A DNA stretch of 64,000 nucleotides from Carpediemonas membranifera BICM (taxonomy: Eukaryota; Protista; Fornicata): contig JAHDYR010000038.1 in assembly GCA_019828565.1 (NCBI GenBank), forward strand, positions 1,190,552 through 1,254,551. Reading direction: 5' to 3'. The translations under genes and the position numbers were made by a program. Positions 1 through 64,000 of this stretch are shown here, in pieces (within the stretch, counting starts at the first letter, position 1; every line of letters begins with the position of its first letter). The notes under the pieces are model-generated. The model was not told the origin of the DNA, ran no database searches, and saw only the letters and a list, made by a program, of their open reading frames with translations.

Positions 1-1677
1 GAAGCTCAGCGTCAGCTTGCGGCACTGGGCGATGTCCTTCAGCCCGGCCTCGGCGGCGATCATGCCGGACCAGTAGCTCGCCACATGCCCCGCCCGCACG
101 CTGTTCGAGATGTCCGCGGCCTTGAGGATGAGCACGAGCAGCAGCAGCCTGTCCTCGGGGTAGTCGAGGCTCCATGCGGGCCACACGGTGTCGCTGTCGG
201 CGTCCGAGAGGGCCAGGTCCGTCGGGCCGTCGAACTCCACGTCCGAGCCCTCGTCCGTGCGGGAGTCCAGTGATATGACACTCATGCGGCGCTCGGCCGA
301 GGACGCGTCGTCGTCGAGGGACCCCACCGATAGGGGGCCGTGGACGGCGTCCTCGTTCGACGCCCCGCTGCCGGACGTCTGCTCAGACCCCCGCCGGATA
401 GACGACGGCCGGGGCGTCGTGGCGGACTTGACGCGGTACCTGTGGGTTCGGAACGCCGGGATGAGGGCGATGGCCTCCGAGGGGGCGACCCGACCCGCTA
501 CCCGGTCCCGGGCGGTCTGCAGGATGGTGCCGTGGTACGCCATGTCCGTGCACAGGATGAGGGATACGATGCGGCGGAGGATGTCGCACTTTAACTCGTG
601 CGGGAGATGGTGGAAGAGCGCGTAGGCGTTGTTGTTCTGGATGCGCATGAAGTACGAGCAGTGGAAGGACTCCAGCACACTGGACGAGTAGATCATCGCT
701 AGGATGTTGCCGCTCGCCGTCAGCTGGACGTTGGTCTGCCCGACGTGCCCGACGTCGTGGCTGAGAGCCGCCACGAACAGCACGAGCATGTCAGTACGGG
801 TGAACATGCCCGGGGGGACGGCTGGGTCGGTCACGAAGGCGTAGCACGCCTGCATGACATCGACGGCGTGGCGGAAGTTGTGGTAGTGGTTCCGGCGGTA
901 GCCCTGGGTCTCCAGCAGCCGGACCATGCGGTAGAAGGCTCGGCGGGGCACGAAGATGTCCTGGGAGTGGTCGAACAGCCCTGTCTCGACCATGATACAG
1001 ACCGGGATGGCCGCGAGGTCCCTGCTGGCCACCGAGGTGATGTCAAAGTCCCACCGAGACAGCTGGGAGTGGGCACCACTGCCAAACAGCAGCTGGCCGC
1101 GCGTCACAGTGTCGTTGAATGCTGCGAGTGGCTCCTCGATCTCCGGGGGCCGCAGCAGTTCGATCATCTCGAGCCTGTCCATGAGCTTTGCAACCAGCGA
1201 GGACTTCTGGGACTGCACTGGCTGGTAGTGCTCGCTGAGATAGTGCCGGGCCTCCCAGATGGTCGACTTGATGGCGGAGGAGACGATCTGGCGCTTGAGG
1301 AGGAAGGCGTGCGAGTGGATGTGGACCCTGTCCGCGGACATCGCCACGACGAACGTGTTCGGGACATCCTCGCGCATGAGGCGAAGGAAGCGGCGGGCGT
1401 CGAAAATGGGCATTTGGACGTCGAGGAAGATGCACACGCGGAGATGGCCGCCGATAGCCTTCACAATCTCGGCAGCAACAAGCCCATCGTCCACATCGAG
1501 TATTGCATCGGTTTCCTGCTTGAACTTGTTGACAAGGAAGCGCATTCTTCTGCGAACGACAGGGTCATCGTCCACGATGAGGAAAAGCACGCTCGTCGTG
1601 GGATCGAAGGACGGGTGAAACGTTTGAAATGGCAATGACGTGTCTTGCGTCTTTGTAGACGTGTCGGAAGTCGACAT
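1..1677 (-). CDS. Response-regulator receiver (REC) + class I cyclic-nucleotide phosphodiesterase fusion (RegA-like); 3' end runs off the window
   Basis: Manual minus-strand translation from ATG at 1677. REC motifs FLIVDDD, IFLDVQMP, VAMSA, FLLK; PDE motifs YHNFRHAVDV, LSHDVGH, LKAADISN. Missing from the ORF track because its stop lies outside the window. Confidence 0.9.
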   Translation of the reverse strand, partial: MSTSDTSTKTQDTSLPFQTFHPSFDPTTSVLFLIVDDDPVVRRRMRFLVNKFKQETDAILDVDDGLVAAEIVKAIGGHLRVCIFLDVQMPIFDARRFLRLMREDVPNTFVVAMSADRVHIHSHAFLLKRQIVSSAIKSTIWEARHYLSEHYQPVQSQKSSLVAKLMDRLEMIELLRPPEIEEPLAAFNDTVTRGQLLFGSGAHSQLSRWDFDITSVASRDLAAIPVCIMVETGLFDHSQDIFVPRRAFYRMVRLLETQGYRRNHYHNFRHAVDVMQACYAFVTDPAVPPGMFTRTDMLVLFVAALSHDVGHVGQTNVQLTASGNILAMIYSSSVLESFHCSYFMRIQNNNAYALFHHLPHELKCDILRRIVSLILCTDMAYHGTILQTARDRVAGRVAPSEAIALIPAFRTHRYRVKSATTPRPSSIRRGSEQTSGSGASNEDAVHGPLSVGSLDDDASSAERRMSVISLDSRTDEGSDVEFDGPTDLALSDADSDTVWPAWSLDYPEDRLLLLVLILKAADISNSVRAGHVASYWSGMIAAEAGLKDIAQCRKLTLSF

Positions 1678-1996
1678 TGCTCATACCATTGCCGAGTTCG
1701 CACGAAAGATCGCAAGAACGAAAGTGCCTTAACGTGCGGAAAACTCCTTGTTCAATTAACAGAGCCCGCGGCGGTGACTGCTGTTCCTCTGGAACTGCGG
1801 CACTACCGGACAATGATCTTGAGGTTGGGTGGCGTGCGACCTTGTCATGCCGCCACAAAACCAGGAACGGGGCGAGAGAAGCGAAGTCGGGCCTTGCTAA
1901 CTACCACTGGTATCGCTTTTTAAGCGAGTATGAAGGCGGAGTCATGCTGAGAAAACTCGGGCACAGTTGGCGATAGCACGAGCCGAAACCACGCAT

Positions 1997-2269
1997 ATGC
2001 TCGATAACCTCAAGAAATACGTTGATTTTAGCATAGATTACAAGGGACAGCGGCTTTCCTACTGGATTAGCCGCCTGATTATGGTCGTGGCCCTTGTTGT
2101 CGGCCTCGCAGTCGGATACCACCGCCAGGACTTCATGATGACCGTGTACATCATCCTAGGCTTCGGGGCCGTGGACTTTGTCGTTTGTTCCCGCAACATG
2201 CACCTCACGCAGCTCACTGTGCTCCCATGGCCGATGTTCCGCCGAATGAACCTAGAATGGAGGGGATGA
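1997..2269 (+). CDS. SPCS1: Signal peptidase complex subunit 1 (SPC12), probable 30-nt intron at 2183-2212
   Basis: IDYKGQRLS, two TM segments, then VLPWPMFRR is the SPC12 pattern. Removing GTTTGT...CTCACGCAG restores DFVLTVLPWP. Confidence 0.85.
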   Translation: MLDNLKKYVDFSIDYKGQRLSYWISRLIMVVALVVGLAVGYHRQDFMMTVYIILGFGAVDFVVCSRNMHLTQLTVLPWPMFRRMNLEWRG

Positions 2270-2335
2270 GCCCGCAGACGTGTAGTAAACCCATCAGCTC
2301 TCCGTTTATCGGTGTAAAATGACTGTCAATCACTC

Positions 2336-3262
2336 TCAATACTCCCCGCGGGGCGTCGTTCGAAACACGGACGTGTCATAGCTTGCCACAAAGCGCGGCG
2401 AGGGGGCCCCGAACCCGTCGTAGTTGTTCCCAGCGTTAGCCAGGGAGAAGTCCAGGTTGGGCACCGAGGCGCCCATCATCGAAGGCACGGCCAGGCCGCC
2501 CAAGCCAGGAGCAGGACCAACTACGCGAGGGGACAGATTGACAGGCTTCTTGCCCGACACGCTCTGAGCCCACCTCGCGACGGGGAATCTGCCGTCAAAG
2601 TCGATGGTCCGGGACTGGATGAGCTTGAGTATCTCCGCCGCACTACTGTGGTCCTTGAACTCGAGGAAGATGTAGCCGCGGTTGAGCTCTGGGTTGTCCG
2701 GCTGGGTCAGGAAGTCGAGGCGGGTCAGGCTGAACGGGGCCAGGCGGACAAACGCTGATCCAACCCGGTCGCGGCTCCATCGGTGGGGGAGGTTGCCAAC
2801 GTAGAGCTTGTTCTTCATGACAGACAGCGTGCAGAAGAGGGGCGTGCCGTTGAAGGGCGTGTGGCGCACTCGGAGAAGGGCGTTCTGTGCATCCATCTTC
2901 GAGACGAACGAGACGAATGCGAAATTGGCTGGCGATCCAGGTGTCGGGTCTCTATGCCGCATCATGCGGAAGCCGCTGAAACCATCAAACTGACGGAAGA
3001 ACTGGCTCATTTCATCTTCCGAACAACCCTCGGGGACGACGTTGACGTAAAGCTCCTTGCCAGCATCAGAAGAGACGAGATACTGCTCCCAGTTTGCTTC
3101 TGTTACCTGTTCTATCTGGTCAATCCCAACTTGTGGCTGCATTACACTGGGATGATCAAGGCGAGGAGAAACGTGTGTTCCCCACCTCAAATTCGGGTCA
3201 ATTTCGTCTACTGTGTTTGGCAACAGACTGAGATCCATTTTGAACGAGCCAAAGCCATCCAT
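2336..3262 (-). CDS. Two-RRM RNA-binding protein
   Basis: RNP2/RNP1 pairs LYVNVV/NFAFVSF and LYVGNL/RGYIFLEF; first ATG at 3262. Confidence 0.85.
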   Translation of the reverse strand: MDGFGSFKMDLSLLPNTVDEIDPNLRWGTHVSPRLDHPSVMQPQVGIDQIEQVTEANWEQYLVSSDAGKELYVNVVPEGCSEDEMSQFFRQFDGFSGFRMMRHRDPTPGSPANFAFVSFVSKMDAQNALLRVRHTPFNGTPLFCTLSVMKNKLYVGNLPHRWSRDRVGSAFVRLAPFSLTRLDFLTQPDNPELNRGYIFLEFKDHSSAAEILKLIQSRTIDFDGRFPVARWAQSVSGKKPVNLSPRVVGPAPGLGGLAVPSMMGASVPNLDFSLANAGNNYDGFGAPSPRFVASYDTSVFRTTPRGEY

Positions 3263-3572
3263 CGGTGATCTTTTCTGTGTGCGAAACTCTGACTGTGTAC
3301 CAGCGATGAAATCGAAGTGCCGCGAAATCGTCCAGCAAATGTTCAGACATAAGCTCCACACCAGCCCTTGTTATCACTGCCCTATGCCGACAGAGGTTGG
3401 CTAGGGTCTATAAAAAGCTTATCTCCGTTGTGATTTAAACTGCAGATTGCGCACTTTCACAGAATGCTGCGGCCGACACTCTCAATGGCACGCACTATTC
3501 AGTCACGGCGAGGGGCATACTTGCAAACATCCGGGTAAAAAAGTGAAACATCGAGATCGCGACCAGTGAAGA

Positions 3573-5126
3573 TCACCCCTCTTCACGGTGCGCCATGAAG
3601 CTGGTCTCCCCGACATGCGTCCTACTGGGGTCAAGATGCCACAGCCGACTGACCGCGACGCCCTCGGCCCCACACGATGACCACGACAGCGTCACCTCAG
3701 CAGGCCCGCGGCGTTGGTCTTCTTTGACGTCCGCGGGACACCACTCGATCGGCCATGCCCCTTGGGGGCTGGGCTCCCTCAACGCGTGCCACTGGCCTGA
3801 GGAGTCCCGGGCGAGCAGCAGCCGCCTGGTCCGGTACGAGCACACGGTCATGCGGTCGACAGGCCAAGGGAAGGGGAGCTCCCTCAGCCCCCCCGACCCG
3901 GGGCCCAGCAGAGGGGTGCCGCACACCACGGGCCGGCCCTCAGAGAGGTAGACCACAGTATCGCCCAGAGGCAGCGCGTCCGACACCGGGAACGGCACCC
4001 GATGGAACCCGCCTGGCTGGGGGTGCCCCGGCCTCCCGTCCTGCTGATCGCCCAGAACCCCCGCATAGAGCGCCACTGCTCCAGGAAGCAGGAGCAACGT
4101 CTGCTCTGCGCTGAGCACGATGTCCACGGCAAGCAGCTGGGCTGGGCGGGGGACTGAGGGGACAAGTTCGAAGCCCTCTGCGATAACCACACTGCTGTCC
4201 AGGCCCAGTTGGCCGCAGTAGTTCTCCCCCGTTGCTAAGAGGCCAAGTGGCGACAGCAAGAAGACCTGGAAGCACTCCGAGGCCCATAGTCCCAGCACCA
4301 AGCGGTCCTTCGTCCAGGGCGGAAGGCCGGTCTCGTAGCGGCCGACGGCAGGGGCGTTAAGGAATGTCACACGGAACGGTGCAGCCCACCGGACACGGTC
4401 GTCCCGGGCCAGTCGGCCGCAGTCAGTCGGCCCCCACGCGTACAGGCCCCGGGCGGACGGGACAAAGCAGGAGGGCTCGTCGTTGCCGCAGTGGACGGTG
4501 AGGGTGCGGGTGGGCGGGACACGGACATGGCGATAGCCACTGACCACAGGGCACGCGGAGTGGCCCGTCTGCCCGACCCGGTTAGCCCCGCGTGTCATGA
4601 CTCTCCCGCAGTATAGGGCGAAGTCGGTGCCGCAGTGGCTGCAACAGTCCTCCTCTCGACCTGCGACAGTTGACACGTGGGAAAACTTGCGGCACAGCCA
4701 CCACACCGGGTGGGCGAGGGGGCTGGGGCCCGCGCCAGTCATGAGGATGGCCCACAGCGTCCCCGGCAGCAGCGTGTGCAGCGCGACTGGCAAATCCTCA
4801 CCATCTGCGAGCTCGACGTTCATGGACAGCGGGGGACCGCTGGTGAGGATCGAGCGGGCGCGGTCGAGGAGGACCTGGGCGGCTGGTTCGAGAGGGGGGA
4901 TCTCAGAGAGCGCGGCGATGAGAGATTCGAACGAAGCGCTAGACGATGCCGAGGTATGCTCAATAGTGCGTATTGAAGGCATGCTTTGCTGGAAGTGCCG
5001 CGAAAAGGCGTGGCTGAGCAGGGAGGGCACGTCCCCGGGGATTGAGGCAGTTACAGCCGTTGAAGCGCCGTAGACAGAGATAAGAGCGTCTCTTACAGCT
5101 TCTGCGCTGGATTTGCCGCGGTGCAT
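3573..5126 (-). CDS. RCC1/BLIP-II-like repeat protein of a lineage-expanded family
   Basis: LYAWGPTDCGRL and ATGENYCGQLG RCC1-type motifs; N-terminal region clearly homologous to 25823-27354. Confidence 0.75.
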   Translation of the reverse strand: MHRGKSSAEAVRDALISVYGASTAVTASIPGDVPSLLSHAFSRHFQQSMPSIRTIEHTSASSSASFESLIAALSEIPPLEPAAQVLLDRARSILTSGPPLSMNVELADGEDLPVALHTLLPGTLWAILMTGAGPSPLAHPVWWLCRKFSHVSTVAGREEDCCSHCGTDFALYCGRVMTRGANRVGQTGHSACPVVSGYRHVRVPPTRTLTVHCGNDEPSCFVPSARGLYAWGPTDCGRLARDDRVRWAAPFRVTFLNAPAVGRYETGLPPWTKDRLVLGLWASECFQVFLLSPLGLLATGENYCGQLGLDSSVVIAEGFELVPSVPRPAQLLAVDIVLSAEQTLLLLPGAVALYAGVLGDQQDGRPGHPQPGGFHRVPFPVSDALPLGDTVVYLSEGRPVVCGTPLLGPGSGGLRELPFPWPVDRMTVCSYRTRRLLLARDSSGQWHALREPSPQGAWPIEWCPADVKEDQRRGPAEVTLSWSSCGAEGVAVSRLWHLDPSRTHVGETSFMAHREEG

Positions 5127-5387
5127 CGCCACCAACGTCCCTTTGGCAAGCCTCGTTGAAGTTGTTAGGGGCGGGAAGACAACTCATCTGGCATCCCCAT
5201 TGCTACGCTTGGGTTGGTGCCCGTGGGACGAATGTTCACATGTCCTCACACTGGCGTGACTGACAGGGGTTGACGAAATTGCACAGAATCGGCCCGATGA
5301 GTCCCTGCCACACCAGAGGGCGTCTAGCAGCGATGTCACACCGGCAATGTCCGCAGACCCTGTCGACTCGGGTCAGTCGGCCCAGCA

Positions 5388-7619
5388 ATGGAAATGAGCT
5401 CCCCTCCGACGGCCATTATCAACGATGACGGGACCATGGACATTGTTGATAAGGTTACTGGAACAATGCAGCGCGTAGAAGCGGCCGAGCACACGGCATC
5501 TGTCACATCCGCCGTGTTCTCACCGACGGAGCTCGTTTTCGCCACCAGTTCATTCGACAAGACCCTTAAGCTATGGGATTTGCTCAGCAGCGACTGTATT
5601 AAGACATTTGTCGGACATCTGAAGGCCGTCCTGTCATGCTCGTTCTCCCCTGACGGCCGTCTTCTGGCCAGTGGCTCGATCGACAATACCGCCCGCCTCT
5701 GGGAGATCAGCACCGGTCGCTGCATCCGGGTGATGGAGGGGCACTCCAGCAGCGTCTGGGGCGTCGCCTTCTCGCCCGACGGTTCGATTATTGCGTCTTG
5801 CTCGGGCGACAGGACGGTGCGGCTGTGGCGGGCGTCCACGGGGGAGTCCCTCCGGACCCTTGAGGGCCACGCCAAGCAGGTACTGAGCCTAGCCTTCTCC
5901 CCGAACAACGTGCTGGCGTCCGGGTCGGAGGACTTCACGGTGCGGCTGTGGGACACCATCACGGGGGGCTGTCTGGCCGTCATTCCGGACCAGCTGGTGT
6001 TCAGCGTCGCCTTCTCCCCCGACGGCGGGATGCTTGCCTCCGGCTCCTTCGACAGCGAGGGCCAGGCGGTGAAGCTCTGGACGGTGGGCGACCTGCACGC
6101 CGTTGCACAGACCAGGACCATTCAGTCCAAGCGGGTCATGCACTGCGTCGCATTCAGTCCAGACGGCTGCACCCTTGCGACGGGATCGGACGACTGCACC
6201 GTCAGGCTGTGGGACGCGGCGACTGGCGTCTGCACCCACACGCTGCGGGGGCATGCGGACGGCGTCCTGGCCGTGGCGTTCTCACCCGACGGCAACTACC
6301 TCGTCTCCTGCTCGGCAGACTTCACCGTCCGGCGGTGGGATTTGACTTCCGTTGACCTGGCTGACATGTTCATGCCGGCACCTCCCCCGCTCCCCGTGCT
6401 GGCGGCGCTAGTCTCCCCGGATGGTCGGACGCTCGCCACCGCAGACCGGAGGACGATCCGGCTGTACTCCACGGCGACTGGCCGTACCGTCCGGGCTGTC
6501 ATGGGGGGCGGGTTGGACGGCTCGGCACTCGACTCGGCCCTAAAACTGCACACAGTACTGCCCGACGTGGGCCAGGGGGAGTTCCAGGCGGTGCTGCGGC
6601 AGGGTCATGAGGGTACGTTCCTGCAGCTGGTGTGCGGGCTTGCAGACCTCCACGCCTCTCTCCGCCTGTGCGACCTGGCCGCGGCCGAGGCGACCCTGGC
6701 GACCGTGTCAGGGCTGATGAGCACCGTGGCCGGCCGGTGCGAGGGTGCCGTGTCCGCCGTCTACCGGGGGCTGCGGGCAGACTACACTCGGCTGAGCGGC
6801 ATCGCACGGTCCAGCCCCGAGGTCCTGGCCCTGGTCGGGGCCGGTGTCGACCACACGCTAGAGCAGATAGGCCTGCTGCACGCGTTCATCAGCACCGGTG
6901 CAACCAGGGAGCTGACAACGCTACTGCGCGGCGAGCTTGGCCCCGCGCTCATGGTCGCGCATGACCAGGACGCCCGGCCCCCCCTGCTCATTGCCTTCGA
7001 GCAGGACCAGGCCGGGGCCTTCGAGGTGCTGCTGCGGGCTGGCTGCAAGCTCGCTGACGCATTCCAGACCGATTCGCTGCTACCGTTGGTGGCGAAACCC
7101 GCCATGCTGCGAGCGGCGCTGGGGTCCGTGCAGGTCGACGTCAACGCAGTCTCTGGCACCACAGCTCTCGCGGCCGCGGCCCGGGGCGGCCATTGGGTCT
7201 CCGCGACCCTCCTCCTCGACGCGGGGGCCGACCCCCTCCTCCCAACCGTGGACGATAACGCCGTCCTGGCGGTGCGGTCCCATAAGCAGGGGTCTAACGA
7301 AGCCCACGCTGTAGCCAGCGCCCGCCTTGACTCGGACTTGTTCGCTCGACTGACAGATGCCGTGTCGAGAGGCGACGCGGCCTTGGCAAGCATACTGCTG
7401 GCCGCTGGCGCCCCAACAGCGCTCACTGACAGCGGTATGCCGCCTGTGCTCTTCAAGGCGATAGAGAAGGACCGCTTTGACCTTGTCAGCCTGCTATTGG
7501 CCCACGGCGCCGACCCCGCCCTGAAGCACGGCCGGAAAACGGCAGTGCGTGCCGCACGGCGTAACCCGCACCTGGTCCAAGCCTTGCAGGGGTCGGGCTG
7601 TGCCGGGGGAGCCGAGTGA
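5388..7619 (+). CDS. WD40-repeat + ankyrin-repeat protein
   Basis: About 7 GH..V..VAFSPDG..LASGS.D.TVRLWD repeats; C-terminal ankyrin repeats (LLLDAGADP, LLLAHGADP). Confidence 0.9.
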   Translation: MEMSSPPTAIINDDGTMDIVDKVTGTMQRVEAAEHTASVTSAVFSPTELVFATSSFDKTLKLWDLLSSDCIKTFVGHLKAVLSCSFSPDGRLLASGSIDNTARLWEISTGRCIRVMEGHSSSVWGVAFSPDGSIIASCSGDRTVRLWRASTGESLRTLEGHAKQVLSLAFSPNNVLASGSEDFTVRLWDTITGGCLAVIPDQLVFSVAFSPDGGMLASGSFDSEGQAVKLWTVGDLHAVAQTRTIQSKRVMHCVAFSPDGCTLATGSDDCTVRLWDAATGVCTHTLRGHADGVLAVAFSPDGNYLVSCSADFTVRRWDLTSVDLADMFMPAPPPLPVLAALVSPDGRTLATADRRTIRLYSTATGRTVRAVMGGGLDGSALDSALKLHTVLPDVGQGEFQAVLRQGHEGTFLQLVCGLADLHASLRLCDLAAAEATLATVSGLMSTVAGRCEGAVSAVYRGLRADYTRLSGIARSSPEVLALVGAGVDHTLEQIGLLHAFISTGATRELTTLLRGELGPALMVAHDQDARPPLLIAFEQDQAGAFEVLLRAGCKLADAFQTDSLLPLVAKPAMLRAALGSVQVDVNAVSGTTALAAAARGGHWVSATLLLDAGADPLLPTVDDNAVLAVRSHKQGSNEAHAVASARLDSDLFARLTDAVSRGDAALASILLAAGAPTALTDSGMPPVLFKAIEKDRFDLVSLLLAHGADPALKHGRKTAVRAARRNPHLVQALQGSGCAGGAE

Positions 7620-7793
7620 CATGGACCCCATCTCCATAAACTGAGCACACGCCGAACACAGTCTTGTGATGGATGGCGGGCACAGCATGGCTCGTTCATC
7701 ACCGTGTTTCATGCTTCGTGCCCTGATGGCATCAGATTTACGCTTTATTGAGATGAGAGATTTAACGGGCAGAGCAACGACAGAAGACAAGCA

Positions 7794-9983
7794 ATGCCAA
7801 GTGAAAACAAGCTTGAAGAAGTGCATGAGGTCATTTTCGATCAGAGAATCCCCGATGCGCATCCACCTGCAGAATGGAATAACGTGATGAGCATCCTAGA
7901 GATCTCTGCCAGGAATGAACCTGAAGCGGCCTGCTTTGGAACCAGATCATTCACAGAGGATGGCCGCGGTGAATATGAGTGGGTTTCCTACAAGGATTCG
8001 CTAGCGATGGTGGAGCAATTCGCCTCTGGTCTTCATTCCCTTGGCCTTCGGAAGGGCGATAAGGTCGGCATCATGTCCAAGAACCGCATCGAGTGGTCTG
8101 TCGCCGACTTCGCGTGTGCCCGCATGGGCCTCATCCTGGTACCCCTCTACGACAGCCAGGGCATCGAGGACGTGCGCTACATCGTCCCCAACTCGGACAT
8201 CACGGCCATCCTCGTGGCCGCCGAGCACCTGCCCCTCCTCAGACAGCTGTGGGACGAGCCCTGCTGCGAGGCTGTCAAGACCATGGTCCTCTTCGACTAC
8301 CGCCTTGACGACGCGGCCCTCCTCCGTGCCGTCCGCCCCGACCTCGCCGAACACACTCTAGCGGTCCCCGAGTACGTCAAGATGTCACTGGACTCCGTCC
8401 CAGCTGACGAGCGGGAGGGTATGTGCGGCATTGTAACCCACGGGTTCACTCAGCTGCTGGCGGTGGGGAAGACGACCCCCGTTCCCGCTCCAAAGGTCAC
8501 TCCCGACGACTGCATCTCGTTCGTGTACACATCTGGCACCACCGGCAGTCCTAAGGGCGTGATGTTGACCCACGCGAACGTGATGTGGGCCGTGACGTCC
8601 TTCTTCACGATCTGGTTCTTGCCCGACGACATGAGGGCACGCCGGGAGTTTGACACAATCATATCGTATCTTCCGTACGCCCACATCTTCATGCGGGTCA
8701 TCTCCTTCCTCGCTCACCACAACATCGCGGGTGTGGCCTTCTATCAGGGCGACACTGCCAAGATCATGGACGACGTCGCCATGCTCAAGCCCACCATCTT
8801 CCCCGCCGTCCCCCGCATCCTGACGCGCCTATTCGACGCCGTAAGTGCTCAGGTTGCCGCCAAGCCCGCTTTCCAACGCTTCGTCTTCTCGACGGCGTAC
8901 AGCTCCAAGCGAAGGGCGCTGTTCGGGTCCGACACCCGTCAGGAGCCCAACTTCCTCGTCAAACGCGTGTTCAAGAAGACGGAGCAAGTCATCGGCGGCC
9001 GGGTGCGTCTCATATTCACCGGATCCGCCCCGCTGCCGGTGCAGGTTAACGAGTTCATACAAGTCGTCTTCGGGTCGCCTCTCATCGAGGGATACGGCCT
9101 CACCGAGTCCGCTGCAACAGCGTCCGCCCAGCTGATCAACGTTCAGGACATGGGCAACGTCGGTGTGCCTGAGGGCAACCTGCAGATCAAGCTGATCGAC
9201 GTGCCCGACCTCGATTACCTCGTCAGCGACAGCCCCAACCCCCGCGGCGAGGTGCTGCTCAAGGGCGGGAACATCTTCAAGGGCTACTACAAGGCGAACG
9301 ACAAGACAGTCGAGGTGATTGACGATGACGGCTGGTTCCACACAGGGGACATCGGCGAGATGCTGCCCGGCAACAGGCTCAAGCTCATCGACCGTAAGCG
9401 GAACATCTTCAAGATGGCCCAGGGCGAGTTCGTGTGTGGGTTTGCCATCGAGGAGGTCTGTGCGTCCAAGTGCCCCGCGGTTGCATCGATCTTCATCCAC
9501 GGAAACCGGTACGAGAGCTTCCTGGTTGCCGTGGTCGTCCCCAACAAGACCATGGTCGACCAATGGTGGGCCGAGCTCGGCAAGGACAAGTCCGTGGCAA
9601 ACGAGGCAAGAATGAGGGACCTCGACATCGTCGTGAAGGTCCACGAGGAGCTCCTCGCAGCCTGTAAGAACGCTGGGATGCGCTCGTTCGAGCATCCCAG
9701 GGCTGTGTTGCTCGACTCAGAGGAGTGGGCTGTCGACAACGGTCTGATGACGCCCTCGATGAAGCCCAAGCGGGCTGCACTCAAGGCCAAGTACAAGCAG
9801 TCGATCCTCCAGACCTATCTCTGTGTCAAGAACAACGTGGCCAGCCCCAGTCGCATGTCGATTAAGGAGGCTGCCGAGCTATCTCTCGACGCTGTTCGCA
9901 TGGTCCACGCTGGTGATGTCGGAGACCTCGACGAGGAGGCGCTGACACAGCTGTCGTTTGGTAGCCATGTGATGAAGTACTAA
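7794..9983 (+). CDS. Long-chain fatty acyl-CoA synthetase (AMP-binding)
   Basis: YTSGTTGSPKG, EGYGLTE and GWFHTGDIG...IIDRKRN motifs; intact 729 aa. Confidence 0.95.
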   Translation: MPSENKLEEVHEVIFDQRIPDAHPPAEWNNVMSILEISARNEPEAACFGTRSFTEDGRGEYEWVSYKDSLAMVEQFASGLHSLGLRKGDKVGIMSKNRIEWSVADFACARMGLILVPLYDSQGIEDVRYIVPNSDITAILVAAEHLPLLRQLWDEPCCEAVKTMVLFDYRLDDAALLRAVRPDLAEHTLAVPEYVKMSLDSVPADEREGMCGIVTHGFTQLLAVGKTTPVPAPKVTPDDCISFVYTSGTTGSPKGVMLTHANVMWAVTSFFTIWFLPDDMRARREFDTIISYLPYAHIFMRVISFLAHHNIAGVAFYQGDTAKIMDDVAMLKPTIFPAVPRILTRLFDAVSAQVAAKPAFQRFVFSTAYSSKRRALFGSDTRQEPNFLVKRVFKKTEQVIGGRVRLIFTGSAPLPVQVNEFIQVVFGSPLIEGYGLTESAATASAQLINVQDMGNVGVPEGNLQIKLIDVPDLDYLVSDSPNPRGEVLLKGGNIFKGYYKANDKTVEVIDDDGWFHTGDIGEMLPGNRLKLIDRKRNIFKMAQGEFVCGFAIEEVCASKCPAVASIFIHGNRYESFLVAVVVPNKTMVDQWWAELGKDKSVANEARMRDLDIVVKVHEELLAACKNAGMRSFEHPRAVLLDSEEWAVDNGLMTPSMKPKRAALKAKYKQSILQTYLCVKNNVASPSRMSIKEAAELSLDAVRMVHAGDVGDLDEEALTQLSFGSHVMKY

Positions 9984-10828
9984 ATGATAATTTGGATGTG
10001 AGGATTGGAGACAAGCTTCGTGTGTGGCAATTCTCCGATGACAACAGCTCGAGGTGACCGGGACGAATGAGAACTTGGGCTCCAGGAAAATGAGCCTACC
10101 CGATGCATAGACCGGATAAATTCTCCATTTGTTCTTGGTCAGCCAGGGCTGTATAAATTGCACTCAATGTCATTCAAATGACTGACGCCAGTGCGGTATC
10201 CAAGCTGTTTCACTCGCCCTCGTGCCTATCATCATCGTCAAACGCGAGTGTCGGGCAGTGTAAGACGTCACCGTTTGAAAAGAATAGAAATGTATTGTTG
10301 CGGACTCCACAGATTGGGTGTAAGCATCGCTCAGATCGAGCATTGTAGAAGGTGGGTATTTCGAGATTCTTTGGACTGCTAGACCACAGTTGTTCGTTTT
10401 TGATGTAGTGCTGATGTTCTGTAAGCCTATAGGAAACTATACGACGAAGAGGAGTACTCTGCGAGTGAGAGGGCGCGTAGATGCGCCGACACAACTCCGG
10501 CGCGGGAACCGCGGACCCAAAATTCGGTCGCTCGATTTTGGCGCGGAGTCGCCAAGTCAAGAACAGAAGCTCGAAAACACGAGTTTACTTCGTGCGTACC
10601 AGCACGGCCCGGTCTGGACCCGAACCGGGCGAACATTCGATCAGTTTGAGCCTCAAACGACCAGTAAATGTTCTACCCCCCATTGGTTTTACCTGCAGCT
10701 AGCTACAGGGACTCGTAACACCCTGGCGTGTTGGGTTTTTTATTTGAGGAGATCGGTCCCTGGGAGTCCAGGGCAGAATCAGGACCGAATCGAATCAGCT
10801 CAGTTTCAAGAAGCTTCATCGAAGCCTC

Positions 10829-11477
10829 TGTGCCATGCTAGGGCCCAGAAATAAAATAAAGACTGTTTACGAATTCCGCAGGTTAAGGGCACACTTCCCT
10901 CCCAGTGCATGTCGCACGACTAACGGCGACCGCTCCTGCGGAACTTCTTCTTAGCACTCTCAAACATCGGCTTGAGACCGGGATTGAGCTCGAGATAACT
11001 GTCGATAGCCTCGAGCTGGTCGTAGTAGCGGTTATAGGGGATGTATGAGTCCTCGTCGGGGGGTGAGGCCTTCCCAACGGATCAGTAGCTCCAGAGAGCC
11101 GTTCTTCTTCTTACGGTGGCCTAAGGCTGCCTCCACGGGTTGTTCATCTTGCTCGTAGGCGGCAATTTCCTCGAGCTCCTTCTCCGTGAGGCCGTCGGCG
11201 TGGAATGTGACGAGTCGGTCTGCGTGGACTGTGGCGACGCACTTCGACACGAGATCCATCACCTTGTAGGTGTTGGGGTGATCGCCCTTCCCCTCCATGC
11301 GGAGCGGTCCGCGCAGAGGCGGGAGTAGCTTGGTCGGCGGCTTGCCCGGGTATCTCAGCAGGACGTAGGTTTCGTTCTCCCAGGCCCGTGTGCTGTCCGG
11401 GGAGCCTGCAGCCTTGTTGACCTCGTAGGCTTTGACCTTGATCGCGGCAAGTTGTTGGAGCGACGTGACGTGGGCCT
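10829..11477 (-). mobile_element. Ty3/Gypsy 3' fragment (G1): integrase C-terminus (GPY/F + chromodomain), PPT and candidate 65-bp 3' LTR
   Basis: Minus strand reads KLLPPLRGPLR...VHADRL...LLIRWEGLTP[fs]DEDSYIP, stop at 10920. PPT GGGAGGGAAG (10894-10903) is followed by TGTGCC...GGCACA (10893-10829). Confidence 0.8.
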
Positions 11478-13360
11478 TGTCATGACGACCTCATTTAATG
11501 ATCAGTCTTATTTGGTCAATGATCTCAAACCTGCTTCTAAATTTCACTCTCTCAATTGTTTGGGTACCACAGTGATTACTGCATGCATTTACCTGAAACA
11601 AAACTCAACAACGCCCCGTTCCTGCGAAAGGCCACCACCAAGTCGTGGTATACTTTCCGTCAAGACTACGAGCAGTATGCTGCCCGTGAAGCCGATCCGA
11701 TCGTTGCCTTTGACCTAATCGAAACGCAGGTCCTAGAGGTTCTTAAGATCCGAATCCCTGAACTTGAGGGGTTCCTTGAGTACGCTAATGAAACGCCGGA
11801 TGAAGAGCCGGCCGATACCTCTGAACTCAACGAGGCCTTTATCACCATGGTAGACGAGCTGATGCAGCCTCTGGATGAGGTGGACGCTTTAGATCGCTTT
11901 AAGGACTTGTCGTGCGGCTCTGAGGGTAACCTCATTGACAACATGGCCGCGTATGCCCTGGCGTATAAGCGTCAAGTTCGTAACTGTTGTAAGGTTCGGC
12001 CCACGGAGAAGCTCATCGTCGATGCCTTTGTTGCTGGCATCAGGTACGGTCGCTTGAAGGAGCGAGTGAATGCTAAGAAGGCGAAGACGCTTGACGAGAC
12101 GATCGCCGAGGCATTCATCCAGGCCACGGAAGCAGAGAAGGCTCGCAGAGAGCACCAGCGTGTGGAGCGAGAGAGTGCGACCTCCGCAACGATGACTAAG
12201 GCTAAGGAGAAGTCGGAAACTGCTTGTGAGTACTGCCAGCGCAAGGGTCACACTGCTGATACGTGTTGGAAGCGTAAGCGTGACGAGCGTGAGGGAGTAA
12301 AGGGGCAGAAGTACGTTCATCTTAATGCTTTGGTCGCGGAGGACCGCGACAACAGACCCATTGGCGAGGTGGGCATCCTGGGGAGAGTGTTGGCGTTCCT
12401 TTATGACACAGGGGCCTCTGCCGACTTTATATCCCAATCCCTCGTCAAAGAGCTCGGCCTAGTCGTCGAGCCCGACCATGCTAAGGTTAAGCTGGCCACT
12501 GGTACGATTTACAACTCACCCGGCATTGTTAAGTTGAGTGCAGATTTTGGAGTGTTGCCATCTACTGGGCGGAGAACTCAAGCTGCTCTCAATTTGCGGG
12601 TGCTACCCGGGCTGAAGCCGACATTAGTTATGGGAATATCGACATTAAGTGCGTTGGGGCTAATCACGATCGTCAAGCCGACGATGGAGAATTCTGGAGA
12701 GCCACACTTCGCGGAGCTTGATGAAGATGAAGTAGACGAGACGTTATTTACCCTTGCTGAAGCGGAGCACGAACTACAGATACGTAGCTTCCCTGAAGAG
12801 ACTAATACCATCCTAAGCAAGTACAAAGACGTTCTCGGCGACATTTCGCAGCCAGCAGACGTTCCACCCTTCGAACTGGTTCTTACAAACCAGAAGGTTA
12901 TCAACATCCCTCCATACCACGTCTCGGCTGAAGAAAGAGAGGATATGCAGCGCCAGACGGCGCAGCTGGAGGATCTGAATGTGATTGAGGAGTCTACGAG
13001 CAACTATAACAATCCTACGGTGCTTGTATGGAAGCGCGATCGCACCCGCAGGCTCTGCTTGGACTTTCGGCGCCTTAACGACGCGACGGAGGACTTCGAT
13101 CACGACCTCCCTATCATTGACGATCTGGTAGCAAGACTAGAGGGTAAGACCCTCTTCGCTAAGCTGGACCTAAGCAAGGCCTTTCACCAGATTCCTATGA
13201 CCAAGAGCTCACGCAGACTAACGGCGTTTACAGTTGGGAAGCGTAAGTACCAGTACAAGCGTTTAGCTTTCGGACTCAAAGGGGCCGCAGCCTTCTGTCA
13301 GAAGACCCTCGAATCCGTACTGGGCGATGCACTGTGGACACGGTGTCTCGCATATGTAGA
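11478..13360 (+). mobile_element. Ty3/Gypsy 5' half (G2): candidate 94-bp LTR, gag-PR-RT, cut at YVD by the TIR transposon
   Basis: TGT...ACA at 11478-11571, ATG at 11583. Zn knuckle CEYCQRKGHTADTC, protease LYDTGAS, RT motifs RLCLDFRRLN, LDLSKAFHQI, FGLKGA, LAYVD|. Confidence 0.9.
11583..13360 (+). CDS. Gypsy Gag-protease-RT polyprotein (truncated)
   Basis: CCHC knuckle, DTG protease and RT motifs; the last ORF residues (MLSTSLDYLC) come from the TIR. Confidence 0.85.
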
Positions 13361-13435
13361 CATGCTGTCAACATCCCTAGATTATCTTTGCTAAACCCTA
13401 GATTATCTTCGACCTCAAAACGCTAGATAATCTAC
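13361..13435 (+). repeat. Left TIR
   Basis: CATGCTGTCAACATCCCTAGATTATCTTTGCTAAACCCTAGATTATCTTCGACCTCAAAACGCTAGATAATCTAC; three TAGAT(T/A)ATCT motifs. The outer end could be 13361 or 13365. Confidence 0.92.
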
Positions 13436-13528
13436 AATTTCTTGCTCAGAAATGAAGTATTCATTAAATTTAAGCTATTTAGAGATAAACGAAGGTCTTC
13501 TTGAGAGTCCATATGATGTACTTAGAGC

Positions 13529-15225
13529 ATGGAAAGAAGCTCTGGCTCTGACTCCTTGCCTGGTTTGAGCATTTCGCCGTGCAGGTTAAGACGAAACGAT
13601 AAAATGCCTATCGATCTCGAGAGGTCAAGGGCTGCTCGTAAGAACGTGGGCAAGCAGTTGACAGCGCAGACTCAAGCTGAAGAGACTCAGACAGTGCCGC
13701 TTGATCTTCTCGTCTGGGTCGATGGATGGCGAGGGTTGACTACATCTGTGAAGGTTCGGTTTATCGATGTCTCCGGCAAAGTCTTCCCGTCAGGCGGAAC
13801 ACCACCCTTCCGCATACTCGAGTACAACGGACCAGAGAAGCGCATTGGAGAATTCTTCGACTTCATCGAGCGCTCAGTCGAGAGTACCCATCGCGAGTCA
13901 CTTGAGGTGAGAAATACCGGTCTCCTGTGCCGTGTCACTCGCGTTATGTTCATCGCAGACCACCCAGCGATGTCAAAAGTCTGTGGAACCTTGATTGGCG
14001 GCAGCTATCCCTCTCCATTCAGCTCGGTACATGCTGACAACAAGGCCTGGAGCCCATTCGGTCTCACCCCACGAAACACGATTGCAGACGTGATGTATGC
14101 GAAGAAGATGTCTGTTGAGGACAAGACAGTCCTGGATAGAGAGAAGAAGTGGGGGTCGTTCTACAACAAGAAGAATAAGTGCATCATGCCCAGCCTATTC
14201 GAGAACTCGGATGACCCAACTCTCGATAGGGGCAAAATCTTCCTTGTCCCGCCGATCATGCACCTCAGTCATGACTTCGTCTCCTTGATACACAACATTT
14301 GTCGGATGTTCAAGCCAATTGAGGTCGACCCAGACTCTACCCCCGGAGGAAATCAAGACCAAGAAGGCCAGAAACGCTGACCTCGCCAGGCTGGCTAAGT
14401 TTGAACCTCCCAGTCGCACGACTGGCTGTAATGAGCAAGTGAAGGGGAGGAAGATGATCGCGTCAATTGGAAACGGTCTCTACATGGCATTCCCTCCCCC
14501 CGTTCAGCCACTTTTTCAGACTCGTTGCCTACCTGCAAGAGCATTATTACTCTCACGAGGAGGCCACAGATGACATTATCACCTGGCATCGACTGACAGC
14601 GTTGCTTGTTCACCTCTTTTCACTGACAATGTGTCTGAGCACGACCAGCACCGTGTCGGAGTCTATTCCAATCCGGCCGCCGTCTAAGGTAGCCAAGAAG
14701 GCTCCCTCCATCGACACACTTCATGGCTTAGCGCGAGTTGCTGTGTTGCCGGAGATTCAGTCAAAAATCCGAGTCCCACTTGGCCGGATTATTGAGGAGT
14801 CATTCGAGCGCGACTTTATTGGCAATCAGGAAAGTAGAGTACACTTAAGGCGCAACCAGATGGTCCTTGAGAGAACGATATTGAAGGAGCAGGTCGAGTT
14901 GTTTTACCGATTCCTCCGTGGCGTCGTCTCGTATGGGCGACAGTCAACAGACGTTCCCCACCAAATACGTCTGAAGACAATGCGCGTTCATCGCTGCTGC
15001 AAGGACGCCAAACACTGGATCCGTATTCGGAGCGAGGGCACTGGAACATTGGACGAGGGAGACTGTCAGAAACTGTTACCTCTGTTTGAAGGTCAAGTGG
15101 ATGGTCTATGGAAGAAGGTGTTGAGGCAGGTAGGGCTCGTGTTTGACGGGCAATGGTTAGACATCGATGTCCATGAGGAAGGAGAGATCTCACTGGATGT
15201 GTGCATCTGTGGCAAGTATGAGTAA
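13529..15225 (+). CDS. DDE transposase, Transib/RAG1/CMC-like (frameshifts in C-runs at ~14343 and ~14497; start possibly 13452)
   Basis: VWVDG (D1), MFIADHPAMSKVCG..GSYPS (D2), PPIMHL, TLHGL and VPLGRIIEESFE (E) match Transib/RAG1 motif order (WGCDG, IDGK, SxLH, PIGxLSEEAxE). Confidence 0.7.
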
Positions 15226-15297
15226 AGAATGAAAACATGATTGGTAGTTATAGATCGCGAGAATAGGCATTCTCATCTGCATTGCGGAGAAAAGGAG

Positions 15298-15485
15298 TTG
15301 ATGTTGTTAGTGATTTTCTAGAGTACAGCACCAGTTTCGGTAATAGGGGGACAGACGAGCGCAAACAACTACATGGCTCCGAACTACACGCGTTTCGGCG
15401 TTGATATTGGTTATTAAATGCACTGCTGGTAGCATATTGAGGGATTTCGTCATTGTACTCGAATGCACAAGTGTGCATTTTATGC
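15298..15485 (-). repeat. Internal dispersed repeat R1, copy 1 (188 bp, inverted)
   Basis: Near-identical reverse complement of the first ~189 bp of the copies at 21928 and 25202. Confidence 0.92.
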
Positions 15486-15516
15486 TCGCAACGAGATTAA
15501 AATGGCGAACTTAAGA
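15472..15516 (+). repeat. 45-bp direct repeat R2, copy 1
   Basis: TGTGCATTTTATGCTCGCAACGAGATTAAAATGGCGAACTTAAGA; 3 mismatches to 18802-18846. Confidence 0.85.
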
Positions 15517-15689
15517 CCCAAGACACATGCCGCGTACGAGGAAGGATATCATCTCCGGCGAACTGGAATTTACCTCGTTCATTTACTTCTGATGCCTTTT
15601 TCTGCTCTCTCTTCTCCAGCACCTCTGCCATCTCGAGACCTGTCAGCAGCATTGATCTCATTCCTGCATCACAGAAAGTATCAATCTCT

Positions 15690-16987
15690 TTACGTCCGCT
15701 CAATCATCGCAATAAACTGCCTGTGCAGTCTTCCGCGCACACCTTTTGCGCACTTATTGGTGCTCACCTGCCTGTATCCCTTGTGGCATGTGTCACAGCT
15801 GACGTTCTCGCGTCCATGAAGGTCTCTACCACACACTATGCAGCGCCGATAGAAGACTTGACCCTCAAACCCTCGCTGACAGCAGTCGGTCAGTCTCTTT
15901 CGCTGAGCTGCAGACAGGGTGACCTCTTCTGTATCATCTAACAGAAGCGGACTCGGCTTGGCGACGCATTCATGCACGCGCATGATGACCTTGAGCTTGT
16001 CAAGACATTCGGCAGCAGTGGGACGCTTTGTTGGGTCGAAGTGGAGCATCTGCATTGCCAGGTCGTACAGGCTGAGACAAGTAGGTGGCGTGGTGCCGCG
16101 AATCGGGAGCTCAGAGTTCACGTTGACACACTCGAGGCAATCTTTGAAATGTGTCTGTGCCTGAGGTGACAACTGCAACTGCCCACCATAGAATTGGCAC
16201 CAGTTCAGCAAGCTACCAAGCTTCAGCATCTTCTTCTTCTTCTTGTTGTCGATCTGCGCCATGTTTGCACCCATGTCAGTCACCTTCGCGGCAAATGGGG
16301 ACTTGGGGAGACCGTAAAAGAGCATCATAATGACAATACCGCAAGAGTAAATGTCCGATGCAGGTGTCACGACATAAGAAGTGACGGAAAGAGCCCCCTG
16401 CCGTCATGCGCGCGAGCTTGGAGGTGTCGCGTGCAGCAGTAATCACTGAGCGCGAGACAAGGTACTCGTAGAACAGCTCTGGGGGCAAATATCCATGGGT
16501 GCCGCGATACTCGGATACAAATCTCAGTTGTATGGCCCACCTGTCGTCGCCATTAGCCGGCTTCCTCATTGCAGACCCAAAAATCAATGAGGTATCCCTT
16601 CTGACTCTTGCTGAAGAGGAAGTTGTCTGGCTTAATATCGCAGTGGACAACCCCGTGGTCATGCATGTAGCATACTGCCTGCAGCAGATGCGAAACATAG
16701 CGGAACTGCACGCTGGAGTGAGCCTGGCAGATGTCAGCGAAGGGGGTACAGTTGACCAAAGGAGCCATGAAGGCTGGATCACGGTCGACAAAACCTGTAT
16801 CGACTACAGGGAGGACATGCGGACTGTCCTTGAGCGCTAGCAGGGTGGGAACCTCCATATCATAATGCTCATCAACTTTGATCACGACCTGCAGCTTTTC
16901 AGGTTCAAAGTCGTGCAGATATTGTCTACTATTACCATGTAAGGAAGTAAGTCGCTCCAGCTTGTCGCTATCTAGCTCGAACACCAT
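15690..16987 (-). CDS. Ser/Thr protein kinase with C-terminal Cys-rich finger (frameshifted cargo)
   Basis: VVIK, HCDIKPDNFL, YLIDF[G], GTHGYLPPE, DIYSCG and RPTAAECL spread over three frames; CxxC pairs at the C-terminus. Confidence 0.85.
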
Positions 16988-17151
16988 GCACAGGTAGCTG
17001 TGTGAAAATTGGTCTTAAAGTGCATTTCGCGACAGCTAGCTGTGCGTCGCAACGAGAGAAGTAGCAGTGGAAAACAAGACAGGACTGGCTTATGAATGGT
17101 GTTTATGGACATCAGCTATGCTCCAATCATAAACTCTTCCTCTTTACAATG

Positions 17152-18384
17152 TCAGATGAAGGAAAAGACGATACTGTCGGCAGTATCGCTCTCTGAGCGC
17201 TCCTCATCAATCACGTTCTCTTGAATCTCCCCATCACCATCTCTGCCCGCCACCTCCCCGCCATGCTCGTCGTGGTCGATCTTTGGTTCCTCATCGGCAC
17301 TCTTGCATAAGTCCACCTCCTCACCAAAGGCGCTCTCCTCGCGAGTTGGCACCTCGTAGTGCATCCACTCTGCCTGGTAAGCTGGCTCGTCGGACACCGC
17401 CTCCTCGTCAGTATCGCCCTCTCTCTCGCCCTCTGGCATCTCTGTCTCGCGAGTCGGCGAGCCGAACTCCGCCTCCTTGTCAGCCTCGCTTTGCCTCTCT
17501 TTCTTCTTAGTATCGTGAAGCTCGATCATTCTGGCCTTGAGCCTGTTGTAAAGCCAGTCATCGAGCATCGGCGGCACCAGGTCGGCAGAGCTTCGGATCT
17601 CCGGGTTGAGATCGAGGATCGTTGGGCGCCGCGTGGTCGTTAAGTGACTGGACGCCAACTGGTGCCTGAACTGCTCATCGGTCAGGCTGATGCGCTTGTC
17701 CTTAATGACCTTCTGAGGCTTCTCCTGCGGTCTGCCGCGGCGCTCTAGCGTGCCGATAGACTGCATCCTATCGGTGGACACGTCGATCCGCTGCGCAAAG
17801 CGAAGCATGCGAACCGTCAACCCCTGAACCTTGAGCGCCTCCGATACAGCACTGGCCTGCGGGAATCCCGATTTGAGCGTGCCAAAGCCCATCCAGCTCG
17901 GGCACGAGGTAAGGTCTATCGCATCGGGGAGATTACCTTGGAGATACGAATACTCCCAGCCCGTCTGGTTGAGCAGAATGGCAATGGCGCCATACGGGCT
18001 GGGGAGACTCTCAACTGATGCAGGCGACACCTCTTCCTCCTCTTTCCAGGACAACGGCTTCGCGGGATGTGGCAAGTCGAAGTTCCGGAAAGACTGAACA
18101 GCCGAAACGATCCTCTTAGCCATAGCAGGCGTCTTTGTAGCGAAATAATGCGCCAAATAAGTCGTAACGTTGTCGCTTCGGACAATCTCGATGCCCTTCT
18201 GCATTTCAGCGCCTGTTTCCTGGCAAATGCTGGCCAAAACGTCCTCCAGGTGCTTCTTGTACACACTACGCGTCTTCACTGAACCTCTATCAGACCAGCG
18301 CTTAACAATATCGTCGTTATTTGCAGCTAGAACCTCCATAACACGAGTTTTCTGTTGGTATTGCAATTTCAGAATTTCGTACAT
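17152..18384 (-). CDS. Degenerate tyrosine-recombinase-like protein (Xer-type core-binding domain, altered catalytic motifs, acidic tail)
   Basis: GSVKTRSVYKKHL...VTTYLA...IVSAVQSF resembles the integrase core-binding domain. AILLNQTGWEYSYL resembles box I with R>E. GLTVRMLRFA resembles HxLR with H>R. Confidence 0.55.
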   Translation of the reverse strand: MYEILKLQYQQKTRVMEVLAANNDDIVKRWSDRGSVKTRSVYKKHLEDVLASICQETGAEMQKGIEIVRSDNVTTYLAHYFATKTPAMAKRIVSAVQSFRNFDLPHPAKPLSWKEEEEVSPASVESLPSPYGAIAILLNQTGWEYSYLQGNLPDAIDLTSCPSWMGFGTLKSGFPQASAVSEALKVQGLTVRMLRFAQRIDVSTDRMQSIGTLERRGRPQEKPQKVIKDKRISLTDEQFRHQLASSHLTTTRRPTILDLNPEIRSSADLVPPMLDDWLYNRLKARMIELHDTKKKERQSEADKEAEFGSPTRETEMPEGEREGDTDEEAVSDEPAYQAEWMHYEVPTREESAFGEEVDLCKSADEEPKIDHDEHGGEVAGRDGDGEIQENVIDEERSESDTADSIVFSFI

Positions 18385-18801
18385 ACAAAATTATCAAATA
18401 CTTGGATTCGACCTAAACTTGGCTCAGATCCGCAATCCTGAGCTGGAGTGGGTTCATGGGAACTTTTTAAAATTTTAAAGTAGTCATGAACATCCAAATT
18501 CTAAGACAATCTCCGGTACTGGAAGTAATTCTGAAATAGCAATACCAACACAAGTTATATTTCTGAAAACCGAATACACGGTGATACTGTTATCTATTAG
18601 CTCCAGTAGGGACCCAGGCCAGGTTTTGTACACCCTACCCGCTTGCCTCGGAATTCGGACATGCCGAAATTCTGAAATTCGAATACCACCGCCCATTTTT
18701 TGACGTATGAGATCAGTATCCCATGCCAAACCTCAGGACGGCATTCGTGTACCTTTTCCTGCCCTGTATCCATTATATAACCACCCAATTTCCTTTCACA
18801 A

Positions 18802-18846
18802 TGTGCACTTTATGCTCGCAACGAGACTGAAATGGCGAACTTAAGA
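18802..18846 (+). repeat. 45-bp direct repeat R2, copy 2
   Basis: Matches 15472-15516. Confidence 0.85.
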
Positions 18847-19582
18847 ATAGAAAGAATACTGGCAGCTTTAACGTAGTAGGCATGCACATATCACTAAGAA
18901 ACATCAGTAAGCGAGCGCAGAGCATCATTAAAGCAACAATTATCCCTAAACAACATCAACAACTATAAGTCCATCAGGACCAAACAATATGAACTATAAA
19001 TGGAGCACTGATCAGTATAGATGATTTGAGAGTACCAGGCATGGCCAGAATACCGTAATTATCGTCCGTTGATCCACGTGACCTCCATCTTGGTCGGTAT
19101 CCAGAGAACGCCCGTCAGACGCTTGCAACGGAACATTTAGGGGGAGCATCCTGAATGGGGCCAGATTTGAGGGACCCTTGGTCTGACATGTCATGACCGA
19201 GTACTCTAGGGGCCTCCACAGTGCGTCCCGAGGTACGTTATAGCACCACAGACCTTCCCCCAAAAGCTGACTCCTGGACCCCTTGGCCGGAGCTCGCCCG
19301 AAGCGTGCCTCGGCTTGAACTAACGGCAAGAGAGCATAAAATCAGCCCTTTCGAACCGTGTTTTATGCTCTGCTGCCGTTATAGAATTATTCAAAGGGCC
19401 CTCTCTTTGCGCTTTTTTTCTGGTTCGTGGGACGAAGTAGGGACGGACAAAAAAGCACATACGGAAGGTATTGGAGGTACTGAGGCCGCCTAGGTACATA
19501 GTTGCCGTGTGGATGGTTTCAGTTTATTACTTTTGGCACTCTATGTCCATTTTTTTATGCTCTCTTGCTGATAGTGCCGAAA

Positions 19583-21772
19583 ATGGACTTGCTAAAGTGG
19601 ATTGAGAGCGCTAGCAAGGAACAGTACGATGCGATATTGGCTGCATACACCAAGGCAACCACCAATCATGCCAAATGTGCTGTTCTTCGCGCGGTTTTGC
19701 TGGATGAACGGAAACTGCTCGATCTAGTGATCAGGAAGCGTTTGTAGTCATAGCAATGCTTATATAGGAATCAACCTGAACCATATCACCACGAAATTCC
19801 GCCTCACGAAGGACGAGAAGGAGGAGCTCCAGGATAAGTTGAAGAAGCAGTTTATGGCACTCGCCGGACCAAGAAGTTCCAAGAAGCCCGGCGCGCTGGC
19901 GAAGTGGGTTGACGACAACCAGGCTGATATCGTGTATAGCCAGGAGAAGCGCAAGGCGCGTAAGGCCATTATTGAGGCCATTGACGCCGAGGAGAAGGAC
20001 AAGGGCAAGGGCAAGGCCGAGAGCGCTAAGAAAGAACCCGTCGACGATGAGAGTGGCGTGGACAGTGGTGAAGAGAGCGGCGTCGACGATTCTGAGTTGT
20101 GCGACAGTGAGAGTGAGGTGGACTTTGACAACGAGTCCGACGATGAGATTAGAGAACGCGCGATCAAGCGCCGGCGCGAGAGAAAGATCGCCCAGAAGCT
20201 CAAGGAGTGGGAGGACAATAACGCTCGCAACTACGTCCTGTGGCATAGAGTCCAGAAGGAGGTGCACGGCGAGCTTCGCATTCGCGCCTCTCGAGAGTCA
20301 GCTGCGGTTGCTGGGGACAACCACGTCGACGTCCAGTTCGACAGATACCTTCGCGTATCCAAGCTGCTCGAAATGAAGGACTGGATTCACAAAGACCTCC
20401 CATCTCTTCCGATGGAGGCACGAGTGCTCCATCACAAGGCGCAGAAGAGAGTACTCGAGCTGGAGGAGACCGTCACGAGGCTGCTGCAAGACGTGGGGTA
20501 CGCAGCTGACATCTCCATGGGTGCCAGCCCGACACCCGCGCCGTTTCGCCGCGACCTACCCCAGTCGGGCACACACCAAGCACGAACGAGTACCCCCCGC
20601 CGTACGGGGAAGAGCGACACAATCCACATGAAGCGCAAGGCCCTCATGACAATCCCTCAGAAGATCGCTGATGTCGATAACAACTCAGAGGAGTCAGACG
20701 AGGAGGAGATGGTGACAGAGGAGAAGAAGCGCGAGGCACACGAGGAGCTGGTGACAGAGGAGAGGAAGGGTGAGTCACATGAGGAGGACGTGACCAAATG
20801 CGACGCCTGCATCCAGGCTGAGCCCGAGAAGGCCAGGCCAGAGGACTCGGAGGAGGAGTCAGAGGAGGAAGAGGAGCCAGTGGAGGAGGGTGAGGCAGAG
20901 GAGGAGGAGCAGGAGGACGAGATGGCTGAGTCAGAGGTGAATGCAGAGTCAGAGGAGAAGCGTGAGGCAGATAAGGAGCAAGAGGCAGACAACGAGGTGG
21001 CATTCGAGGCTGAGTCGGACGTTGAATATGTCCAGGTCGACCACGTCGACCCAGCTTCCGAGCAGATGAGGAGCAGGGAAGTCAAGTTTAGAGTTGACGT
21101 CGCCAATCAGCTGGAGAAGAGCAAGCAGTGGGTCAGATACAAAACCCTGCCCCACGGCAACTGTATAACACACTGCCTCATGATGATCGAGGGCGTCACG
21201 GAGCCTCATGCGTTCAAGAGCTGGGAGACGATGACGAATGAAGAGCAGTGTGCAGCGGAGACGAAGGCGGACAACTACCGCGAGCAGATATACAAGGAAG
21301 CGATAGAGATGAACCGGCGGGCCACCTCCGGGGTACAGGCGGCCCGAGGAGGGTCTCCGGGACGAACTTTTCCATGAAGTGTGCAGTGTACACACTGTCA
21401 CGGAGGAGGGCAACATCGGTAAGCCAATCATGCAGGAGAAGTGGTTAACTCCAGTGGGCTGTTGAAGCCTGGTGCTCAATGACTGGAAAGTCCGTTGCAT
21501 ACCTCCATGTTGTCCGGGATTTTGACCCAAAGATCGATCCAGTCGTCGGCATGTACGTTTTTAGCAAGTCTGAGGAGGGCAAGGTGACACATGTCGCGTT
21601 TAAGCCCAACGAAAACGGCCAGAGCGCCCTGGCGTGTTTTTGCCCAACAGTGTCGCGAGTGGGAAATCGAGTATGCGGTCGAAGTGACAAGGGGACACGC
21701 CACTCTGCGCAAGGTTCCTCCCGGGCTGAAGAGGAGGAGATGGTCAGTGAAGAAGTAAGAGTAAAGGATTGA
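19583..21772 (+). CDS. Acidic protein with C-terminal OTU-like cysteine protease domain; 28-nt intron at 19740-19767; frameshifts ~21343 and ~21457
   Basis: Splicing GTTTGT...CTTATATAG joins the 19583 and 19839 ORFs in frame. TLPHGNCITHC resembles OTU DGNC; reconstituted KWLTPVAVEAWCSMTGKSVAY resembles the OTU W-helix. Confidence 0.55.
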
Positions 21773-21927
21773 TATACCGACCGTATCGCTTATGTTTATG
21801 TGACTTTGAGGTTGATTCGCGGTTTGTAGGGGGTATGGTGCTATATTACTCAGCCTGCTGTATATGTCTAGTCTACAGCCTGTATGCAGCTGTCTGTGGT
21901 GGTAAATATCGTCGGCTGGCCGAGAAA

Positions 21928-22168
21928 GCATAAACTGCACACTTGTGCATTCGAGTACAATGACGAAATCCCTCAATATGCTACCAGCAGTGCATTTAAT
22001 AACCAATATCAACGCCGAGACGCGTGTAGTTCGGAGCCATGTAGTTGTTTGCGCTCGTCTGTCCCCCCTATTACCGAAACTGGTGCTGTACTCTAGAAAA
22101 TCACTAACAACATCAATATCGAGCTAGAAGGCGATGTAAAGAGCCTCATTGGACAATATTATCTTGAT
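21928..22168 (+). repeat. Internal dispersed repeat R1, copy 2 (241 bp)
   Basis: Near-identical to 25202-25442; ends exactly against the stop codon of the chromodomain gene. Confidence 0.92.
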
Positions 22169-23015
22169 TTACTCCTCAGAAACGTCACGCTCGGGTTCCC
22201 GACGCCTGAAAAGATTGTTCTGAATTTCCCCGGTTGTACGACCCCGCCCAGAGAAGGTTATCTCCCGTCGCACGCCCACAAACCCCGAGGTTTCCCCAGC
22301 CTCCAGCTCACGCAACGTATCGGTCAGCGGAACGGTGACAGGCACAGGATACCCGATCCACTTGACAAGGCAGCGACGATTGGCATAGTCCTTGATCTGG
22401 ACACTCTCGACGGCATAGTCAAGGCTCGTGTCGGTTAACTGGAGGAACTTTTCAGGGCTGCCGAACGTGAATCTATCAACGTCGTCAGCAACGGCCCGAA
22501 GCAGCGGCTCATAGATCTCACCATCTAAAACGCCAGTAATACGAGCCTCCGTCATGATGACCCAGACACTGGGGTTGCGCTCACCCACCCATGCGGCAAG
22601 GCGATCCAACTCAGTAAAAGTCGGGAAGACACACGCGGTATCGAGGAAATCGTCTAGAGTCGGTGTCTTGTGCTTGGCCCCTGACCATGTTAGCGAAGAC
22701 TGACTGGTGTAGCGGGGTCACGAGCCTCTCATGAACGCGCAGAGTCGCTATTGCTGCCTCCTCGTTGAATGTGGCGTTGGAGTTCATGCCAAACAACATG
22801 CTCTGCACGTTGTACTGGATCGAAGCGCTGTAGCGGTCAGCACAGAGCCTCAGTGTGCTCGTTACCCACTTCTTACCCGCGGGAGACTGCGCGAAAGCAA
22901 GAATGACAGCTTTCCGGACCTTTTCCTTCTGAATCGTGATGGAATTGATCTTAAGAGACTCAATAGACTTCATCTCCTTCAGAGCAACCAGTTGATACGC
23001 AATATCCAGTTCCAT
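22169..23015 (-). CDS. Chromodomain-containing protein (one +1 frameshift at ~22617)
   Basis: YAVESVQIKDYANRRCLVKWIGYP is a chromo-like aromatic pattern. Removing one T joins the two ORFs (DFTELDRL). Confidence 0.6.
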
Positions 23016-23188
23016 CGAGCGTCAGGGATCAATGAAAATTGTCGGAAGCCGATTTTCGGAAAATTCTAGATCTTTTTGGGTGACATCGGGGATGTGGGCG
23101 CCAAGCACGAGGATCCCAGTGATGATGGGCCAGGTAGAAGGACCCTTGAACTTTTGAAAGCAATGAATTGTTGGGATCTCAATTTAGG

Positions 23189-23850
23189 TTAGGAGAGAAC
23201 GGCGTCTAAGACATCGTTGATCTCCTCATACTCAGCCTCAGCAAGCATCTTCTCCAGACAGAAGGGGTAGAGGGCCATGGGCTTGCGTCCACGCCAGTAC
23301 TGCTCGCCATACTCGATCGAGAGGTACTCGAACTTGGCAATAGCGCGATCCGCCAAGTAAAGAATGACGGGAAGACGCTTCTTCTGGTCCCCCACCTGCA
23401 CATTAACGTAGGCCGTCCCCGGTACGACGTTGTAGAAAGCGGCACCATCGTTGATCTTGTGACAGCCGAACGTGAGGCCGGCCGAGTCAACAGCAAAGTT
23501 GTTAGGCTTCTTGAGCCTCGTCACGTAGGTCGTGACTGCACCAGGTTCGGGCTCGGGGATGATCTTGCCGCAGTATATGCCAATGACTGCGTCGTTGGGG
23601 ATGCTCTTGTTGGTAAGGATACCATCGCCCACTGTCGGACCCCATAAGCGCATGCTGAGGCACCATGGCCAGATCTAGCTCGCTGTTGAAGCCATTCTTG
23701 TCCACTGTGACGGAGAACGTGGTGCTGTGGGCAGAACGAATGCCTGCTTCATCACAGGCCGCAACAAAATGACTCAAAGTCATCAGAGGAGTAGTATTGC
23801 TGGTATTCCTCCGCCGTAATCACAGTATCTGCCTTGTTGGTGAGCTTCAT
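23189..23850 (-). CDS. SET-domain lysine methyltransferase (two +1 frameshifts)
   Basis: GDGILTNKSIPNDAVIGIYCG, HKIND..YNV and YLADRAIAKFEYLSIEYGEQYW are SET motifs with the terminal catalytic Tyr. Confidence 0.85.
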
Positions 23851-23917
23851 GTTCTCGTTCGATTCGGTCACGCCGCAACACAAAATTTGGGCAATAAACA
23901 GTCATTTATGAAGCAAG

Positions 23918-25120
23918 ATGCCGTGTGTAGACACGCTTGAGGTCTGGATCACTCGCATGTTCCACCCATTCCATGGTTTATTTAACGGTTTCCGAATGAA
24001 CGAAAGAGACGAAGAGATGGAAGGATCAAAGCGCCAGATCGTGCATGCATTGATTTGTTACTTCAGCATTGAGCCTAAGTATCGCACTGAAGGCGTTGTT
24101 GATGTTCTGAAGCACCGTGTTCACGAGAACGTCGTCGAGATGCTGACAGAGCGCAAGCAAAAGCCTCTTGAGAGCACAAGCGATGTTGTGGTGGCTGCAG
24201 AGAACGTACAAGAAGCAGCAATCCCGTCTACGAGGCGCTTCGCACGTCGGAGCTGCCAAGTAGATGGTTCTATCACCAGGGAGGGACAGGCATCGGCCGA
24301 GGGTGTGGGCAAGGCTGGCGAAGAAGCATCAGGTGAGGGTGAGGGGCAGCCTTCGGCGAGCAAGAAGGACAAGAAGAAGAAGCCCAAGATTGATCTCACC
24401 CTTGAGACATTCGATGTTACCGCGGTGCTCAAGGAGGAGCCTTGGTATGGCGGCATTATCGCGCCAGTATCCAGTGCTATGACGACGCTTACTGTCATTC
24501 AGTCTGGCTACATGGATGAACACCGCCTGGAACTCATGCTAGAGACAATGACGTCTGGTGCAACACGCGAGATGATGCTGCGGATCATGATTGCTTGGCA
24601 GCTGGAGCTGTACACGATCGCAGGGAAGCGTGGAGCGATGCCCGTCGACGATGAGGGTAGGGTCGCCCGTCTTGACGCCGCAGCCGAACGTTTACGTGCC
24701 GATGTACTGGCTGGGCGCGTTGGCAAGAACACCTACTGTGATGGCATCTACAAGCGCATCCACGAGATGAGTTCCATCAAGACCCACAATGTGCGGCGTA
24801 AGTACGCCAAAATGATCAAGTACGCCATTCTCTGGCCAAAGGAGTTCCGCGAGCTCGCCAGTCACCAAGCTGTGCCCCTAACCCTGGCCCATTCCGTGCT
24901 CATCTTCAGCCAAGCCTTTGATAACAGGCTGAACGCTGAGCTCGGGCATCTTCAAGACCAGGACCGAGATAAGATCCGGCACAACATTCTGAGGCTTGAG
25001 GAAAGCCAGGGTTTGGAGCAGACGAGCGACTTACTCTTCCGAGTCTTTGGTGTCACCCGTCCCGGCACAAGGAAGGCTCAATTGGTTACTCCGGAGAAGC
25101 GGGACAACGAGGCTGAGTGA
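23918..25120 (+). CDS. Hypothetical cargo protein (400 aa, basic NLS-like KKDKKKKPK)
   Basis: Intact long ORF; no recognisable domain. Confidence 0.65.
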   Translation: MPCVDTLEVWITRMFHPFHGLFNGFRMNERDEEMEGSKRQIVHALICYFSIEPKYRTEGVVDVLKHRVHENVVEMLTERKQKPLESTSDVVVAAENVQEAAIPSTRRFARRSCQVDGSITREGQASAEGVGKAGEEASGEGEGQPSASKKDKKKKPKIDLTLETFDVTAVLKEEPWYGGIIAPVSSAMTTLTVIQSGYMDEHRLELMLETMTSGATREMMLRIMIAWQLELYTIAGKRGAMPVDDEGRVARLDAAAERLRADVLAGRVGKNTYCDGIYKRIHEMSSIKTHNVRRKYAKMIKYAILWPKEFRELASHQAVPLTLAHSVLIFSQAFDNRLNAELGHLQDQDRDKIRHNILRLEESQGLEQTSDLLFRVFGVTRPGTRKAQLVTPEKRDNEAE

Positions 25121-25201
25121 GAGAAGTAAAGTTTGATAATGACTGACAGATCCCTGTTGTTTAGGACGCTGTTATCTCCCTTAAATGAGATTCCGGCAGA
25201 T

Positions 25202-25442
25202 GCATAAACTGCACACTTGTGCATTCGAGTACAGTGACGAAATCCCTCAATATGCTACCAGCAGTGCATTTAATAACCAATATAAACGCCAAGACGCGTG
25301 TAGTTCGGAGCCATGTAGTTGTTTGCGCTCGTCTGTCCCCCCTATTACCGAAACTGGTGCTGTACTCTAGAAAATCACTAACAACATCAATATCGAGCTA
25401 GAAGGCGATGTAAAGAGCCTCATTGGACAATAATATCTTGAT
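25202..25442 (+). repeat. Internal dispersed repeat R1, copy 3 (241 bp)
   Basis: Direct repeat of 21928-22168. Confidence 0.92.
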
Positions 25443-25822
25443 CGTAGCCATTTATTGCTTTCAAAGTTCAACGCCGAGACAAACAAAGGGACAGATGAAT
25501 CAAAACACACCATTTACAGAACCCGGGGAGGAAACAGCTACGAGGAGGAGGCCCCACGGCAATGTCCGTGTCAAAGAGCGGCCGGGGAAGTGCGCCCGGA
25601 GAACGACAGCGCAAACGCAAGTAATATATTGCAAAATGCTTTACTTGCGCTGGTGCTTCTCATGGGCCGCGCCCACCAACAAGGCCGTCCACTATCACGT
25701 GCTCAAGAACACCCCCTCCCAACACCAGGACGTCCTCCAGGACGTCGTTTCTGCTGTCATCCTTTCTCATTGAGCAGTTTAAGAACGAGAACAAGTCGCC
25801 ACCGAACTGAGCGCTGGAATCG

Positions 25823-27354
25823 ATGAGCAGTGCTAGTTCCTCCCCATCAGCCATCAAAGAAGCCCTTATCTCCGTATTCCGCGCCTCGCTAGTTGTAGCA
25901 GCCCGTATCTCCGGGGACGTACCATCCTTGCTCCAATGCGCCTACACCAGGCATTTTGGCGAGGAGATGCCCTCGTTCCACAACGCAGAGAGCACTACTG
26001 CACCAGCGAGCGCCCCTTCTCTCGAATCCCTCCTCGCCACGCTCTCCAAGATCCCCCCGCTTGAACCAACCGCACAAGTCCTCCTAGATCACGCCCGCTC
26101 GATCCTCGCAGACGGACCCCCGCTGTCCATGAACGTCGAGCTCTCGCCTGGCGATGAGCTCCCGGCAGCCATGCACACACTGAACCAGGGCGCGGTGTGG
26201 GCGTGTCTTATGGGTGGAGGGGCCAACCCAGACCTCCAGGACCTCATCCGAAATGCTCTCGCCCCCGAGGGCAAGTGTCTCTGGTTCCTCTGCCGCAAGT
26301 TCTTCTTCACACTGAACGTCGCCGAGAAGGACGGCGAGTACTACCAATTCTCAAATGGCAACACACACTACCATCACCGCATGTACATGGGCCGTCTATT
26401 CATGCTTCGTCCAGACAACCTCGCCATCTTCATTAGAGCCAGGATGCCCAGGGCCCTCGAGGTCTACAGTTGCAATTTCAGCCATCTTACCAGGACACCT
26501 AAGGGTCTGTGGGCATGGAGCTTGGACTGGCACTGGAATGCGACCCGCCTCACCTTCACCAGCTGCCCTAATATCGCCGAGCTCGAGGCCAGTCTGCCCC
26601 CCTGGGAGAAGAACAGGATGGTGATCGATGTGTCGGAGCAGGCTTGTCGCAGGTTCATCCTCACCCCAGTCGGTACTGTCATGGCTGGAAACGGTGCATG
26701 CTTCACAGTTCATGACGATCTGAGAAGATACGTCTTCCACCCAGTCGCTGTGCCCACTGGCTTCATCCCCTGATCGGATCATGTATGGAGGGGGGACAGT
26801 TATCCTCTCCGCGGCCGATCAGCAGGTAATCAGCGATTTCAACCGCCACTATAAGCTGGGACTTGGACGCGATAGATGTATACGGGGCTTCGAAAAGCTG
26901 CCGTTCAGGGTCGACCAGCTCATGGCAGACTGTCGCTGCAACGTCTTCCTCAGCGGCAGTCAACTCCTGTTCGCCGGTGTGGTTCCCCAACATATCGCCC
27001 AGTCTGGCCTACTGCCTGAATACCAGCAGCGCGAGAAATGCCTCACAGCAACGCCGATTGCATTCCCTTTGAATGTAAAGGCGGTGTTGTTTTTTCCCCT
27101 GGCGGCTGATTTGGGTGTCTCCTGGTTGCACCCATATTTGCGAGGACGATTGTACGCTAGATATGCCCTTTGAGGCAACAGCTGTCTATCAGACATATGA
27201 GCGTGTGTACGCATTATGCGACACAGAAGGGCAGTGGTATGATGTTGTGGGTGACTGCGATGGCGTGGCTAAGGTGGTCAAGTGCAGCGTGTCTAGAGTG
27301 AGATATGCTCGCCTGAAAGTGCACTATTTCCTGCTCAACGAGGTGCCGGAATAA
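25823..27354 (+). CDS. Captured RCC1-like family paralog (frameshifts at ~26770 and ~27095)
   Basis: ISGDVPSLL...KIPPLEPTAQVLLDHARSILADGPPLSMNVEL aligns with host gene 3573-5126 (IPGDVPSLL...EIPPLEPAAQVLLDRARSILTSGPPLSMNVEL). Confidence 0.8.
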
Positions 27355-27391
27355 ATCGAGTAAATAATTAGACCTTGGAATCATGAATGCC

Positions 27392-27624
27392 GTGTGCGGT
27401 GGGTCCGTGGACGATAGAGAGTGGGCCTGCACGCGGCGTGGCACCAAGACGCCGAAGTCTAGCTGCCGAGATTTGTTGAAGCAGGCCACTGTTGATGCTT
27501 CAGCCGCAAGAGCAACAAAGAAGGTGCACGACACACGTAAGGTATATCTGACGGGAAAGGCAGTGGCCTGGCTTAACTCGCAGATGGAGAAATAAAAGAT
27601 TCAGAGTCAATGGATATGTTTACA
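27392..27624 (+). repeat. 233-bp direct repeat R3, copy 1 (duplicated 3' end of the Zn-finger ORF)
   Basis: Near-identical to 28624-28856. Confidence 0.92.
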
Positions 27625-27898
27625 GCTTCATTCATTCCATCTATCGTCAGGGAGTATCCAGATCGGACAGAGAGATGGGTCTTTTCAGACTCTGCATCCC
27701 CGCTTCGTGCAGGATGCGGTTCGCGTGCCTGACGGTCATGGGGGGACTACCCCAGAGCGAATCAAGGTCCTTGGACATCCGGATAAGACCAGCCCACATC
27801 AATATGGGCTGTAGGTTACGTTTCTGCTGTCTCTAGATGCGCAGTGATCTCACTTACCACCGAACATTTCTTTAGAATTTCGTTCTGAAGAAACCGAT

Positions 27899-28827
27899 AT
27901 GAGCTCTGGGGTGAAGGATTCAGCAGGATACGCCAGCATGATGTTTGAAGCGCTACTGAGGATGATTCCGAAGCTGCAGGAGTACATCGCGAGGTACCGT
28001 GGTGACGGTGGCGAGATGGATCCGGCTATGCTTTTGCAAGCGATCCTACATCGTGTTCCTGATCTTCACCACGCTGATAAGAGACATATACGCGAGCTGT
28101 TGGCAGCTCGAAACTCAATCTGCCACAATCGCGATGTTTCCAGTGCTGCCGATTTTGCATCCTTTGAGATGTCGGTCACATGCGTCATGTCGTTTGTGAC
28201 GCAGAAGGTGGGCCGTGATGACGGCTTCAATGCCTTCATGGAGGCTCTGCACAACGAGGCGAACGGGGGCCGACCAGGACGCGAGTTCACCCGCAAGCCC
28301 CTTCCCGCAGGGACTCCCAGCCTGTCAGGATAGTCGAGAAGCGGGTTGAGGTACCTGTTTACATGACTGCGCTGGGTCCTGATCCTGATAAGCCGAGGAT
28401 GGTGGGAAAATGCCAGCAGTTTTCGCCACAGGGTGAGCATGCAGAGACTCAGACTGTGCGAGACCTAGAGGAGGCGTCTACTCAGACAGAGCTGTTGGTT
28501 GAGCCTGTTAGTACCCTGCGCACGCATGAATTGTCTCGACGCGTCGTCAAGACCGCGATGTGCGATCTGCTTCGACAGAAGCTGAAGGAGAAGCCACCGA
28601 CCGTATTCGCAGGGTCATGCGTTGTGTGTGGTGAGTCCGTGGACGATAGAGAGTGGGCCTGCACGCGGCGTGGCACCAAGACGCCGAAGTCTAGCTGCCG
28701 AGATTTGTTGAAGCAGGCCACTGTTGATGCTTCAGCCGCAAGAGCAACAAAGAAGGCGCACGACACACGTAAGGTATATTTGACGGGAAAGGCAGTGGCC
28801 TGGCTTAACTCGCAGATGGAGAAATAA
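27899..28827 (+). CDS. HEPN-domain (Swt1-like) protein, probably continuing via frameshift into a Cys-finger C-terminus
   Basis: MDPAMLLQAI...IRELLAARNSICH carries the HEPN Rx4H motif; downstream ORF has CVVCG...WAC...C. Confidence 0.65.
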
Positions 28828-28856
28828 AAGATTCAGAGTCAATGGATATGTTTACA
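28624..28856 (+). repeat. 233-bp direct repeat R3, copy 2
   Basis: Matches 27392-27624. Confidence 0.92.
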
Positions 28857-29692
28857 CCTCTATGCCACGACTTATGGGAAATCCGCCCTTATTAAGCTTC
28901 CTACAGGGAATATAGGCCATTTTGGAGGTATGAGCGACCGGGAGGGGGGAATGGGGGCATTTATGGTATGGCTGGCCTCTACTCGGGCAGACTATTATAA
29001 CGAGGCTCAGATCAGACCTCTACGGCCGCCTTACGAGGAGAAAAGAGCCAAGCAGCGCGCTAGCGGCCCATGGCCGCAGCAGAGCCCAGCCAAGCTCAGC
29101 TATAGGGTCACCTGAGACCCCGAATGACGTGCTGATCAGGTCGACTCCCATCTATTGACTTGGTAATTGCAGAGGGCGTCTGAACGCGATGTCCTAATAA
29201 CCGACTTGGTCGGAGCGGTTCGGCGATGACTCCGTTGTATTCCACACCTTCTTTTAATGCCGAAACATGCAGTCCTTTAGAGTCAACGCGCGTCCTGTCC
29301 GTCAGGCGAAGGGCATTCAGCAGAGGCATTGCTGCGGTCTGCAGACCGCCCTAGCGCTTCAGGATGGCCAACTGCATGATCTGGACTCATGTCTATCAAA
29401 TCCATTTTGATCACATCAAACATGTGTCAAATCCGGCAAATCGATTTTGCGATAAAAAAAGGGGCAGAGGGGAGGAAGCGACCCATAAGGCGTACTTATG
29501 GACCATTTCCTCCCCCCTGCCCGTTTTTTGAGTCTCAACTCTCAATTCCAATTTGTCCCTATGTTACTTTTTTCTAGCAGGATTTAAAGTTTGATACTGC
29601 GCATGCGTATTGCTTAGGTATAGCCAAGTACTACCATACCACTTTGAAGATCCAGCTCCGGCTCATCGTCGAGTTCATTTTTTCTTGCAACC

Positions 29693-29767
29693 GTAGATTA
29701 TCTAGCTTTTTGAGGTCGAAGATAATCTAGGGTTTAGCAAAGATAATCTAGGGATGTTGACAGTATG
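29693..29767 (-). repeat. Right TIR
   Basis: Reverse complement of 13361-13435 with 2 mismatches. Confidence 0.92.
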
Positions 29768-30180
29768 ATCTTAATGGCGATCTTGTTGGGCGTGCATTTG
29801 GAGAAGAGAAAGTCCTCGAACATCTCCTCGAGGTTCTCAGCCTCCTCTCTCATACCAATAGACTTCAAGGTAGCCCACTTTTTCCGCTGCTGGATCGCGA
29901 GGAGCGCCGAAATGGATGTTTGCATTCGTTCGTTCTGAGAAGTAAGCAGAGCAAGCTGATGCTGCTGCTGTTGGATGATCTGCTGAAGAGTAGCTTCAGG
30001 CTGTTCGATATTACCTTCGGTCTCAGGTGCTTCGCCCTGTGTTGTTTCTTCAGCCATCTGTTCGAGTCTCCAGAAGTCAGTCCTTCAGGTAGGATTGAGT
30101 CAGGTGGAGTAAATGTGGCCATACGTCTTCAGCGCTTTCATAGCGTCGCCTATTAGGGTCTTCGCCGCCCATGGTGTTGC
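29768..30180 (-). mobile_element. DIRS-type element A, 5' fragment (gag N-terminus) cut by the right TIR
   Basis: MAEETT...W..LKSIGMREEAENLEEMF is homologous to gag of elements B and C; 5' boundary approximate. Confidence 0.75.
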
Positions 30181-30263
30181 AGGCAATATATCGGTGTCCT
30201 AACACCCTGTCTGAGTCACCCTCCGGAGTGAACGCGTCTGACTAGGCAGACACTCACATTCAC

Positions 30264-31290
30264 TTATGAATTCTCCTGGGGCTTCCCGCCCGCACGCCTA
30301 CACCATCCCGATGGTGACCATTCAATCTTTATGGACCACTCGTACCCGTACGAGTAAAGGAAGGAGACGACTGCTATTCGAGGTGCGCGAACCATTCGCA
30401 CCTCGTCACAGCTGTCGAGCCGCACCGCTTCGGCGATGTAGCTCTGGAGGGAACTCTCGGACTTCCAAGTACCGAGGGCCATGACCACTGGAGTGGGCAT
30501 CCCGCGAAGTACAGCGTCCGCTGCGGCCCCGCGACGGAAGCTATGGGATCCAACTGGGTCTCCAAAGACCTGCTTCAGCTTGTCTTGGAGCATAGCGGGG
30601 GGCAACGGCCCTCGGTCCAGCCTCGACCCATCGAGGTTGGGGGACTTCCAGATGGTGGCGTCTCTGTCCTGGCACCAGCGCTGCAGGTGAGCCATGAGCA
30701 TCCCTGCCGGATTGAGCGCGCCTTCGACCCACGGGATGAACTTCTTAACTGCGCGAAGCCCTGTCTTGGTGGAGTCGATGGTGATAGAGACGCCGAGTCC
30801 TGCTTTCACCCTGATATCCCGAGGAGTGAGGGGTAGGATCTCACTGCGCCTCGACATTGTTGCGTAGGCAACGACGCCGAATAAGAAGGCTTGGTGGAAC
30901 TCCTCGTCGCGGCCGGCGAGTTTGGGGATCAGGCGGTGGATGCGTGCAGCCCGCACTGGGACCTTGCGTTGCGGCCTGGGGACTGTAGCGCGCTTCGCTT
31001 CGGTGATGAATGCCTTTTTGAGCAGCTGGGGGTGCCCACGTTGATACCAGGGGTGCAAACCTTACCACCAGCGAGCCCCGGTGCGCCAGACGGTCTGGGC
31101 CTACTAGCTCAGCCTCGCGAGCGAGCCACGCCAGGAATGTGTCGCGGTCCGATGCCGGGTTGGCCTCTCGGAAGGTCAGGAACTGGGAGACGACACCCGC
31201 CGTGTCACGCCTGGTCGTTGCCACGTAGCCTTTGAGCTCGTCTAGACCTAGTACTGCGTTGAAAGCGGCGTCGTCGGCACGAAGACGGCG
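30264..31290 (-). CDS. Tyrosine recombinase of DIRS B
   Basis: TMSRRSEIL, STKT, HSFRRGAA and GTWKSESSLQSY give intact R-K-H-R-W-Y; frameshift ~31040; start approximate. Confidence 0.88.
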
Positions 31291-33207
31291 AGGAGCCGCG
31301 GCTTTTCCCCCACGAGGATGTTCTGGAGCTCTGAGTCCTTCATGTCCTCCGCGTAGACCCTGAACGTTCTCTTGAAGGGGGGAGAGGCCCTTGATGCGGC
31401 GTACCGCCTCGGACTGGACGTCGGGCATCACCACGACCACTGCAGACTTGGTATGCCTCGGATGTGAGGCTGGTGAGGCGCGAATGAGGGCCAGTCGGTT
31501 GGCTACGGCTGGAAGAAGGGCGTATGGTGGTGCTGCGAAGACTCTCTTGCTGCGCCACTCCGAGCTCATGCCGCTCTCGGCCAGCGTGAGCGAACGCTCG
31601 ACGAAGCCGGGAAGTAGTAACTCCTTGTCCCTCCCACCAGTCACGTCGACCTCGAGAGGGCCCCACTCCTCCAGTATGGCAGCGAGGATCCCTCGTGGTG
31701 TCCGCCATTCCAGTCGCTGGTATCTCGACAGAGCATCTGCGGAGACATTGAGGTGCCCGCTGACGTGCTGGGCTCTCAGTGTGATCTGGCAGGCGGCCAA
31801 GCGGGAAAAGAGGGTGAGACAAGCGTCCTGGATCATCGGCGGGGCTCGCGTTGATCCCTGCTTGTTCAACCAGGCGCAGGCGTTGCTGTTGTCGATGAAT
31901 ACGGTGATCTCCCTGTCCGTTAGATGTGGAAGGAGCGTCTCCACGGCGTTCGTCGCCGCAAAGAACTCTTTCACCGCAATGGACTCGTTCTGGAGCGGGC
32001 TGTTGGGGGAGACGGAGGAGGATACGATCGTCTGCTTGCAGCCGTCCCTGATAATGGCAGCTAAGCCCTTTTCTGAGGCGTCCGACTGGATGTGGATGTC
32101 GATTGCCGGGCTTGCGCCCCACATGCTGATCAGGGAGTCGAAGGAGCGGGGATGATGATCTTCGCTGCTCAGCAGTTGCTTCCAGTACGATAGGGCCTTG
32201 AGGACGGCTTTCGTAAAGCCTTTCTCCGTCTCGGTGGCTGTCTGAAGAGGTCTCAGCCATGCGCGGCCGTCGGGGAAGCACAGAGATGCGAAGGATAGCT
32301 TCCCGATGAGGGATTGCCACCTCTTGTTGCTCATATTGCCTTCTATCAGCGCACTCTCGACCAATTGGCGGTATCTGCTGCGCTTCTTCGAGTCTAGGGA
32401 AATGACCCGAGCAGCTGAGTCGATGCGCATGCCGAGGTATGTCAGGACTGTGGTGGGCTCTAGGACTGACTTGTCGTGGTTGATGATAAAGCCTAGCTGA
32501 TTCATGATGTCCAGGAGGCGCTGGCGCTCGCGCAGAAGGGCCTTCTTCTTCCCGAAGAATAGAAGGTCGTCCAGATAGACGGCAACTCCTACACCGCGGC
32601 AATGGCGCTTGATAATCTTCGCTACGGTAATCATGATCTTCTGGAAGTAGAATGGCGCCGCGGACCATCCGAATGGGAGGACTGTGAACTGATAGTGGAC
32701 GCCGCGGTGAATAAAGCCTAGGAGGGACTGCGATGATGGGTGAATGGACACGTGGTGGTAGCCTGCATGGAGATCTAGCGACATCATCATGTCTCCTGGC
32801 GCAAGGCTTAAAACTGCTCTCTTGGCACCGAACAAGCGGAACGTACGGCGCTCTTTGGAGACCTTGTTGAGCGGTATGAGGTTGTGGACTGCTCTCCATT
32901 TGTCTGTACCCTTCGGGACTGGAAAGAGAGGACATGTGAGCTTCGGTGGTGATGAGACGCGGTGTATGGCACCCGATGAGAGCATTTCGCGCACCAGCGG
33001 ATCGAGCTTGGCTAAGTCCTTCTCTGGGAGATGGAATATTCGAGGATTGCTCGGTTGTTGTGTCAGTTCGATGGGTATGCCGTCGCCAACCCAAGAGACC
33101 ACGTCGGATGGCGCTCCCAAGCGCCGCCACGCGGCCACTGAGTGGCGGAGAGAACCCGCTCGACGGGTTGTGGGGAGTGGTGGTTCGGTTGATTGATGGT
33201 CTTGCAC
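31249..33207 (-). CDS. RT-RNase H-methyltransferase-like pol of DIRS B
   Basis: LPFGWSAAP, YLDD, SDAS, IDN, NVSADALSR, then WGPLEVD...VFAAPPY; frameshift ~31380. Confidence 0.9.
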
Positions 33208-33209
33208 AA

Positions 33210-33704
33210 TTAGTTTTTTCTGGGGCGCTTATCGCGCTTGGGGGCGACTCTGGCACTGGAGCGGGCCTCTGCGATGAGGACGGTGAGGCTCTCGGAATCA
33301 CGGATCCTGGAACGTCGGGCTCTGCCGTAGTCCTTGACTGCGTCGGCGTAGTGAAAGCCATTGATGTCCTTAATGAGGAGAAGCTCATGACGGAGCATTA
33401 GCTGAAGCTTGATCGTCTCGGTTGTCCAGCTCGGGTGGAGGACGATGTCCCTGTAGAGCATCTGCAGCCATTCGGACTCGTTACGCATGGCTAGTGAGTC
33501 CGGGTGGCGCCACTCCAGCGACATTAAATCTCGAAGCGTCAATAACTCGCCTGTTAGTTCGTTGATGCGCTTCTGCGGATCTGGGATCTTCTCTGCTTCA
33601 GGCGTGCGGTCCCCGGTGTTGTTCTCGGTTTCTTCAGCCATCTGGCCGTAATTGATTCGATCCCGATTCGTTCGGCTCGAATAAATCGAATCAGGCAGAT
33701 CCAT
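33210..33704 (-). CDS. Gag-like ORF1 of DIRS B (alternative start at MAEETE)
   Basis: Sits before pol; homologous to the other gag ORFs (W.hP.S..MR.E.E.L). Confidence 0.75.
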   Translation of the reverse strand: MDLPDSIYSSRTNRDRINYGQMAEETENNTGDRTPEAEKIPDPQKRINELTGELLTLRDLMSLEWRHPDSLAMRNESEWLQMLYRDIVLHPSWTTETIKLQLMLRHELLLIKDINGFHYADAVKDYGRARRSRIRDSESLTVLIAEARSSARVAPKRDKRPRKN

Positions 33705-33746
33705 CGCCCATGCTCCATTATCTCACGCCGGAGCTGACGTCTCCAC

Positions 33747-33820
33747 GATTCTTTGGTCTAGTCGGTTATGACGCCTGTTTGACAGACAGGAGATCCCCGG
33801 TTCGAGCCCGGGAAGAATCA
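33747..33820 (+). tRNA. tRNA-Val(GAC)
   Basis: Acceptor GATTCTT/AAGAATC+A, D-arm TGGTCTAGTCGGTTATGAC, anticodon stem CCTGT/ACAGG with loop TTGACAG, T-arm CCCGG-TTCGAGC-CCGGG. Confidence 0.9.
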
Positions 33821-33863
33821 TATCTCAACATCAAATTCTCGTCTCGAAAAAGCGAGTAAAAAT

Positions 33864-33936
33864 TGCTGCTTGCCGGGTTCGAACCAGCGACCTTATGATC
33901 TTCAGTCATACGCTCTCCCAACTGAGCTAAAGCAGC
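33864..33936 (-). tRNA. tRNA-Phe(GAA)
   Basis: GCTGCTTTAGCTCAGTTGGGAGAGCGTATGACTGAAGATCATAAGGTCGCTGGTTCGAACCCGGCAAGCAGCA followed by a T5 terminator. Confidence 0.95.
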
Positions 33937-33949
33937 CTGACGGACATCG

Positions 33950-35110
33950 ACCCTGAGTAAGATTCCCCGCCTGGGTGACAAGCAGAGAGAACGAACGGCT
34001 TTTCAGTCGCGCCCTCGACCGAAATGAAGCGGCCGACGCGCCGAGTAATTGTGAAAAGAAAACGAATCCCTCTCCCCCCGCCCCCTCTCTCTCCCCTCTC
34101 CCCTCTCCAGCTTTCTCCTCTCTCACCTCCTCCCCCGCTCCTCCGACACCTCCCCCACCCCCGCCCGAGCCACTTCTGCCCCGGTCCGCGCCAGCGCCGC
34201 TCCGCTTCCCGTCCATCACAAATGCCCAGGTCTGGAAAGACTTGGGCGCGCGATCGGAGGTGGTCAAGTGGATCCGGGAAGTCGTTCCCGTCGACATCCT
34301 CGGACCAGCGGAGAGAAGCCCCGCATCCCACCACCTCGCCCGGCCGACAGGCCCGTCTTCAGACGCCATCTGAAGGAGCTCTTGGCCACAGGAGCTGCTG
34401 TGCCGTTCCGCAGCCCCGCGCTGATATGTCCGATATTCTTAGTGGCGAAAGGAGAGTCGGACACGAGGTTGATCCACGATCTGAGACCCCTCAACAGCGT
34501 GACGTCGGAGACCAGGACGTTCCGGCTCCACGGAGTGAAGCGCGTAGTGCACCTACTGGCGGAAGGCGACAGCCTGGCTCGGTTGGATTTGAAATCCGGG
34601 TACTGGCAAGTCGGTGTACGGCCGAGCGATTCAACTCTCCTAGGCTTTGTTGTGGATGGGAGGCCGTACGCATTCCGTGTGCTGCCGTTCGGATGGGCTG
34701 CCGCCCCGTTTCACTTTCAGCAAATCATGCTGGAGGCCGCAAGGATGGTAGCTGCTCGCTTCAGCGTGAAGATAGTCGTCTATCTAGACGACTGGGCGTT
34801 CATGGCACCGCACGGACATCTCAAGGAGACAATGCCGCTCATAGTCTCCTTCCTCCAGCGACTCGGCCTTATCCTGAACCTCGCGAAGTCAGAGCTCCAG
34901 CCGGTAGACAGCACGGTCTTCCTCGGCATGCTGATCGATGCAGCACGACGCACGATCATGGTGGAGCCGTCGAAGGCCGCCAAGTACATCTCCAGGATCG
35001 ACGATGCCCTCAACCGTGGATCATCGGCCACAGAGTGGAAGCGGCTCGTCGGCAATCTCTCCTTCGCAGCAGTGGCGATCCCGGAAGGACGACTGTGGCT
35101 CCGCCACCTC
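33950..35110 (+). mobile_element. DIRS-type element D fragment (gag C-terminus + RT N-terminal part)
   Basis: TLSKIPRLGDK matches gag C (TLSKIPRLTEK); RT motifs LIHDLRPLN, LPFGWAAAP, VYLDDW. Confidence 0.85.
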
Positions 35111-37503
35111 CACAAAGGGGTGGACATCTATCTTGACGACATCTTGATTTACGCCAAGACCGAGGCCCAGTTTCTCAACCTGATCAAAACCGTCTTCAGG
35201 AGCTGTAGACATTATTCACTGCGCCTTAAAGGCCCGAAGTGCACGATAGGCTCAGCCCACGTCGAGGCCGTCGGGTATATTGTCTCGGAGAAGGGGAAAC
35301 AACTTGCCCCAGAGAATGTAGAGGCGGTAAACGCCATACCGCTCCCGTCCACCGCAAAGGAGCTTCAGAGGACACTGGGATCATTCAACTATGTCGCCCA
35401 GTTCGTCCCGGACTCGTCACGAATCCTCAAACCTCTCAACGAGATGCTAACGGCACAGGAGAACTCAAAGAACATAACTTGGAACCCCAAACAAGAAGAT
35501 GCGTTTACAACGTTCAAGGAGAGACTCAGCTCAGACACAGTCCTCCATTTCCCCGACTTATCAAAGAAGTGGACCCTCGAGACGGACGCGTCGAACGACG
35601 GACTAGGGGGCATTCTGTTCCAAGAAGAAGACTCCGGCAACCGAGAGATCGTCTCGCTCTTCGCAAAGTGTCATACGCCAACCCAGACTAGGTGGCCGAC
35701 CTACGAACAAGAGCTTCATGCTATCATCTTTTGTCTCACGAGACCTGACATGGCTCAACTTTTCCGCCTCAAGGACAACATACAGATCCGCACCGACCAC
35801 CAGAATCTGGTATATCTCATGCAGAGGAGCTTTCCAAGAAACTCCTCCGGTGGACGTCTGTCTTGTCGGACTACAACATTACGATCGAGCATATTGCTGG
35901 AGAGACAAACAAGATGGCAGACATGCTGTCGCGTATCCTTCCCCGAGGGGACCTCGGGCCGCAGCTGAACCTGCTAGAGGCGGAGGACGCCGGCCCAGGG
36001 CTGACCCTTGAGCTGATCCAGGCTGCCCAGGCCATGGCACCTGAGTCAACTCGAGTCGGCTGGGAGAAACTAGAGGGAGTATCCATCGAAAACTGGATCT
36101 ACTTCAAGGACGGAGTGCCGATTATCCCCAAGGGAGAGACACGCGACAAGGCCCTACGGACCGCTCACCAATTTCATACGGGAGCAAATTCAACGTTCCA
36201 AGCACTCTCCGCGTCTGCATTTTGGACCGGGGATGCTCTTGGACGTCAAAAAGCACATCAAGACGTGCCCCATTTGTCTGAAGACTCGCATCAAGGACTA
36301 CTTCATCGCCCAAAAGGGCCAGACAAGACGCACCAGACCATGGGAGACAGTGGCAGTCGACACAATTGGCCCTCTCCCAACGGATTCGCTGGGCGCTCGC
36401 TACATCATTGTGGCTGTAGACATGTTTACAAGATACACCGAGCTCGTCGCAGTCGCATCGATCGACGCCGAGACCTCCGCCAGGGCCCTATGGGACCACG
36501 TTTTCACGCGACACGGGATACCGGCGGAGATTCTGTCCGACGGCGGCCCGGAGTACGCGAACTCGATAGTTGAACAACTCACAACGTCATTGAAAGTCGC
36601 ACACCACTTCACCATCCCGTTTCATCCACAGAGCAATGGTCTCGTGGAGAGAAGGAATGCGGAGATTGGAAGACACCTACGGTGGCTTGTCCTGGCAATA
36701 GCCTACAAAGACCAGTGGTGCGGACTCCTACCGACGGTCCAGATGATTATCAACGGCACGACACATACGGCCACGAAGTTCTCCCCGCACTAGCTGATAT
36801 TTGGCCATGAGCACAACATGTTTACAAGCTGGTGGACGAACGACAACAACTCTCCGATCAGAGATTTCCCAGAGTTCAAAAAGGACCTGGAGCTGGCCCT
36901 TAACGCCCTGGAGGCCACTGCCAGAGAAAGTGTGGGCCCGGGCCAAAAGACAATAGTCAACACCGAACTGAAGCCGGGTGACTACGTCCTCTGGAAAGAT
37001 GAGGCCCCTCAGAAGCTAGACGCGCGCAACAGGGGCCCATGGAAGGTACACGATGTACTGGATAATAACAGAATAGTCATGCAGTCGATACTCGACGGAT
37101 CGACCAGATCAACCCACATTGAAAAACTCATGATGTTCGACACGGATGCCGTAACGGACACGATGATGCTTCAACTTGCAAGCTTCGACCAGAAAAAATG
37201 GGAGGTGGAGCGAGTAGTATCGGTGGACTGGAAAGAAGGGACAGCCGCCATCAAGTGGGTAGGGTTCGAAAACATAACGGAAGAACCACTCTCGGGAGTG
37301 AAACACCTCGAGGAGATGAAGAGGTTGGCCCGTAAGGCGAGGAAGAACCTGAAACTCTACTAACCATCTTTTTTCCCCGTTCCTTGCTGGTTGGGGGTTT
37401 TCTCATCAAAAAGGGAGGTAGTGTCACCGGTCTATAAACTGCTCCGTCCAGTTTTGACCACTTTTACCGCGCTGCGGTTTACTGTAAATGATTTCAACCG
37501 ACA
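35111..37503 (+). mobile_element. Ty3/Gypsy 3' half (G3): RT-RNaseH-integrase-chromodomain, PPT, candidate 82-bp 3' LTR
   Basis: IYLDDIL, LETDAS, EQELHAI, TDHQNL, HHCC (AHQFH...CPIC), DDE (VDTIG, SDGG, ERRN), chromo WEVERV..KWVGFE. In-frame stop at 36791. PPT AAAAAGGGAGGTAG then TGTC...GACA at 37422-37503. Confidence 0.9.
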
Positions 37504-37679
37504 CCCGTGTACTCTACCGGGAATCTCTGACTGCCTCTTGCTCATGGCTACGACATGGGCCTTGACGGGTGTCATGTCTTGGCTGGACCAGGCTTCTTGG
37601 TCCTCGATCCAGGCTCTCTCTCTGTGGCCGATGGTAAGCTTCTCCTGGACCCATGCTGCCTGCCATACCTGGTGTCTGG
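37504..37679 (-). mobile_element. Short fragment of a LINE ORF1 related to 41636-45141
   Basis: Open frame ..VWQAAW.. and a 17-nt identity (TATGGCAGGCAGCATGG) with 42483-42499 (IWQAAW); same purine-rich sense strand. Confidence 0.5.
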
Positions 37680-37725
37680 GTCAGACAGGCTGACGATCCG
37701 GTAGACTCCGTCCATTCCCACAGGG
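37680..37725 (-). repeat. B2 terminal repeat (46 bp) of DIRS C
   Basis: Identical to 37990-38035 and 50615-50660. Confidence 0.9.
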
Positions 37726-37869
37726 GGGGGTAGGTAATTTATTGTGTCGCGTTCTCGCATCGTCCCGGGTCTATCTCTGTGTAAGCCGGAGTAAATTACC
37801 TCGCTCGACCTTACGTAATGCCGAGCGTCACCCTCCGAAGGAGGGGATCGGGAGCAAGGCTGCCCCGCG

Positions 37870-38035
37870 GTTTCAGTTCGCTCTTGAACAACTGAACCGC
37901 CCTTATGAGACGCACGATCCCGTCTTTGAGATCGTATCGAATCATCCTCGACCTCTCGCGCCGAAGTTTTGGCTCCGCTGGCCTTGCCAGTCAGACAGGC
38001 TGACGATCCGGTAGACTCCGTCCATTCCCACAGGG
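37870..38035 (-). repeat. B1-A2 junction repeat of DIRS C
   Basis: B1 equals B2; A2 (120 bp) equals the element 5' end including the gag start. Confidence 0.88.
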
Positions 38036-38391
38036 AACCAGTCGCCGCCCAAGCGATTGCAGCCGATCGGTGCACTTTAAGACACTCTCGATGTCTTTCA
38101 TGCAAGCTGTGCCCCGGCTGCAATTCATTGCATATGCCAACACAAAGAGCTCAAAACGAGGTCTATAGCCCTCAACGGCGCTTCGTTGAGGAGTTCTAGC
38201 GATTTTTCACTTTTGTTGCGCAATTTCTTCATCTGATGCGCAATTATTGAACCATCGAGCCTAAAAGAGACTCTAAAGCCTTAACGGCTTCCAAATAGCC
38301 AATATCACCTTGTCCATCAAGGTTTATGATTAGCCTCACTAAGGCCCACAATCATACCCCTCGCAGCCACTCCTCAATGGCTTTGAGGGGC

Positions 38392-39258
38392 TTATCTCTT
38401 CTTATCCTTCTCTAATAAGGCTCTGAACGGGGCTACGGACGTGCTGTAGTCCAGGCGAAGCACGTCTTCCACATAACGGATCAATGAGTTCTGGTCAGCC
38501 CATGTGCCCTTCGCCGCAACAACCGGGATAGGGATACCCATCAGAACCAGGTCAGCCGCGCTCCCGCGGCGCAGACCGTGCAGCCGAGCCTGCGTGGAGA
38601 TGATGCCCTTCACCTGGTCCTCAATGACTGAGTAGGGGTGCGACCAGAGAGGGTCTTCGGCCACCGCGCCTGCATCTATCCTATTGACTAGGACCTCAGA
38701 TAGCCAGTGAGCCGGGTCTAGCTCCCCGTCGACTCTCGGGACGAGCTTCTCAACGACCACTCGCCGGGTCTTAGTGCCGTGGATGGAGATTCTTAGCCCG
38801 CGGCGCGCGCTCTCCGCTCTAACGTCACCAACATGCAGGGCATAGATCTCTCCTGGCCTGGAGGTCGTGGCGTAGGTGGTCAGTGCAAAGGCGAAAGCCT
38901 CCTTCCAAAGGTCGTCGTCTCGAGACTGAGGGTGGGCAGCCCGAAGCCTGTCAACCAGAGTGTGCGCGCGAATCGGGAGAGCAGGCCCTCTAAGCTTCCC
39001 AAGAGCGTTCCTTGCCTGCTCTTTGATGACTGCGTCGGCGTCCAGCGGTGGTTCCCATGATGACACCCGGCCGAAGAAGCGACGGATTAGGCTCCACTTC
39101 GAGGTGATTGTATCCTTGGTGACCCTCGAGGCTTGGTCCTTGGCCCATGCTCTTATGACTTCGATGCTGCTAGTGTCAGGTGGAAGGGCACCCCAGAAAC
39201 CCGAGAACTGTTGGAGCACACCCGCGACGTGGCGCTTGTCTACGAATCCACTTAACAT
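38392..39258 (-). CDS. Tyrosine recombinase of DIRS C
   Basis: TTSRPGEI, GTKT, HGLRRGSA, GTWADQNSLIRY. Confidence 0.9.
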   Translation of the reverse strand: MLSGFVDKRHVAGVLQQFSGFWGALPPDTSSIEVIRAWAKDQASRVTKDTITSKWSLIRRFFGRVSSWEPPLDADAVIKEQARNALGKLRGPALPIRAHTLVDRLRAAHPQSRDDDLWKEAFAFALTTYATTSRPGEIYALHVGDVRAESARRGLRISIHGTKTRRVVVEKLVPRVDGELDPAHWLSEVLVNRIDAGAVAEDPLWSHPYSVIEDQVKGIISTQARLHGLRRGSAADLVLMGIPIPVVAAKGTWADQNSLIRYVEDVLRLDYSTSVAPFRALLEKDKKR

Positions 39259-39286
39259 GTCACCCTCGAGGGAGATGGTGAAGATG

Positions 39287-41146
39287 TCACTCCCACAAAC
39301 AGGGCCGCCAATCGGTATGTGCCGTCCGCCTGCAGGGGGTGATCGCTGATAGGTCCGCGTCCTCCGCTTTGACTCTGAAGAACATGCGGTGCGGAGTCAG
39401 CTCTCTCAGCGCAACTGCCGTCGGCGATCTGCAGTCGGACACTAGCAGGACGAGGGCACTTGGTAGGGATCTCGGCTGTGTGGTCCTTGCAATGTGGAGG
39501 TGGCACAGCTTTGCATATACTGCTGATAGGAGCGCGAAGGGTGTCACTGCTAGCCACCTTCCTGTCGACCAGTCCATGTCTATGAACCTGCTGTCGTCGA
39601 CCGTCGACGGGCTGTGTTCTACTCGAGCTCCAAGCCACTCGGAGGGCCAGATCTCTTTCTGCATGGGACCCCACTCGGCTGTGATCCTGTCGATGATCCG
39701 ACGAGGCGCTGAGAGCGTTTCGGACCTCGACAATGCGTCGGCTTGGACGTTCAAGTGACCAGAGACGTGAAGGAGCCTTATCCTGATGGCCCTTTCGCTC
39801 AGTGTGGGTAGCAGGTCCCGTATGACTGAGTCTACAAACTGCGGAGCCTTGGTTGAGCCTTGCTTGTTCCACCAGCTGACTGCTGCCACCGAGTCGGAGT
39901 AGATGGTGACCTCCGCGTCTGTCAACGGCTCTGCTAGGATCAGTCTCACTGCTTGTTCCACTGCTCGGAACTCGAGCAATGTGATGTGCTCGTCCACCGG
40001 GGCCGGCCTGGTGAAGGTGAAGGGTTGACGGCCCGGGATTGTGATCACTCCGCCGAGTCCTGAGTGAGAGGCGTCTGTCATCGCTGTGATGTGGAGCGTC
40101 GGAGACAGACCCCACAGGTGAAGCAGCTCTTGGAAGGACCTTATCGGAGATGGCCGTGATAAGCGGCGCTCCCATTGGATCAGTGCTTCTCTCGCTTCGC
40201 CGGATATGAGTGTGCGGTAGCGGTCCTTCAGTTGGGCTCTCTGGAGGGGTCTGATAGCGGCTCGGCCCTCCGGCCAAATGATGGCTGCAAAGCCGAGATT
40301 GCCCAACAACCGCTGCATGCTGTGTGTCGTGGCCCCCGATGCCAAGGCCTCCCTGACTCGTGAGAGGTACTTCTGCCGCTTGCTGTCCTGCAGAGCGATC
40401 CCCCGCCGGCCAGAGTCCATGACGAAGCCAAGGAAGTCGGTCTGCTGCGTGGGTGAGAGCTGCGATTTCTTCCTGTTGATGACCAGGCCGAGGTTCTCTA
40501 GGAGCTGTAGTATGCCGGGCATCGCAGCGGTCAGTGTCTTCTTGTCCCCGGACAGGAGCCAGTCGTCGAGATAGATGGTCAAGTTGATGCCTGGGAACAT
40601 CCGTGCTACGATCTGCGCTGCTGTCAGCATCACCCTTTGGAAGAAGAATGGCGCTGGGCCCCAGCCGAAGGGTAGGACGTTGAAGGCATAGGGTCTCCCG
40701 TCGACCACGAAACCCAGCAGCGGGCTGTCCGAGGCCCTGACCCCTAACTGGTAGTAGCCCTTGACTAGGTCCAAGCGTGCCATGTAGTCTCCTTCGCGAA
40801 GCTGGGCCATCGCTTGCTTGACTCCCTTCAGCCGAAAGGTTCGATGTTCCGTTGACACTGCGTTCAATGCCCTTAGGTCGTGGATCAGACGCGTCTCTGG
40901 TGGCGTCTTCGGCACAGTGAAGATAGGTGAGATCAAGCTGGGAGACCGGCATGGGCTTGCCGCGCCCAGGCTCAGGAGGGTTTTCAGGTGGTCGCGGAAT
41001 GCCTTGCGGTCCTTGGCGCGAGTTGGTGGTAGGCGCGGATGACGAGGGTGCGCTCTTAGGGATATCGGGACGCCCTCGCGTAGCCACGTAACCACCTCTG
41101 ATGGCGCGCCCAAGTGCCTCCATAGGCGCCACTGCCTGTTGATGCA
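39287..41146 (-). CDS. RT-RNase H-MT-like pol of DIRS C (N-terminus split off by the LINE)
   Basis: LPFGWGPAP, IYLDDW, TDAS, YSDS, NVQADALSR, WGPM..DW..WLAVTPF. Confidence 0.9.
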   Translation of the reverse strand, partial: CINRQWRLWRHLGAPSEVVTWLREGVPISLRAHPRHPRLPPTRAKDRKAFRDHLKTLLSLGAASPCRSPSLISPIFTVPKTPPETRLIHDLRALNAVSTEHRTFRLKGVKQAMAQLREGDYMARLDLVKGYYQLGVRASDSPLLGFVVDGRPYAFNVLPFGWGPAPFFFQRVMLTAAQIVARMFPGINLTIYLDDWLLSGDKKTLTAAMPGILQLLENLGLVINRKKSQLSPTQQTDFLGFVMDSGRRGIALQDSKRQKYLSRVREALASGATTHSMQRLLGNLGFAAIIWPEGRAAIRPLQRAQLKDRYRTLISGEAREALIQWERRLSRPSPIRSFQELLHLWGLSPTLHITAMTDASHSGLGGVITIPGRQPFTFTRPAPVDEHITLLEFRAVEQAVRLILAEPLTDAEVTIYSDSVAAVSWWNKQGSTKAPQFVDSVIRDLLPTLSERAIRIRLLHVSGHLNVQADALSRSETLSAPRRIIDRITAEWGPMQKEIWPSEWLGARVEHSPSTVDDSRFIDMDWSTGRWLAVTPFALLSAVYAKLCHLHIARTTQPRSLPSALVLLVSDCRSPTAVALRELTPHRMFFRVKAEDADLSAITPCRRTAHTDWRPCLWE

Positions 41147-41635
41147 GGGAAATGGTGGAACCAGTTCACCAATGATTTCAGCAAAGTGGAAACACTTCGA
41201 TCATGGATGGACAAGGACCAACAGGCCTGGCCTATATGGATAGGGCAGTGCCCCATGGAGCTCAGAAGGAGCGGCCTTGGCCTCCTGTCTGAACATTCAA
41301 GGGTTGCTATCAGGGCATACCGCTGGGCGCGAGTGGGAGCTCCACGCCCATACCAAGGAATCAAAGTGTCTTCATGGAACGTATGTTTACAAGGAAAAGG
41401 AAAACAACCGTCGAGGGCCAGTGCTAGCACCGGCGGCTACATGGTTTTGTCAAGACCACAAGGAAGGAAGGGCAGCACAAAAGGGAAACAGGGGCCGTCG
41501 ATAGAGGCTAAAAAGGAGACTACGAACAAAGCAACAACAACTACACAGAAAGGCCCCGCTACTCAGAAAAGGGCGACGCATTTTTAGGACCGCGCCTTTT
41601 TGAAAGAATGGCCTATATAGTACGGAGCATGGACA

Positions 41636-44600
41636 ATGGGAGAAACTGGAAGGCCTGGACGGAGACCTCACCCGGATATGTACATGTGGCCCGACTTTCG
41701 GACCCAAAAATTCCGACCCAGTTTATGGACTAGGAAAAGGGGAGAAATTTTGCACTCAACAATGCAGGTAGAAATACCGACAAGGATCAGGGATTCCACG
41801 CAGAAGCAGTGGGAGGACATCAGGGAACTACTGGACAGCTTCCTCGCTGAAAGGAACGATTCAAGGACTCTACTTCTTCGTAGAACAGGCAAGTTTACAG
41901 GAAAGTCGCTCAATGCGAACTCCAAAGGACGCAAGGAAGTAATCATGAACGCCAGACGCATCCTCTTCGCAACCGGCGTCACTGACAACAAGGACATCAT
42001 CCTCAGGAACCCATGCGGCATCCACGGCCTCCGCGACCTTTTCTACATGCTCACAGAGGCGCTCAACCCCAGAGACGAGGAAGCAAAGGACATGGCACAG
42101 GCACTGGAGCCCAAGACGCTGAAAGCGGGCTTCACTGGCATGGCAAGATGGCCATCTGAGAAGGACATCGAGACGGCGATCCTCAAGCCGAAGGAAGATG
42201 GGCCCATCGAATGGGATGTAGACAGGGACAGCGTCAAGAAGGCCGAAGGGTCGTTCATACTGGTATCAGGGGCTCATGGAGACGAGGCCGTAGAAGGCGT
42301 GCCTTACGACAAGGTATGGGATCCGGCAAACCAAGGCCCGGTCACCAGAGTGGCCTACGAGCAAGAGGACGGCAAGTACAGGGTCATCCTAGAGCTAAGC
42401 GACACGTCAGCATGGTCCATCAGCCGCTTGATGGAGGAGGCTAGGGACATCCTCAGGCTTCAGGCACCGGAGGCCCCGGCCATATGGCAGGCAGCATGGA
42501 ACAAGTCAGGGATCTACCTGAAGGGCAGAACCAATATCCTGGGCGAAGGGGAGGAGACCCCCCTTAGCAACGAGCCGCCGTTCCGGAAGGTGAGGCTGGA
42601 AGTGCTCAAGGCCACCTCGGTCCGCAGCAATAGGGACGAACATGCCGATCTGGACAGGTCGTCCGCTAGCACGGTCATCGACGGAGACGAGGAGCAACAT
42701 GTCAAGGACAAGGAGGAACGACGCCAGCAGGCCACCATGCCCGGCAGAAGAAGCCTCGACGACAGCCTCCTGGAAGTGAACAAGGACATGGTCGGGGCCA
42801 ACCAAGGCAAGATCGACCAGGACGAGGAGGTCGACTCAAACAAGGTCAGCAGCCAGCCGCCGAGGATGCCTAGAAAGGACAAGGAGAAACGACTGGTGAT
42901 CGGAGCCATCGACTTCGAGTGCGCAGACCCTGGCGTCAAGAAGGCAGGGATCCCTGCCATCCCGGTTGAGGGCGGGATCGTACTCTTTGACCTCAGCACT
43001 GGGGACATTCTTGGACACGGGCATGGCCTGTATTACCAGGACATACCGGCAGCAAGCATGGACCAAGCGAGGTACACGGCATGGGCAGTGACGGGGCTGC
43101 CGCCGGCCACCTTCGTGGAGGTCGGGACGGGGCGGCCGCCGATCGAGTATGAGAAGCACATACATACTTTCAGGGACTGGGCCAACCGCCTGGCGGCTCA
43201 GCTGGCAAGGATCGAAAGGTCGGAGGGTTGGAAGATAATCATGTATGCAAAGGGGGTGGAGATGGAAAGCTTCCTCCTCACGAACCCCACAAATGGACTG
43301 GAGCAAGGAACCAGGGAATTCTTCCAAGCTAGGCTGGTGGACGAGAAGAAGCTACCAGAGATCCTGGAGAACAACGGCAAGGAGGAGGCTGGCCAAAACC
43401 TCAGGGACAACCTCGACAAGGCCAACTACCTGGAAGCAGTAACAACATGGTCAAATGGATGGCAGAACAGGAGCGAGCCCAAGGGAGTCTGTCCGTACCA
43501 CAGACACACCGCGGGTTGCTACCACTGTGGGTTGGCGGATACAGTAGTCTTCACAGCCAGGATCAGGGCCCTATGCAAGGAGAGGATGAGCACCCCAGAC
43601 GTCTACCACTACATGGGTAAGGCACTCGACAAGACCATGGAAGCAGTCGGGAAGGCGGAGCCGGGCATGGATATCATGGGAGGCCCGGAATTCGCGACAA
43701 GGAGGGACACCTTTGAGATCTTCGGCACGTACCCGATCGGGGACGCAAGGGACGTCAGCAGGGAAGTCGGCGACAGGATCCTCGTAGTCCCGGACAACGG
43801 ACACCGCTTCGGCATCGGCTTCGGGTTCGGGGAGGTTCTGTTGGGCATGAAGGGCATCTTACTGGCCCCCCTCACAATCATGGACAACGAAGGTGTACTG
43901 GAGAGAAGCCCGCTATGGACCATCATGGAAAGAGCCACGGCTAACCAGCTCCGCATGGTACGCGTCAGGAAGGGCCTAGGGGCAGCAAGGGAGGAGGACA
44001 TCATAACCATGGCCATGCTATACGAGTGGTGGCCCTCGAAGGAGGCTACGGCTCATCAAGGAGTCTGGGGCTGCGACGACCTAGCAGAGAGCCTCAGGGA
44101 CTATGAGAAGGTCATAGTCAACGTCAAGGCCCCCAGGAACAGGGGGTAGGATCACCCTAGGGGCGAGCTTCATCCCGAGAGACTGGGGGCATGGTCAGGG
44201 TCAGCGAGGCTGGGACCATCCTAAGCCGCATGCGCAAGGAAGGGGCCAGACTAGTCTCGGCAGCTATCCCGGACGAGCCCAGAGCCAACACAGTCAATGT
44301 CCCAGGCATCACGTATGTCCCCACCATCGACGGAAAGTCCGAACAGCCATACCAAAGTAGGTTCTTCGACAACGGCCTGGAGGAAAAGGCGAGGCGGATT
44401 AGCACCAGAATGGTGGGCAGGCACTTCGGCCAGGACGCGGATCAAGGACATCACGACCAGCATGGAGACAGGGAAGAGGACAGAAGGGTAGGACACGGAG
44501 CCGGCGGTAGAGCTGGTGTCAGAGCTGACGACAGAACCGGCGACAGAGCTGGTAACATGAACAGGACCTCGGATCGTAACCACGGAGGAGACGACAGGGA

Positions 44601-45141
44601 GAGACAGGACAACACGGGAACGCAGATGAGAGGCTCGTTCAGCGGGAACACCGGGGCCGGTAGAGGCTCAGAGGGAGGCATGGACAACAGCAAGGATCAC
44701 TCTTCCTCCACGACGCTCAAGCGCAAGGAGGGCAGCACGAGTAGGATCATGGACTCGGACAGCGGAAAGAGAAGCAGGCACGAAGAGGACATGGACTGGG
44801 AGTCTGGAAGCAGACAGGCAACCGGCATGGACTCGGAGAAGCTGCGGCTCCGAAAGCAGTTGGCAGAGGCGCAACAAGAGATCTCAGCGCTCAAGGCTGC
44901 CCGACTCATGCAAGAGCAAGGCCACGGAAGGTTGGTGCTCTCCGGCGTCGCGACTAAGCCCAGCAAGGAGAAGCCCACGATCCCCCGGCACAAGCACAAG
45001 AAGGCTAAGAAGGCCAAGCAGATCTCACCCATGGACCTGATGACCCAGTTCATCACGGTAATGCAGAGTCTACAAGGACAGCAAGTGAGTCAGGCCGAGG
45101 ACAGCTGCAGCGGCAGTGGGGAGTCCACGGAGGAGGAGTAA
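41636..45141 (+). CDS. LINE ORF1 with Maelstrom-like DEDD domain (837-aa ORF, probably extending through G-run frameshifts to 45141)
   Basis: IDFEC...IPVEGGIVLFDLSTG.I....HGLY...P...ARYTAWAVTGLP...YAKG...CPYHRHTAGCYHCGLAD; coiled coil and basic patch at the C-terminus. Confidence 0.72.
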
Positions 45142-45474
45142 GGACATGGTAAAGCAGTATTCTTTCAAGGAACAAGCAACATTTTCTTTATAATTCACAA
45201 GCCCTGGCTCCCACCCAGGGCCCGGCATTAGCTGAAATGCACTGCCGGTAGGCTGTAGCGGCAGCCAAAGGGGGGGTCACGTCATATCGTCCCCCTCCTA
45301 AGTACCCTGCCCGAAGAATGGAAGGTCACCAGGTGGTAACAAGGTTGGCCTGACAAGGGTCACCGAGACCGGCATCTAGGCCCCTTGTCAGGACAAGGAT
45401 AGCAGGAGAGGAGCGGGAAGCTGGGGCTCCCAAATTCTGGGAATTCGCAGGATAAGGAAACAGGACAAAAGGCA

Positions 45475-48400
45475 ATGGTAACCTACAAGATACTTAGTCT
45501 GAACACAGAGGGACACATAGGAAGAGGAAAGGACTTCACGGCGTCTATGGCAACGGCGATTCAGCTAAGGTTGAAGGACATAGAGGCAGTACTCATACAA
45601 GAGACATGGAGAACGGCGAATACGAGGGTTCATTGCTTCATGGACCTTGACTACGCACTAGCAGGGAGGGAGACGGAAGAGGACCTGGTCTTAGCCAACG
45701 AAAAACGAAAGGCGGATGTCAAAAAGTCAGCACCGCATCAACCGACAACTAGGCATAGCAGGCAATGACGAACCTGCGCCAAGATGGAAGGGAACAAGGG
45801 AAGGCATCGGCACGATAGTGAGCCCACACGCAACTGCAAAGTGGGACATCGGCATAACGGACAGCCTATCGGGAAGAGTGCAAGCCAGCATAATGAGAAC
45901 CGGCAGGGACATACTAGTCATCAACGTGTATGGCCCTCCATCCGGCACCACAGCAAGCAGGAGAAGGATGGATTCAGGGACACTATACAGAAGATCATGG
46001 ACATGAAAGGGAGCATGGAGGCCATAATTATGGGAGACTGGAACATCGACCCAGGCCAGATGGAAAGATCCACCCGGTGGAAGGATATGATGGAGAAGCA
46101 CAGGCTCAAAGCCATCATACCCAAGTCTGGGACGCTCACATCAGGAACATCAACCCCGGACTTTGCAGTGACAACACCAGGAATCCAGGGGGCGGAGATT
46201 GAGGTGGTAGAGTCTCAGAAGGTCGGGGTATGGGGCTCAGCACACAATGGAATCACACTAGCATGGAAGGAACAACGGTACTATGGCAGAAGTGAGCGAG
46301 ACGTGGCTCTGGCCATACCCGAGGTGCACACCTGGCCCATGAAAAAGAAGGAGGGGCCAGTCACAGTCTCAAAGCTGAACAGGATCAAGAGCTCGGACCA
46401 ATGGGAAGAGACTATAAGAGCATGCATGGGCGACCCAGTGAACAACAGGGGAGCAAAGGCAAGGGACAAAGTGTTCGGGAACGGAGTGTGGAGCGAACTC
46501 CAGCGAACCCCATGGACAGAAATAGGCAACAGGACCAGGAAGGAAAGGATGAAAGAGGAGCTGGAGAAATACTGGGGAGAGCGCAGGGCCAAATGGGTGG
46601 CCGACATCAGCAGAAGTGCAAAAAGGGGGTATAGGGCCTCAAGGGCCTCAGTGGAAGCTGCCATCAGAAGGTGGTGGTGTGACAACCAATACAAGGGAAT
46701 GCCGGAGAGCCTCCTCAAGGACGGAGTGGTAACCACGGACAAGGCGGCCATCAGCGAGATCCTCTTGCAACAGTATGCTAGAGTCAGCAGAGGCAGGGAA
46801 CCCACCTGGAAGACATGGAGGGGCAGGGACGGAAATGAGTTCAAGGAAAGCGAGGTCAAAGCCGCAATCAAAAGGATCAGGAGGGACACCGCACCAGGGC
46901 CTGACCTCACATCTGGAGACATGCTGAGAGAGCTGGATGAGAAAGGCCTTAGGGAAGTGACGAGGCTCATCAACAGGGTCTACAGGGAGGGCGACGTACC
47001 CAAAGCATGGAAGTATGCCACAGTGTCGGCCATACACAAGACAGGGAAGCCAAGGGTCAAGCCGGAATCATATAGACCAATATCCTTGACACCACTGCTG
47101 TACAGGGTCTATGGTAGATTGCTCAAGATACGTCTGGAAGCAGCAACGAAAAGGTTCATACCAAGAGAACAGGCTGGTTTCCAGTCAGACAGGGACGTCA
47201 TCCAGCAGATACAGTACATTGTGCAGCGGCACCAGGAGGGGGTGAGACCACGTCAATCTTTCTGGACATCGAGAAGGCATATGACACGGTACCAAGGGAC
47301 ATTCTCATGGATAAGCTACAGGGTATGGGGGTGGAGGAGCACTTGATCAGGGCAATTCAAGGCACAATAAAGGAAACCTGGATATCAGTCAAGGGGGCAA
47401 AGGCATGGGAAAGAACCAACAGGGGAGTTAAGCAAGGGTGCGTCCTGGCACCGACACTGTTTGTGCTGTTCATGGCTAACTGGCCCCACCTGGCCAGAAA
47501 GAAAAATCAAGGGAGAACGGTACGACATCAGAGAACCGCCAAGGACCACGAGCCACCTCAGCGACCGACTACCGGCAGCACTTACCATGTTTGTGGATGA
47601 CACTGCGGTCACAGGGAGCAAACCGGAGCATAGCCAGATGGTCGCCAACATAATGGTGGACATAATCAGAGAGCATGAAATGAGGGTGAACGCCCAGAAG
47701 AATGTAATGATTAGCGTGGACAGAACAGCCCTAGTCAGGATCGAGGGGGTAACACTACTGCCAGAGAAGGAGGCGAGATACCTGGGATTATGGATCGCAA
47801 GTGGGAAGGACCCTATGTCGGCCTGCATAAGGCGGAAACAGGAGCAGAGCGAAAGGTACAAGAGACTGGTGAGATGGGCAGGGTGGACCAGGGCAAACAT
47901 GCCAGCACTAGCGAGCAGGCTACTACTGGAAATATATATATGGCCCAGGATCCTCTTCGGAGTCGAGGTGTGGGGGAACGCACCGGGAGGTAGAAGGATC
48001 TGGAATGACTGGCAGGGAATCATGGCAGGAACAGGACCGGGAGGGGGCGCAGCCATGAGGCTGATGAATGGATGGGTGGACCTCCAGGCACACATGGAAT
48101 GGCTGGCAGTCAAAAGGATAGTCAACTACAGGGACCAGGATATACCAGTCAGAAACAGAGAATGGGGGCGGGGCACGGTTATGTGGGAAGCTAGGGAGAG
48201 AGTGCAGCATCTACTGGAGGGCACCAGAGAAGGAGCCCCTAAACCAGCGCTACTGGATTATGGCATGGAAACGATCAGGAGGGGGTGGATGAAGCGGTGC
48301 AAAAAGCCGTACGGCACTAGGACTAATGGAAATCATGGGGACAAGGAAATTAAGCAAGTGTCTGCAAGGTAAGCCTACGGTAGACCGAAAGGCTGGGAAG

Positions 48401-48923
48401 GGGCAAAGCAGGGCGGAATGGAAGAGAATTGTATCCATTGCAGCCAATGTCAGCCCATCCCCATCGTCGGCAGAGAGAGGGGAGGGCCCTATGAGAGCCA
48501 TCACAGAGCTGGCCCAAGGCGCTGACCTGAAGAGAGAAATTAGCAGACTATGCCCCCTATGCTCGGAGGAGTCGGAGGTGAGCCTGTTCTACAGGATCAT
48601 TAGGGAAAAAGCCAGGACCAGCAAGGAAGCAGGAAATGATCAGGGAGTGGGCAGAGGGCCAGAGGCTAGGATCGGCAGCGCACATAATCTGTGAATGCCC
48701 GGCAGTAGACAGGGGAGAAGCTTGGACAAAGCTGTGGACAGCAGCGAAGCACAAAACTAAGGACTTGGAAGTAAGGCAGGGCCCCCAGGGCGAATGGTAC
48801 CAGGAAAGACCCATCCTAGAATTACAGCAACTAATAATATGGGGCTCGGAGGACATTTGGGAAGGCCTCACGGCAGGACTACGGGAACTGGCAAAGGTTT
48901 ACAACAGCTTCAAGGTGGAATAG
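45475..48923 (+). CDS. LINE ORF2: AP endonuclease - reverse transcriptase - Zn-finger-like (frameshifted)
   Basis: SLNTEG, IQETW, GDWN, PDF, SAH; PGPD, YRPISL, QAGF, LDIEKAYD, GVKQGCVLAPTLF, FVDD, YLG; HIICECP. Confidence 0.9.
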
Positions 48924-49994
48924 AAGCATGTCATGAACCCCTGACTCCAGGACCGGGAAGGGATGGACAAGGAATCAGCCATGGACCACCCTCGCTGGTG
49001 CTAAGCTCCTGGGATCAGTGAGGAAAGGCCCCACGTATCCCGGTAGCCAGGAACCAAAGCAAGGGAAGGAACGACTGCAAGGAAAGAACAGGAAGGACAG
49101 ACCAGAAATAAGAAAGAAAAGGACATGCGACAAGGACAGAGCAAGGATAAGGTCAAGGAAATCCATATCCATATGGTTGCACCACTCGTTGGGACCCCAA
49201 GGAAACTGCAGGGACTGGCCACGGGGGTCGGAGGGGCACAGGTGCCCCTGCCGCCCTTGTTAACGACATGGGAAACCAAGGACATGTAGTGCAAGCGAAA
49301 TGTTGTAAGGGGTAACAGGACAACCAGGCCTAGTGCCTGGGGGTACACCACCCATGCCCTGACCCACGCCACCTAACCGGGGTAGACAGCATGGACTTAG
49401 TCACTTTCCCCGCCTTCGGGTAGGCTTCTTAACAGAGTCGAGGGGGCATGGAATTGGGGAACCGGACAGACGAGAGGGTGCCGTGGCTGAACGGCTCTAC
49501 AAGGACTGCAGGGAAGCAAGGAGTGTCATAGTCAAGGTTCTGCAGGACGATCCTGCCTGTCAATGCCCCGAGGACAGACCCCCAGGCTCCCCGGATAGTT
49601 GCCGGACTTTCAGGGAGACAGGAAAGCATATTTGCACGGAGATGGCCGCAGGGCCTCTGGGGCGATTGGAATCGGCTTTCCGCGGAGACAGTAGCACCGA
49701 AAGCCCAAGGCAAACGCTGCTGACCAGTTTGCCACGGGAAATAGGCAGTACCCCGGGGCACTCAGCTCCAAGACAACGGGAAACAAGCTCAGTCCGGGGT
49801 CAGAATCCAAGCACCATAAATTTCTTTCTTTCTGGGAAATGGTGGAACTGACGGGGGAGGAGGTGCTGTGGACGGGGGAGGAGGAGGCGTCGGTGACAGG
49901 GGAGGAGATTGAGGAGTAGTGGGATTTGTGGTTGGATGAGGAGTTAGGACCTGTGGACCGGGGCGAGGATCCTTGATGGGTGGTTTCTTTTGAC

Positions 49995-50570
49995 TTAGTT
50001 TGAGTTCTTCGTGCCGGCGCGCTTCGGCTTCTTCCCGTGAAAACCCCGGTTGCCGCCGTCATGTCCGGTGCCGGGCTTGGTGTTCTTCTCGGTCAGGCGG
50101 GGGATCTTGGACAGGGTGCGGAGGACGAGAGTCTCGATCTCCGTCTCGTTCATCTCGTGGCGCTCGGCAAGGGCGGCCATGCCCGCGGTGGAGACAGCAG
50201 AGGCGGCTAGGTAGCCGTAGCGGTCCTTCACCCATAGGACTCGGTGACGGAGGAAGATGCGAGCGAGTACGGCGAAGCCACTGATTCGATTGAACTTGAA
50301 GCTGCGGTAGATCTCCTCGAGGAACTCCGCCTCTTCGCGCATAGTGGATGAAGCAGGACGCTTCCAAGTCATGGTGGTCTCTTGCCGAAGCAGATCTACT
50401 GTCTCTCGGACGTTGCCGCCGGCAGTAAATGCGTCTTGAAGCTGTTGAACGGTGGCTTTGAGCTCTGCGATCTCTTGGGCGGCGTCTCCCATCTGTTTCA
50501 GTTCGCTCTTGAACAACTGAACCGCCCTTATGAGACGCACGATCCCGTCTTTGAGATCGTATCGAATCAT
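49995..50570 (-). CDS. Gag-like ORF1 of DIRS C
   Basis: Coiled coil plus WKRPASSTMREEAEFLEE, homologous to gag A/B/D. Confidence 0.8.
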   Translation of the reverse strand: MIRYDLKDGIVRLIRAVQLFKSELKQMGDAAQEIAELKATVQQLQDAFTAGGNVRETVDLLRQETTMTWKRPASSTMREEAEFLEEIYRSFKFNRISGFAVLARIFLRHRVLWVKDRYGYLAASAVSTAGMAALAERHEMNETEIETLVLRTLSKIPRLTEKNTKPGTGHDGGNRGFHGKKPKRAGTKNSN

Positions 50571-50614
50571 CCTCGACCTCTCGCGCCGAAGTTTTGGCTC
50601 CGCTGGCCTTGCCA

Positions 50615-53310
50615 GTCAGACAGGCTGACGATCCGGTAGACTCCGTCCATTCCCACAGGGAACCAGTCGCCGCCCAAGCGATTGCAGCCGATCGGTGCAC
50701 TTTAAGACACTCTCGATGTCTTTCATGCAAGCTGTGCCCCGGCTGCAATTCATTGCATATGCCAACACAAAGAGCTCAAAACGAGGTCTATAGCCCTCAA
50801 CGGCGCTTCGTTGAGGAGTTCTAGCGATTTTTCACTTTTGTTGCGCAATTTCTTCATCTGATGCGCAATTATTGAACCATCGAGCCTAAAAGAGACTCTA
50901 AAGCCTTAACGGCTTCCAAATAGCCAATATCACCTTGTCCATCAAGGTTTATGATTAGCCTCACTAAGGCCCACAATCATACCCCTCGCAGCCACTCCTC
51001 AATGGCTTTGAGGGGCTTATCTCTTCTTATCCTTCTCTAATAAGGCTCTGAACGGGGCTACGGACGTGCTGTAGTCCAGGCGAAGCACGTCTTCCACATA
51101 ACGGATCAATGAGTTCTGGTCAGCCCATGTGCCCTTCGCCGCAACAACCGGGATAGGGATACCCATCAGAACCAGGTCAGCCGCGCTCCCGCGGCGCAGA
51201 CCGTGCAGCCGAGCCTGCGTGGAGATGATGCCCTTCACCTGGTCCTCAATGACTGAGTAGGGGTGCGACCAGAGAGGGTCTTCGGCCACCGCGCCTGCAT
51301 CTATCCTATTGACTAGGACCTCAGATAGCCAGTGAGCCGGGTCTAGCTCCCCGTCGACTCTCGGGACGAGCTTCTCAACGACCACTCGCCGGGTCTTAGT
51401 GCCGTGGATGGAGATTCTTAGCCCGCGGCGCGCGCTCTCCGCTCTAACGTCACCAACATGCAGGGCATAGATCTCTCCTGGCCTGGAGGTCGTGGCGTAG
51501 GTGGTCAGTGCAAAGGCGAAAGCCTCCTTCCAAAGGTCGTCGTCTCGAGACTGAGGGTGGCCAGCCCGAAGCCTGTCAACCAGAGTGTGCGCGCGAATCG
51601 GGAGAGCAGGCCCTCTAAGCTTCCCAAGAGCGTTCCTTGCCTGCTCTTTGATGACTGCGTCGGCGTCCAGCGGTGGTTCCCATGATGACACCCGGCCGAA
51701 GAAGCGACGGATTAGGCTCCACTTCGAGGTGATTGTATCCTTGGTGACCCTCGAGGCTTGGTCCTTGGCCCATGCTCTTATGACTTCGATGCTGCTAGTG
51801 TCAGGTGGAAGGGCACCCCAGAAACCCGAGAACTGTTGGAGCACACCCGCGACGTGGCGCTTGTCTACGAATCCACTTAACATGTCACCCTCGAGGGAGA
51901 TGGTGAAGATGTCACTCCCACAAACAGGGCCGCCAATCGGTATGTGCCGTCCGCCTGCAGGGGGTGATCGCTGATAGGTCCGCGTCCTCCGCTTTGACTC
52001 TGAAGAACATGCGGTGCGGAGTCAGCTCTCTCAGCGCAACTGCCGTCGGCGATCTGCAGTCGGACACTAGCAGGACGAGGGCACTTGGTAGGGATCTCGG
52101 CTGTGTGGTCCTTGCAATGTGGAGGTGGCACAGCTTTGCATATACTGCTGATAGGAGCGCGAAGGGTGTCACTGCTAGCCACCTTCCTGTCGACCAGTCC
52201 ATGTCTATGAACCTGCTGTCGTCGACCGTCGACGGGCTGTGTTCTACTCGAGCTCCAAGCCACTCGGAGGGCCAGATCTCTTTCTGCATGGGACCCCACT
52301 CGGCTGTGATCCTGTCGATGATCCGACGAGGCGCTGAGAGCGTTTCGGACCTCGACAATGCGTCGGCTTGGACGTTCAAGTGACCAGAGACGTGAAGGAG
52401 CCTTATCCTGATGGCCCTTTCGCTCAGTGTGGGTAGCAGGTCCCGTATGACTGAGTCTACAAACTGCGGAGCCTTGGTTGAGCCTTGCTTGTTCCACCAG
52501 CTGACTGCTGCCACCGAGTCGGAGTAGATGGTGACCTCCGCGTCTGTCAACGGCTCTGCTAGGATCAGTCTCACTGCTTGTTCCACTGCTCGGAACTCGA
52601 GCAATGTGATGTGCTCGTCCACCGGGGCCGGCCTGGTGAAGGTGAAGGGTTGACGGCCCGGGATTGTGATCACTCCGCCGAGTCCTGAGTGAGAGGCGTC
52701 TGTCATCGCTGTGATGTGGAGCGTCGGAGACAGACCCCACAGGTGAAGCAGCTCTTGGAAGGACCTTATCGGAGATGGCCGTGATAAGCGGCGCTCCCAT
52801 TGGATCAGTGCTTCTCTCGCTTCGCCGGATATGAGTGTGCGGTAGCGGTCCTTCAGTTGGGCTCTCTGGAGGGGTCTGATAGCGGCTCGGCCCTCCGGCC
52901 AAATGATGGCTGCAAAGCCGAGATTGCCCAACAACCGCTGCATGCTGTGTGTCGTGGCCCCCGATGCCAAGGCCTCCCTGACTCGTGAGAGGTACTTCTG
53001 CCGCTTGCTGTCCTGCAGAGCGATCCCCCGCCGGCCAGAGTCCATGACGAAGCCAAGGAAGTCGGTCTGCTGCGTGGGTGAGAGCTGCGATTTCTTCCTG
53101 TTGATGACCAGGCCGAGGTTCTCTAGGAGCTGTAGTATGCCGGGCATCGCAGCGGTCAGTGTCTTCTTGTCCCCGGACAGGAGCCAGTCGTCGAGATAGA
53201 TGGTCAAGTTGATGCCTGGGAACATCCGTGCTACGATCTGCGCTGCTGTCAGCACGCTGGGCCCCAGCCGAAGGGTAGGACGTTGAAGGCATAGGGTCTC
53301 CCGTCGACCA
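50615..53310 (-). mobile_element. DIRS C' - near-identical, 5'-truncated tandem copy of C sharing the A repeat
   Basis: 50495-53310 duplicates 37870-40707 (small deletion at ~53255); YR 51017-51883, pol 51912-53310. Confidence 0.92.
51017..51883 (-). CDS. Tyrosine recombinase of DIRS C'
   Basis: One amino-acid difference from 38392-39258. Confidence 0.9.
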   Translation of the reverse strand: MLSGFVDKRHVAGVLQQFSGFWGALPPDTSSIEVIRAWAKDQASRVTKDTITSKWSLIRRFFGRVSSWEPPLDADAVIKEQARNALGKLRGPALPIRAHTLVDRLRAGHPQSRDDDLWKEAFAFALTTYATTSRPGEIYALHVGDVRAESARRGLRISIHGTKTRRVVVEKLVPRVDGELDPAHWLSEVLVNRIDAGAVAEDPLWSHPYSVIEDQVKGIISTQARLHGLRRGSAADLVLMGIPIPVVAAKGTWADQNSLIRYVEDVLRLDYSTSVAPFRALLEKDKKR

Positions 53311-53313
53311 TCA

Positions 53314-53387
53314 GGGCGGTTGGCTCAATTGGATAGAGTACCTGACTACGGATCAGGTGGTTGCAGGTTCGAGTCCTGCATCGCTCG
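53314..53387 (+). tRNA. tRNA-Arg(ACG)
   Basis: GGGCGGTTGGCTCAATTGGATAGAGTACCTGACTACGGATCAGGTGGTTGCAGGTTCGAGTCCTGCATCGCTCG followed by AATTTT. Confidence 0.95.
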
Positions 53388-53395
53388 AATTTTAT
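53376..53395 (+). repeat. Target-site duplication copy 1 (tRNA 3' end + terminator)
   Basis: CTGCATCGCTCGAATTTTAT also at 56956-56975 and 58900-58919. Confidence 0.93.
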
Positions 53396-56300
53396 TTCAC
53401 TCTTTGCGGTCGTTGACTCCGACTCGGTCGTCGATGGCGCTCTCGCGGCTTACTGCGTTAAACGGCGTAAAGGAACACGGTTTGCGTTCACTTTGAGCAG
53501 CAGCGCGCATCTGAGCACCAAGGCTCGATTTTGCGCAATTTCACGCATCCACTCGCACAAAACGTACCAAAACTCCTTGAAAGGAGCTACTTCTCCGCAA
53601 AAGACAACGAAAGTAACCAAAGTGAGATCAAAACAGCGAAATGTTGTGGTATTCCCGTTCTTACTCACTCACAATGTCCTGCCCAGCAGCAGCCGCGCGT
53701 TCGCGAGCAGCTTGGGCTTGTGTCAACCAATCCACGATGGCTCTGCACTGCCACTTCCAATTGGCAACGAAAACCCGGTCCACGAGACGATCCTTGGCCG
53801 CGTTGTCCAGCAGCTTCATCTCGACCAGCCTCTCTGGCCAGGGCACACCGCCAGCCTTCCAGGGCGCGCAACGGCCGCTCGAACTGACAACAGCAGGCAC
53901 CATATCAACGTTGAAGTGCTGATACTGCTTCACCTTATCAGCCCGCGCGTCGGAGACGTAGTCCGAGCAGACGATGTCAATGACGGGTTTCACGCCGCCC
54001 TCGTCGGGCCTGACTTCGACGTCCATGCGCACTCTGTACGGCCGCAAAGGATGCTTCGCCTCTGCAGACTTCGGCGTCAGCCACCTCTCAGGCCTGGCTG
54101 CCACGCCCTCCTCCTTGAGGGTCCTGATCACTTCGTCCCGGATGGCGTCATGCCGCTGCACCTTTGCGTCACCGCGTAGGCACGGGCACACCACCGCGTG
54201 CGACCAGCCCTTCATAGCCACAGTACGACTGTGCTTCTCAGAGCAGATCGGGCACACTCCAGCCGCGTCGCTAAAGGCGGGCCGGCCCAGGTGGTCGGCG
54301 ATCATGGCCCGGTCGACCTCGTGGCGGTTCGACTGCCTCGTGACAGAGACTGGGTCGGACTTGAGCATAGCGCTGATGATGTTGGGCGCGACGACGCTGT
54401 CCTTCACCGCAGGGTTGGTGTTGAAATTATGTTCCTTCAACAGGCACACCAACTCGTGCTGCGGCTTGTCCTTGCCGACCGCCTTCAGCGCTGCCTCATC
54501 CTTGGGCCAATCCTTCACGTTGGCGCCCAGCGCGAGGACCTTATCCAGGTCGGGCCGGCTGAGGCCAAACTCCAGCAGATGCCGGGAGGCCCCCAGGTAG
54601 GCGGGAGCCCAGACATCGAGCGGCATCGGCAAGCCGAGACCGCCCGCATGCACCGGCAGCCCTAGCCGCCGGCAGAACTTCTTCATCTCTTCCGCATCGG
54701 TGATCTTGTCTTGCAGGATGTCCAAGACGGCTGGGGCAATACACTGCCGTTCAAAGACGGCCGTCTTGCCCAGCAAATTGCCCTGGCCTGTGGTAGACTT
54801 GATCGTGGGGAGAACGTTGCGGTAGAAATGTATGGGGATGGTGAGCGCAGACACCCTGACGATCGTCAGAGCCACCGCCGTGGCCTTCGACCCGATCTCC
54901 CGGCAGAGCTCCTTGGCGGCGTCGAGCACGGCCTTCACCTTCTTCAGGATCTTGCTACAGCACTCAACGTGGAAGGCTGAGGAGACGGAGATGGGGATAC
55001 CCACCAGCTTGAATGACTGCGCCCGCGTCACCTGGTCCGAAGCGTTGTTGTCGTCCCGCGACTCGCGATGAGCGACCGCACACTTGGACCGGTTCAACGG
55101 CATCCCAACACTCGCAAAGAGCTGCTCCGACCGAGAGACGAATGAATTCGCCTTCCGGCCCGTCTCGTAGTCTTGCAGGGGGCTCGGGATGGACGCCGAA
55201 ACGTCATCCTGGTATCCGCGAACAGTGAAGTCCGGGAATTCCCCGCGCAACTGCGTCAGCAGAGGGAACATGCCCAGCGAGAAGAGGAGTGGGGAGAGAG
55301 GATCACCCTGGTGGATGCCCTCCTCCGAGGCCCACACCTCGCCAGTCGTCGTCAGCAGCAAGCCGCTGGCGTACATTCGGCGGAGGTAGGGGCCGAGTAC
55401 GGGAATATATGCCTCGACCACCTTCACGAGATAATCTCGGGACATCGTGCCATACGCGTTGGACATGTCCAACGTCACGATGGTGCTCCCGTTCATGTAC
55501 TCGTTCAGCGTGGCCGTCGCCAGCCGCTCCAGGCCGGCTGATTCGCCAAGCCCGAATTGGTCCCCCAACTCAACTCATCCTCGACGACAAGCCTTGGGAA
55601 GACGACTGTTGCGGCGACCTTAGCCGCCAGCCGGCGCAGCACCTCGCCTATTGCGACAGGGCGGACCCCACCGCAATCCTTCGGCACCGGCACCAGGATC
55701 GCGTGTGCGAAGATCGACGTGTACTCCTCACCGTCCAGGATGTCCTGCAAGACAGGCTCCAAGGCGGCTACGAGGTCTCCACGCCTCACGCTCGCGGCAA
55801 TGCGCAGGTGTAGCGCTGACAGGCCCGACGGTCCAGGGGCGGATTCCGGCGAAAGGCTCATGAGTGCGGCCTTGATCTGCTTGCGCGAGACCGTGATGGC
55901 ACTGAGCGGGTTCGCCGGCACGTCGGGGAGGGAGATGTTCGGCACAAGCCCTGTCGGAGCTTCTCCTTCAGAGACTGATTGATCTCGTCAGGCGTGAGGG
56001 TCGTCTCCGACCCCGTGATCGCTGTCACTGCCTTGGAGATGAAGCCACGTATGGCCAAGTTCCACGCGCGCCTTGTGCGGTTGGCTCTCGGCCTGCGAGC
56101 CGAGACCTTCGGAGGTGCGTACAAGGTCTGCGCGTACGAGCACAGTCTCGCGGCGGCAGCAAGTTTGGCGTCCGTGCCTTCGGCGTCGGCGATTGCCTTC
56201 AGGCGGCTGATCAAGCCCTCCGCGAACCCGGCGCGACGGCGCTTGGGTGGGGCGAGCTTACCCAGGAAGAGGGCCTTCGCTGGGTCGAGGAAACAGTCTG

Positions 56301-56955
56301 GGCGGACGGGGGCCGTCGCTCTGCGCTGATTGAACTCTGGCGTCTGGGACGCGTCGAGTGTAACGCTGGACGGGCCCTCGCTTGCCTGGCTTGCTGGGCG
56401 TTGAGGGGTCTGACTCGGAGCCGGCGGTTGGCTCGGAATCGGCGGGCGGGGGACGGGGGCAGACTGAGTCTGGGGTGAAGGGCTGAGGGCGCGGGCGGTG
56501 TCGGTTGACCCAACAGGCGCACCAGCGATCCGGGCGACAGTCCTCACGACTTCGGCTGCATGAGCAGGCGCTGTATCGATCATTGTCATGCGAGACTTCG
56601 TGACGTTGGGCGCATTGCGACCCTCGTATGCCACGGCAACTGCACGAATTCTGTCGAGGATCTCCCGCAGTTTTGCGAGAGTCAGACGTTTGTTCTTACG
56701 GGACTTCCCGTCTCCAAGCCAAGTTCTGACGTTTGCTTCGTTCTGCAAAGCGTCAAATAGTTCCTGATTACTGTTGAAGTCGTTCACGACCTCATCAGGG
56801 ACGTATTGTGCGAAATTTTTGCGGATTTCGGAGATAACGTGGAGAAGCTCCTCCTGGATCCCTAATGTACCACCAGGCACATCAGGAGACCTTGTGAAGA
56901 TGATTCTCCCACCTCCTTCTTGTGATCGTCGGTGATCTACCGACATTCTCTGATG
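53396..56955 (-). mobile_element. CRE-like RLE non-LTR retrotransposon, copy 1 (3.56 kb), inserted at the tRNA-Arg 3' end
   Basis: Bounded by the 20-bp TSD; single RT-RLE ORF. Confidence 0.9.
53661..56946 (-). CDS. RT + CCHC + restriction-like endonuclease (~1095 aa, frameshifts ~55960 and ~55565)
   Basis: SAPGPSGL, PKDCGGVRPVAIGEVLRRL, QFG, LDMSNAY, GIHQGDPLSPLLF, YQDD, LPVHAGGLG, CPIC..HAVVC, RHDAIRD, RMD..IDIV..KVKQY. Confidence 0.9.
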
Positions 56956-56977
56956 CTGCATCGCTCGAATTTTATAT

Positions 56978-58898
56978 CACTCTTTGCGGTCGTTGACTCC
57001 GACTCGGTCGTCGATGGCGCTCTCGCGGCTTACTGCGTTAAACGGCGTAAAGGAACACGGTTTGCGTTCACTTTCAGCAGCAGCGCGCATCTGAGCACCA
57101 AGGCTCGATTTTGCGCAATTTCACGCATCCACTCGCACAAAACGTACCAAAACTCCTTGAAAGGAGCTACTTCTCCGCAAAAGACAACGAAAGTAACCAA
57201 AGTGAGATCAAAACAGCGAAATGTTGTGGTATTCCCGTTCTTACTCACTCACAATGTCCTGCCCAGCAGCAGCCGCGCGTTCGCGAGCAGCTTGGGCTTG
57301 TGTCAGCCAATCCACGATGGCTCTGCACTGCCACTTCCAATTGGCAACGAAAACCCGGTCCACGAGACGATCCTTGGCCGCGTTGTCCAGCAGCTTCATC
57401 TCGACCAGCCTCTCTGGCCAGGGCACACCGCCAGCCTTCCAGGGCGCGCAACGGCCGCTCGAACTGACAACAGCAGGCACCATATCAACGTTGAAGTGCT
57501 GATACTGCTTCACCTTATCAGCCCGCGCGTCGGAGACGTAGTCCGAGCAGACGATGTCAATGACGGGTTTCACGCCGCCCTCGTCGGGCCTGACTTCGAC
57601 GTCCATGCGCACTCTGTACGGCCGCAAAGGATGCTTCGCCTCTGCAGACTTCGGCGTCAGCCACCTCTCAGGCCTGGCTGCCACGCCCTCCTCCTTGAGG
57701 GTCCTGATCACTTCGTCCCGGATGGCGTCATGCCGCTGCACCTTTGCGTCACCGCGTAGGCACGGGCACACCACCGCGTGCGACCAGCCCTTCATAGCCA
57801 CAGTACGACTGTGCTTCTCAGAGCAGATCGGGCACACTCCAGCCGCGTCGCTAAAGGCGGGCCGGCCCAGGTGGTCGGCGATCATGGCCCGGTCGACCTC
57901 GTGGCGGTTCGACTGCCTCGTGACAGAGACTGGGTCGGACTTGAGCATAGCGCTGATGATGTTGGGCGCGACGACGCTGTCCTTCACCGCAGGGTTGGTG
58001 TTGAAATTATGTTCCTTCAACAGGCACACCAACTCGTGCTGCGGCTTGTCCTTGCCGACCGCCTTCAGCGCTGCCTCATCCTTGGGCCAATCCTTCACGT
58101 TGGCGCCCAGCGCGAGGACCTTATCCAGGTCGGGCCGGCTGAGGCCAAACTCCAGCAGATGCCGGGAGGCCCCCAGGTAGGCGGGAGCCCAGACATCGAG
58201 CGGAATCGGCAAGCCGAGACCGCCCGCATGCACCGGCAGCCCCTAGCCGCCGGCAGAACTTCTTCATCTCTTCCGCATCGGTGATCTTGTCTTGCAGGAT
58301 GTCCAAGACGGCTGGGGCAATACACTGCCGTTCAAAGACGGCCGTCTTGCCCAGCAAATTGCCCTGGCCTGTGGTAGACTTGATCGTGGGGAGAACGTTG
58401 CGGTAGAAATGTATGGGGATGGTGAGCGCAGACACCCTGACAATCGTCAGAGCCACCGCCGTGGCCTTCGACCCGATCTCCCGGCAGAGCTCCTTGGCGG
58501 CGTCGAGCACGGCCTTCACCTTCTTCAGGATCTTGGTACAGCACTCAACGTGGAAGGCTGAGGAGACGGAGATGGGGATACCCACCAGCTTGAAAGACTG
58601 CGCCCGCGTCACCTGGTCCGAAGCGTTGTTGTCGTCCCGCGACTCGCGATGAGCGACCGCACACTTGGACCGGTTCAACGGCATCCCAACACTCGCAAAG
58701 AGCTGCTCCGACCGAGAGACGAATGAATTCGCCTTCCGGCCCGTCTCGTAGTCTTGCAGGGGGCTCGGGATGGACGCCGAAACGTCATCCTGGTATCCGC
58801 GAACAGTGAAGTCCGGGAATTCCCCGCGCAACTGCGTCAGCAGAGGGAACATGCCCAGCGAGAAGAGGAGTGGGGAGAGAGGATCACCCTGGTGGATG
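56978..58898 (-). mobile_element. CRE-like element copy 2, 5'-truncated within RT
   Basis: Near-identical to 53398-55319; flanked by CTGCATCGCTCGAATTTTATAT on both sides. Confidence 0.92.
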
Positions 58899-59098
58899 CC
58901 TGCATCGCTCGAATTTTATATGCCAGATTTTGCTGGCCACACAACATATACACTCTGCCCGACTCGCGGGCCACCTGACCCTCTACACTCTGTAGATCCA
59001 ACGGGGTTGTCCCGCCGGCCGAGGAGATATCATTAACTCCTAGCTGTCACCTCCCGTGAGGTCGCAACAGCCTGCACCATAAACATCCCATCGAATGT

Positions 59099-59990
59099 TT
59101 ACAGTGGCTTGCCCAAAAGAGACCTGGCGATGTCTCTCTGGACCGCGGGGTGCTGGCGGATGCCATTGCCGGTGTACGCCAGCAGGCTCTTCGCGGAGCG
59201 CCAGTTCCCCAGTGCCATCAGCACGTGCTCAGGAGTGCCGGCGACGGCGAGCTCGGTCGCCGCGCCCTTTCTGAAGCTGTGCCAAGTGACGGAGTCGCCA
59301 AACACTGCTGCGATCCAGCGCCTCATTGCGCCTTCTGACAGCCCCTCTGTCTTGCTGATCGTGTCTCCGTTGACCTTCCTCCATAGTGAATCCGTGTCGC
59401 GCTTCGTGGCCAAGTTGACCCAAAGCTGGAGCGCCTTCGCGATGTTGAATGAGTCAAAGGTGGCGTTGACCACGAGCTTCTTCACCGCTGTGGTAGTCTT
59501 GGTGCGTGCCATGAACAGCGTCGCGTCGCCCTCTGGGCTGAACGTCACGTCTCCCCTCGTCAGAGTGAAGATTTCCTTGCCGCGGCTGACAGTTTGGAAG
59601 CAGAGTGCGGCGAACAAGACCGCCTGGAACGTCTTCGGATCTTGTTTCCAACGTCGGAAACCCGACCGGATTATGTCGCTCGTCACCGGTCGAGCCCCGC
59701 CAGTCAGTCTGGTGGTGGATGCTACGTTGCGGACTGATCGAATGATCTCGCTGCTGTCCTGCGGGGGGGTCCAGTCGCAGATCAGTGGGGCCACTTTGCA
59801 AATCCAGTGTCCCTTCTTGCCGATCGTGTCGGGCCCCGAGGTCTTGGCTTCGCTCATGAGGTGCTGCCTGAGCTGCGCCGCGTGTGATAGCGTGGTGTCT
59901 CTCGACGCGTTGAACTTGACGAGGTAGCCCGCGACTGCCCTGCGTGACGCCTCTAGGCTCAGATGTGAGAGCCTGTCGTGGTGGAGGAGG
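59099..59990 (-). CDS. Tyrosine recombinase of DIRS E
   Basis: R-K-H-R-W-Y residues intact; start approximate. Confidence 0.85.
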
Positions 59991-61890
59991 AACTCGAAGT
60001 CCTGATGATCATCGCGATGAGCCTTATCCTGCCCCTCTCGGCCAGCCGCGACAGCTCGGAGTCCGACAGAAGATCTTGGTTCACTCTGAAGTACATCTTG
60101 GGAACTGATGAGAGGGCTAGCAAGCGGCGGAGTTCTGGTGACGGGATGTCCGGAGTCACTATTATCGCAGCTGACCTCCACGTCTGAGGGGATCCAGTCT
60201 GGGTCGGCGACCGAATCGTCCGAATATGCAGATATGTCGCTGGAATCATCGCTACTGGAGGAGCTGCGAAGACTCTCATCCCCGTCCAGTCCCGAGACAG
60301 GCCGTGTTCTGCGAGAGTCCATCCGTGCTGAGCGAATCCTGGGAGGGCCAGGCGGCGAGTGGGAGCGGCGGTCGCGTCGACCTGCACTGGTCCCCAGTTG
60401 CGCTGGATTCGCTCGAGGACTGAACGCGGGGTCGACCACTCGAGCTTCATGAACCGGCTCAGCCTGTCCGGCTCCACGTTGAGGTGTCCTGCGATGTGAA
60501 GACATCGAGCCACGAGGTTTCTGCTGTCGAGGTGTTGTTGCAGCTCGTGGAGTAGGCTCATGACTGTCTGGTCTGCTCTTGTCGATCCGCCCTTGTTGAC
60601 CCACGAGACTACGGCCGAGTTGTCGCAGAAAACTGTCAGGGTGCGCACCTGCGGCTGTGGAGAGATGAGTTCGATGCCCCGAACGACTGCGAAAAGCTCC
60701 TTTGTGCAGATGTGGGCGTTCACTATGTGCGGGGGGAAGTGCCCATGCGCCGATCTGTTGTTCTCTCCGAGGTATACTCTGGCCCCCCAGCCGAAGCTGG
60801 ATGCGTCGGACGCCACTGTCATCTCCAGGGAGCCTGTCATGTCCCAGAGGGCCCTGAGCTCGATAAATGACTTGGCTGGGCGCTGCTGCAGCAGTGAGAC
60901 CCACTGGGCGAGCTCTTGCTTGAGGGCTGCATCCAAAGGTACTCTGCCTCTCGGCTGTCTTGCTTGCAACGGCCGCAGCTTGAGCTGTGCTGCATGCGCT
61001 GCGGAAGCGAAGAAGGAGAGACGCCCTAGGATCTTGGAGTAGTCGACGGCGCTGATGGAGTCGCTCTCCAACGCGGATATCAACGTCTGCTGATACTTGC
61101 GCGCCTTGTCGCTGGAAAGGCGCACTGAAGTGTTCTCCGTATTGATGAGGAGGCCGAGGTACTCCAAGCAGCGTGTAGGCTGAAGAATACACTTGTCCAG
61201 CCCCGGAATGAGGCCGAGGGAGCGCATGAGCTCGAGGGCCTCGTGTGTTGCCCATGCCAGGTGCTCCTTGCGCGCAGACGATAGGTAGGAAGTCGTCTAG
61301 ATACACGCAAACGTGGATCTGGAGGCGCCTGGCGATGATCTTTGCGGCCTGGATGGTTATTGTCTGAAAGTAGAACGGAGCCGCGGTCCAACCGAAGGGG
61401 AGTCCAGTGTAGCAGAATGTCTCGCCCTCCGGAGTGACCACGCCCAGAAGTGTCCTGTCCTGCTCCCTGACTGGGACTTGAGAGTACCCCGAGCGGAGGT
61501 CGATCTTCGTCATCCAGTCCCCGGCCGTGAGCGTCGCCAAAGCACGTTTGATGCCGAAGAGGCGGAAGACTCGGGTCTCCTCCGTCACGGTGTTGAGTTC
61601 TCGGAGGTCGTGTATTACTCGGATGTCGTCCGAGCCTTTCGAAACAGGGAAGATCGGGGCCGAATGGCGGAGGGACTGCAGGGTCGTTCTGCGGAGAATG
61701 CCCTCGTTCAACAGCTGTTGGAGCTTGGCCCGAACACGTGGGTCCAGTCGCGTCTGTGGTGCGGCCGCCGACGGAGGCGCGGTCAGTGATATTGGAACGC
61801 CGTCTCTGAGAAGGCTGACGACGTGCTCTGAGGCGCCGAAGCGCTCCCAGAGTCGCCACACGTCGCCAGTTATCGATGGGAAGAGGTGGT
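59959..61890 (-). CDS. RT-RNase H-MT-like pol of DIRS E (+1 frameshift at ~61285)
   Basis: LPFGWTAAP, YLDDFL; removing one C restores LSSARKEHLAWATHEALELMRSLGL. Confidence 0.88.
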
Positions 61891-61896
61891 TCTCGG

Positions 61897-62571
61897 TTAG
61901 TTTGACTGCCGGTTGCGACCGCGAGAGCTGCCGCCTCGGCCCCCGCCTCCCGGAGGCTGAAACTTGTCGCCCTTTCGCTTGGCTCCGTGAATCTTAGACT
62001 TGAGCTCGAAGGACTCGATCTGGGACTCGTCGAGGGTTCCTTTGTCCGCGATGGCCTTCCATACCTGGTTCTGAAAGTAGGTGACTGTGACGTCGTTGTA
62101 ATCTTCATCCTTCATCATCAGAGCTCTACGCCGGGCGGAGAGGAGGGGGGAAAGACGCTTGAGGAGTTTCGTGTCTGTAGAAGAGGTGAGGATCGTTTGA
62201 ACCTTCCGAAGGAACTTCGCCTCCTCCAGAAGAGGGCGCTTCTTCGGCAGCTCGGTCATGGCCTCAATGTATGAAAGGGAAGCCATGATGGGGTCTTGTT
62301 CATCTTCTTCAAACGCCAGTTCCTCGTGGAAATCCGCTTCAGATTCGGCGCTTGCGGCGGCCATCCTCTCGAGGATCTTGGTGGATCTCTCCTGAGCTTT
62401 CTGCATCTCCTGCACCGTGGTACGCAGTTCTGCCACTTCCTCGGCCGTCGCAGCCACCGGCTGCGAATCGTTCGTCATCTGGCCGCATAAACTGCGCCGA
62501 CCAATCTTGACCAATGACGCGGGCATCCGGCGATTGCCGGCCTCGCCCACGTCCCGTCGCCCTTGCGACAA
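61897..62571 (-). CDS. Gag-like ORF1 of DIRS E
   Basis: Coiled coil, LLEEAKFL, basic Gly-rich tail; precedes pol. Confidence 0.72.
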   Translation of the reverse strand: MSQGRRDVGEAGNRRMPASLVKIGRRSLCGQMTNDSQPVAATAEEVAELRTTVQEMQKAQERSTKILERMAAASAESEADFHEELAFEEDEQDPIMASLSYIEAMTELPKKRPLLEEAKFLRKVQTILTSSTDTKLLKRLSPLLSARRRALMMKDEDYNDVTVTYFQNQVWKAIADKGTLDESQIESFELKSKIHGAKRKGDKFQPPGGGGRGGSSRGRNRQSN

Positions 62572-62974
62572 TGAGCTGGGGTACTACCCTACCCAAGGGG
62601 GGTTGGACATTTATCTCTTATCTGTCCGGCGGTCTCTTCCGCCATTTCTCTTGGCCTGACTCCATTTTCAGTCGATTGCGCCATCGATTCTCCCGGATCG
62701 AATCACCTCGATTCGTATCCGAAACTGCCACCAGATTCAACCTCTTAGCACGGCGACCCGGTCCCGCTGGGGTCTCGCCCGCGCCTCGGCACTCCAGGGT
62801 GCCCGTGAGCTCATGTGAAACTCCACTCTTTGCGGTCGTTGGCTAGAGTATCCTAGCATCCTAACTCATATCCAAATGGGGGGGAATAATATTTACTCGG
62901 ATTTCCTGTCTCTCCGCGTAAATATTCAGCGTCTTCTTTCGTTTCCCGCGTTCCTCGCGAGACGAGGCAGGTCC

Positions 62975-64000
62975 GTCGGCTCTGTGGGCGGATGTCGCGA
63001 AGAAGGACAGCTTGCCGACCAGCTTCGCCCAGTTCTCCGCCTTCATGCGGCGTTGAGCGAGGGCGTCGGTAATGCACGCTTGGTATTTCTCCGCCTTGTC
63101 GACTGGAAGGCGAAGGGTCTGGTCTGCCGAGTTCAGAAGCAGACCAAGGAACTCGATGCACTGGCAAGGAACCAGAATGCACTTCTCTAGAGATGGTATT
63201 AGTCCGAGGGCGTCCAGAGTTTGCATGGCCCGTGGTAGCTCTGCTTTGAGGTGGGCCTGGCTCTCGGCGGAAGGAAGAAAGTCGTCTAGGTATACGTTGA
63301 CTGTCACGTGGTGCCGCAGGGCGATTACCTTCGCTGCCTGGATCATGGTGGACTGGAAAAAGAAGGGTGCCGCCGTCCACCCGAATCCGAGGGTGCGGTA
63401 GCGAAATGCTCGCCCGTCTGGAAGTACGATCCCCAGGAGAGGCTTGTCGCTGTCCTTGATGCCGAGCTGTGAATATCCAGACCGGAGGTCTATCTTGGCC
63501 ATCCAGGCATTCTTGCTGAGCGTGTTGATGGCCCGTCTGATGCCGAAGAGTCGGAAGGAGCGACGTTCTTTCGAGACGCGGTTGAGACGCGTGAGGTTGT
63601 GTATTACACGAATGTCCTGCCCCTTGGCCACGGCGAACAGAGGGGCGCTGTGGCGAAGTTCTGAAAGTCGTGTCGGCTCGATGATACCATCTTCCTGCAT
63701 CTTGGAGAGTTTGGGTAAGATACGCGGGTCGATCGAGTTTTGTGGACGCGCCGGAGGGGGGAGGATGTGTGAGCTCGACCGGGATCCCTTCTCTGATCCA
63801 GCCCACGACTTGCTGAGAGGCCTTGAATCTTTCCCACACCCACCATCGCTTTTGAGTGGAGGGAAAGGCTAGGACCTCGAGCGGCGGCCGTTGTGGCCGC
63901 CCTCCGGTTGAAAATTACGCCTCTTGCGCTTACCTTTCATCTTGGCGCGGGCTATGATGGCGTCGATGTCTAGCTCTGACTCAATGACGGATGCCTTGAG
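62975..64000 (-). mobile_element. DIRS-type element F (gag C-terminus to stop 63869, RT truncated after LSFFATSAHRA); continues beyond the window
   Basis: IHNLTRLN, IDLRSGYSQ, LGFGWTAAP, YLDD; closest to element E. Confidence 0.85.

What the first reader, a model, noticed from the sequence alone, without database searches (positions are those of the whole stretch)
42890..43580. LINE retrotransposon whose ORF1 carries a Maelstrom-like nuclease domain with intact acidic residues
Seen: inside a TSD-bounded 8.67-kb LINE, ORF1 has IDFEC (D-x-E), PVEGG (E), LFDLSTG.I..H, a P..A...A...TGLP segment, YAKG and CPYH-x7-C-x3-D. Known: Maelstrom is a DnaQ/DEDD-derived piRNA-pathway silencing domain with an E-C-H-C zinc site; protist homologs keep the DEDD residues that animals lost. 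LINE ORF1s normally carry RRM, CCHC, PHD or esterase domains. Inference: a retroelement that has captured a transposon-silencing factor, as a counter-defence or for RNA processing. I know of no described LINE with this architecture.
Basis: partly seen in the sequence, partly recalled or inferred. Interest (0 to 1): 0.9.

Follow-up and report, generated by a model that had tools for sequence, protein, structure and literature searches.

The report
Maelstrom-type exonuclease inside LINE ORF1
A young, multi-copy LINE retrotransposon of the protist Carpediemonas membranifera carries in its first gene a Maelstrom-type 3'-5' exonuclease domain with all catalytic and zinc-binding residues kept; I found no report of this domain in any LINE ORF1, and its role for the element is unknown.

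Summary
Window 41162-49833 is an 8,672-bp APE-RT LINE flanked by a 15-bp target-site duplication. At least 7 full-length copies at 99-100% identity exist, each with its own duplication.

ORF1 residues ~415-650 fold as a DEDDh (DnaQ-like) exonuclease. They keep D426-x-E428, E544 and H630-x4-D635, plus the Maelstrom zinc set E445 / C619-x2-H622-x8-C631. All of these are invariant across 11 LINE sequences that are only 22-50% identical.

A profile built from LINE copies alone matches two Pfam-certified protist Maelstrom proteins at hhalign E 2e-15 (98.5% probability). The longest structural matches are Bombyx and chordate Maelstrom.

The domain sits upstream of APE-RT in at least four diverged Carpediemonas families and in a second, unnamed assembly. 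It is therefore an old, integral part of this LINE lineage.

The claim of a "captured transposon-silencing factor" is not supported. Silencing is a metazoan role of the inactivated domain. Protist MAEL is an active exoribonuclease, and no cellular MAEL gene was detectable in this genome.

Most likely this is an active 3'-5' exoribonuclease working inside the LINE ribonucleoprotein. Whether it trims RNA 3' ends or counters RNAi is open.

Earlier follow-ups in this scan reached the same reading on other copies in this genome. I found no published report.

The parts
41147..41161 (.). Left target-site duplication, GGGAAATGGTGGAAC
   Evidence: Read directly. The same 15-mer follows the element.
41162..49833 (+). 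Full-length APE-RT LINE, 8,672 bp, inserted into a DIRS-like element
   Evidence: At least 7 full-length copies at 99-100% identity align over 1-8672 of the query. Each has its own 13-15-bp duplication.
41636..44149 (+). ORF1 as it stands in this copy (837 aa). It has a conserved N-terminal region, the exonuclease domain and a conserved middle domain.
   Evidence: No Pfam family matches.
42878..43585 (+). Maelstrom-type DEDDh 3'-5' exonuclease domain (ORF1 aa ~415-650)
42911..42919 (+). Exo I motif D426-F-E428
   Evidence: Invariant in alignments A2 and A3.
42968..42970 (+). E445, predicted zinc ligand (the E of ECHC)
   Evidence: Invariant. It aligns with the conserved PCEIG of the MAEL proteins.
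43265..43267 (+). E544, the Exo II acidic residue in AKG..ME
   Evidence: Invariant, including in the Pfam-MAEL proteins P0017 and P0020.
43490..43540 (+). C619-x2-H622-x7-H630-C631-x3-D635. The zinc ligands C, H, C are interleaved with Exo III H-x4-D.
   Evidence: The spacing C-x2-H-x8-C equals Bombyx C290/H293/C302 (PMC4408791).
44191..45141 (+). Continuation of ORF1, out of frame in this copy: an R/D/G-rich region, a heptad-like stretch, a basic patch and an acidic tail
   Evidence: It is contiguous with ORF1 in L003 (1,167 aa). The frame break comes from G-run length differences.
45475..48372 (+). ORF2 (APE endonuclease plus reverse transcriptase), fragmented in this copy
   Evidence: Weak Pfam hits on the window pieces. 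Sister copies give Exo_endo_phos_2 at 28.8 bits and RVT_1 at 113.4 bits.
49819..49833 (+). Simple-repeat 3' tail, (TTTC)n; there is no poly(A)
49834..49848 (.). Right target-site duplication

Best explanation
ORF1 of this Carpediemonas LINE lineage encodes a large multi-domain protein whose best-conserved part is a Maelstrom-type DEDDh 3'-5' exonuclease. It has an RNase H-like fold, a two-metal catalytic site (D426, E428, E544, H630, D635) and a structural zinc site (E445, C619, H622, C631). The domain is an old, vertically inherited component of the element, not a recent host capture.

By homology with the Entamoeba MAEL protein and the Lassa nucleoprotein, I infer it is a Mg/Mn-dependent 3'-5' exoribonuclease. 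As part of ORF1p it would be delivered in cis to the element's own ribonucleoprotein.

The most likely job is to trim RNA 3' ends. That could mean cutting read-through transcripts back to the element's non-polyadenylated (TTTC)n end, which ORF2p needs for target-primed reverse transcription, or clearing template RNA.

Shown: fold, residues, homology, and linkage to APE-RT. Inferred: catalytic activity, substrate and biological role.
For: Fold:
- The AF2 model has pLDDT 75.5.
- All top Foldseek hits are DEDDh exonucleases and MAEL.
- In the ESM Atlas search the best TM (0.55, 209 residues) is a PF13017 Maelstrom cluster.

Sequence:
- The A1 profile, searched against 1.84 billion representatives, returns only 16 proteins. 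One is Rhizamoeba P0017 (E 5.9e-5), which Pfam calls Maelstrom at 5.7e-19.
- The LINE-only profile A3 against the MAEL pair A4 gives hhalign probability 98.5%, E 2.2e-15, over 188 columns running from IDFE to HCALAD.

Residues:
- All DEDDh and ECHC positions are invariant across 11 sequences at 22-50% identity.
- The spacing is identical to the Bombyx zinc site, and the H-C-x3-D arrangement is as described for MAEL and Lassa NP (PMC4408791).
- An amoeba MAEL protein with both motif sets is an active exoribonuclease.

Integral to the LINE:
- The domain lies inside TSD-bounded copies.
- The order domain-then-APE-RT on the same strand holds in families with 45-50%, about 32% and 24% domain identity, and in contigs of GCA_002919055.1.
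- Domain identity falls in step with RT identity.
- About 24 near-identical copies carry the domain without stop codons.
Against: - The Pfam Maelstrom HMM itself does not score the domain.
- Profiles A1 and A3 find no solved MAEL chain by sequence.
- Protein-language-model neighbours are generic DEDDh families.
- The third acidic residue is Glu, not Asp.
- I could not read model coordinates, so the 3D clustering of the residues was not checked.
- There is no biochemical or expression evidence. No RNA run on record holds the element.
- Nothing here discriminates between the candidate biological roles.
Confidence: 0.8

Rival explanations
1. Counter-defence. ORF1p works like an arenavirus nucleoprotein: it coats the element's RNA and uses its built-in exonuclease to destroy double-stranded RNA or small-RNA triggers, blunting the host's Argonaute-based silencing.
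For: The genome encodes two Piwi-domain (Argonaute) proteins. Lassa NP combines an RNA-binding nucleoprotein with a DEDDh plus ECHC exonuclease (PMC4408791 note). An arenavirus nucleoprotein cluster appears among the language-model neighbours at 0.90.
Against: There is no evidence on substrates, no small-RNA data and no Dicer survey. Arenavirus NP is absent from the top structural matches, and the Pfam scan of ORF1 (E up to 1) returned no family at all, so no arenavirus NP C-terminal model either. This differs from the main explanation only in the role it assigns.
Confidence: 0.2
2. The domain is an RNA-binding module only, catalytically dead as in metazoan Maelstrom.
For: Metazoan MAEL binds ssRNA without cleaving it. 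The third acidic residue is Glu, not the canonical Asp.
Against: All five DEDDh positions are invariant over sequences down to 22% identity. That is unexpected without catalytic constraint. Metazoan MAEL has replaced those residues (N124 and R306 in Bombyx). Bdelloid TE exonucleases also show DEED (PMC5408684).
Confidence: 0.1
3. It is an ordinary DEDDh exonuclease (RNase T/ERI/Rv2179c-like) whose Cys and His residues are coincidental, with no specific relation to Maelstrom.
Against: The exhaustive profile search hits a Pfam-MAEL protein and no ordinary exonuclease. hhalign gives E 2e-15 to MAEL proteins across the whole domain. E445, C619, H622 and C631 are invariant, with the exact MAEL spacing. 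The MAEL matches are the longest.
Confidence: 0.06

Closest known systems
Protist MAEL-domain exoribonucleases (e.g. Entamoeba histolytica EHI_192630; Rhizamoeba P0017, Pfam PF13017)
   Same: DEDDh catalytic residues and the ECHC zinc set occur together. The shared motifs include AKG..ME and C.YH......HCALAD. The profile-profile match is E 2e-15.
   Different: Those are stand-alone cellular proteins of about 270-350 aa. Here the domain is embedded in an ORF1p of about 1,170 aa belonging to a mobile element, and it scores below the Pfam threshold.
Metazoan Maelstrom (piRNA pathway; PDB 5AF0, 4YBG, 9NHC)
   Same: Same fold and the same zinc-ligand spacing. These are the best and longest structural matches.
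   Different: Metazoan MAEL lacks the catalytic residues, carries an HMG box and serves the host against transposons. Here the catalytic residues are intact, there is no HMG box, and the domain is encoded by the transposon.
Arenavirus nucleoprotein C-terminal ExoN (Lassa NP)
   Same: A DEDDh plus ECHC exonuclease fused to the RNA-packaging protein of a genetic parasite (PMC4408791 note).
   Different: No detectable sequence or top-ranked structural match here. NP belongs to an RNA virus, not a retroelement.
DEDDy exonuclease ORF3 of bdelloid rotifer LTR retrotransposons and Athena/Terminon elements (PMC5408684)
   Same: A retroelement-borne DnaQ-superfamily 3'-5' exonuclease with intact (DEED) residues, proposed to process RNA 3' ends.
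   Different: That is the RNase D-like DEDDy subfamily, without a zinc site. It is a separate ORF3 in LTR and Penelope-like elements, not part of a LINE ORF1.
Enzymatic ORF1p of CR1/L2/RTEX LINEs (SGNH esterase; PMC3905857)
   Same: A precedent for an enzyme domain in the gag-like first ORF of a LINE, combined with a coiled coil.
   Different: That is a lipid-directed hydrolase with a different fold. This one is a nucleic-acid exonuclease.

Membership tests
MAEL domain (Pfam PF13017), protist DEDDh+ECHC type | RNase H-like DnaQ/DEDDh fold | tested here: met
   AF2 model. Foldseek, VIA-align and Atlas matches are all DEDDh or MAEL.
MAEL domain (Pfam PF13017), protist DEDDh+ECHC type | E...C-x2-H-x8-C zinc-ligand set | tested here: met
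   E445, C619, H622 and C631 are invariant in 11 LINE sequences and in 2 MAEL proteins. The spacing equals Bombyx E137/C290/H293/C302. Zinc binding itself is not testable here.
MAEL domain (Pfam PF13017), protist DEDDh+ECHC type | Significant profile similarity to recognised MAEL proteins | tested here: met
   hmmsearch E 5.9e-5 to P0017 in a library of 1.84e9. hhalign E 2.2e-15. P0017 and P0020 carry PF13017.
MAEL domain (Pfam PF13017), protist DEDDh+ECHC type | Scores above the Pfam PF13017 gathering threshold | tested here: not met
   No Pfam hit at E up to 1. The PF13017 scan of the whole genome found nothing, although its control genomes also stayed silent.
MAEL domain (Pfam PF13017), protist DEDDh+ECHC type | DEDDh catalytic residues retained (protist type) | tested here: met
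   D426, E428, E544, H630 and D635 are invariant. The third acid is Glu, as in P0017 and P0020.
Maelstrom protein (metazoan piRNA factor orthologue) | HMG box plus catalytically inactive MAEL domain; a host gene | tested here: not met
   No HMG or any other Pfam family in ORF1. The catalytic residues are present, and the gene lies inside TSD-bounded mobile copies.
APE-type non-LTR retrotransposon (LINE) | ORF2 with APE endonuclease and reverse transcriptase | tested here: met
   Exo_endo_phos_2 at 28.8 bits and RVT_1 at 113.4 bits in sister copies. Weak hits in the window pieces.
APE-type non-LTR retrotransposon (LINE) | Dispersed copies with variable target-site duplications, a defined 3' end and no LTRs | tested here: met
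   Seven full-length copies with different 13-15-bp duplications and a (TTTC)n or (TTC)n tail.
Canonical LINE ORF1p types (RRM/CCHC, coiled-coil-RRM-CTD, PHD/esterase) | RRM, CCHC knuckle, PHD or SGNH esterase domain | tested here: not met
   No Pfam family matches ORF1 or its continuation. The N-terminal region could not be modelled (pLDDT 38), so a divergent RRM is not excluded.
Arenavirus NP exonuclease | Specific sequence or structure similarity to Arena_ncap_C | tested here: inconclusive
   The motif logic is shared and there is one language-model neighbour at 0.90. There is no Pfam hit and NP is not among the top 50 structural matches.

The most novel reading that the evidence does not exclude
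A LINE lineage has built an arenavirus-nucleoprotein-like solution into ORF1p. The RNA-coating protein carries an active zinc-stabilised DEDDh exonuclease that removes double-stranded or small RNAs derived from the element, and so evades the host's Argonaute silencing. If so, the MAEL-type nuclease was a weapon of genetic parasites as well as of hosts, which raises the question of which side had it first.
Probability: 0.2. Interest if true: 0.85.

Novelty: new variant of a known kind. Interest (0 to 1): 0.65.

Why it matters
LINE ORF1 proteins are known as RNA chaperones (RRM, CCHC, coiled coil) or, rarely, as esterases. An apparently active nucleic-acid exonuclease in ORF1p would add a new enzymatic activity to the LINE replication cycle.

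It also puts the Maelstrom domain on the transposon's side of the conflict. That domain is best known as a host anti-transposon factor in animals.

The architecture parallels arenavirus nucleoproteins. It offers a tractable protein for testing what a 3'-5' exonuclease does for a retroelement: defining 3' ends for target-primed reverse transcription, removing template RNA in an element with no RNase H domain detected, or evading RNAi.

In the public annotation these proteins are 'hypothetical', and one fragment is labelled 'Splicing factor U2AF'.

Tried and rejected
- Pfam scan of ORF1 and its continuation: no family matched.
- phmmer and profile searches (A1, A3) against PDB sequences: only chance hits.
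- PF13017 scan of the genome: nothing, but the control genomes were silent too, so this is weak evidence.
- Feature-based Atlas search: generic DEDDh families, not MAEL.
- Foldseek against viral models: generic phage, giant-virus and mycovirus exonucleases, with no arenavirus NP and no sign of a viral donor.
- AF2 of the ORF1 N-terminal region (aa 43-345): pLDDT 38, unusable, so that domain stays uncharacterised.
- RNA fold of the 3' UTR (49170-49835): z-score -0.23 against shuffles, so no evidence of unusual structure to support an 'exonuclease stops at a structured 3' end' model.
- Expression: no run on record as RNA holds the element. One run of guessed RNA type has a single 161-nt contig at 43754-43913. 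A second run of unknown type holds short low-depth contigs. Nothing can be concluded about transcription.
- Organism of assembly GCA_002919055.1, which holds the second set of LINEs with this domain: not identified.
- LINE clade assignment by RT phylogeny: not attempted, because no reference set was at hand.
- 'ORF1 is a host gene lying next to a LINE': rejected, because the ORF lies inside the duplication-bounded unit in every copy.
Full report
**The element**

The window comes from Carpediemonas membranifera. The closest database proteins are named for that species, and the window maps to contig C26 of a 24.2-Mb, 69-contig assembly.

A 15-bp duplication, GGGAAATGGTGGAAC, lies at 41147-41161 and again at 49834-49848. 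It brackets an 8,672-bp unit at 41162-49833 that ends in a (TTTC)n tail without poly(A).

A DNA search of the genome finds at least seven full-length copies at 99-100% identity that align over positions 1-8672. The six I fetched each have a different 13-15-bp duplication.

The element lies inside a DIRS-like retroelement whose tyrosine-recombinase and RT/RNase H ORFs flank it on the minus strand.

ORF2 is an APE endonuclease plus reverse transcriptase. The window's pieces give weak hits. Longer frames of sister copies pass the Pfam thresholds: Exo_endo_phos_2 at 28.8 bits and RVT_1 at 113.4 bits.

**State of the reading frames**

In this copy ORF1 stops at 44147-49 after 837 aa.
- Compared with sister copy L003, the window has one extra G in a G run just before the stop, and another further on.
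- L003 reads through to 1,167 aa. The extra part is an R/D/G-rich stretch, a heptad-like segment, a basic patch and an acidic tail.

Every copy has ORF1 and ORF2 broken at different places, although the copies are 99-100% identical. An independent run's contigs differ from the window by 1-, 1- and 2-base deletions at 45467, 45721 and 45946. This pattern fits homopolymer-length errors of a long-read assembly at least as well as real decay. I describe it only and did not mend any frame.

**The domain: observation**

I aligned the domain from the window with:
- five other diverged Carpediemonas families;
- four ORF1 proteins from another assembly (GCA_002919055.1);
- the P0016 family.

These sequences are 22-50% identical to the window's. 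Only 21 columns are invariant. Among them are:
- D426 and E428 (Exo I, D-x-E);
- E445;
- E544 (in AKG..ME, the Exo II position);
- D569;
- C619 and H622;
- H630, C631 and D635.

H630-x4-D635 is the Exo III motif of DEDDh enzymes. E445 with C619-x2-H622-x8-C631 reproduces the zinc ligands of Bombyx Maelstrom (E137, C290, H293, C302) with identical spacing. The 'H-C-x3-D' arrangement is the one in which the last zinc ligand sits beside the catalytic His, as noted for MAEL and Lassa nucleoprotein (PMC4408791).

**The domain: what it is**

Evidence by structure:
- An AlphaFold2 model from the six-family alignment has mean pLDDT 75.5 and pTM 0.78.
- The Foldseek PDB list consists only of DEDDh exonucleases (3'hExo, TREX1/2, Orn, RNase T, ERI3) and MAEL domains (4YBG, 5AF0, 9NHC, 9NHS), all at E of about 2-9e-3.
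- In the ESM Atlas shape search the highest TM by query (0.55; 209 residues) is a chordate 'maelstrom homolog' cluster, 95% PF13017. RNase_T and Rv2179c-like clusters give 0.43-0.50.

Evidence by sequence:
- Pfam does not recognise the domain.
- An exhaustive HMMER search of 1.84 billion representatives with the LINE profile returned just 16 proteins. They are Carpediemonas ORF1 fragments, ORF1s of GCA_002919055.1, and one outsider.
- The outsider is P0017, a 352-aa Rhizamoeba saxonica protein hit at E 5.9e-5. Pfam calls it Maelstrom at 5.7e-19.
- A profile-profile comparison of the LINE-only alignment (11 sequences) with P0017 plus a second PF13017 protein (P0020) gives probability 98.5%, E 2.2e-15. 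The 188 aligned columns run from IDFE to HCALAD and share AKG..ME and C.[YF]H......HCALAD.

It is therefore not met. The domain belongs with the protist type of MAEL domain, which keeps both residue sets (PMC2628886; PMC4408791).

Dissenting evidence:
- The structural scores are near-ties.
- The language-model neighbour search lists only generic DEDDh families and one arenavirus nucleoprotein cluster.

**Is the domain part of the LINE?**

Yes, and it has been for a long time.

A protein search of the genome gives 142 matches in several identity tiers: 97-100%, 45-50%, about 34% and lower. About 24 of them are near-identical full-length copies without stop codons.

In the 16 loci I fetched for the diverged tiers, the domain lies 2-3 kb upstream of APE-RT on the same strand wherever the downstream DNA was held. 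Domain identity falls in step with RT identity:

| Tier | Domain identity to the window | RT identity |
|---|---|---|
| Nearer Carpediemonas families | 45-50% | 64-78% |
| Further Carpediemonas families | about 32% | 43-54% |

A further family, P0016, has about 24% domain identity and at least two copies. It has the domain followed by an APE domain.

In GCA_002919055.1, contig L037 encodes a 1,250-aa ORF1 with the domain, followed by a 1,177-aa APE-RT ORF2. L038 and L039 show the same order up to their contig ends.

Profiles of the Carpediemonas N-terminal region and of the 'middle' domain (aa ~655-840) also weakly match those foreign ORF1s: N-terminal E 4e-5 to 0.02, middle E 5e-7 to 2e-4. 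So the whole ORF1p is homologous, with the exonuclease as its best-conserved part.

**No cellular MAEL gene found**

Searching the genome with the MAEL pair profile returns only LINE ORF1s: the P0016 family and the families above. The Pfam model returns nothing (weak because its controls were silent). I therefore see no cellular MAEL gene from which a recent capture could have come.

**How it probably works**

Shown here:
- the fold;
- intact catalytic and zinc residues under long-term conservation;
- position inside ORF1p.

From the literature:
- An amoeba MAEL protein with both motif sets is a Mg/Mn-dependent exoribonuclease.
- The metazoan domain lacks the acidic residues and only binds RNA.
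- Lassa NP has the same two motif sets and is an active 3'-5' exoribonuclease.

Inferred: ORF1p carries an active 3'-5' exo(ribo)nuclease into the element's own ribonucleoprotein.

The role I think most likely is 3'-end work on the element's RNA. These LINEs have no poly(A). They end precisely in a short (TTTC)n or (TTC)n repeat in all seven copies, with the duplication following directly. Pfam detected no RNase H domain in ORF2. Trimming read-through transcripts to the priming end, or removing template RNA, are both natural jobs for such an enzyme.

I found no support for a specially structured 3' UTR that could act as a stop signal (z -0.23).

The alternative is counter-defence in the manner of arenavirus NP: degradation of dsRNA or small RNAs. 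It is compatible with the host's two Argonaute genes but is otherwise untested.

The identification of the domain is right. The 'captured transposon-silencing factor' framing is not supported.
- Silencing is a derived metazoan role of an inactivated domain.
- The protist homologues are nucleases of unknown cellular role.
- The domain is ancient within the LINE lineage.

**Novelty**

Four full-text searches found no paper describing a MAEL or DEDDh domain in a LINE ORF1. They combined Maelstrom or MAEL domain with ORF1, non-LTR, retrotransposon and protist, and DEDD or exonuclease domain with ORF1 and non-LTR.

The nearest precedents are:
- DEDDy exonuclease ORF3s in bdelloid LTR and Athena elements. 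That paper states exonucleases had not been reported in retrotransposons before and mentions Maelstrom only as a host analogue (PMC5408684).
- Esterase-bearing ORF1s of CR1/L2 LINEs.

Public annotation calls these proteins hypothetical.

My evidence was generated independently and agrees with them.

I rate it a new variant of a known kind: a LINE with a new ORF1 enzyme domain.

**Limits**
- No biochemical evidence.
- No reliable expression evidence.
- The N-terminal ORF1 domain could not be modelled.
- The second organism is unidentified.
- The RT clade is not assigned.
- I could not read the model's coordinates to verify the 3D clustering of the residues.

Noticed in passing
window 37572-41161 and 49849-53292: The LINE sits inside a DIRS-like retroelement on the minus strand (tyrosine recombinase 38392-39258, RT/RNase H 39287-41113). 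A second, near-identical set of its ORFs lies at 51017-53255, so the host element is tandem or nested.
   Followed up: partly
G000 C1:773278-779987, C9:127966-134674; C27:64183-70507, C54:248552-254894, C43:22163-28507: Internally deleted copies keep ORF1 and the start of ORF2 but lack most of the RT. Two deletion types (about 5376-7323 and about 5368-7690 of the element) each recur at two or three loci with the same breakpoints, so RT-less, ORF1-bearing derivatives appear to have been mobilised in trans.
   Followed up: partly
window 44100-44200; 45467, 45721, 45946: The frame breaks in this copy coincide with G-run length differences against sister copy L003. They also coincide with 1-2-base deletions in an independent run's contigs. 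All copies are 99-100% identical yet broken at different places, which looks like long-read homopolymer error in repeats.
   Followed up: partly
window 49170-49835: The LINE 3' UTR folds no better than dinucleotide shuffles (MFE -248.3 against a mean of -246.8 kcal/mol; z -0.23). This does not support another first-stage note of a highly structured 3' UTR RNA.
   Followed up: partly
G000 C7:87108-88037 (L035) and C65:23790-24737 (L036): Two Piwi-domain (Argonaute-type) genes, in open frames of 823 and 796 aa, are present in the genome. So an RNAi-type pathway may exist for the LINE to contend with.
   Followed up: no
P0006 (KAG9395705.1): A Carpediemonas protein annotated 'Splicing factor U2AF' is a fragment of this LINE ORF1: the end of the exonuclease domain, the middle domain and the R/D-rich tail. 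This is probably a mis-annotation caused by the low-complexity tail.
   Followed up: partly
L037 9824-10660 (GCA_002919055.1 PPCM01001449.1): Just downstream of the foreign LINE's ORF2 lies a 278-aa product with a weak Chromo-domain hit. The assembly's organism could not be identified.
   Followed up: no

Follow-up and report, generated by a model that had tools for sequence, protein, structure and literature searches.

A tRNA-Arg(ACG)-specific retrotransposon of Carpediemonas membranifera stands in antisense stacks behind its target gene

Non-LTR retrotransposons bearing a restriction-like endonuclease (RLE) are often strictly site-specific, and R2 elements (e.g., R2Bm, R2Tg), which insert into 28S rDNA, are among the closest described systems for the element studied here. 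They possess a single ORF encoding a reverse transcriptase followed by a CCHC knuckle and an RLE, target a multicopy RNA gene and show 5' truncations. Elements of the CRE clade (CRE1/2, SLACS, CZAR) target spliced-leader genes or telomeres; typical of the clade are N-terminal C2H2 zinc finger(s), and long target duplications are typical of SLACS. GilM and GilT of Giardia, a fornicate relative of Carpediemonas, are placed in this clade as well (PMC10088271). RLE families with strict specificity for one tRNA species have already been published in the NeSL group, i.e. NeSL-1_TV (tRNA-Pro, Trichomonas) and the planarian LIN15_SM (tRNA-Arg) and LIN25_SM (tRNA-Glu) (Kojima and Jurka 2015, PMC4640811). 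Furthermore, Dictyostelium TRE5/TRE3 and yeast Ty1/Ty3 use tRNA genes as safe harbours in a compact genome. However, those are APE-type non-LTR or LTR elements, which are positioned by Pol III factors at variable distances from any tRNA gene (PMC3159450, PMC7459421).

Here we describe an element of Carpediemonas membranifera BICM (designated element A) that differs from these systems in its target and in the way it enters it. In contrast to R2, its target is the trailer of a tRNA gene, the insertion is non-destructive and lies antisense to the target gene, so that co-transcription with the target is impossible, the duplication is 20-22 bp, and neither an N-terminal zinc finger nor a recognizable Myb domain is present. 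Compared with CRE elements, the target is tRNA-Arg rather than spliced-leader genes or telomeres and there is no N-terminal zinc finger, whereas the targeting of a small multicopy RNA gene or the formation of head-to-tail arrays is shared. In the flank alignment listed under tRNA-Arg in supplement file 5 of PMC4640811, which we take to be that of LIN15_SM (the family name is not given in the file), the 3' flank starts in the middle of the tRNA. That element therefore sits inside the gene, in sense orientation, and disrupts it, while element A sits 8-10 nt behind the gene, antisense, and keeps the gene and its terminator. Unlike TRE5/TRE3 and Ty1/Ty3, element A is sequence- and species-specific with respect to its tRNA.

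The tandem behind tRNA-Arg(ACG)

The stretch analysed (the window) comprises 64,000 nt of contig JAHDYR010000038.1 (assembly GCA_019828565.1, positions 1,190,552 to 1,254,551 of the forward strand). A sequence-only reading of this window had described a tRNA, a repeat, a first element copy, the repeat again, a second copy and the repeat a third time, and this observation is confirmed (Table 1). The 22-nt direct repeat is CTGCATCGCTCGAATTTTAT[T/A]T and consists of the last 12 nt of the tRNA plus 8-10 nt of trailer. The two copies are 99.6% identical and have different 3' junctions, as stated in that reading (TT at the tRNA-proximal junction, AT at the middle one). They are independent insertions, as the truncated copy has its own flanking duplication. 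Both copies are frameshifted pseudogenes, which had not been noticed before; the ORF of copy 1 is split into three frames. We considered whether the A/T-rich 8-10 nt belong to the element rather than to the target, but rejected this possibility, since they recur at the distal end of the array without any element tail.

Table 1. Features of the tRNA-Arg(ACG) array, in window coordinates.
Position	Strand	Feature	Basis
53314..53387	+	Intact tRNA-Arg(ACG) gene; the target, one of six identical copies in the genome	ARAGORN; Rfam RF00005, 60.6 bits; six copies 100% identical over 82 nt
53376..53397	+	Target-site copy 1: last 12 nt of the tRNA, trailer AATTTTAT with the T4 terminator, and 2 junction-specific nt (TT)	Direct-repeat family D6; sequence
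53398..56955	-	Element A, copy 1; full length (3558 nt), antisense to the tRNA; ORF broken by a 7-nt deletion near 55960 and a 2-nt (GT) insertion at 55569-55570	Sequence
53398..53660	-	3' UTR of copy 1 (263 nt), ending ...GACCGCAAAGAGTG; no poly(A) tail	No significant fold (z = -0.98)
53920..54254	-	CCHC zinc knuckle (CX2CX14HX3C) and restriction-like endonuclease core (RHD, E, D, D, K)	Invariant columns C133, P134, H151, C155, R166, H167, E188, D210 and D225 in alignment A1; AF2 model, pLDDT 74; top Foldseek hits R2 proteins, E 8e-6 to 5e-4
54869..55918	-	Reverse-transcriptase domain, split between two frames in this copy	Pfam RVT_1, E 6e-13; best PDB sequence matches R2 reverse transcriptases, E 2e-7; coordinates from tblastn
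56944..56955	-	5' end of the element: 9-nt leader CATCAGAGA and the first internal ATG	All seven full-length copies start identically
56956..56977	+	Target-site copy 2, between copy 1 and copy 2; read antisense it supplies an in-frame ATG (56959-56961) and an A/T-rich stretch just upstream of copy 1	Direct repeat; sequence
56978..58899	-	Element A, copy 2; 5'-truncated at element position 1637, 1-nt microhomology at the junction, 1-nt insertion near 58243	Sequence
58900..58921	+	Target-site copy 3, at the distal end of the array; no element tail follows it	Direct repeat; sequence

The family encodes one protein of ~1095 aa, and one sister copy has an uninterrupted frame of about 1100 codons, whereas most other copies are frameshifted like those of the window. 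The element belongs to the RLE-bearing non-LTR retrotransposons (the R2/R4/CRE/NeSL/Hero grade) by its reverse transcriptase of the non-LTR type, by the C-terminal CCHC motif followed by a PD-(D/E)XK restriction-like endonuclease, and by its variable 5' truncation (at positions 1637 and 831 in different copies) and target-site duplication. The CCHC, RHD and E/D/D motifs are invariant in alignment A1, and the predicted C-terminal fold matches R2 chains first, followed by the PD-(D/E)XK nucleases MspJI, Hjc and Bax1. Neither LTRs nor an APE domain were found: the only repeats are the 22-mer and the two copies themselves, and Pfam finds only RVT_1. The N-terminal zinc finger is absent, as the sequence-only reading had stated. 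The first 350 residues hold only 2 Cys and 4 His, a Pfam search at E up to 5 gave only noise there, and the AF2 model of this part (pLDDT 54.6) is too poor for a fold search. A search of Rfam revealed nothing but the tRNA, and thus no R2-like ribozyme.

The suggestion in the sequence-only reading that copy 1 may be slightly 5'-truncated because of its 9-nt leader is not supported, as this leader is the true 5' end. For the CRE-like label given there, the only hints are the name 'Retrotransposable element SLACS' that the depositors of the genome gave to a paralogue and an Atlas neighbour cluster dominated by Euglenozoa; word-indexed protein searches, cluster look-ups and the Atlas returned no named reference elements for a reverse-transcriptase phylogeny. 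Of the traits compared without such a phylogeny, only the tRNA-target habit is shared with the NeSL clade; the N-terminal zinc fingers of that clade are absent from element A.

Genome-wide distribution of element A

We next asked whether other copies lie at unrelated sites, which would have contradicted target specificity. This was not the case. All six tRNA-Arg(ACG) genes of the genome carry the 3' end of element A, or a remnant of its tail, at the same nucleotide and in antisense orientation. The 17-nt core of the repeat occurs 14 times in 24.2 Mb, i.e. in the six tRNA genes and at eight element 5' junctions, and nowhere else, whereas the reversed-pattern control gave 0 occurrences; chance is therefore excluded. 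All ~12 copies, and every hit of at least 89% identity, lie in arrays anchored on those six genes. A copy at C47:47939-51216 (C numbers are our handles for contigs) appeared to be an off-target insertion, but it is the other half of the fragment at C47:25858-26118, a copy split by a 21.8-kb insertion. In contrast, tRNA-Val and tRNA-Phe in the same window, as well as tRNA-Arg(TCT) elsewhere, which shares the T-arm, carry no copy of element A.

Paralogous families (40-48% amino acid identity) lie beside other tRNA species, at five of five copies of one species and three of three of another, although this link rests on coordinates only. Outside this genome, two contigs with relatives, a Logan contig of run SRR31444219 and one of GCA_002919055.1, carry no tRNA within the little flank available and are therefore uninformative.

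Insertion mechanism and alternative explanations

The interpretation given in the sequence-only reading, a compact site-specific element that uses tRNA-Arg(ACG) as a safe harbour, is supported, apart from the points corrected above and from its suggestion that new copies are added next to the intact tRNA, which remains only a possibility. We consider it highly likely that element A is a sequence-specific, RLE-bearing non-LTR retrotransposon whose only genomic target is the 3' end of the tRNA-Arg(ACG) gene. By analogy with R2-type target-primed reverse transcription (TPRT), the protein would recognize the acceptor/T-arm end of the gene plus its trailer, nick the tRNA-sense strand 8-10 nt downstream of the discriminator base, just after the T4 terminator, and use that 3'-OH to reverse-transcribe the element RNA from its ...GAGUG 3' end, which would explain why the element lies antisense to the tRNA. 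The other strand would then be cut 20-22 nt upstream, inside the T-stem, and fill-in would duplicate those 20-22 nt. In this view, a complete tRNA with its terminator results on one side, a 12-nt tRNA stub plus trailer is left at the 5' end of the element, and repeated hits build head-to-tail arrays. The anatomy, the genome-wide specificity, the protein domains and very recent activity (at most 7 substitutions per 3.3 kb between copies) follow directly from our data, whereas nicking and TPRT themselves, the order and exact positions of the nicks, the duplicate of the site that is reused and the way the element is transcribed are inferred without biochemical evidence. As no empty target site exists in this genome, the pre-insertion sequence is likewise inferred only from the duplications.

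The element has saturated every copy of an essential tRNA gene without destroying any of them, in our model by cutting just behind the terminator and duplicating the end of the gene. Together with its paralogous families at other tRNAs, it makes Carpediemonas a compact natural system for studying how RLE-type elements change target and how they recognize DNA without zinc fingers. Small, strictly site-specific putative TPRT enzymes that leave their landing gene intact are also of practical interest for R2-style targeted gene insertion.

A more speculative, rather unlikely possibility is that the duplicated target does double duty. On the tRNA side, it preserves the gene and its Pol III terminator, whereas at the 5' end of the element the same 20-22 nt, read antisense (an A/T-rich ATATAAAATT, then an in-frame ATG 15 nt before the element's own ATG), might act as the initiator or promoter, so that every full-length insertion would be born transcription-ready despite its 9-nt leader. 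However, the sequences upstream of ten ORFs of the window gave no clear common A/T-rich initiator. Under the same tentative reading, element A would be one branch of a radiation in which a zinc-finger-less N-terminal domain has been retargeted to at least five or six different tRNA genes, which would make a natural set of re-aimable, non-destructive TPRT integrases.

Co-duplication could in principle explain the association as well, if one ancestral tRNA-plus-element block was spread by segmental duplication and unequal crossing-over and the element had no real target specificity. Indeed, some array units, composed of element A and a nested tyrosine-recombinase element, recur with a 7.3-kb period on C5, and likewise on C47, and were clearly duplicated by recombination rather than by new insertion; the loci on C24 and C5 (395 kb) share 311 nt upstream of the tRNA, and all six loci have the same trailer. 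Nevertheless, four of the six loci have unique, unrelated sequence within 0-5 nt of the tRNA 5' end, the 2-nt junction varies between copies (AT or TT), the truncated copy has a duplication of its own, and paralogous families show the same behaviour at other tRNA species, making this explanation unlikely. An assembly artefact appears even less probable. The tandem is seen in the assembly only, since no sequencing run was listed, and several single-base indels in the copies fall in C runs, as long-read errors do. However, the two copies differ in length, in the 5' junction, in the 2-nt 3' junction and at several bases, the frameshifts of copy 1 are not homopolymer slips, and similar arrays stand at the five other loci.

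Tethering to the RNA polymerase III machinery, as in Ty3, Ty1 or Dictyostelium TRE elements, without reading of the DNA sequence by the endonuclease and DNA-binding part, is also very unlikely for element A, which is found at one tRNA species only, at one nucleotide and in one orientation, while each paralogous family keeps to its own tRNA species. Pol III-linked targeting may nonetheless exist in this organism, as tyrosine-recombinase retroelements lie next to many different tRNA genes, both upstream and downstream, and tRNA genes are the main landing pads for several retroelement orders in this gene-dense protist genome.

Structure and state of the element A array

ARAGORN and Rfam revealed an intact tRNA-Arg(ACG) gene in the window, which is part of a genome of 24.2 Mb in 69 contigs (designated C; the window is C26:1190552-1254551). 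A 22-nt direct repeat, consisting of CTGCATCGCTCGAATTTTAT plus TT or AT, is found three times. Its first 12 nt are the last four bases of the T-stem, the 3' acceptor strand and the discriminator base of the tRNA, whereas the rest is the trailer with the T4 terminator. Two copies of one element, designated here as element A, lie between these repeats on the minus strand. The arrangement proposed in the sequence-only reading is therefore correct in every detail, including the TT versus AT difference at the two 3' junctions.

However, the ORF of ~1095 aa that was proposed in the same reading is not open in this window. Copy 1 is read in three frames, having a deletion and an insertion in comparison with its sisters, and copy 2 carries an insertion as well, so that both copies are defective. 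Seven full-length copies of A exist in the genome. Counted column by column, they differ from the commonest base at only 1-7 substitutions per 3.3 kb and at a few indels, several of which are located in C runs. One sister copy has an uninterrupted frame of about 1100 codons, and its unaltered translation was used for the protein analyses. All seven full-length copies begin with the same bases, CATCAGAGA followed by ATG, directly after the duplicated site. The 9-nt leader is thus the true 5' end rather than the result of the slight truncation that had been considered possible for copy 1.

Coordinates of element A, its target and neighbouring repeats
Feature	Position	Strand	Remarks
Intact tRNA-Arg(ACG)	window 53314-53387	+	
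22-nt direct repeat	window 53376, 56956 and 58900		
Element A, copy 1	window 53398-56955	-	3558 nt, full length
7-nt deletion in copy 1	near window 55960		
GT insertion in copy 1	window 55569-55570		
Element A, copy 2	window 56978-58899	-	starts at element position 1637, 1 nt of microhomology
1-nt insertion in copy 2	near window 58243		
ATG in the antisense duplicated site	window 56959-56961		in frame with the element's ORF, 15 nt upstream of its own first ATG
35 nt between the distal duplicated site and the next element	window 58922-58956 and L043:2943-2977		recurs exactly at C47:54943-54977 in a different context
Sister copy of A with uninterrupted frame	L042:5881-9222	-	
Parts of one split copy of A	C47:47939-51216 and C47:25858-26118		end at A position 3272 and begin at A position 3265, respectively
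Insertion splitting this copy	C47:26119-47938		21.8 kb; ends seen in L041 and L042
Reverse transcriptase/tyrosine recombinase element	window 58957-62587	-	ORF 59099-61861
Further elements of this kind	L047:4780-8534, L048:2062-5762, and the loci on C1, C24 and C47		
Elements of the same kind at other tRNA genes and at the 5' side of tRNA-Arg(ACG)	window 30393-33153 (-), 34352-34996 (+), 38407-41152 (-), 51032-53315 (-); L037:2128-3073		
Arrays of paralogous RLE elements	C39:29227-43081; C19:29407-52940; C68:11383-21975; C6, C11 and C26:1129827-1140773		known from coordinates only

C, contigs of the genome (C1 carries the NCBI proteins KAG9395000.1 and KAG9394997.1); L, individual sequence stretches; RLE, restriction-like endonuclease.

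Target site specificity

The genome possesses six tRNA-Arg(ACG) genes, which are identical over 82 nt. Each of them has the 3' end of A (...GACCGCAAAGAGTG), or a remnant of this tail, 8-10 nt behind the gene and in antisense orientation. The 17-nt core of the target, searched with up to one mismatch allowed, occurs 14 times in the genome (six tRNAs and eight A 5' junctions), whereas the reversed-pattern control gave no hits. Furthermore, all DNA matches of at least 89% identity to A are located in the arrays on these six genes. One copy on C47 looked like an outlier, but it and a second fragment on the same contig both border sequences with matching inverted ends and overlap by 8 nt, and are thus one copy split by a 21.8-kb insertion within the C47 array. 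This insertion, with inverted ends of the type ccgggacttaaagtcccgg, may be a large DNA transposon.

These data exclude chance and argue against simple Pol III tethering. Indeed, tRNA-Val and tRNA-Phe in the window carry no A copy, and neither does tRNA-Arg(TCT) on C67, which shares the T-arm but differs in the acceptor 3' strand and in the trailer. Four of the six tRNA-Arg(ACG) loci have unrelated sequence right up to the 5' end of the tRNA, while two share 311 nt. The junction dinucleotide after ...GAGTG is AT in about ten junctions and AA (TT in tRNA sense) in two, and it travels with the individual copy. The true duplication is therefore most likely 20 nt plus 2 junction-specific nt. Arrays also grow by recombination. 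Units of A plus a nested element recur with a 7.3-kb period on C5 and similarly on C47. Copy 1 and copy 2 of the window share a private variant at position 2962, which hints at local reinsertion or gene conversion. The interpretation of the sequence-only reading as a tRNA-Arg(ACG)-specific element is thus supported: A is a real, recently active RLE non-LTR retrotransposon family strictly specific for this tRNA, and its insertion is non-destructive.

Predicted protein and inferred mechanism

Pfam detected only RVT_1 in the protein, and the best PDB sequence matches are R2 proteins (E 2e-7). Few relatives share the C-terminal third. Four are strong, i.e., two Carpediemonas paralogues and two full-length relatives from outside the genome (one from a public sequencing run, one from another NCBI assembly); two further environmental proteins match weakly. 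In their alignment the motifs CPxC...H...C, RH(D/N), E, D and D are invariant; these are the CCHC knuckle and the PD-(D/E)XK core that define restriction-like endonucleases of R2-type elements. An AlphaFold model of this part (pLDDT 74) matches R2 chains 9dou, 9nl3, 9nl2 and 8gh6 first (E 8e-6 to 5e-4), followed by MspJI, Hjc, Bax1 and cap-snatching endonucleases. The first 350 residues contain only 2 Cys and 4 His, so there is no zinc finger, in agreement with the sequence-only reading. Pfam gave no hits in this region, and its model is too poor to use (pLDDT 54.6).

Whereas the arrangement of the copies, their genomic specificity, their recent activity and the domains of the protein follow from the sequences, the mechanism, including nicking and priming, is inferred by analogy with R2-type target-primed reverse transcription. 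As the + strand reads tRNA, trailer and then the complement of the element's 3' end, the tRNA-sense strand must be the primer strand. In this view, it is nicked 8-10 nt past the discriminator, just after the T run, and extended on the element RNA; the other strand is then cut 20-22 nt upstream, inside the T-stem, and repair duplicates the interval. This would keep the whole tRNA and its terminator, and as tRNA-Arg(ACG) has no unoccupied copy, the occupied genes must still work. The six loci differ downstream of the site, so recognition must lie in the tRNA end and trailer. The sequence-only reading considered addition of new copies next to the intact tRNA as probable; the present data are compatible both with this and with reuse of the 22-nt stub alone. 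Being antisense to the tRNA and having no ribozyme or structured UTR (as judged by Rfam and folding analyses), the element cannot use the R2 trick of co-transcription with its target. The antisense duplicated site directly upstream of every full-length copy is A/T-rich, contains an in-frame ATG and is a candidate initiator. In the window, an in-frame TGA from the neighbouring element tail is located 18 nt further upstream of this ATG.

Related elements and other repeats at tRNA genes

tRNA genes are listed among the known targets of sequence-specific non-LTR elements (PMC8869645). NeSL-1_TV (tRNA-Pro, Trichomonas), LIN15_SM (tRNA-Arg) and LIN25_SM (tRNA-Glu) were reported by Kojima and Jurka in 2015 (PMC4640811). 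In the flank alignment under tRNA-Arg in their supplement file 5, which we take to be that of LIN15_SM (the family name is not in the file), the element sits inside the tRNA body and is therefore destructive, unlike A. GilM and GilT of Giardia, a relative of Carpediemonas, form arrays and are placed in the CRE clade (PMC10088271), and one paralogue of A was annotated as 'SLACS' by the depositors of the genome. These are hints that the label 'CRE-like' proposed in the sequence-only reading may be right. A literature search revealed no paper on Carpediemonas retrotransposons at tRNA genes.

The genome contains many paralogous families (40-48% aa identity to A), many of them with open frames of 900-1150 aa; a first look gave 495 candidates. 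Judged by coordinates only, all five copies of one tRNA species have antisense arrays of such elements downstream (e.g., four elements in a row at C39:29227), as does one further tRNA on C68. All three copies of another tRNA species adjoin arrays in sense orientation, which abut the tRNA 5' end.

Besides, compact (~3.7 kb) retroelements encoding a reverse transcriptase and a tyrosine recombinase (Pfam RVT_1 + Phage_integrase), like DIRS/Ngaro elements, are present in at least four families. They are nested, co-oriented, inside the last 40 nt of the A 3' tail at five positions (A 3520/21, 3523-25, 3535-37, 3540, 3543/44), i.e., 23-48 bp behind the tRNA. One family has 108-nt terminal direct repeats and a 181-nt solo remnant on C47. 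However, elements of the same kind also flank the 5' sides of tRNA-Val/tRNA-Phe and of tRNA-Arg(ACG) in the window and lie downstream of, and antisense to, tRNA-Arg(TCT) on C67. They may therefore be tRNA-position-specific in general rather than readers of the A tail. The 35 nt between the distal duplicated site and the next element in the window are a fragment of some other repeat and not unique flank. Upstream of the six tRNA-Arg(ACG) genes, blocks of other repeats (727 nt, 2116 nt, 311 nt) end within 0-5 nt or a few hundred nt of the tRNA 5' ends at different loci; the upstream side is therefore also a landing zone.
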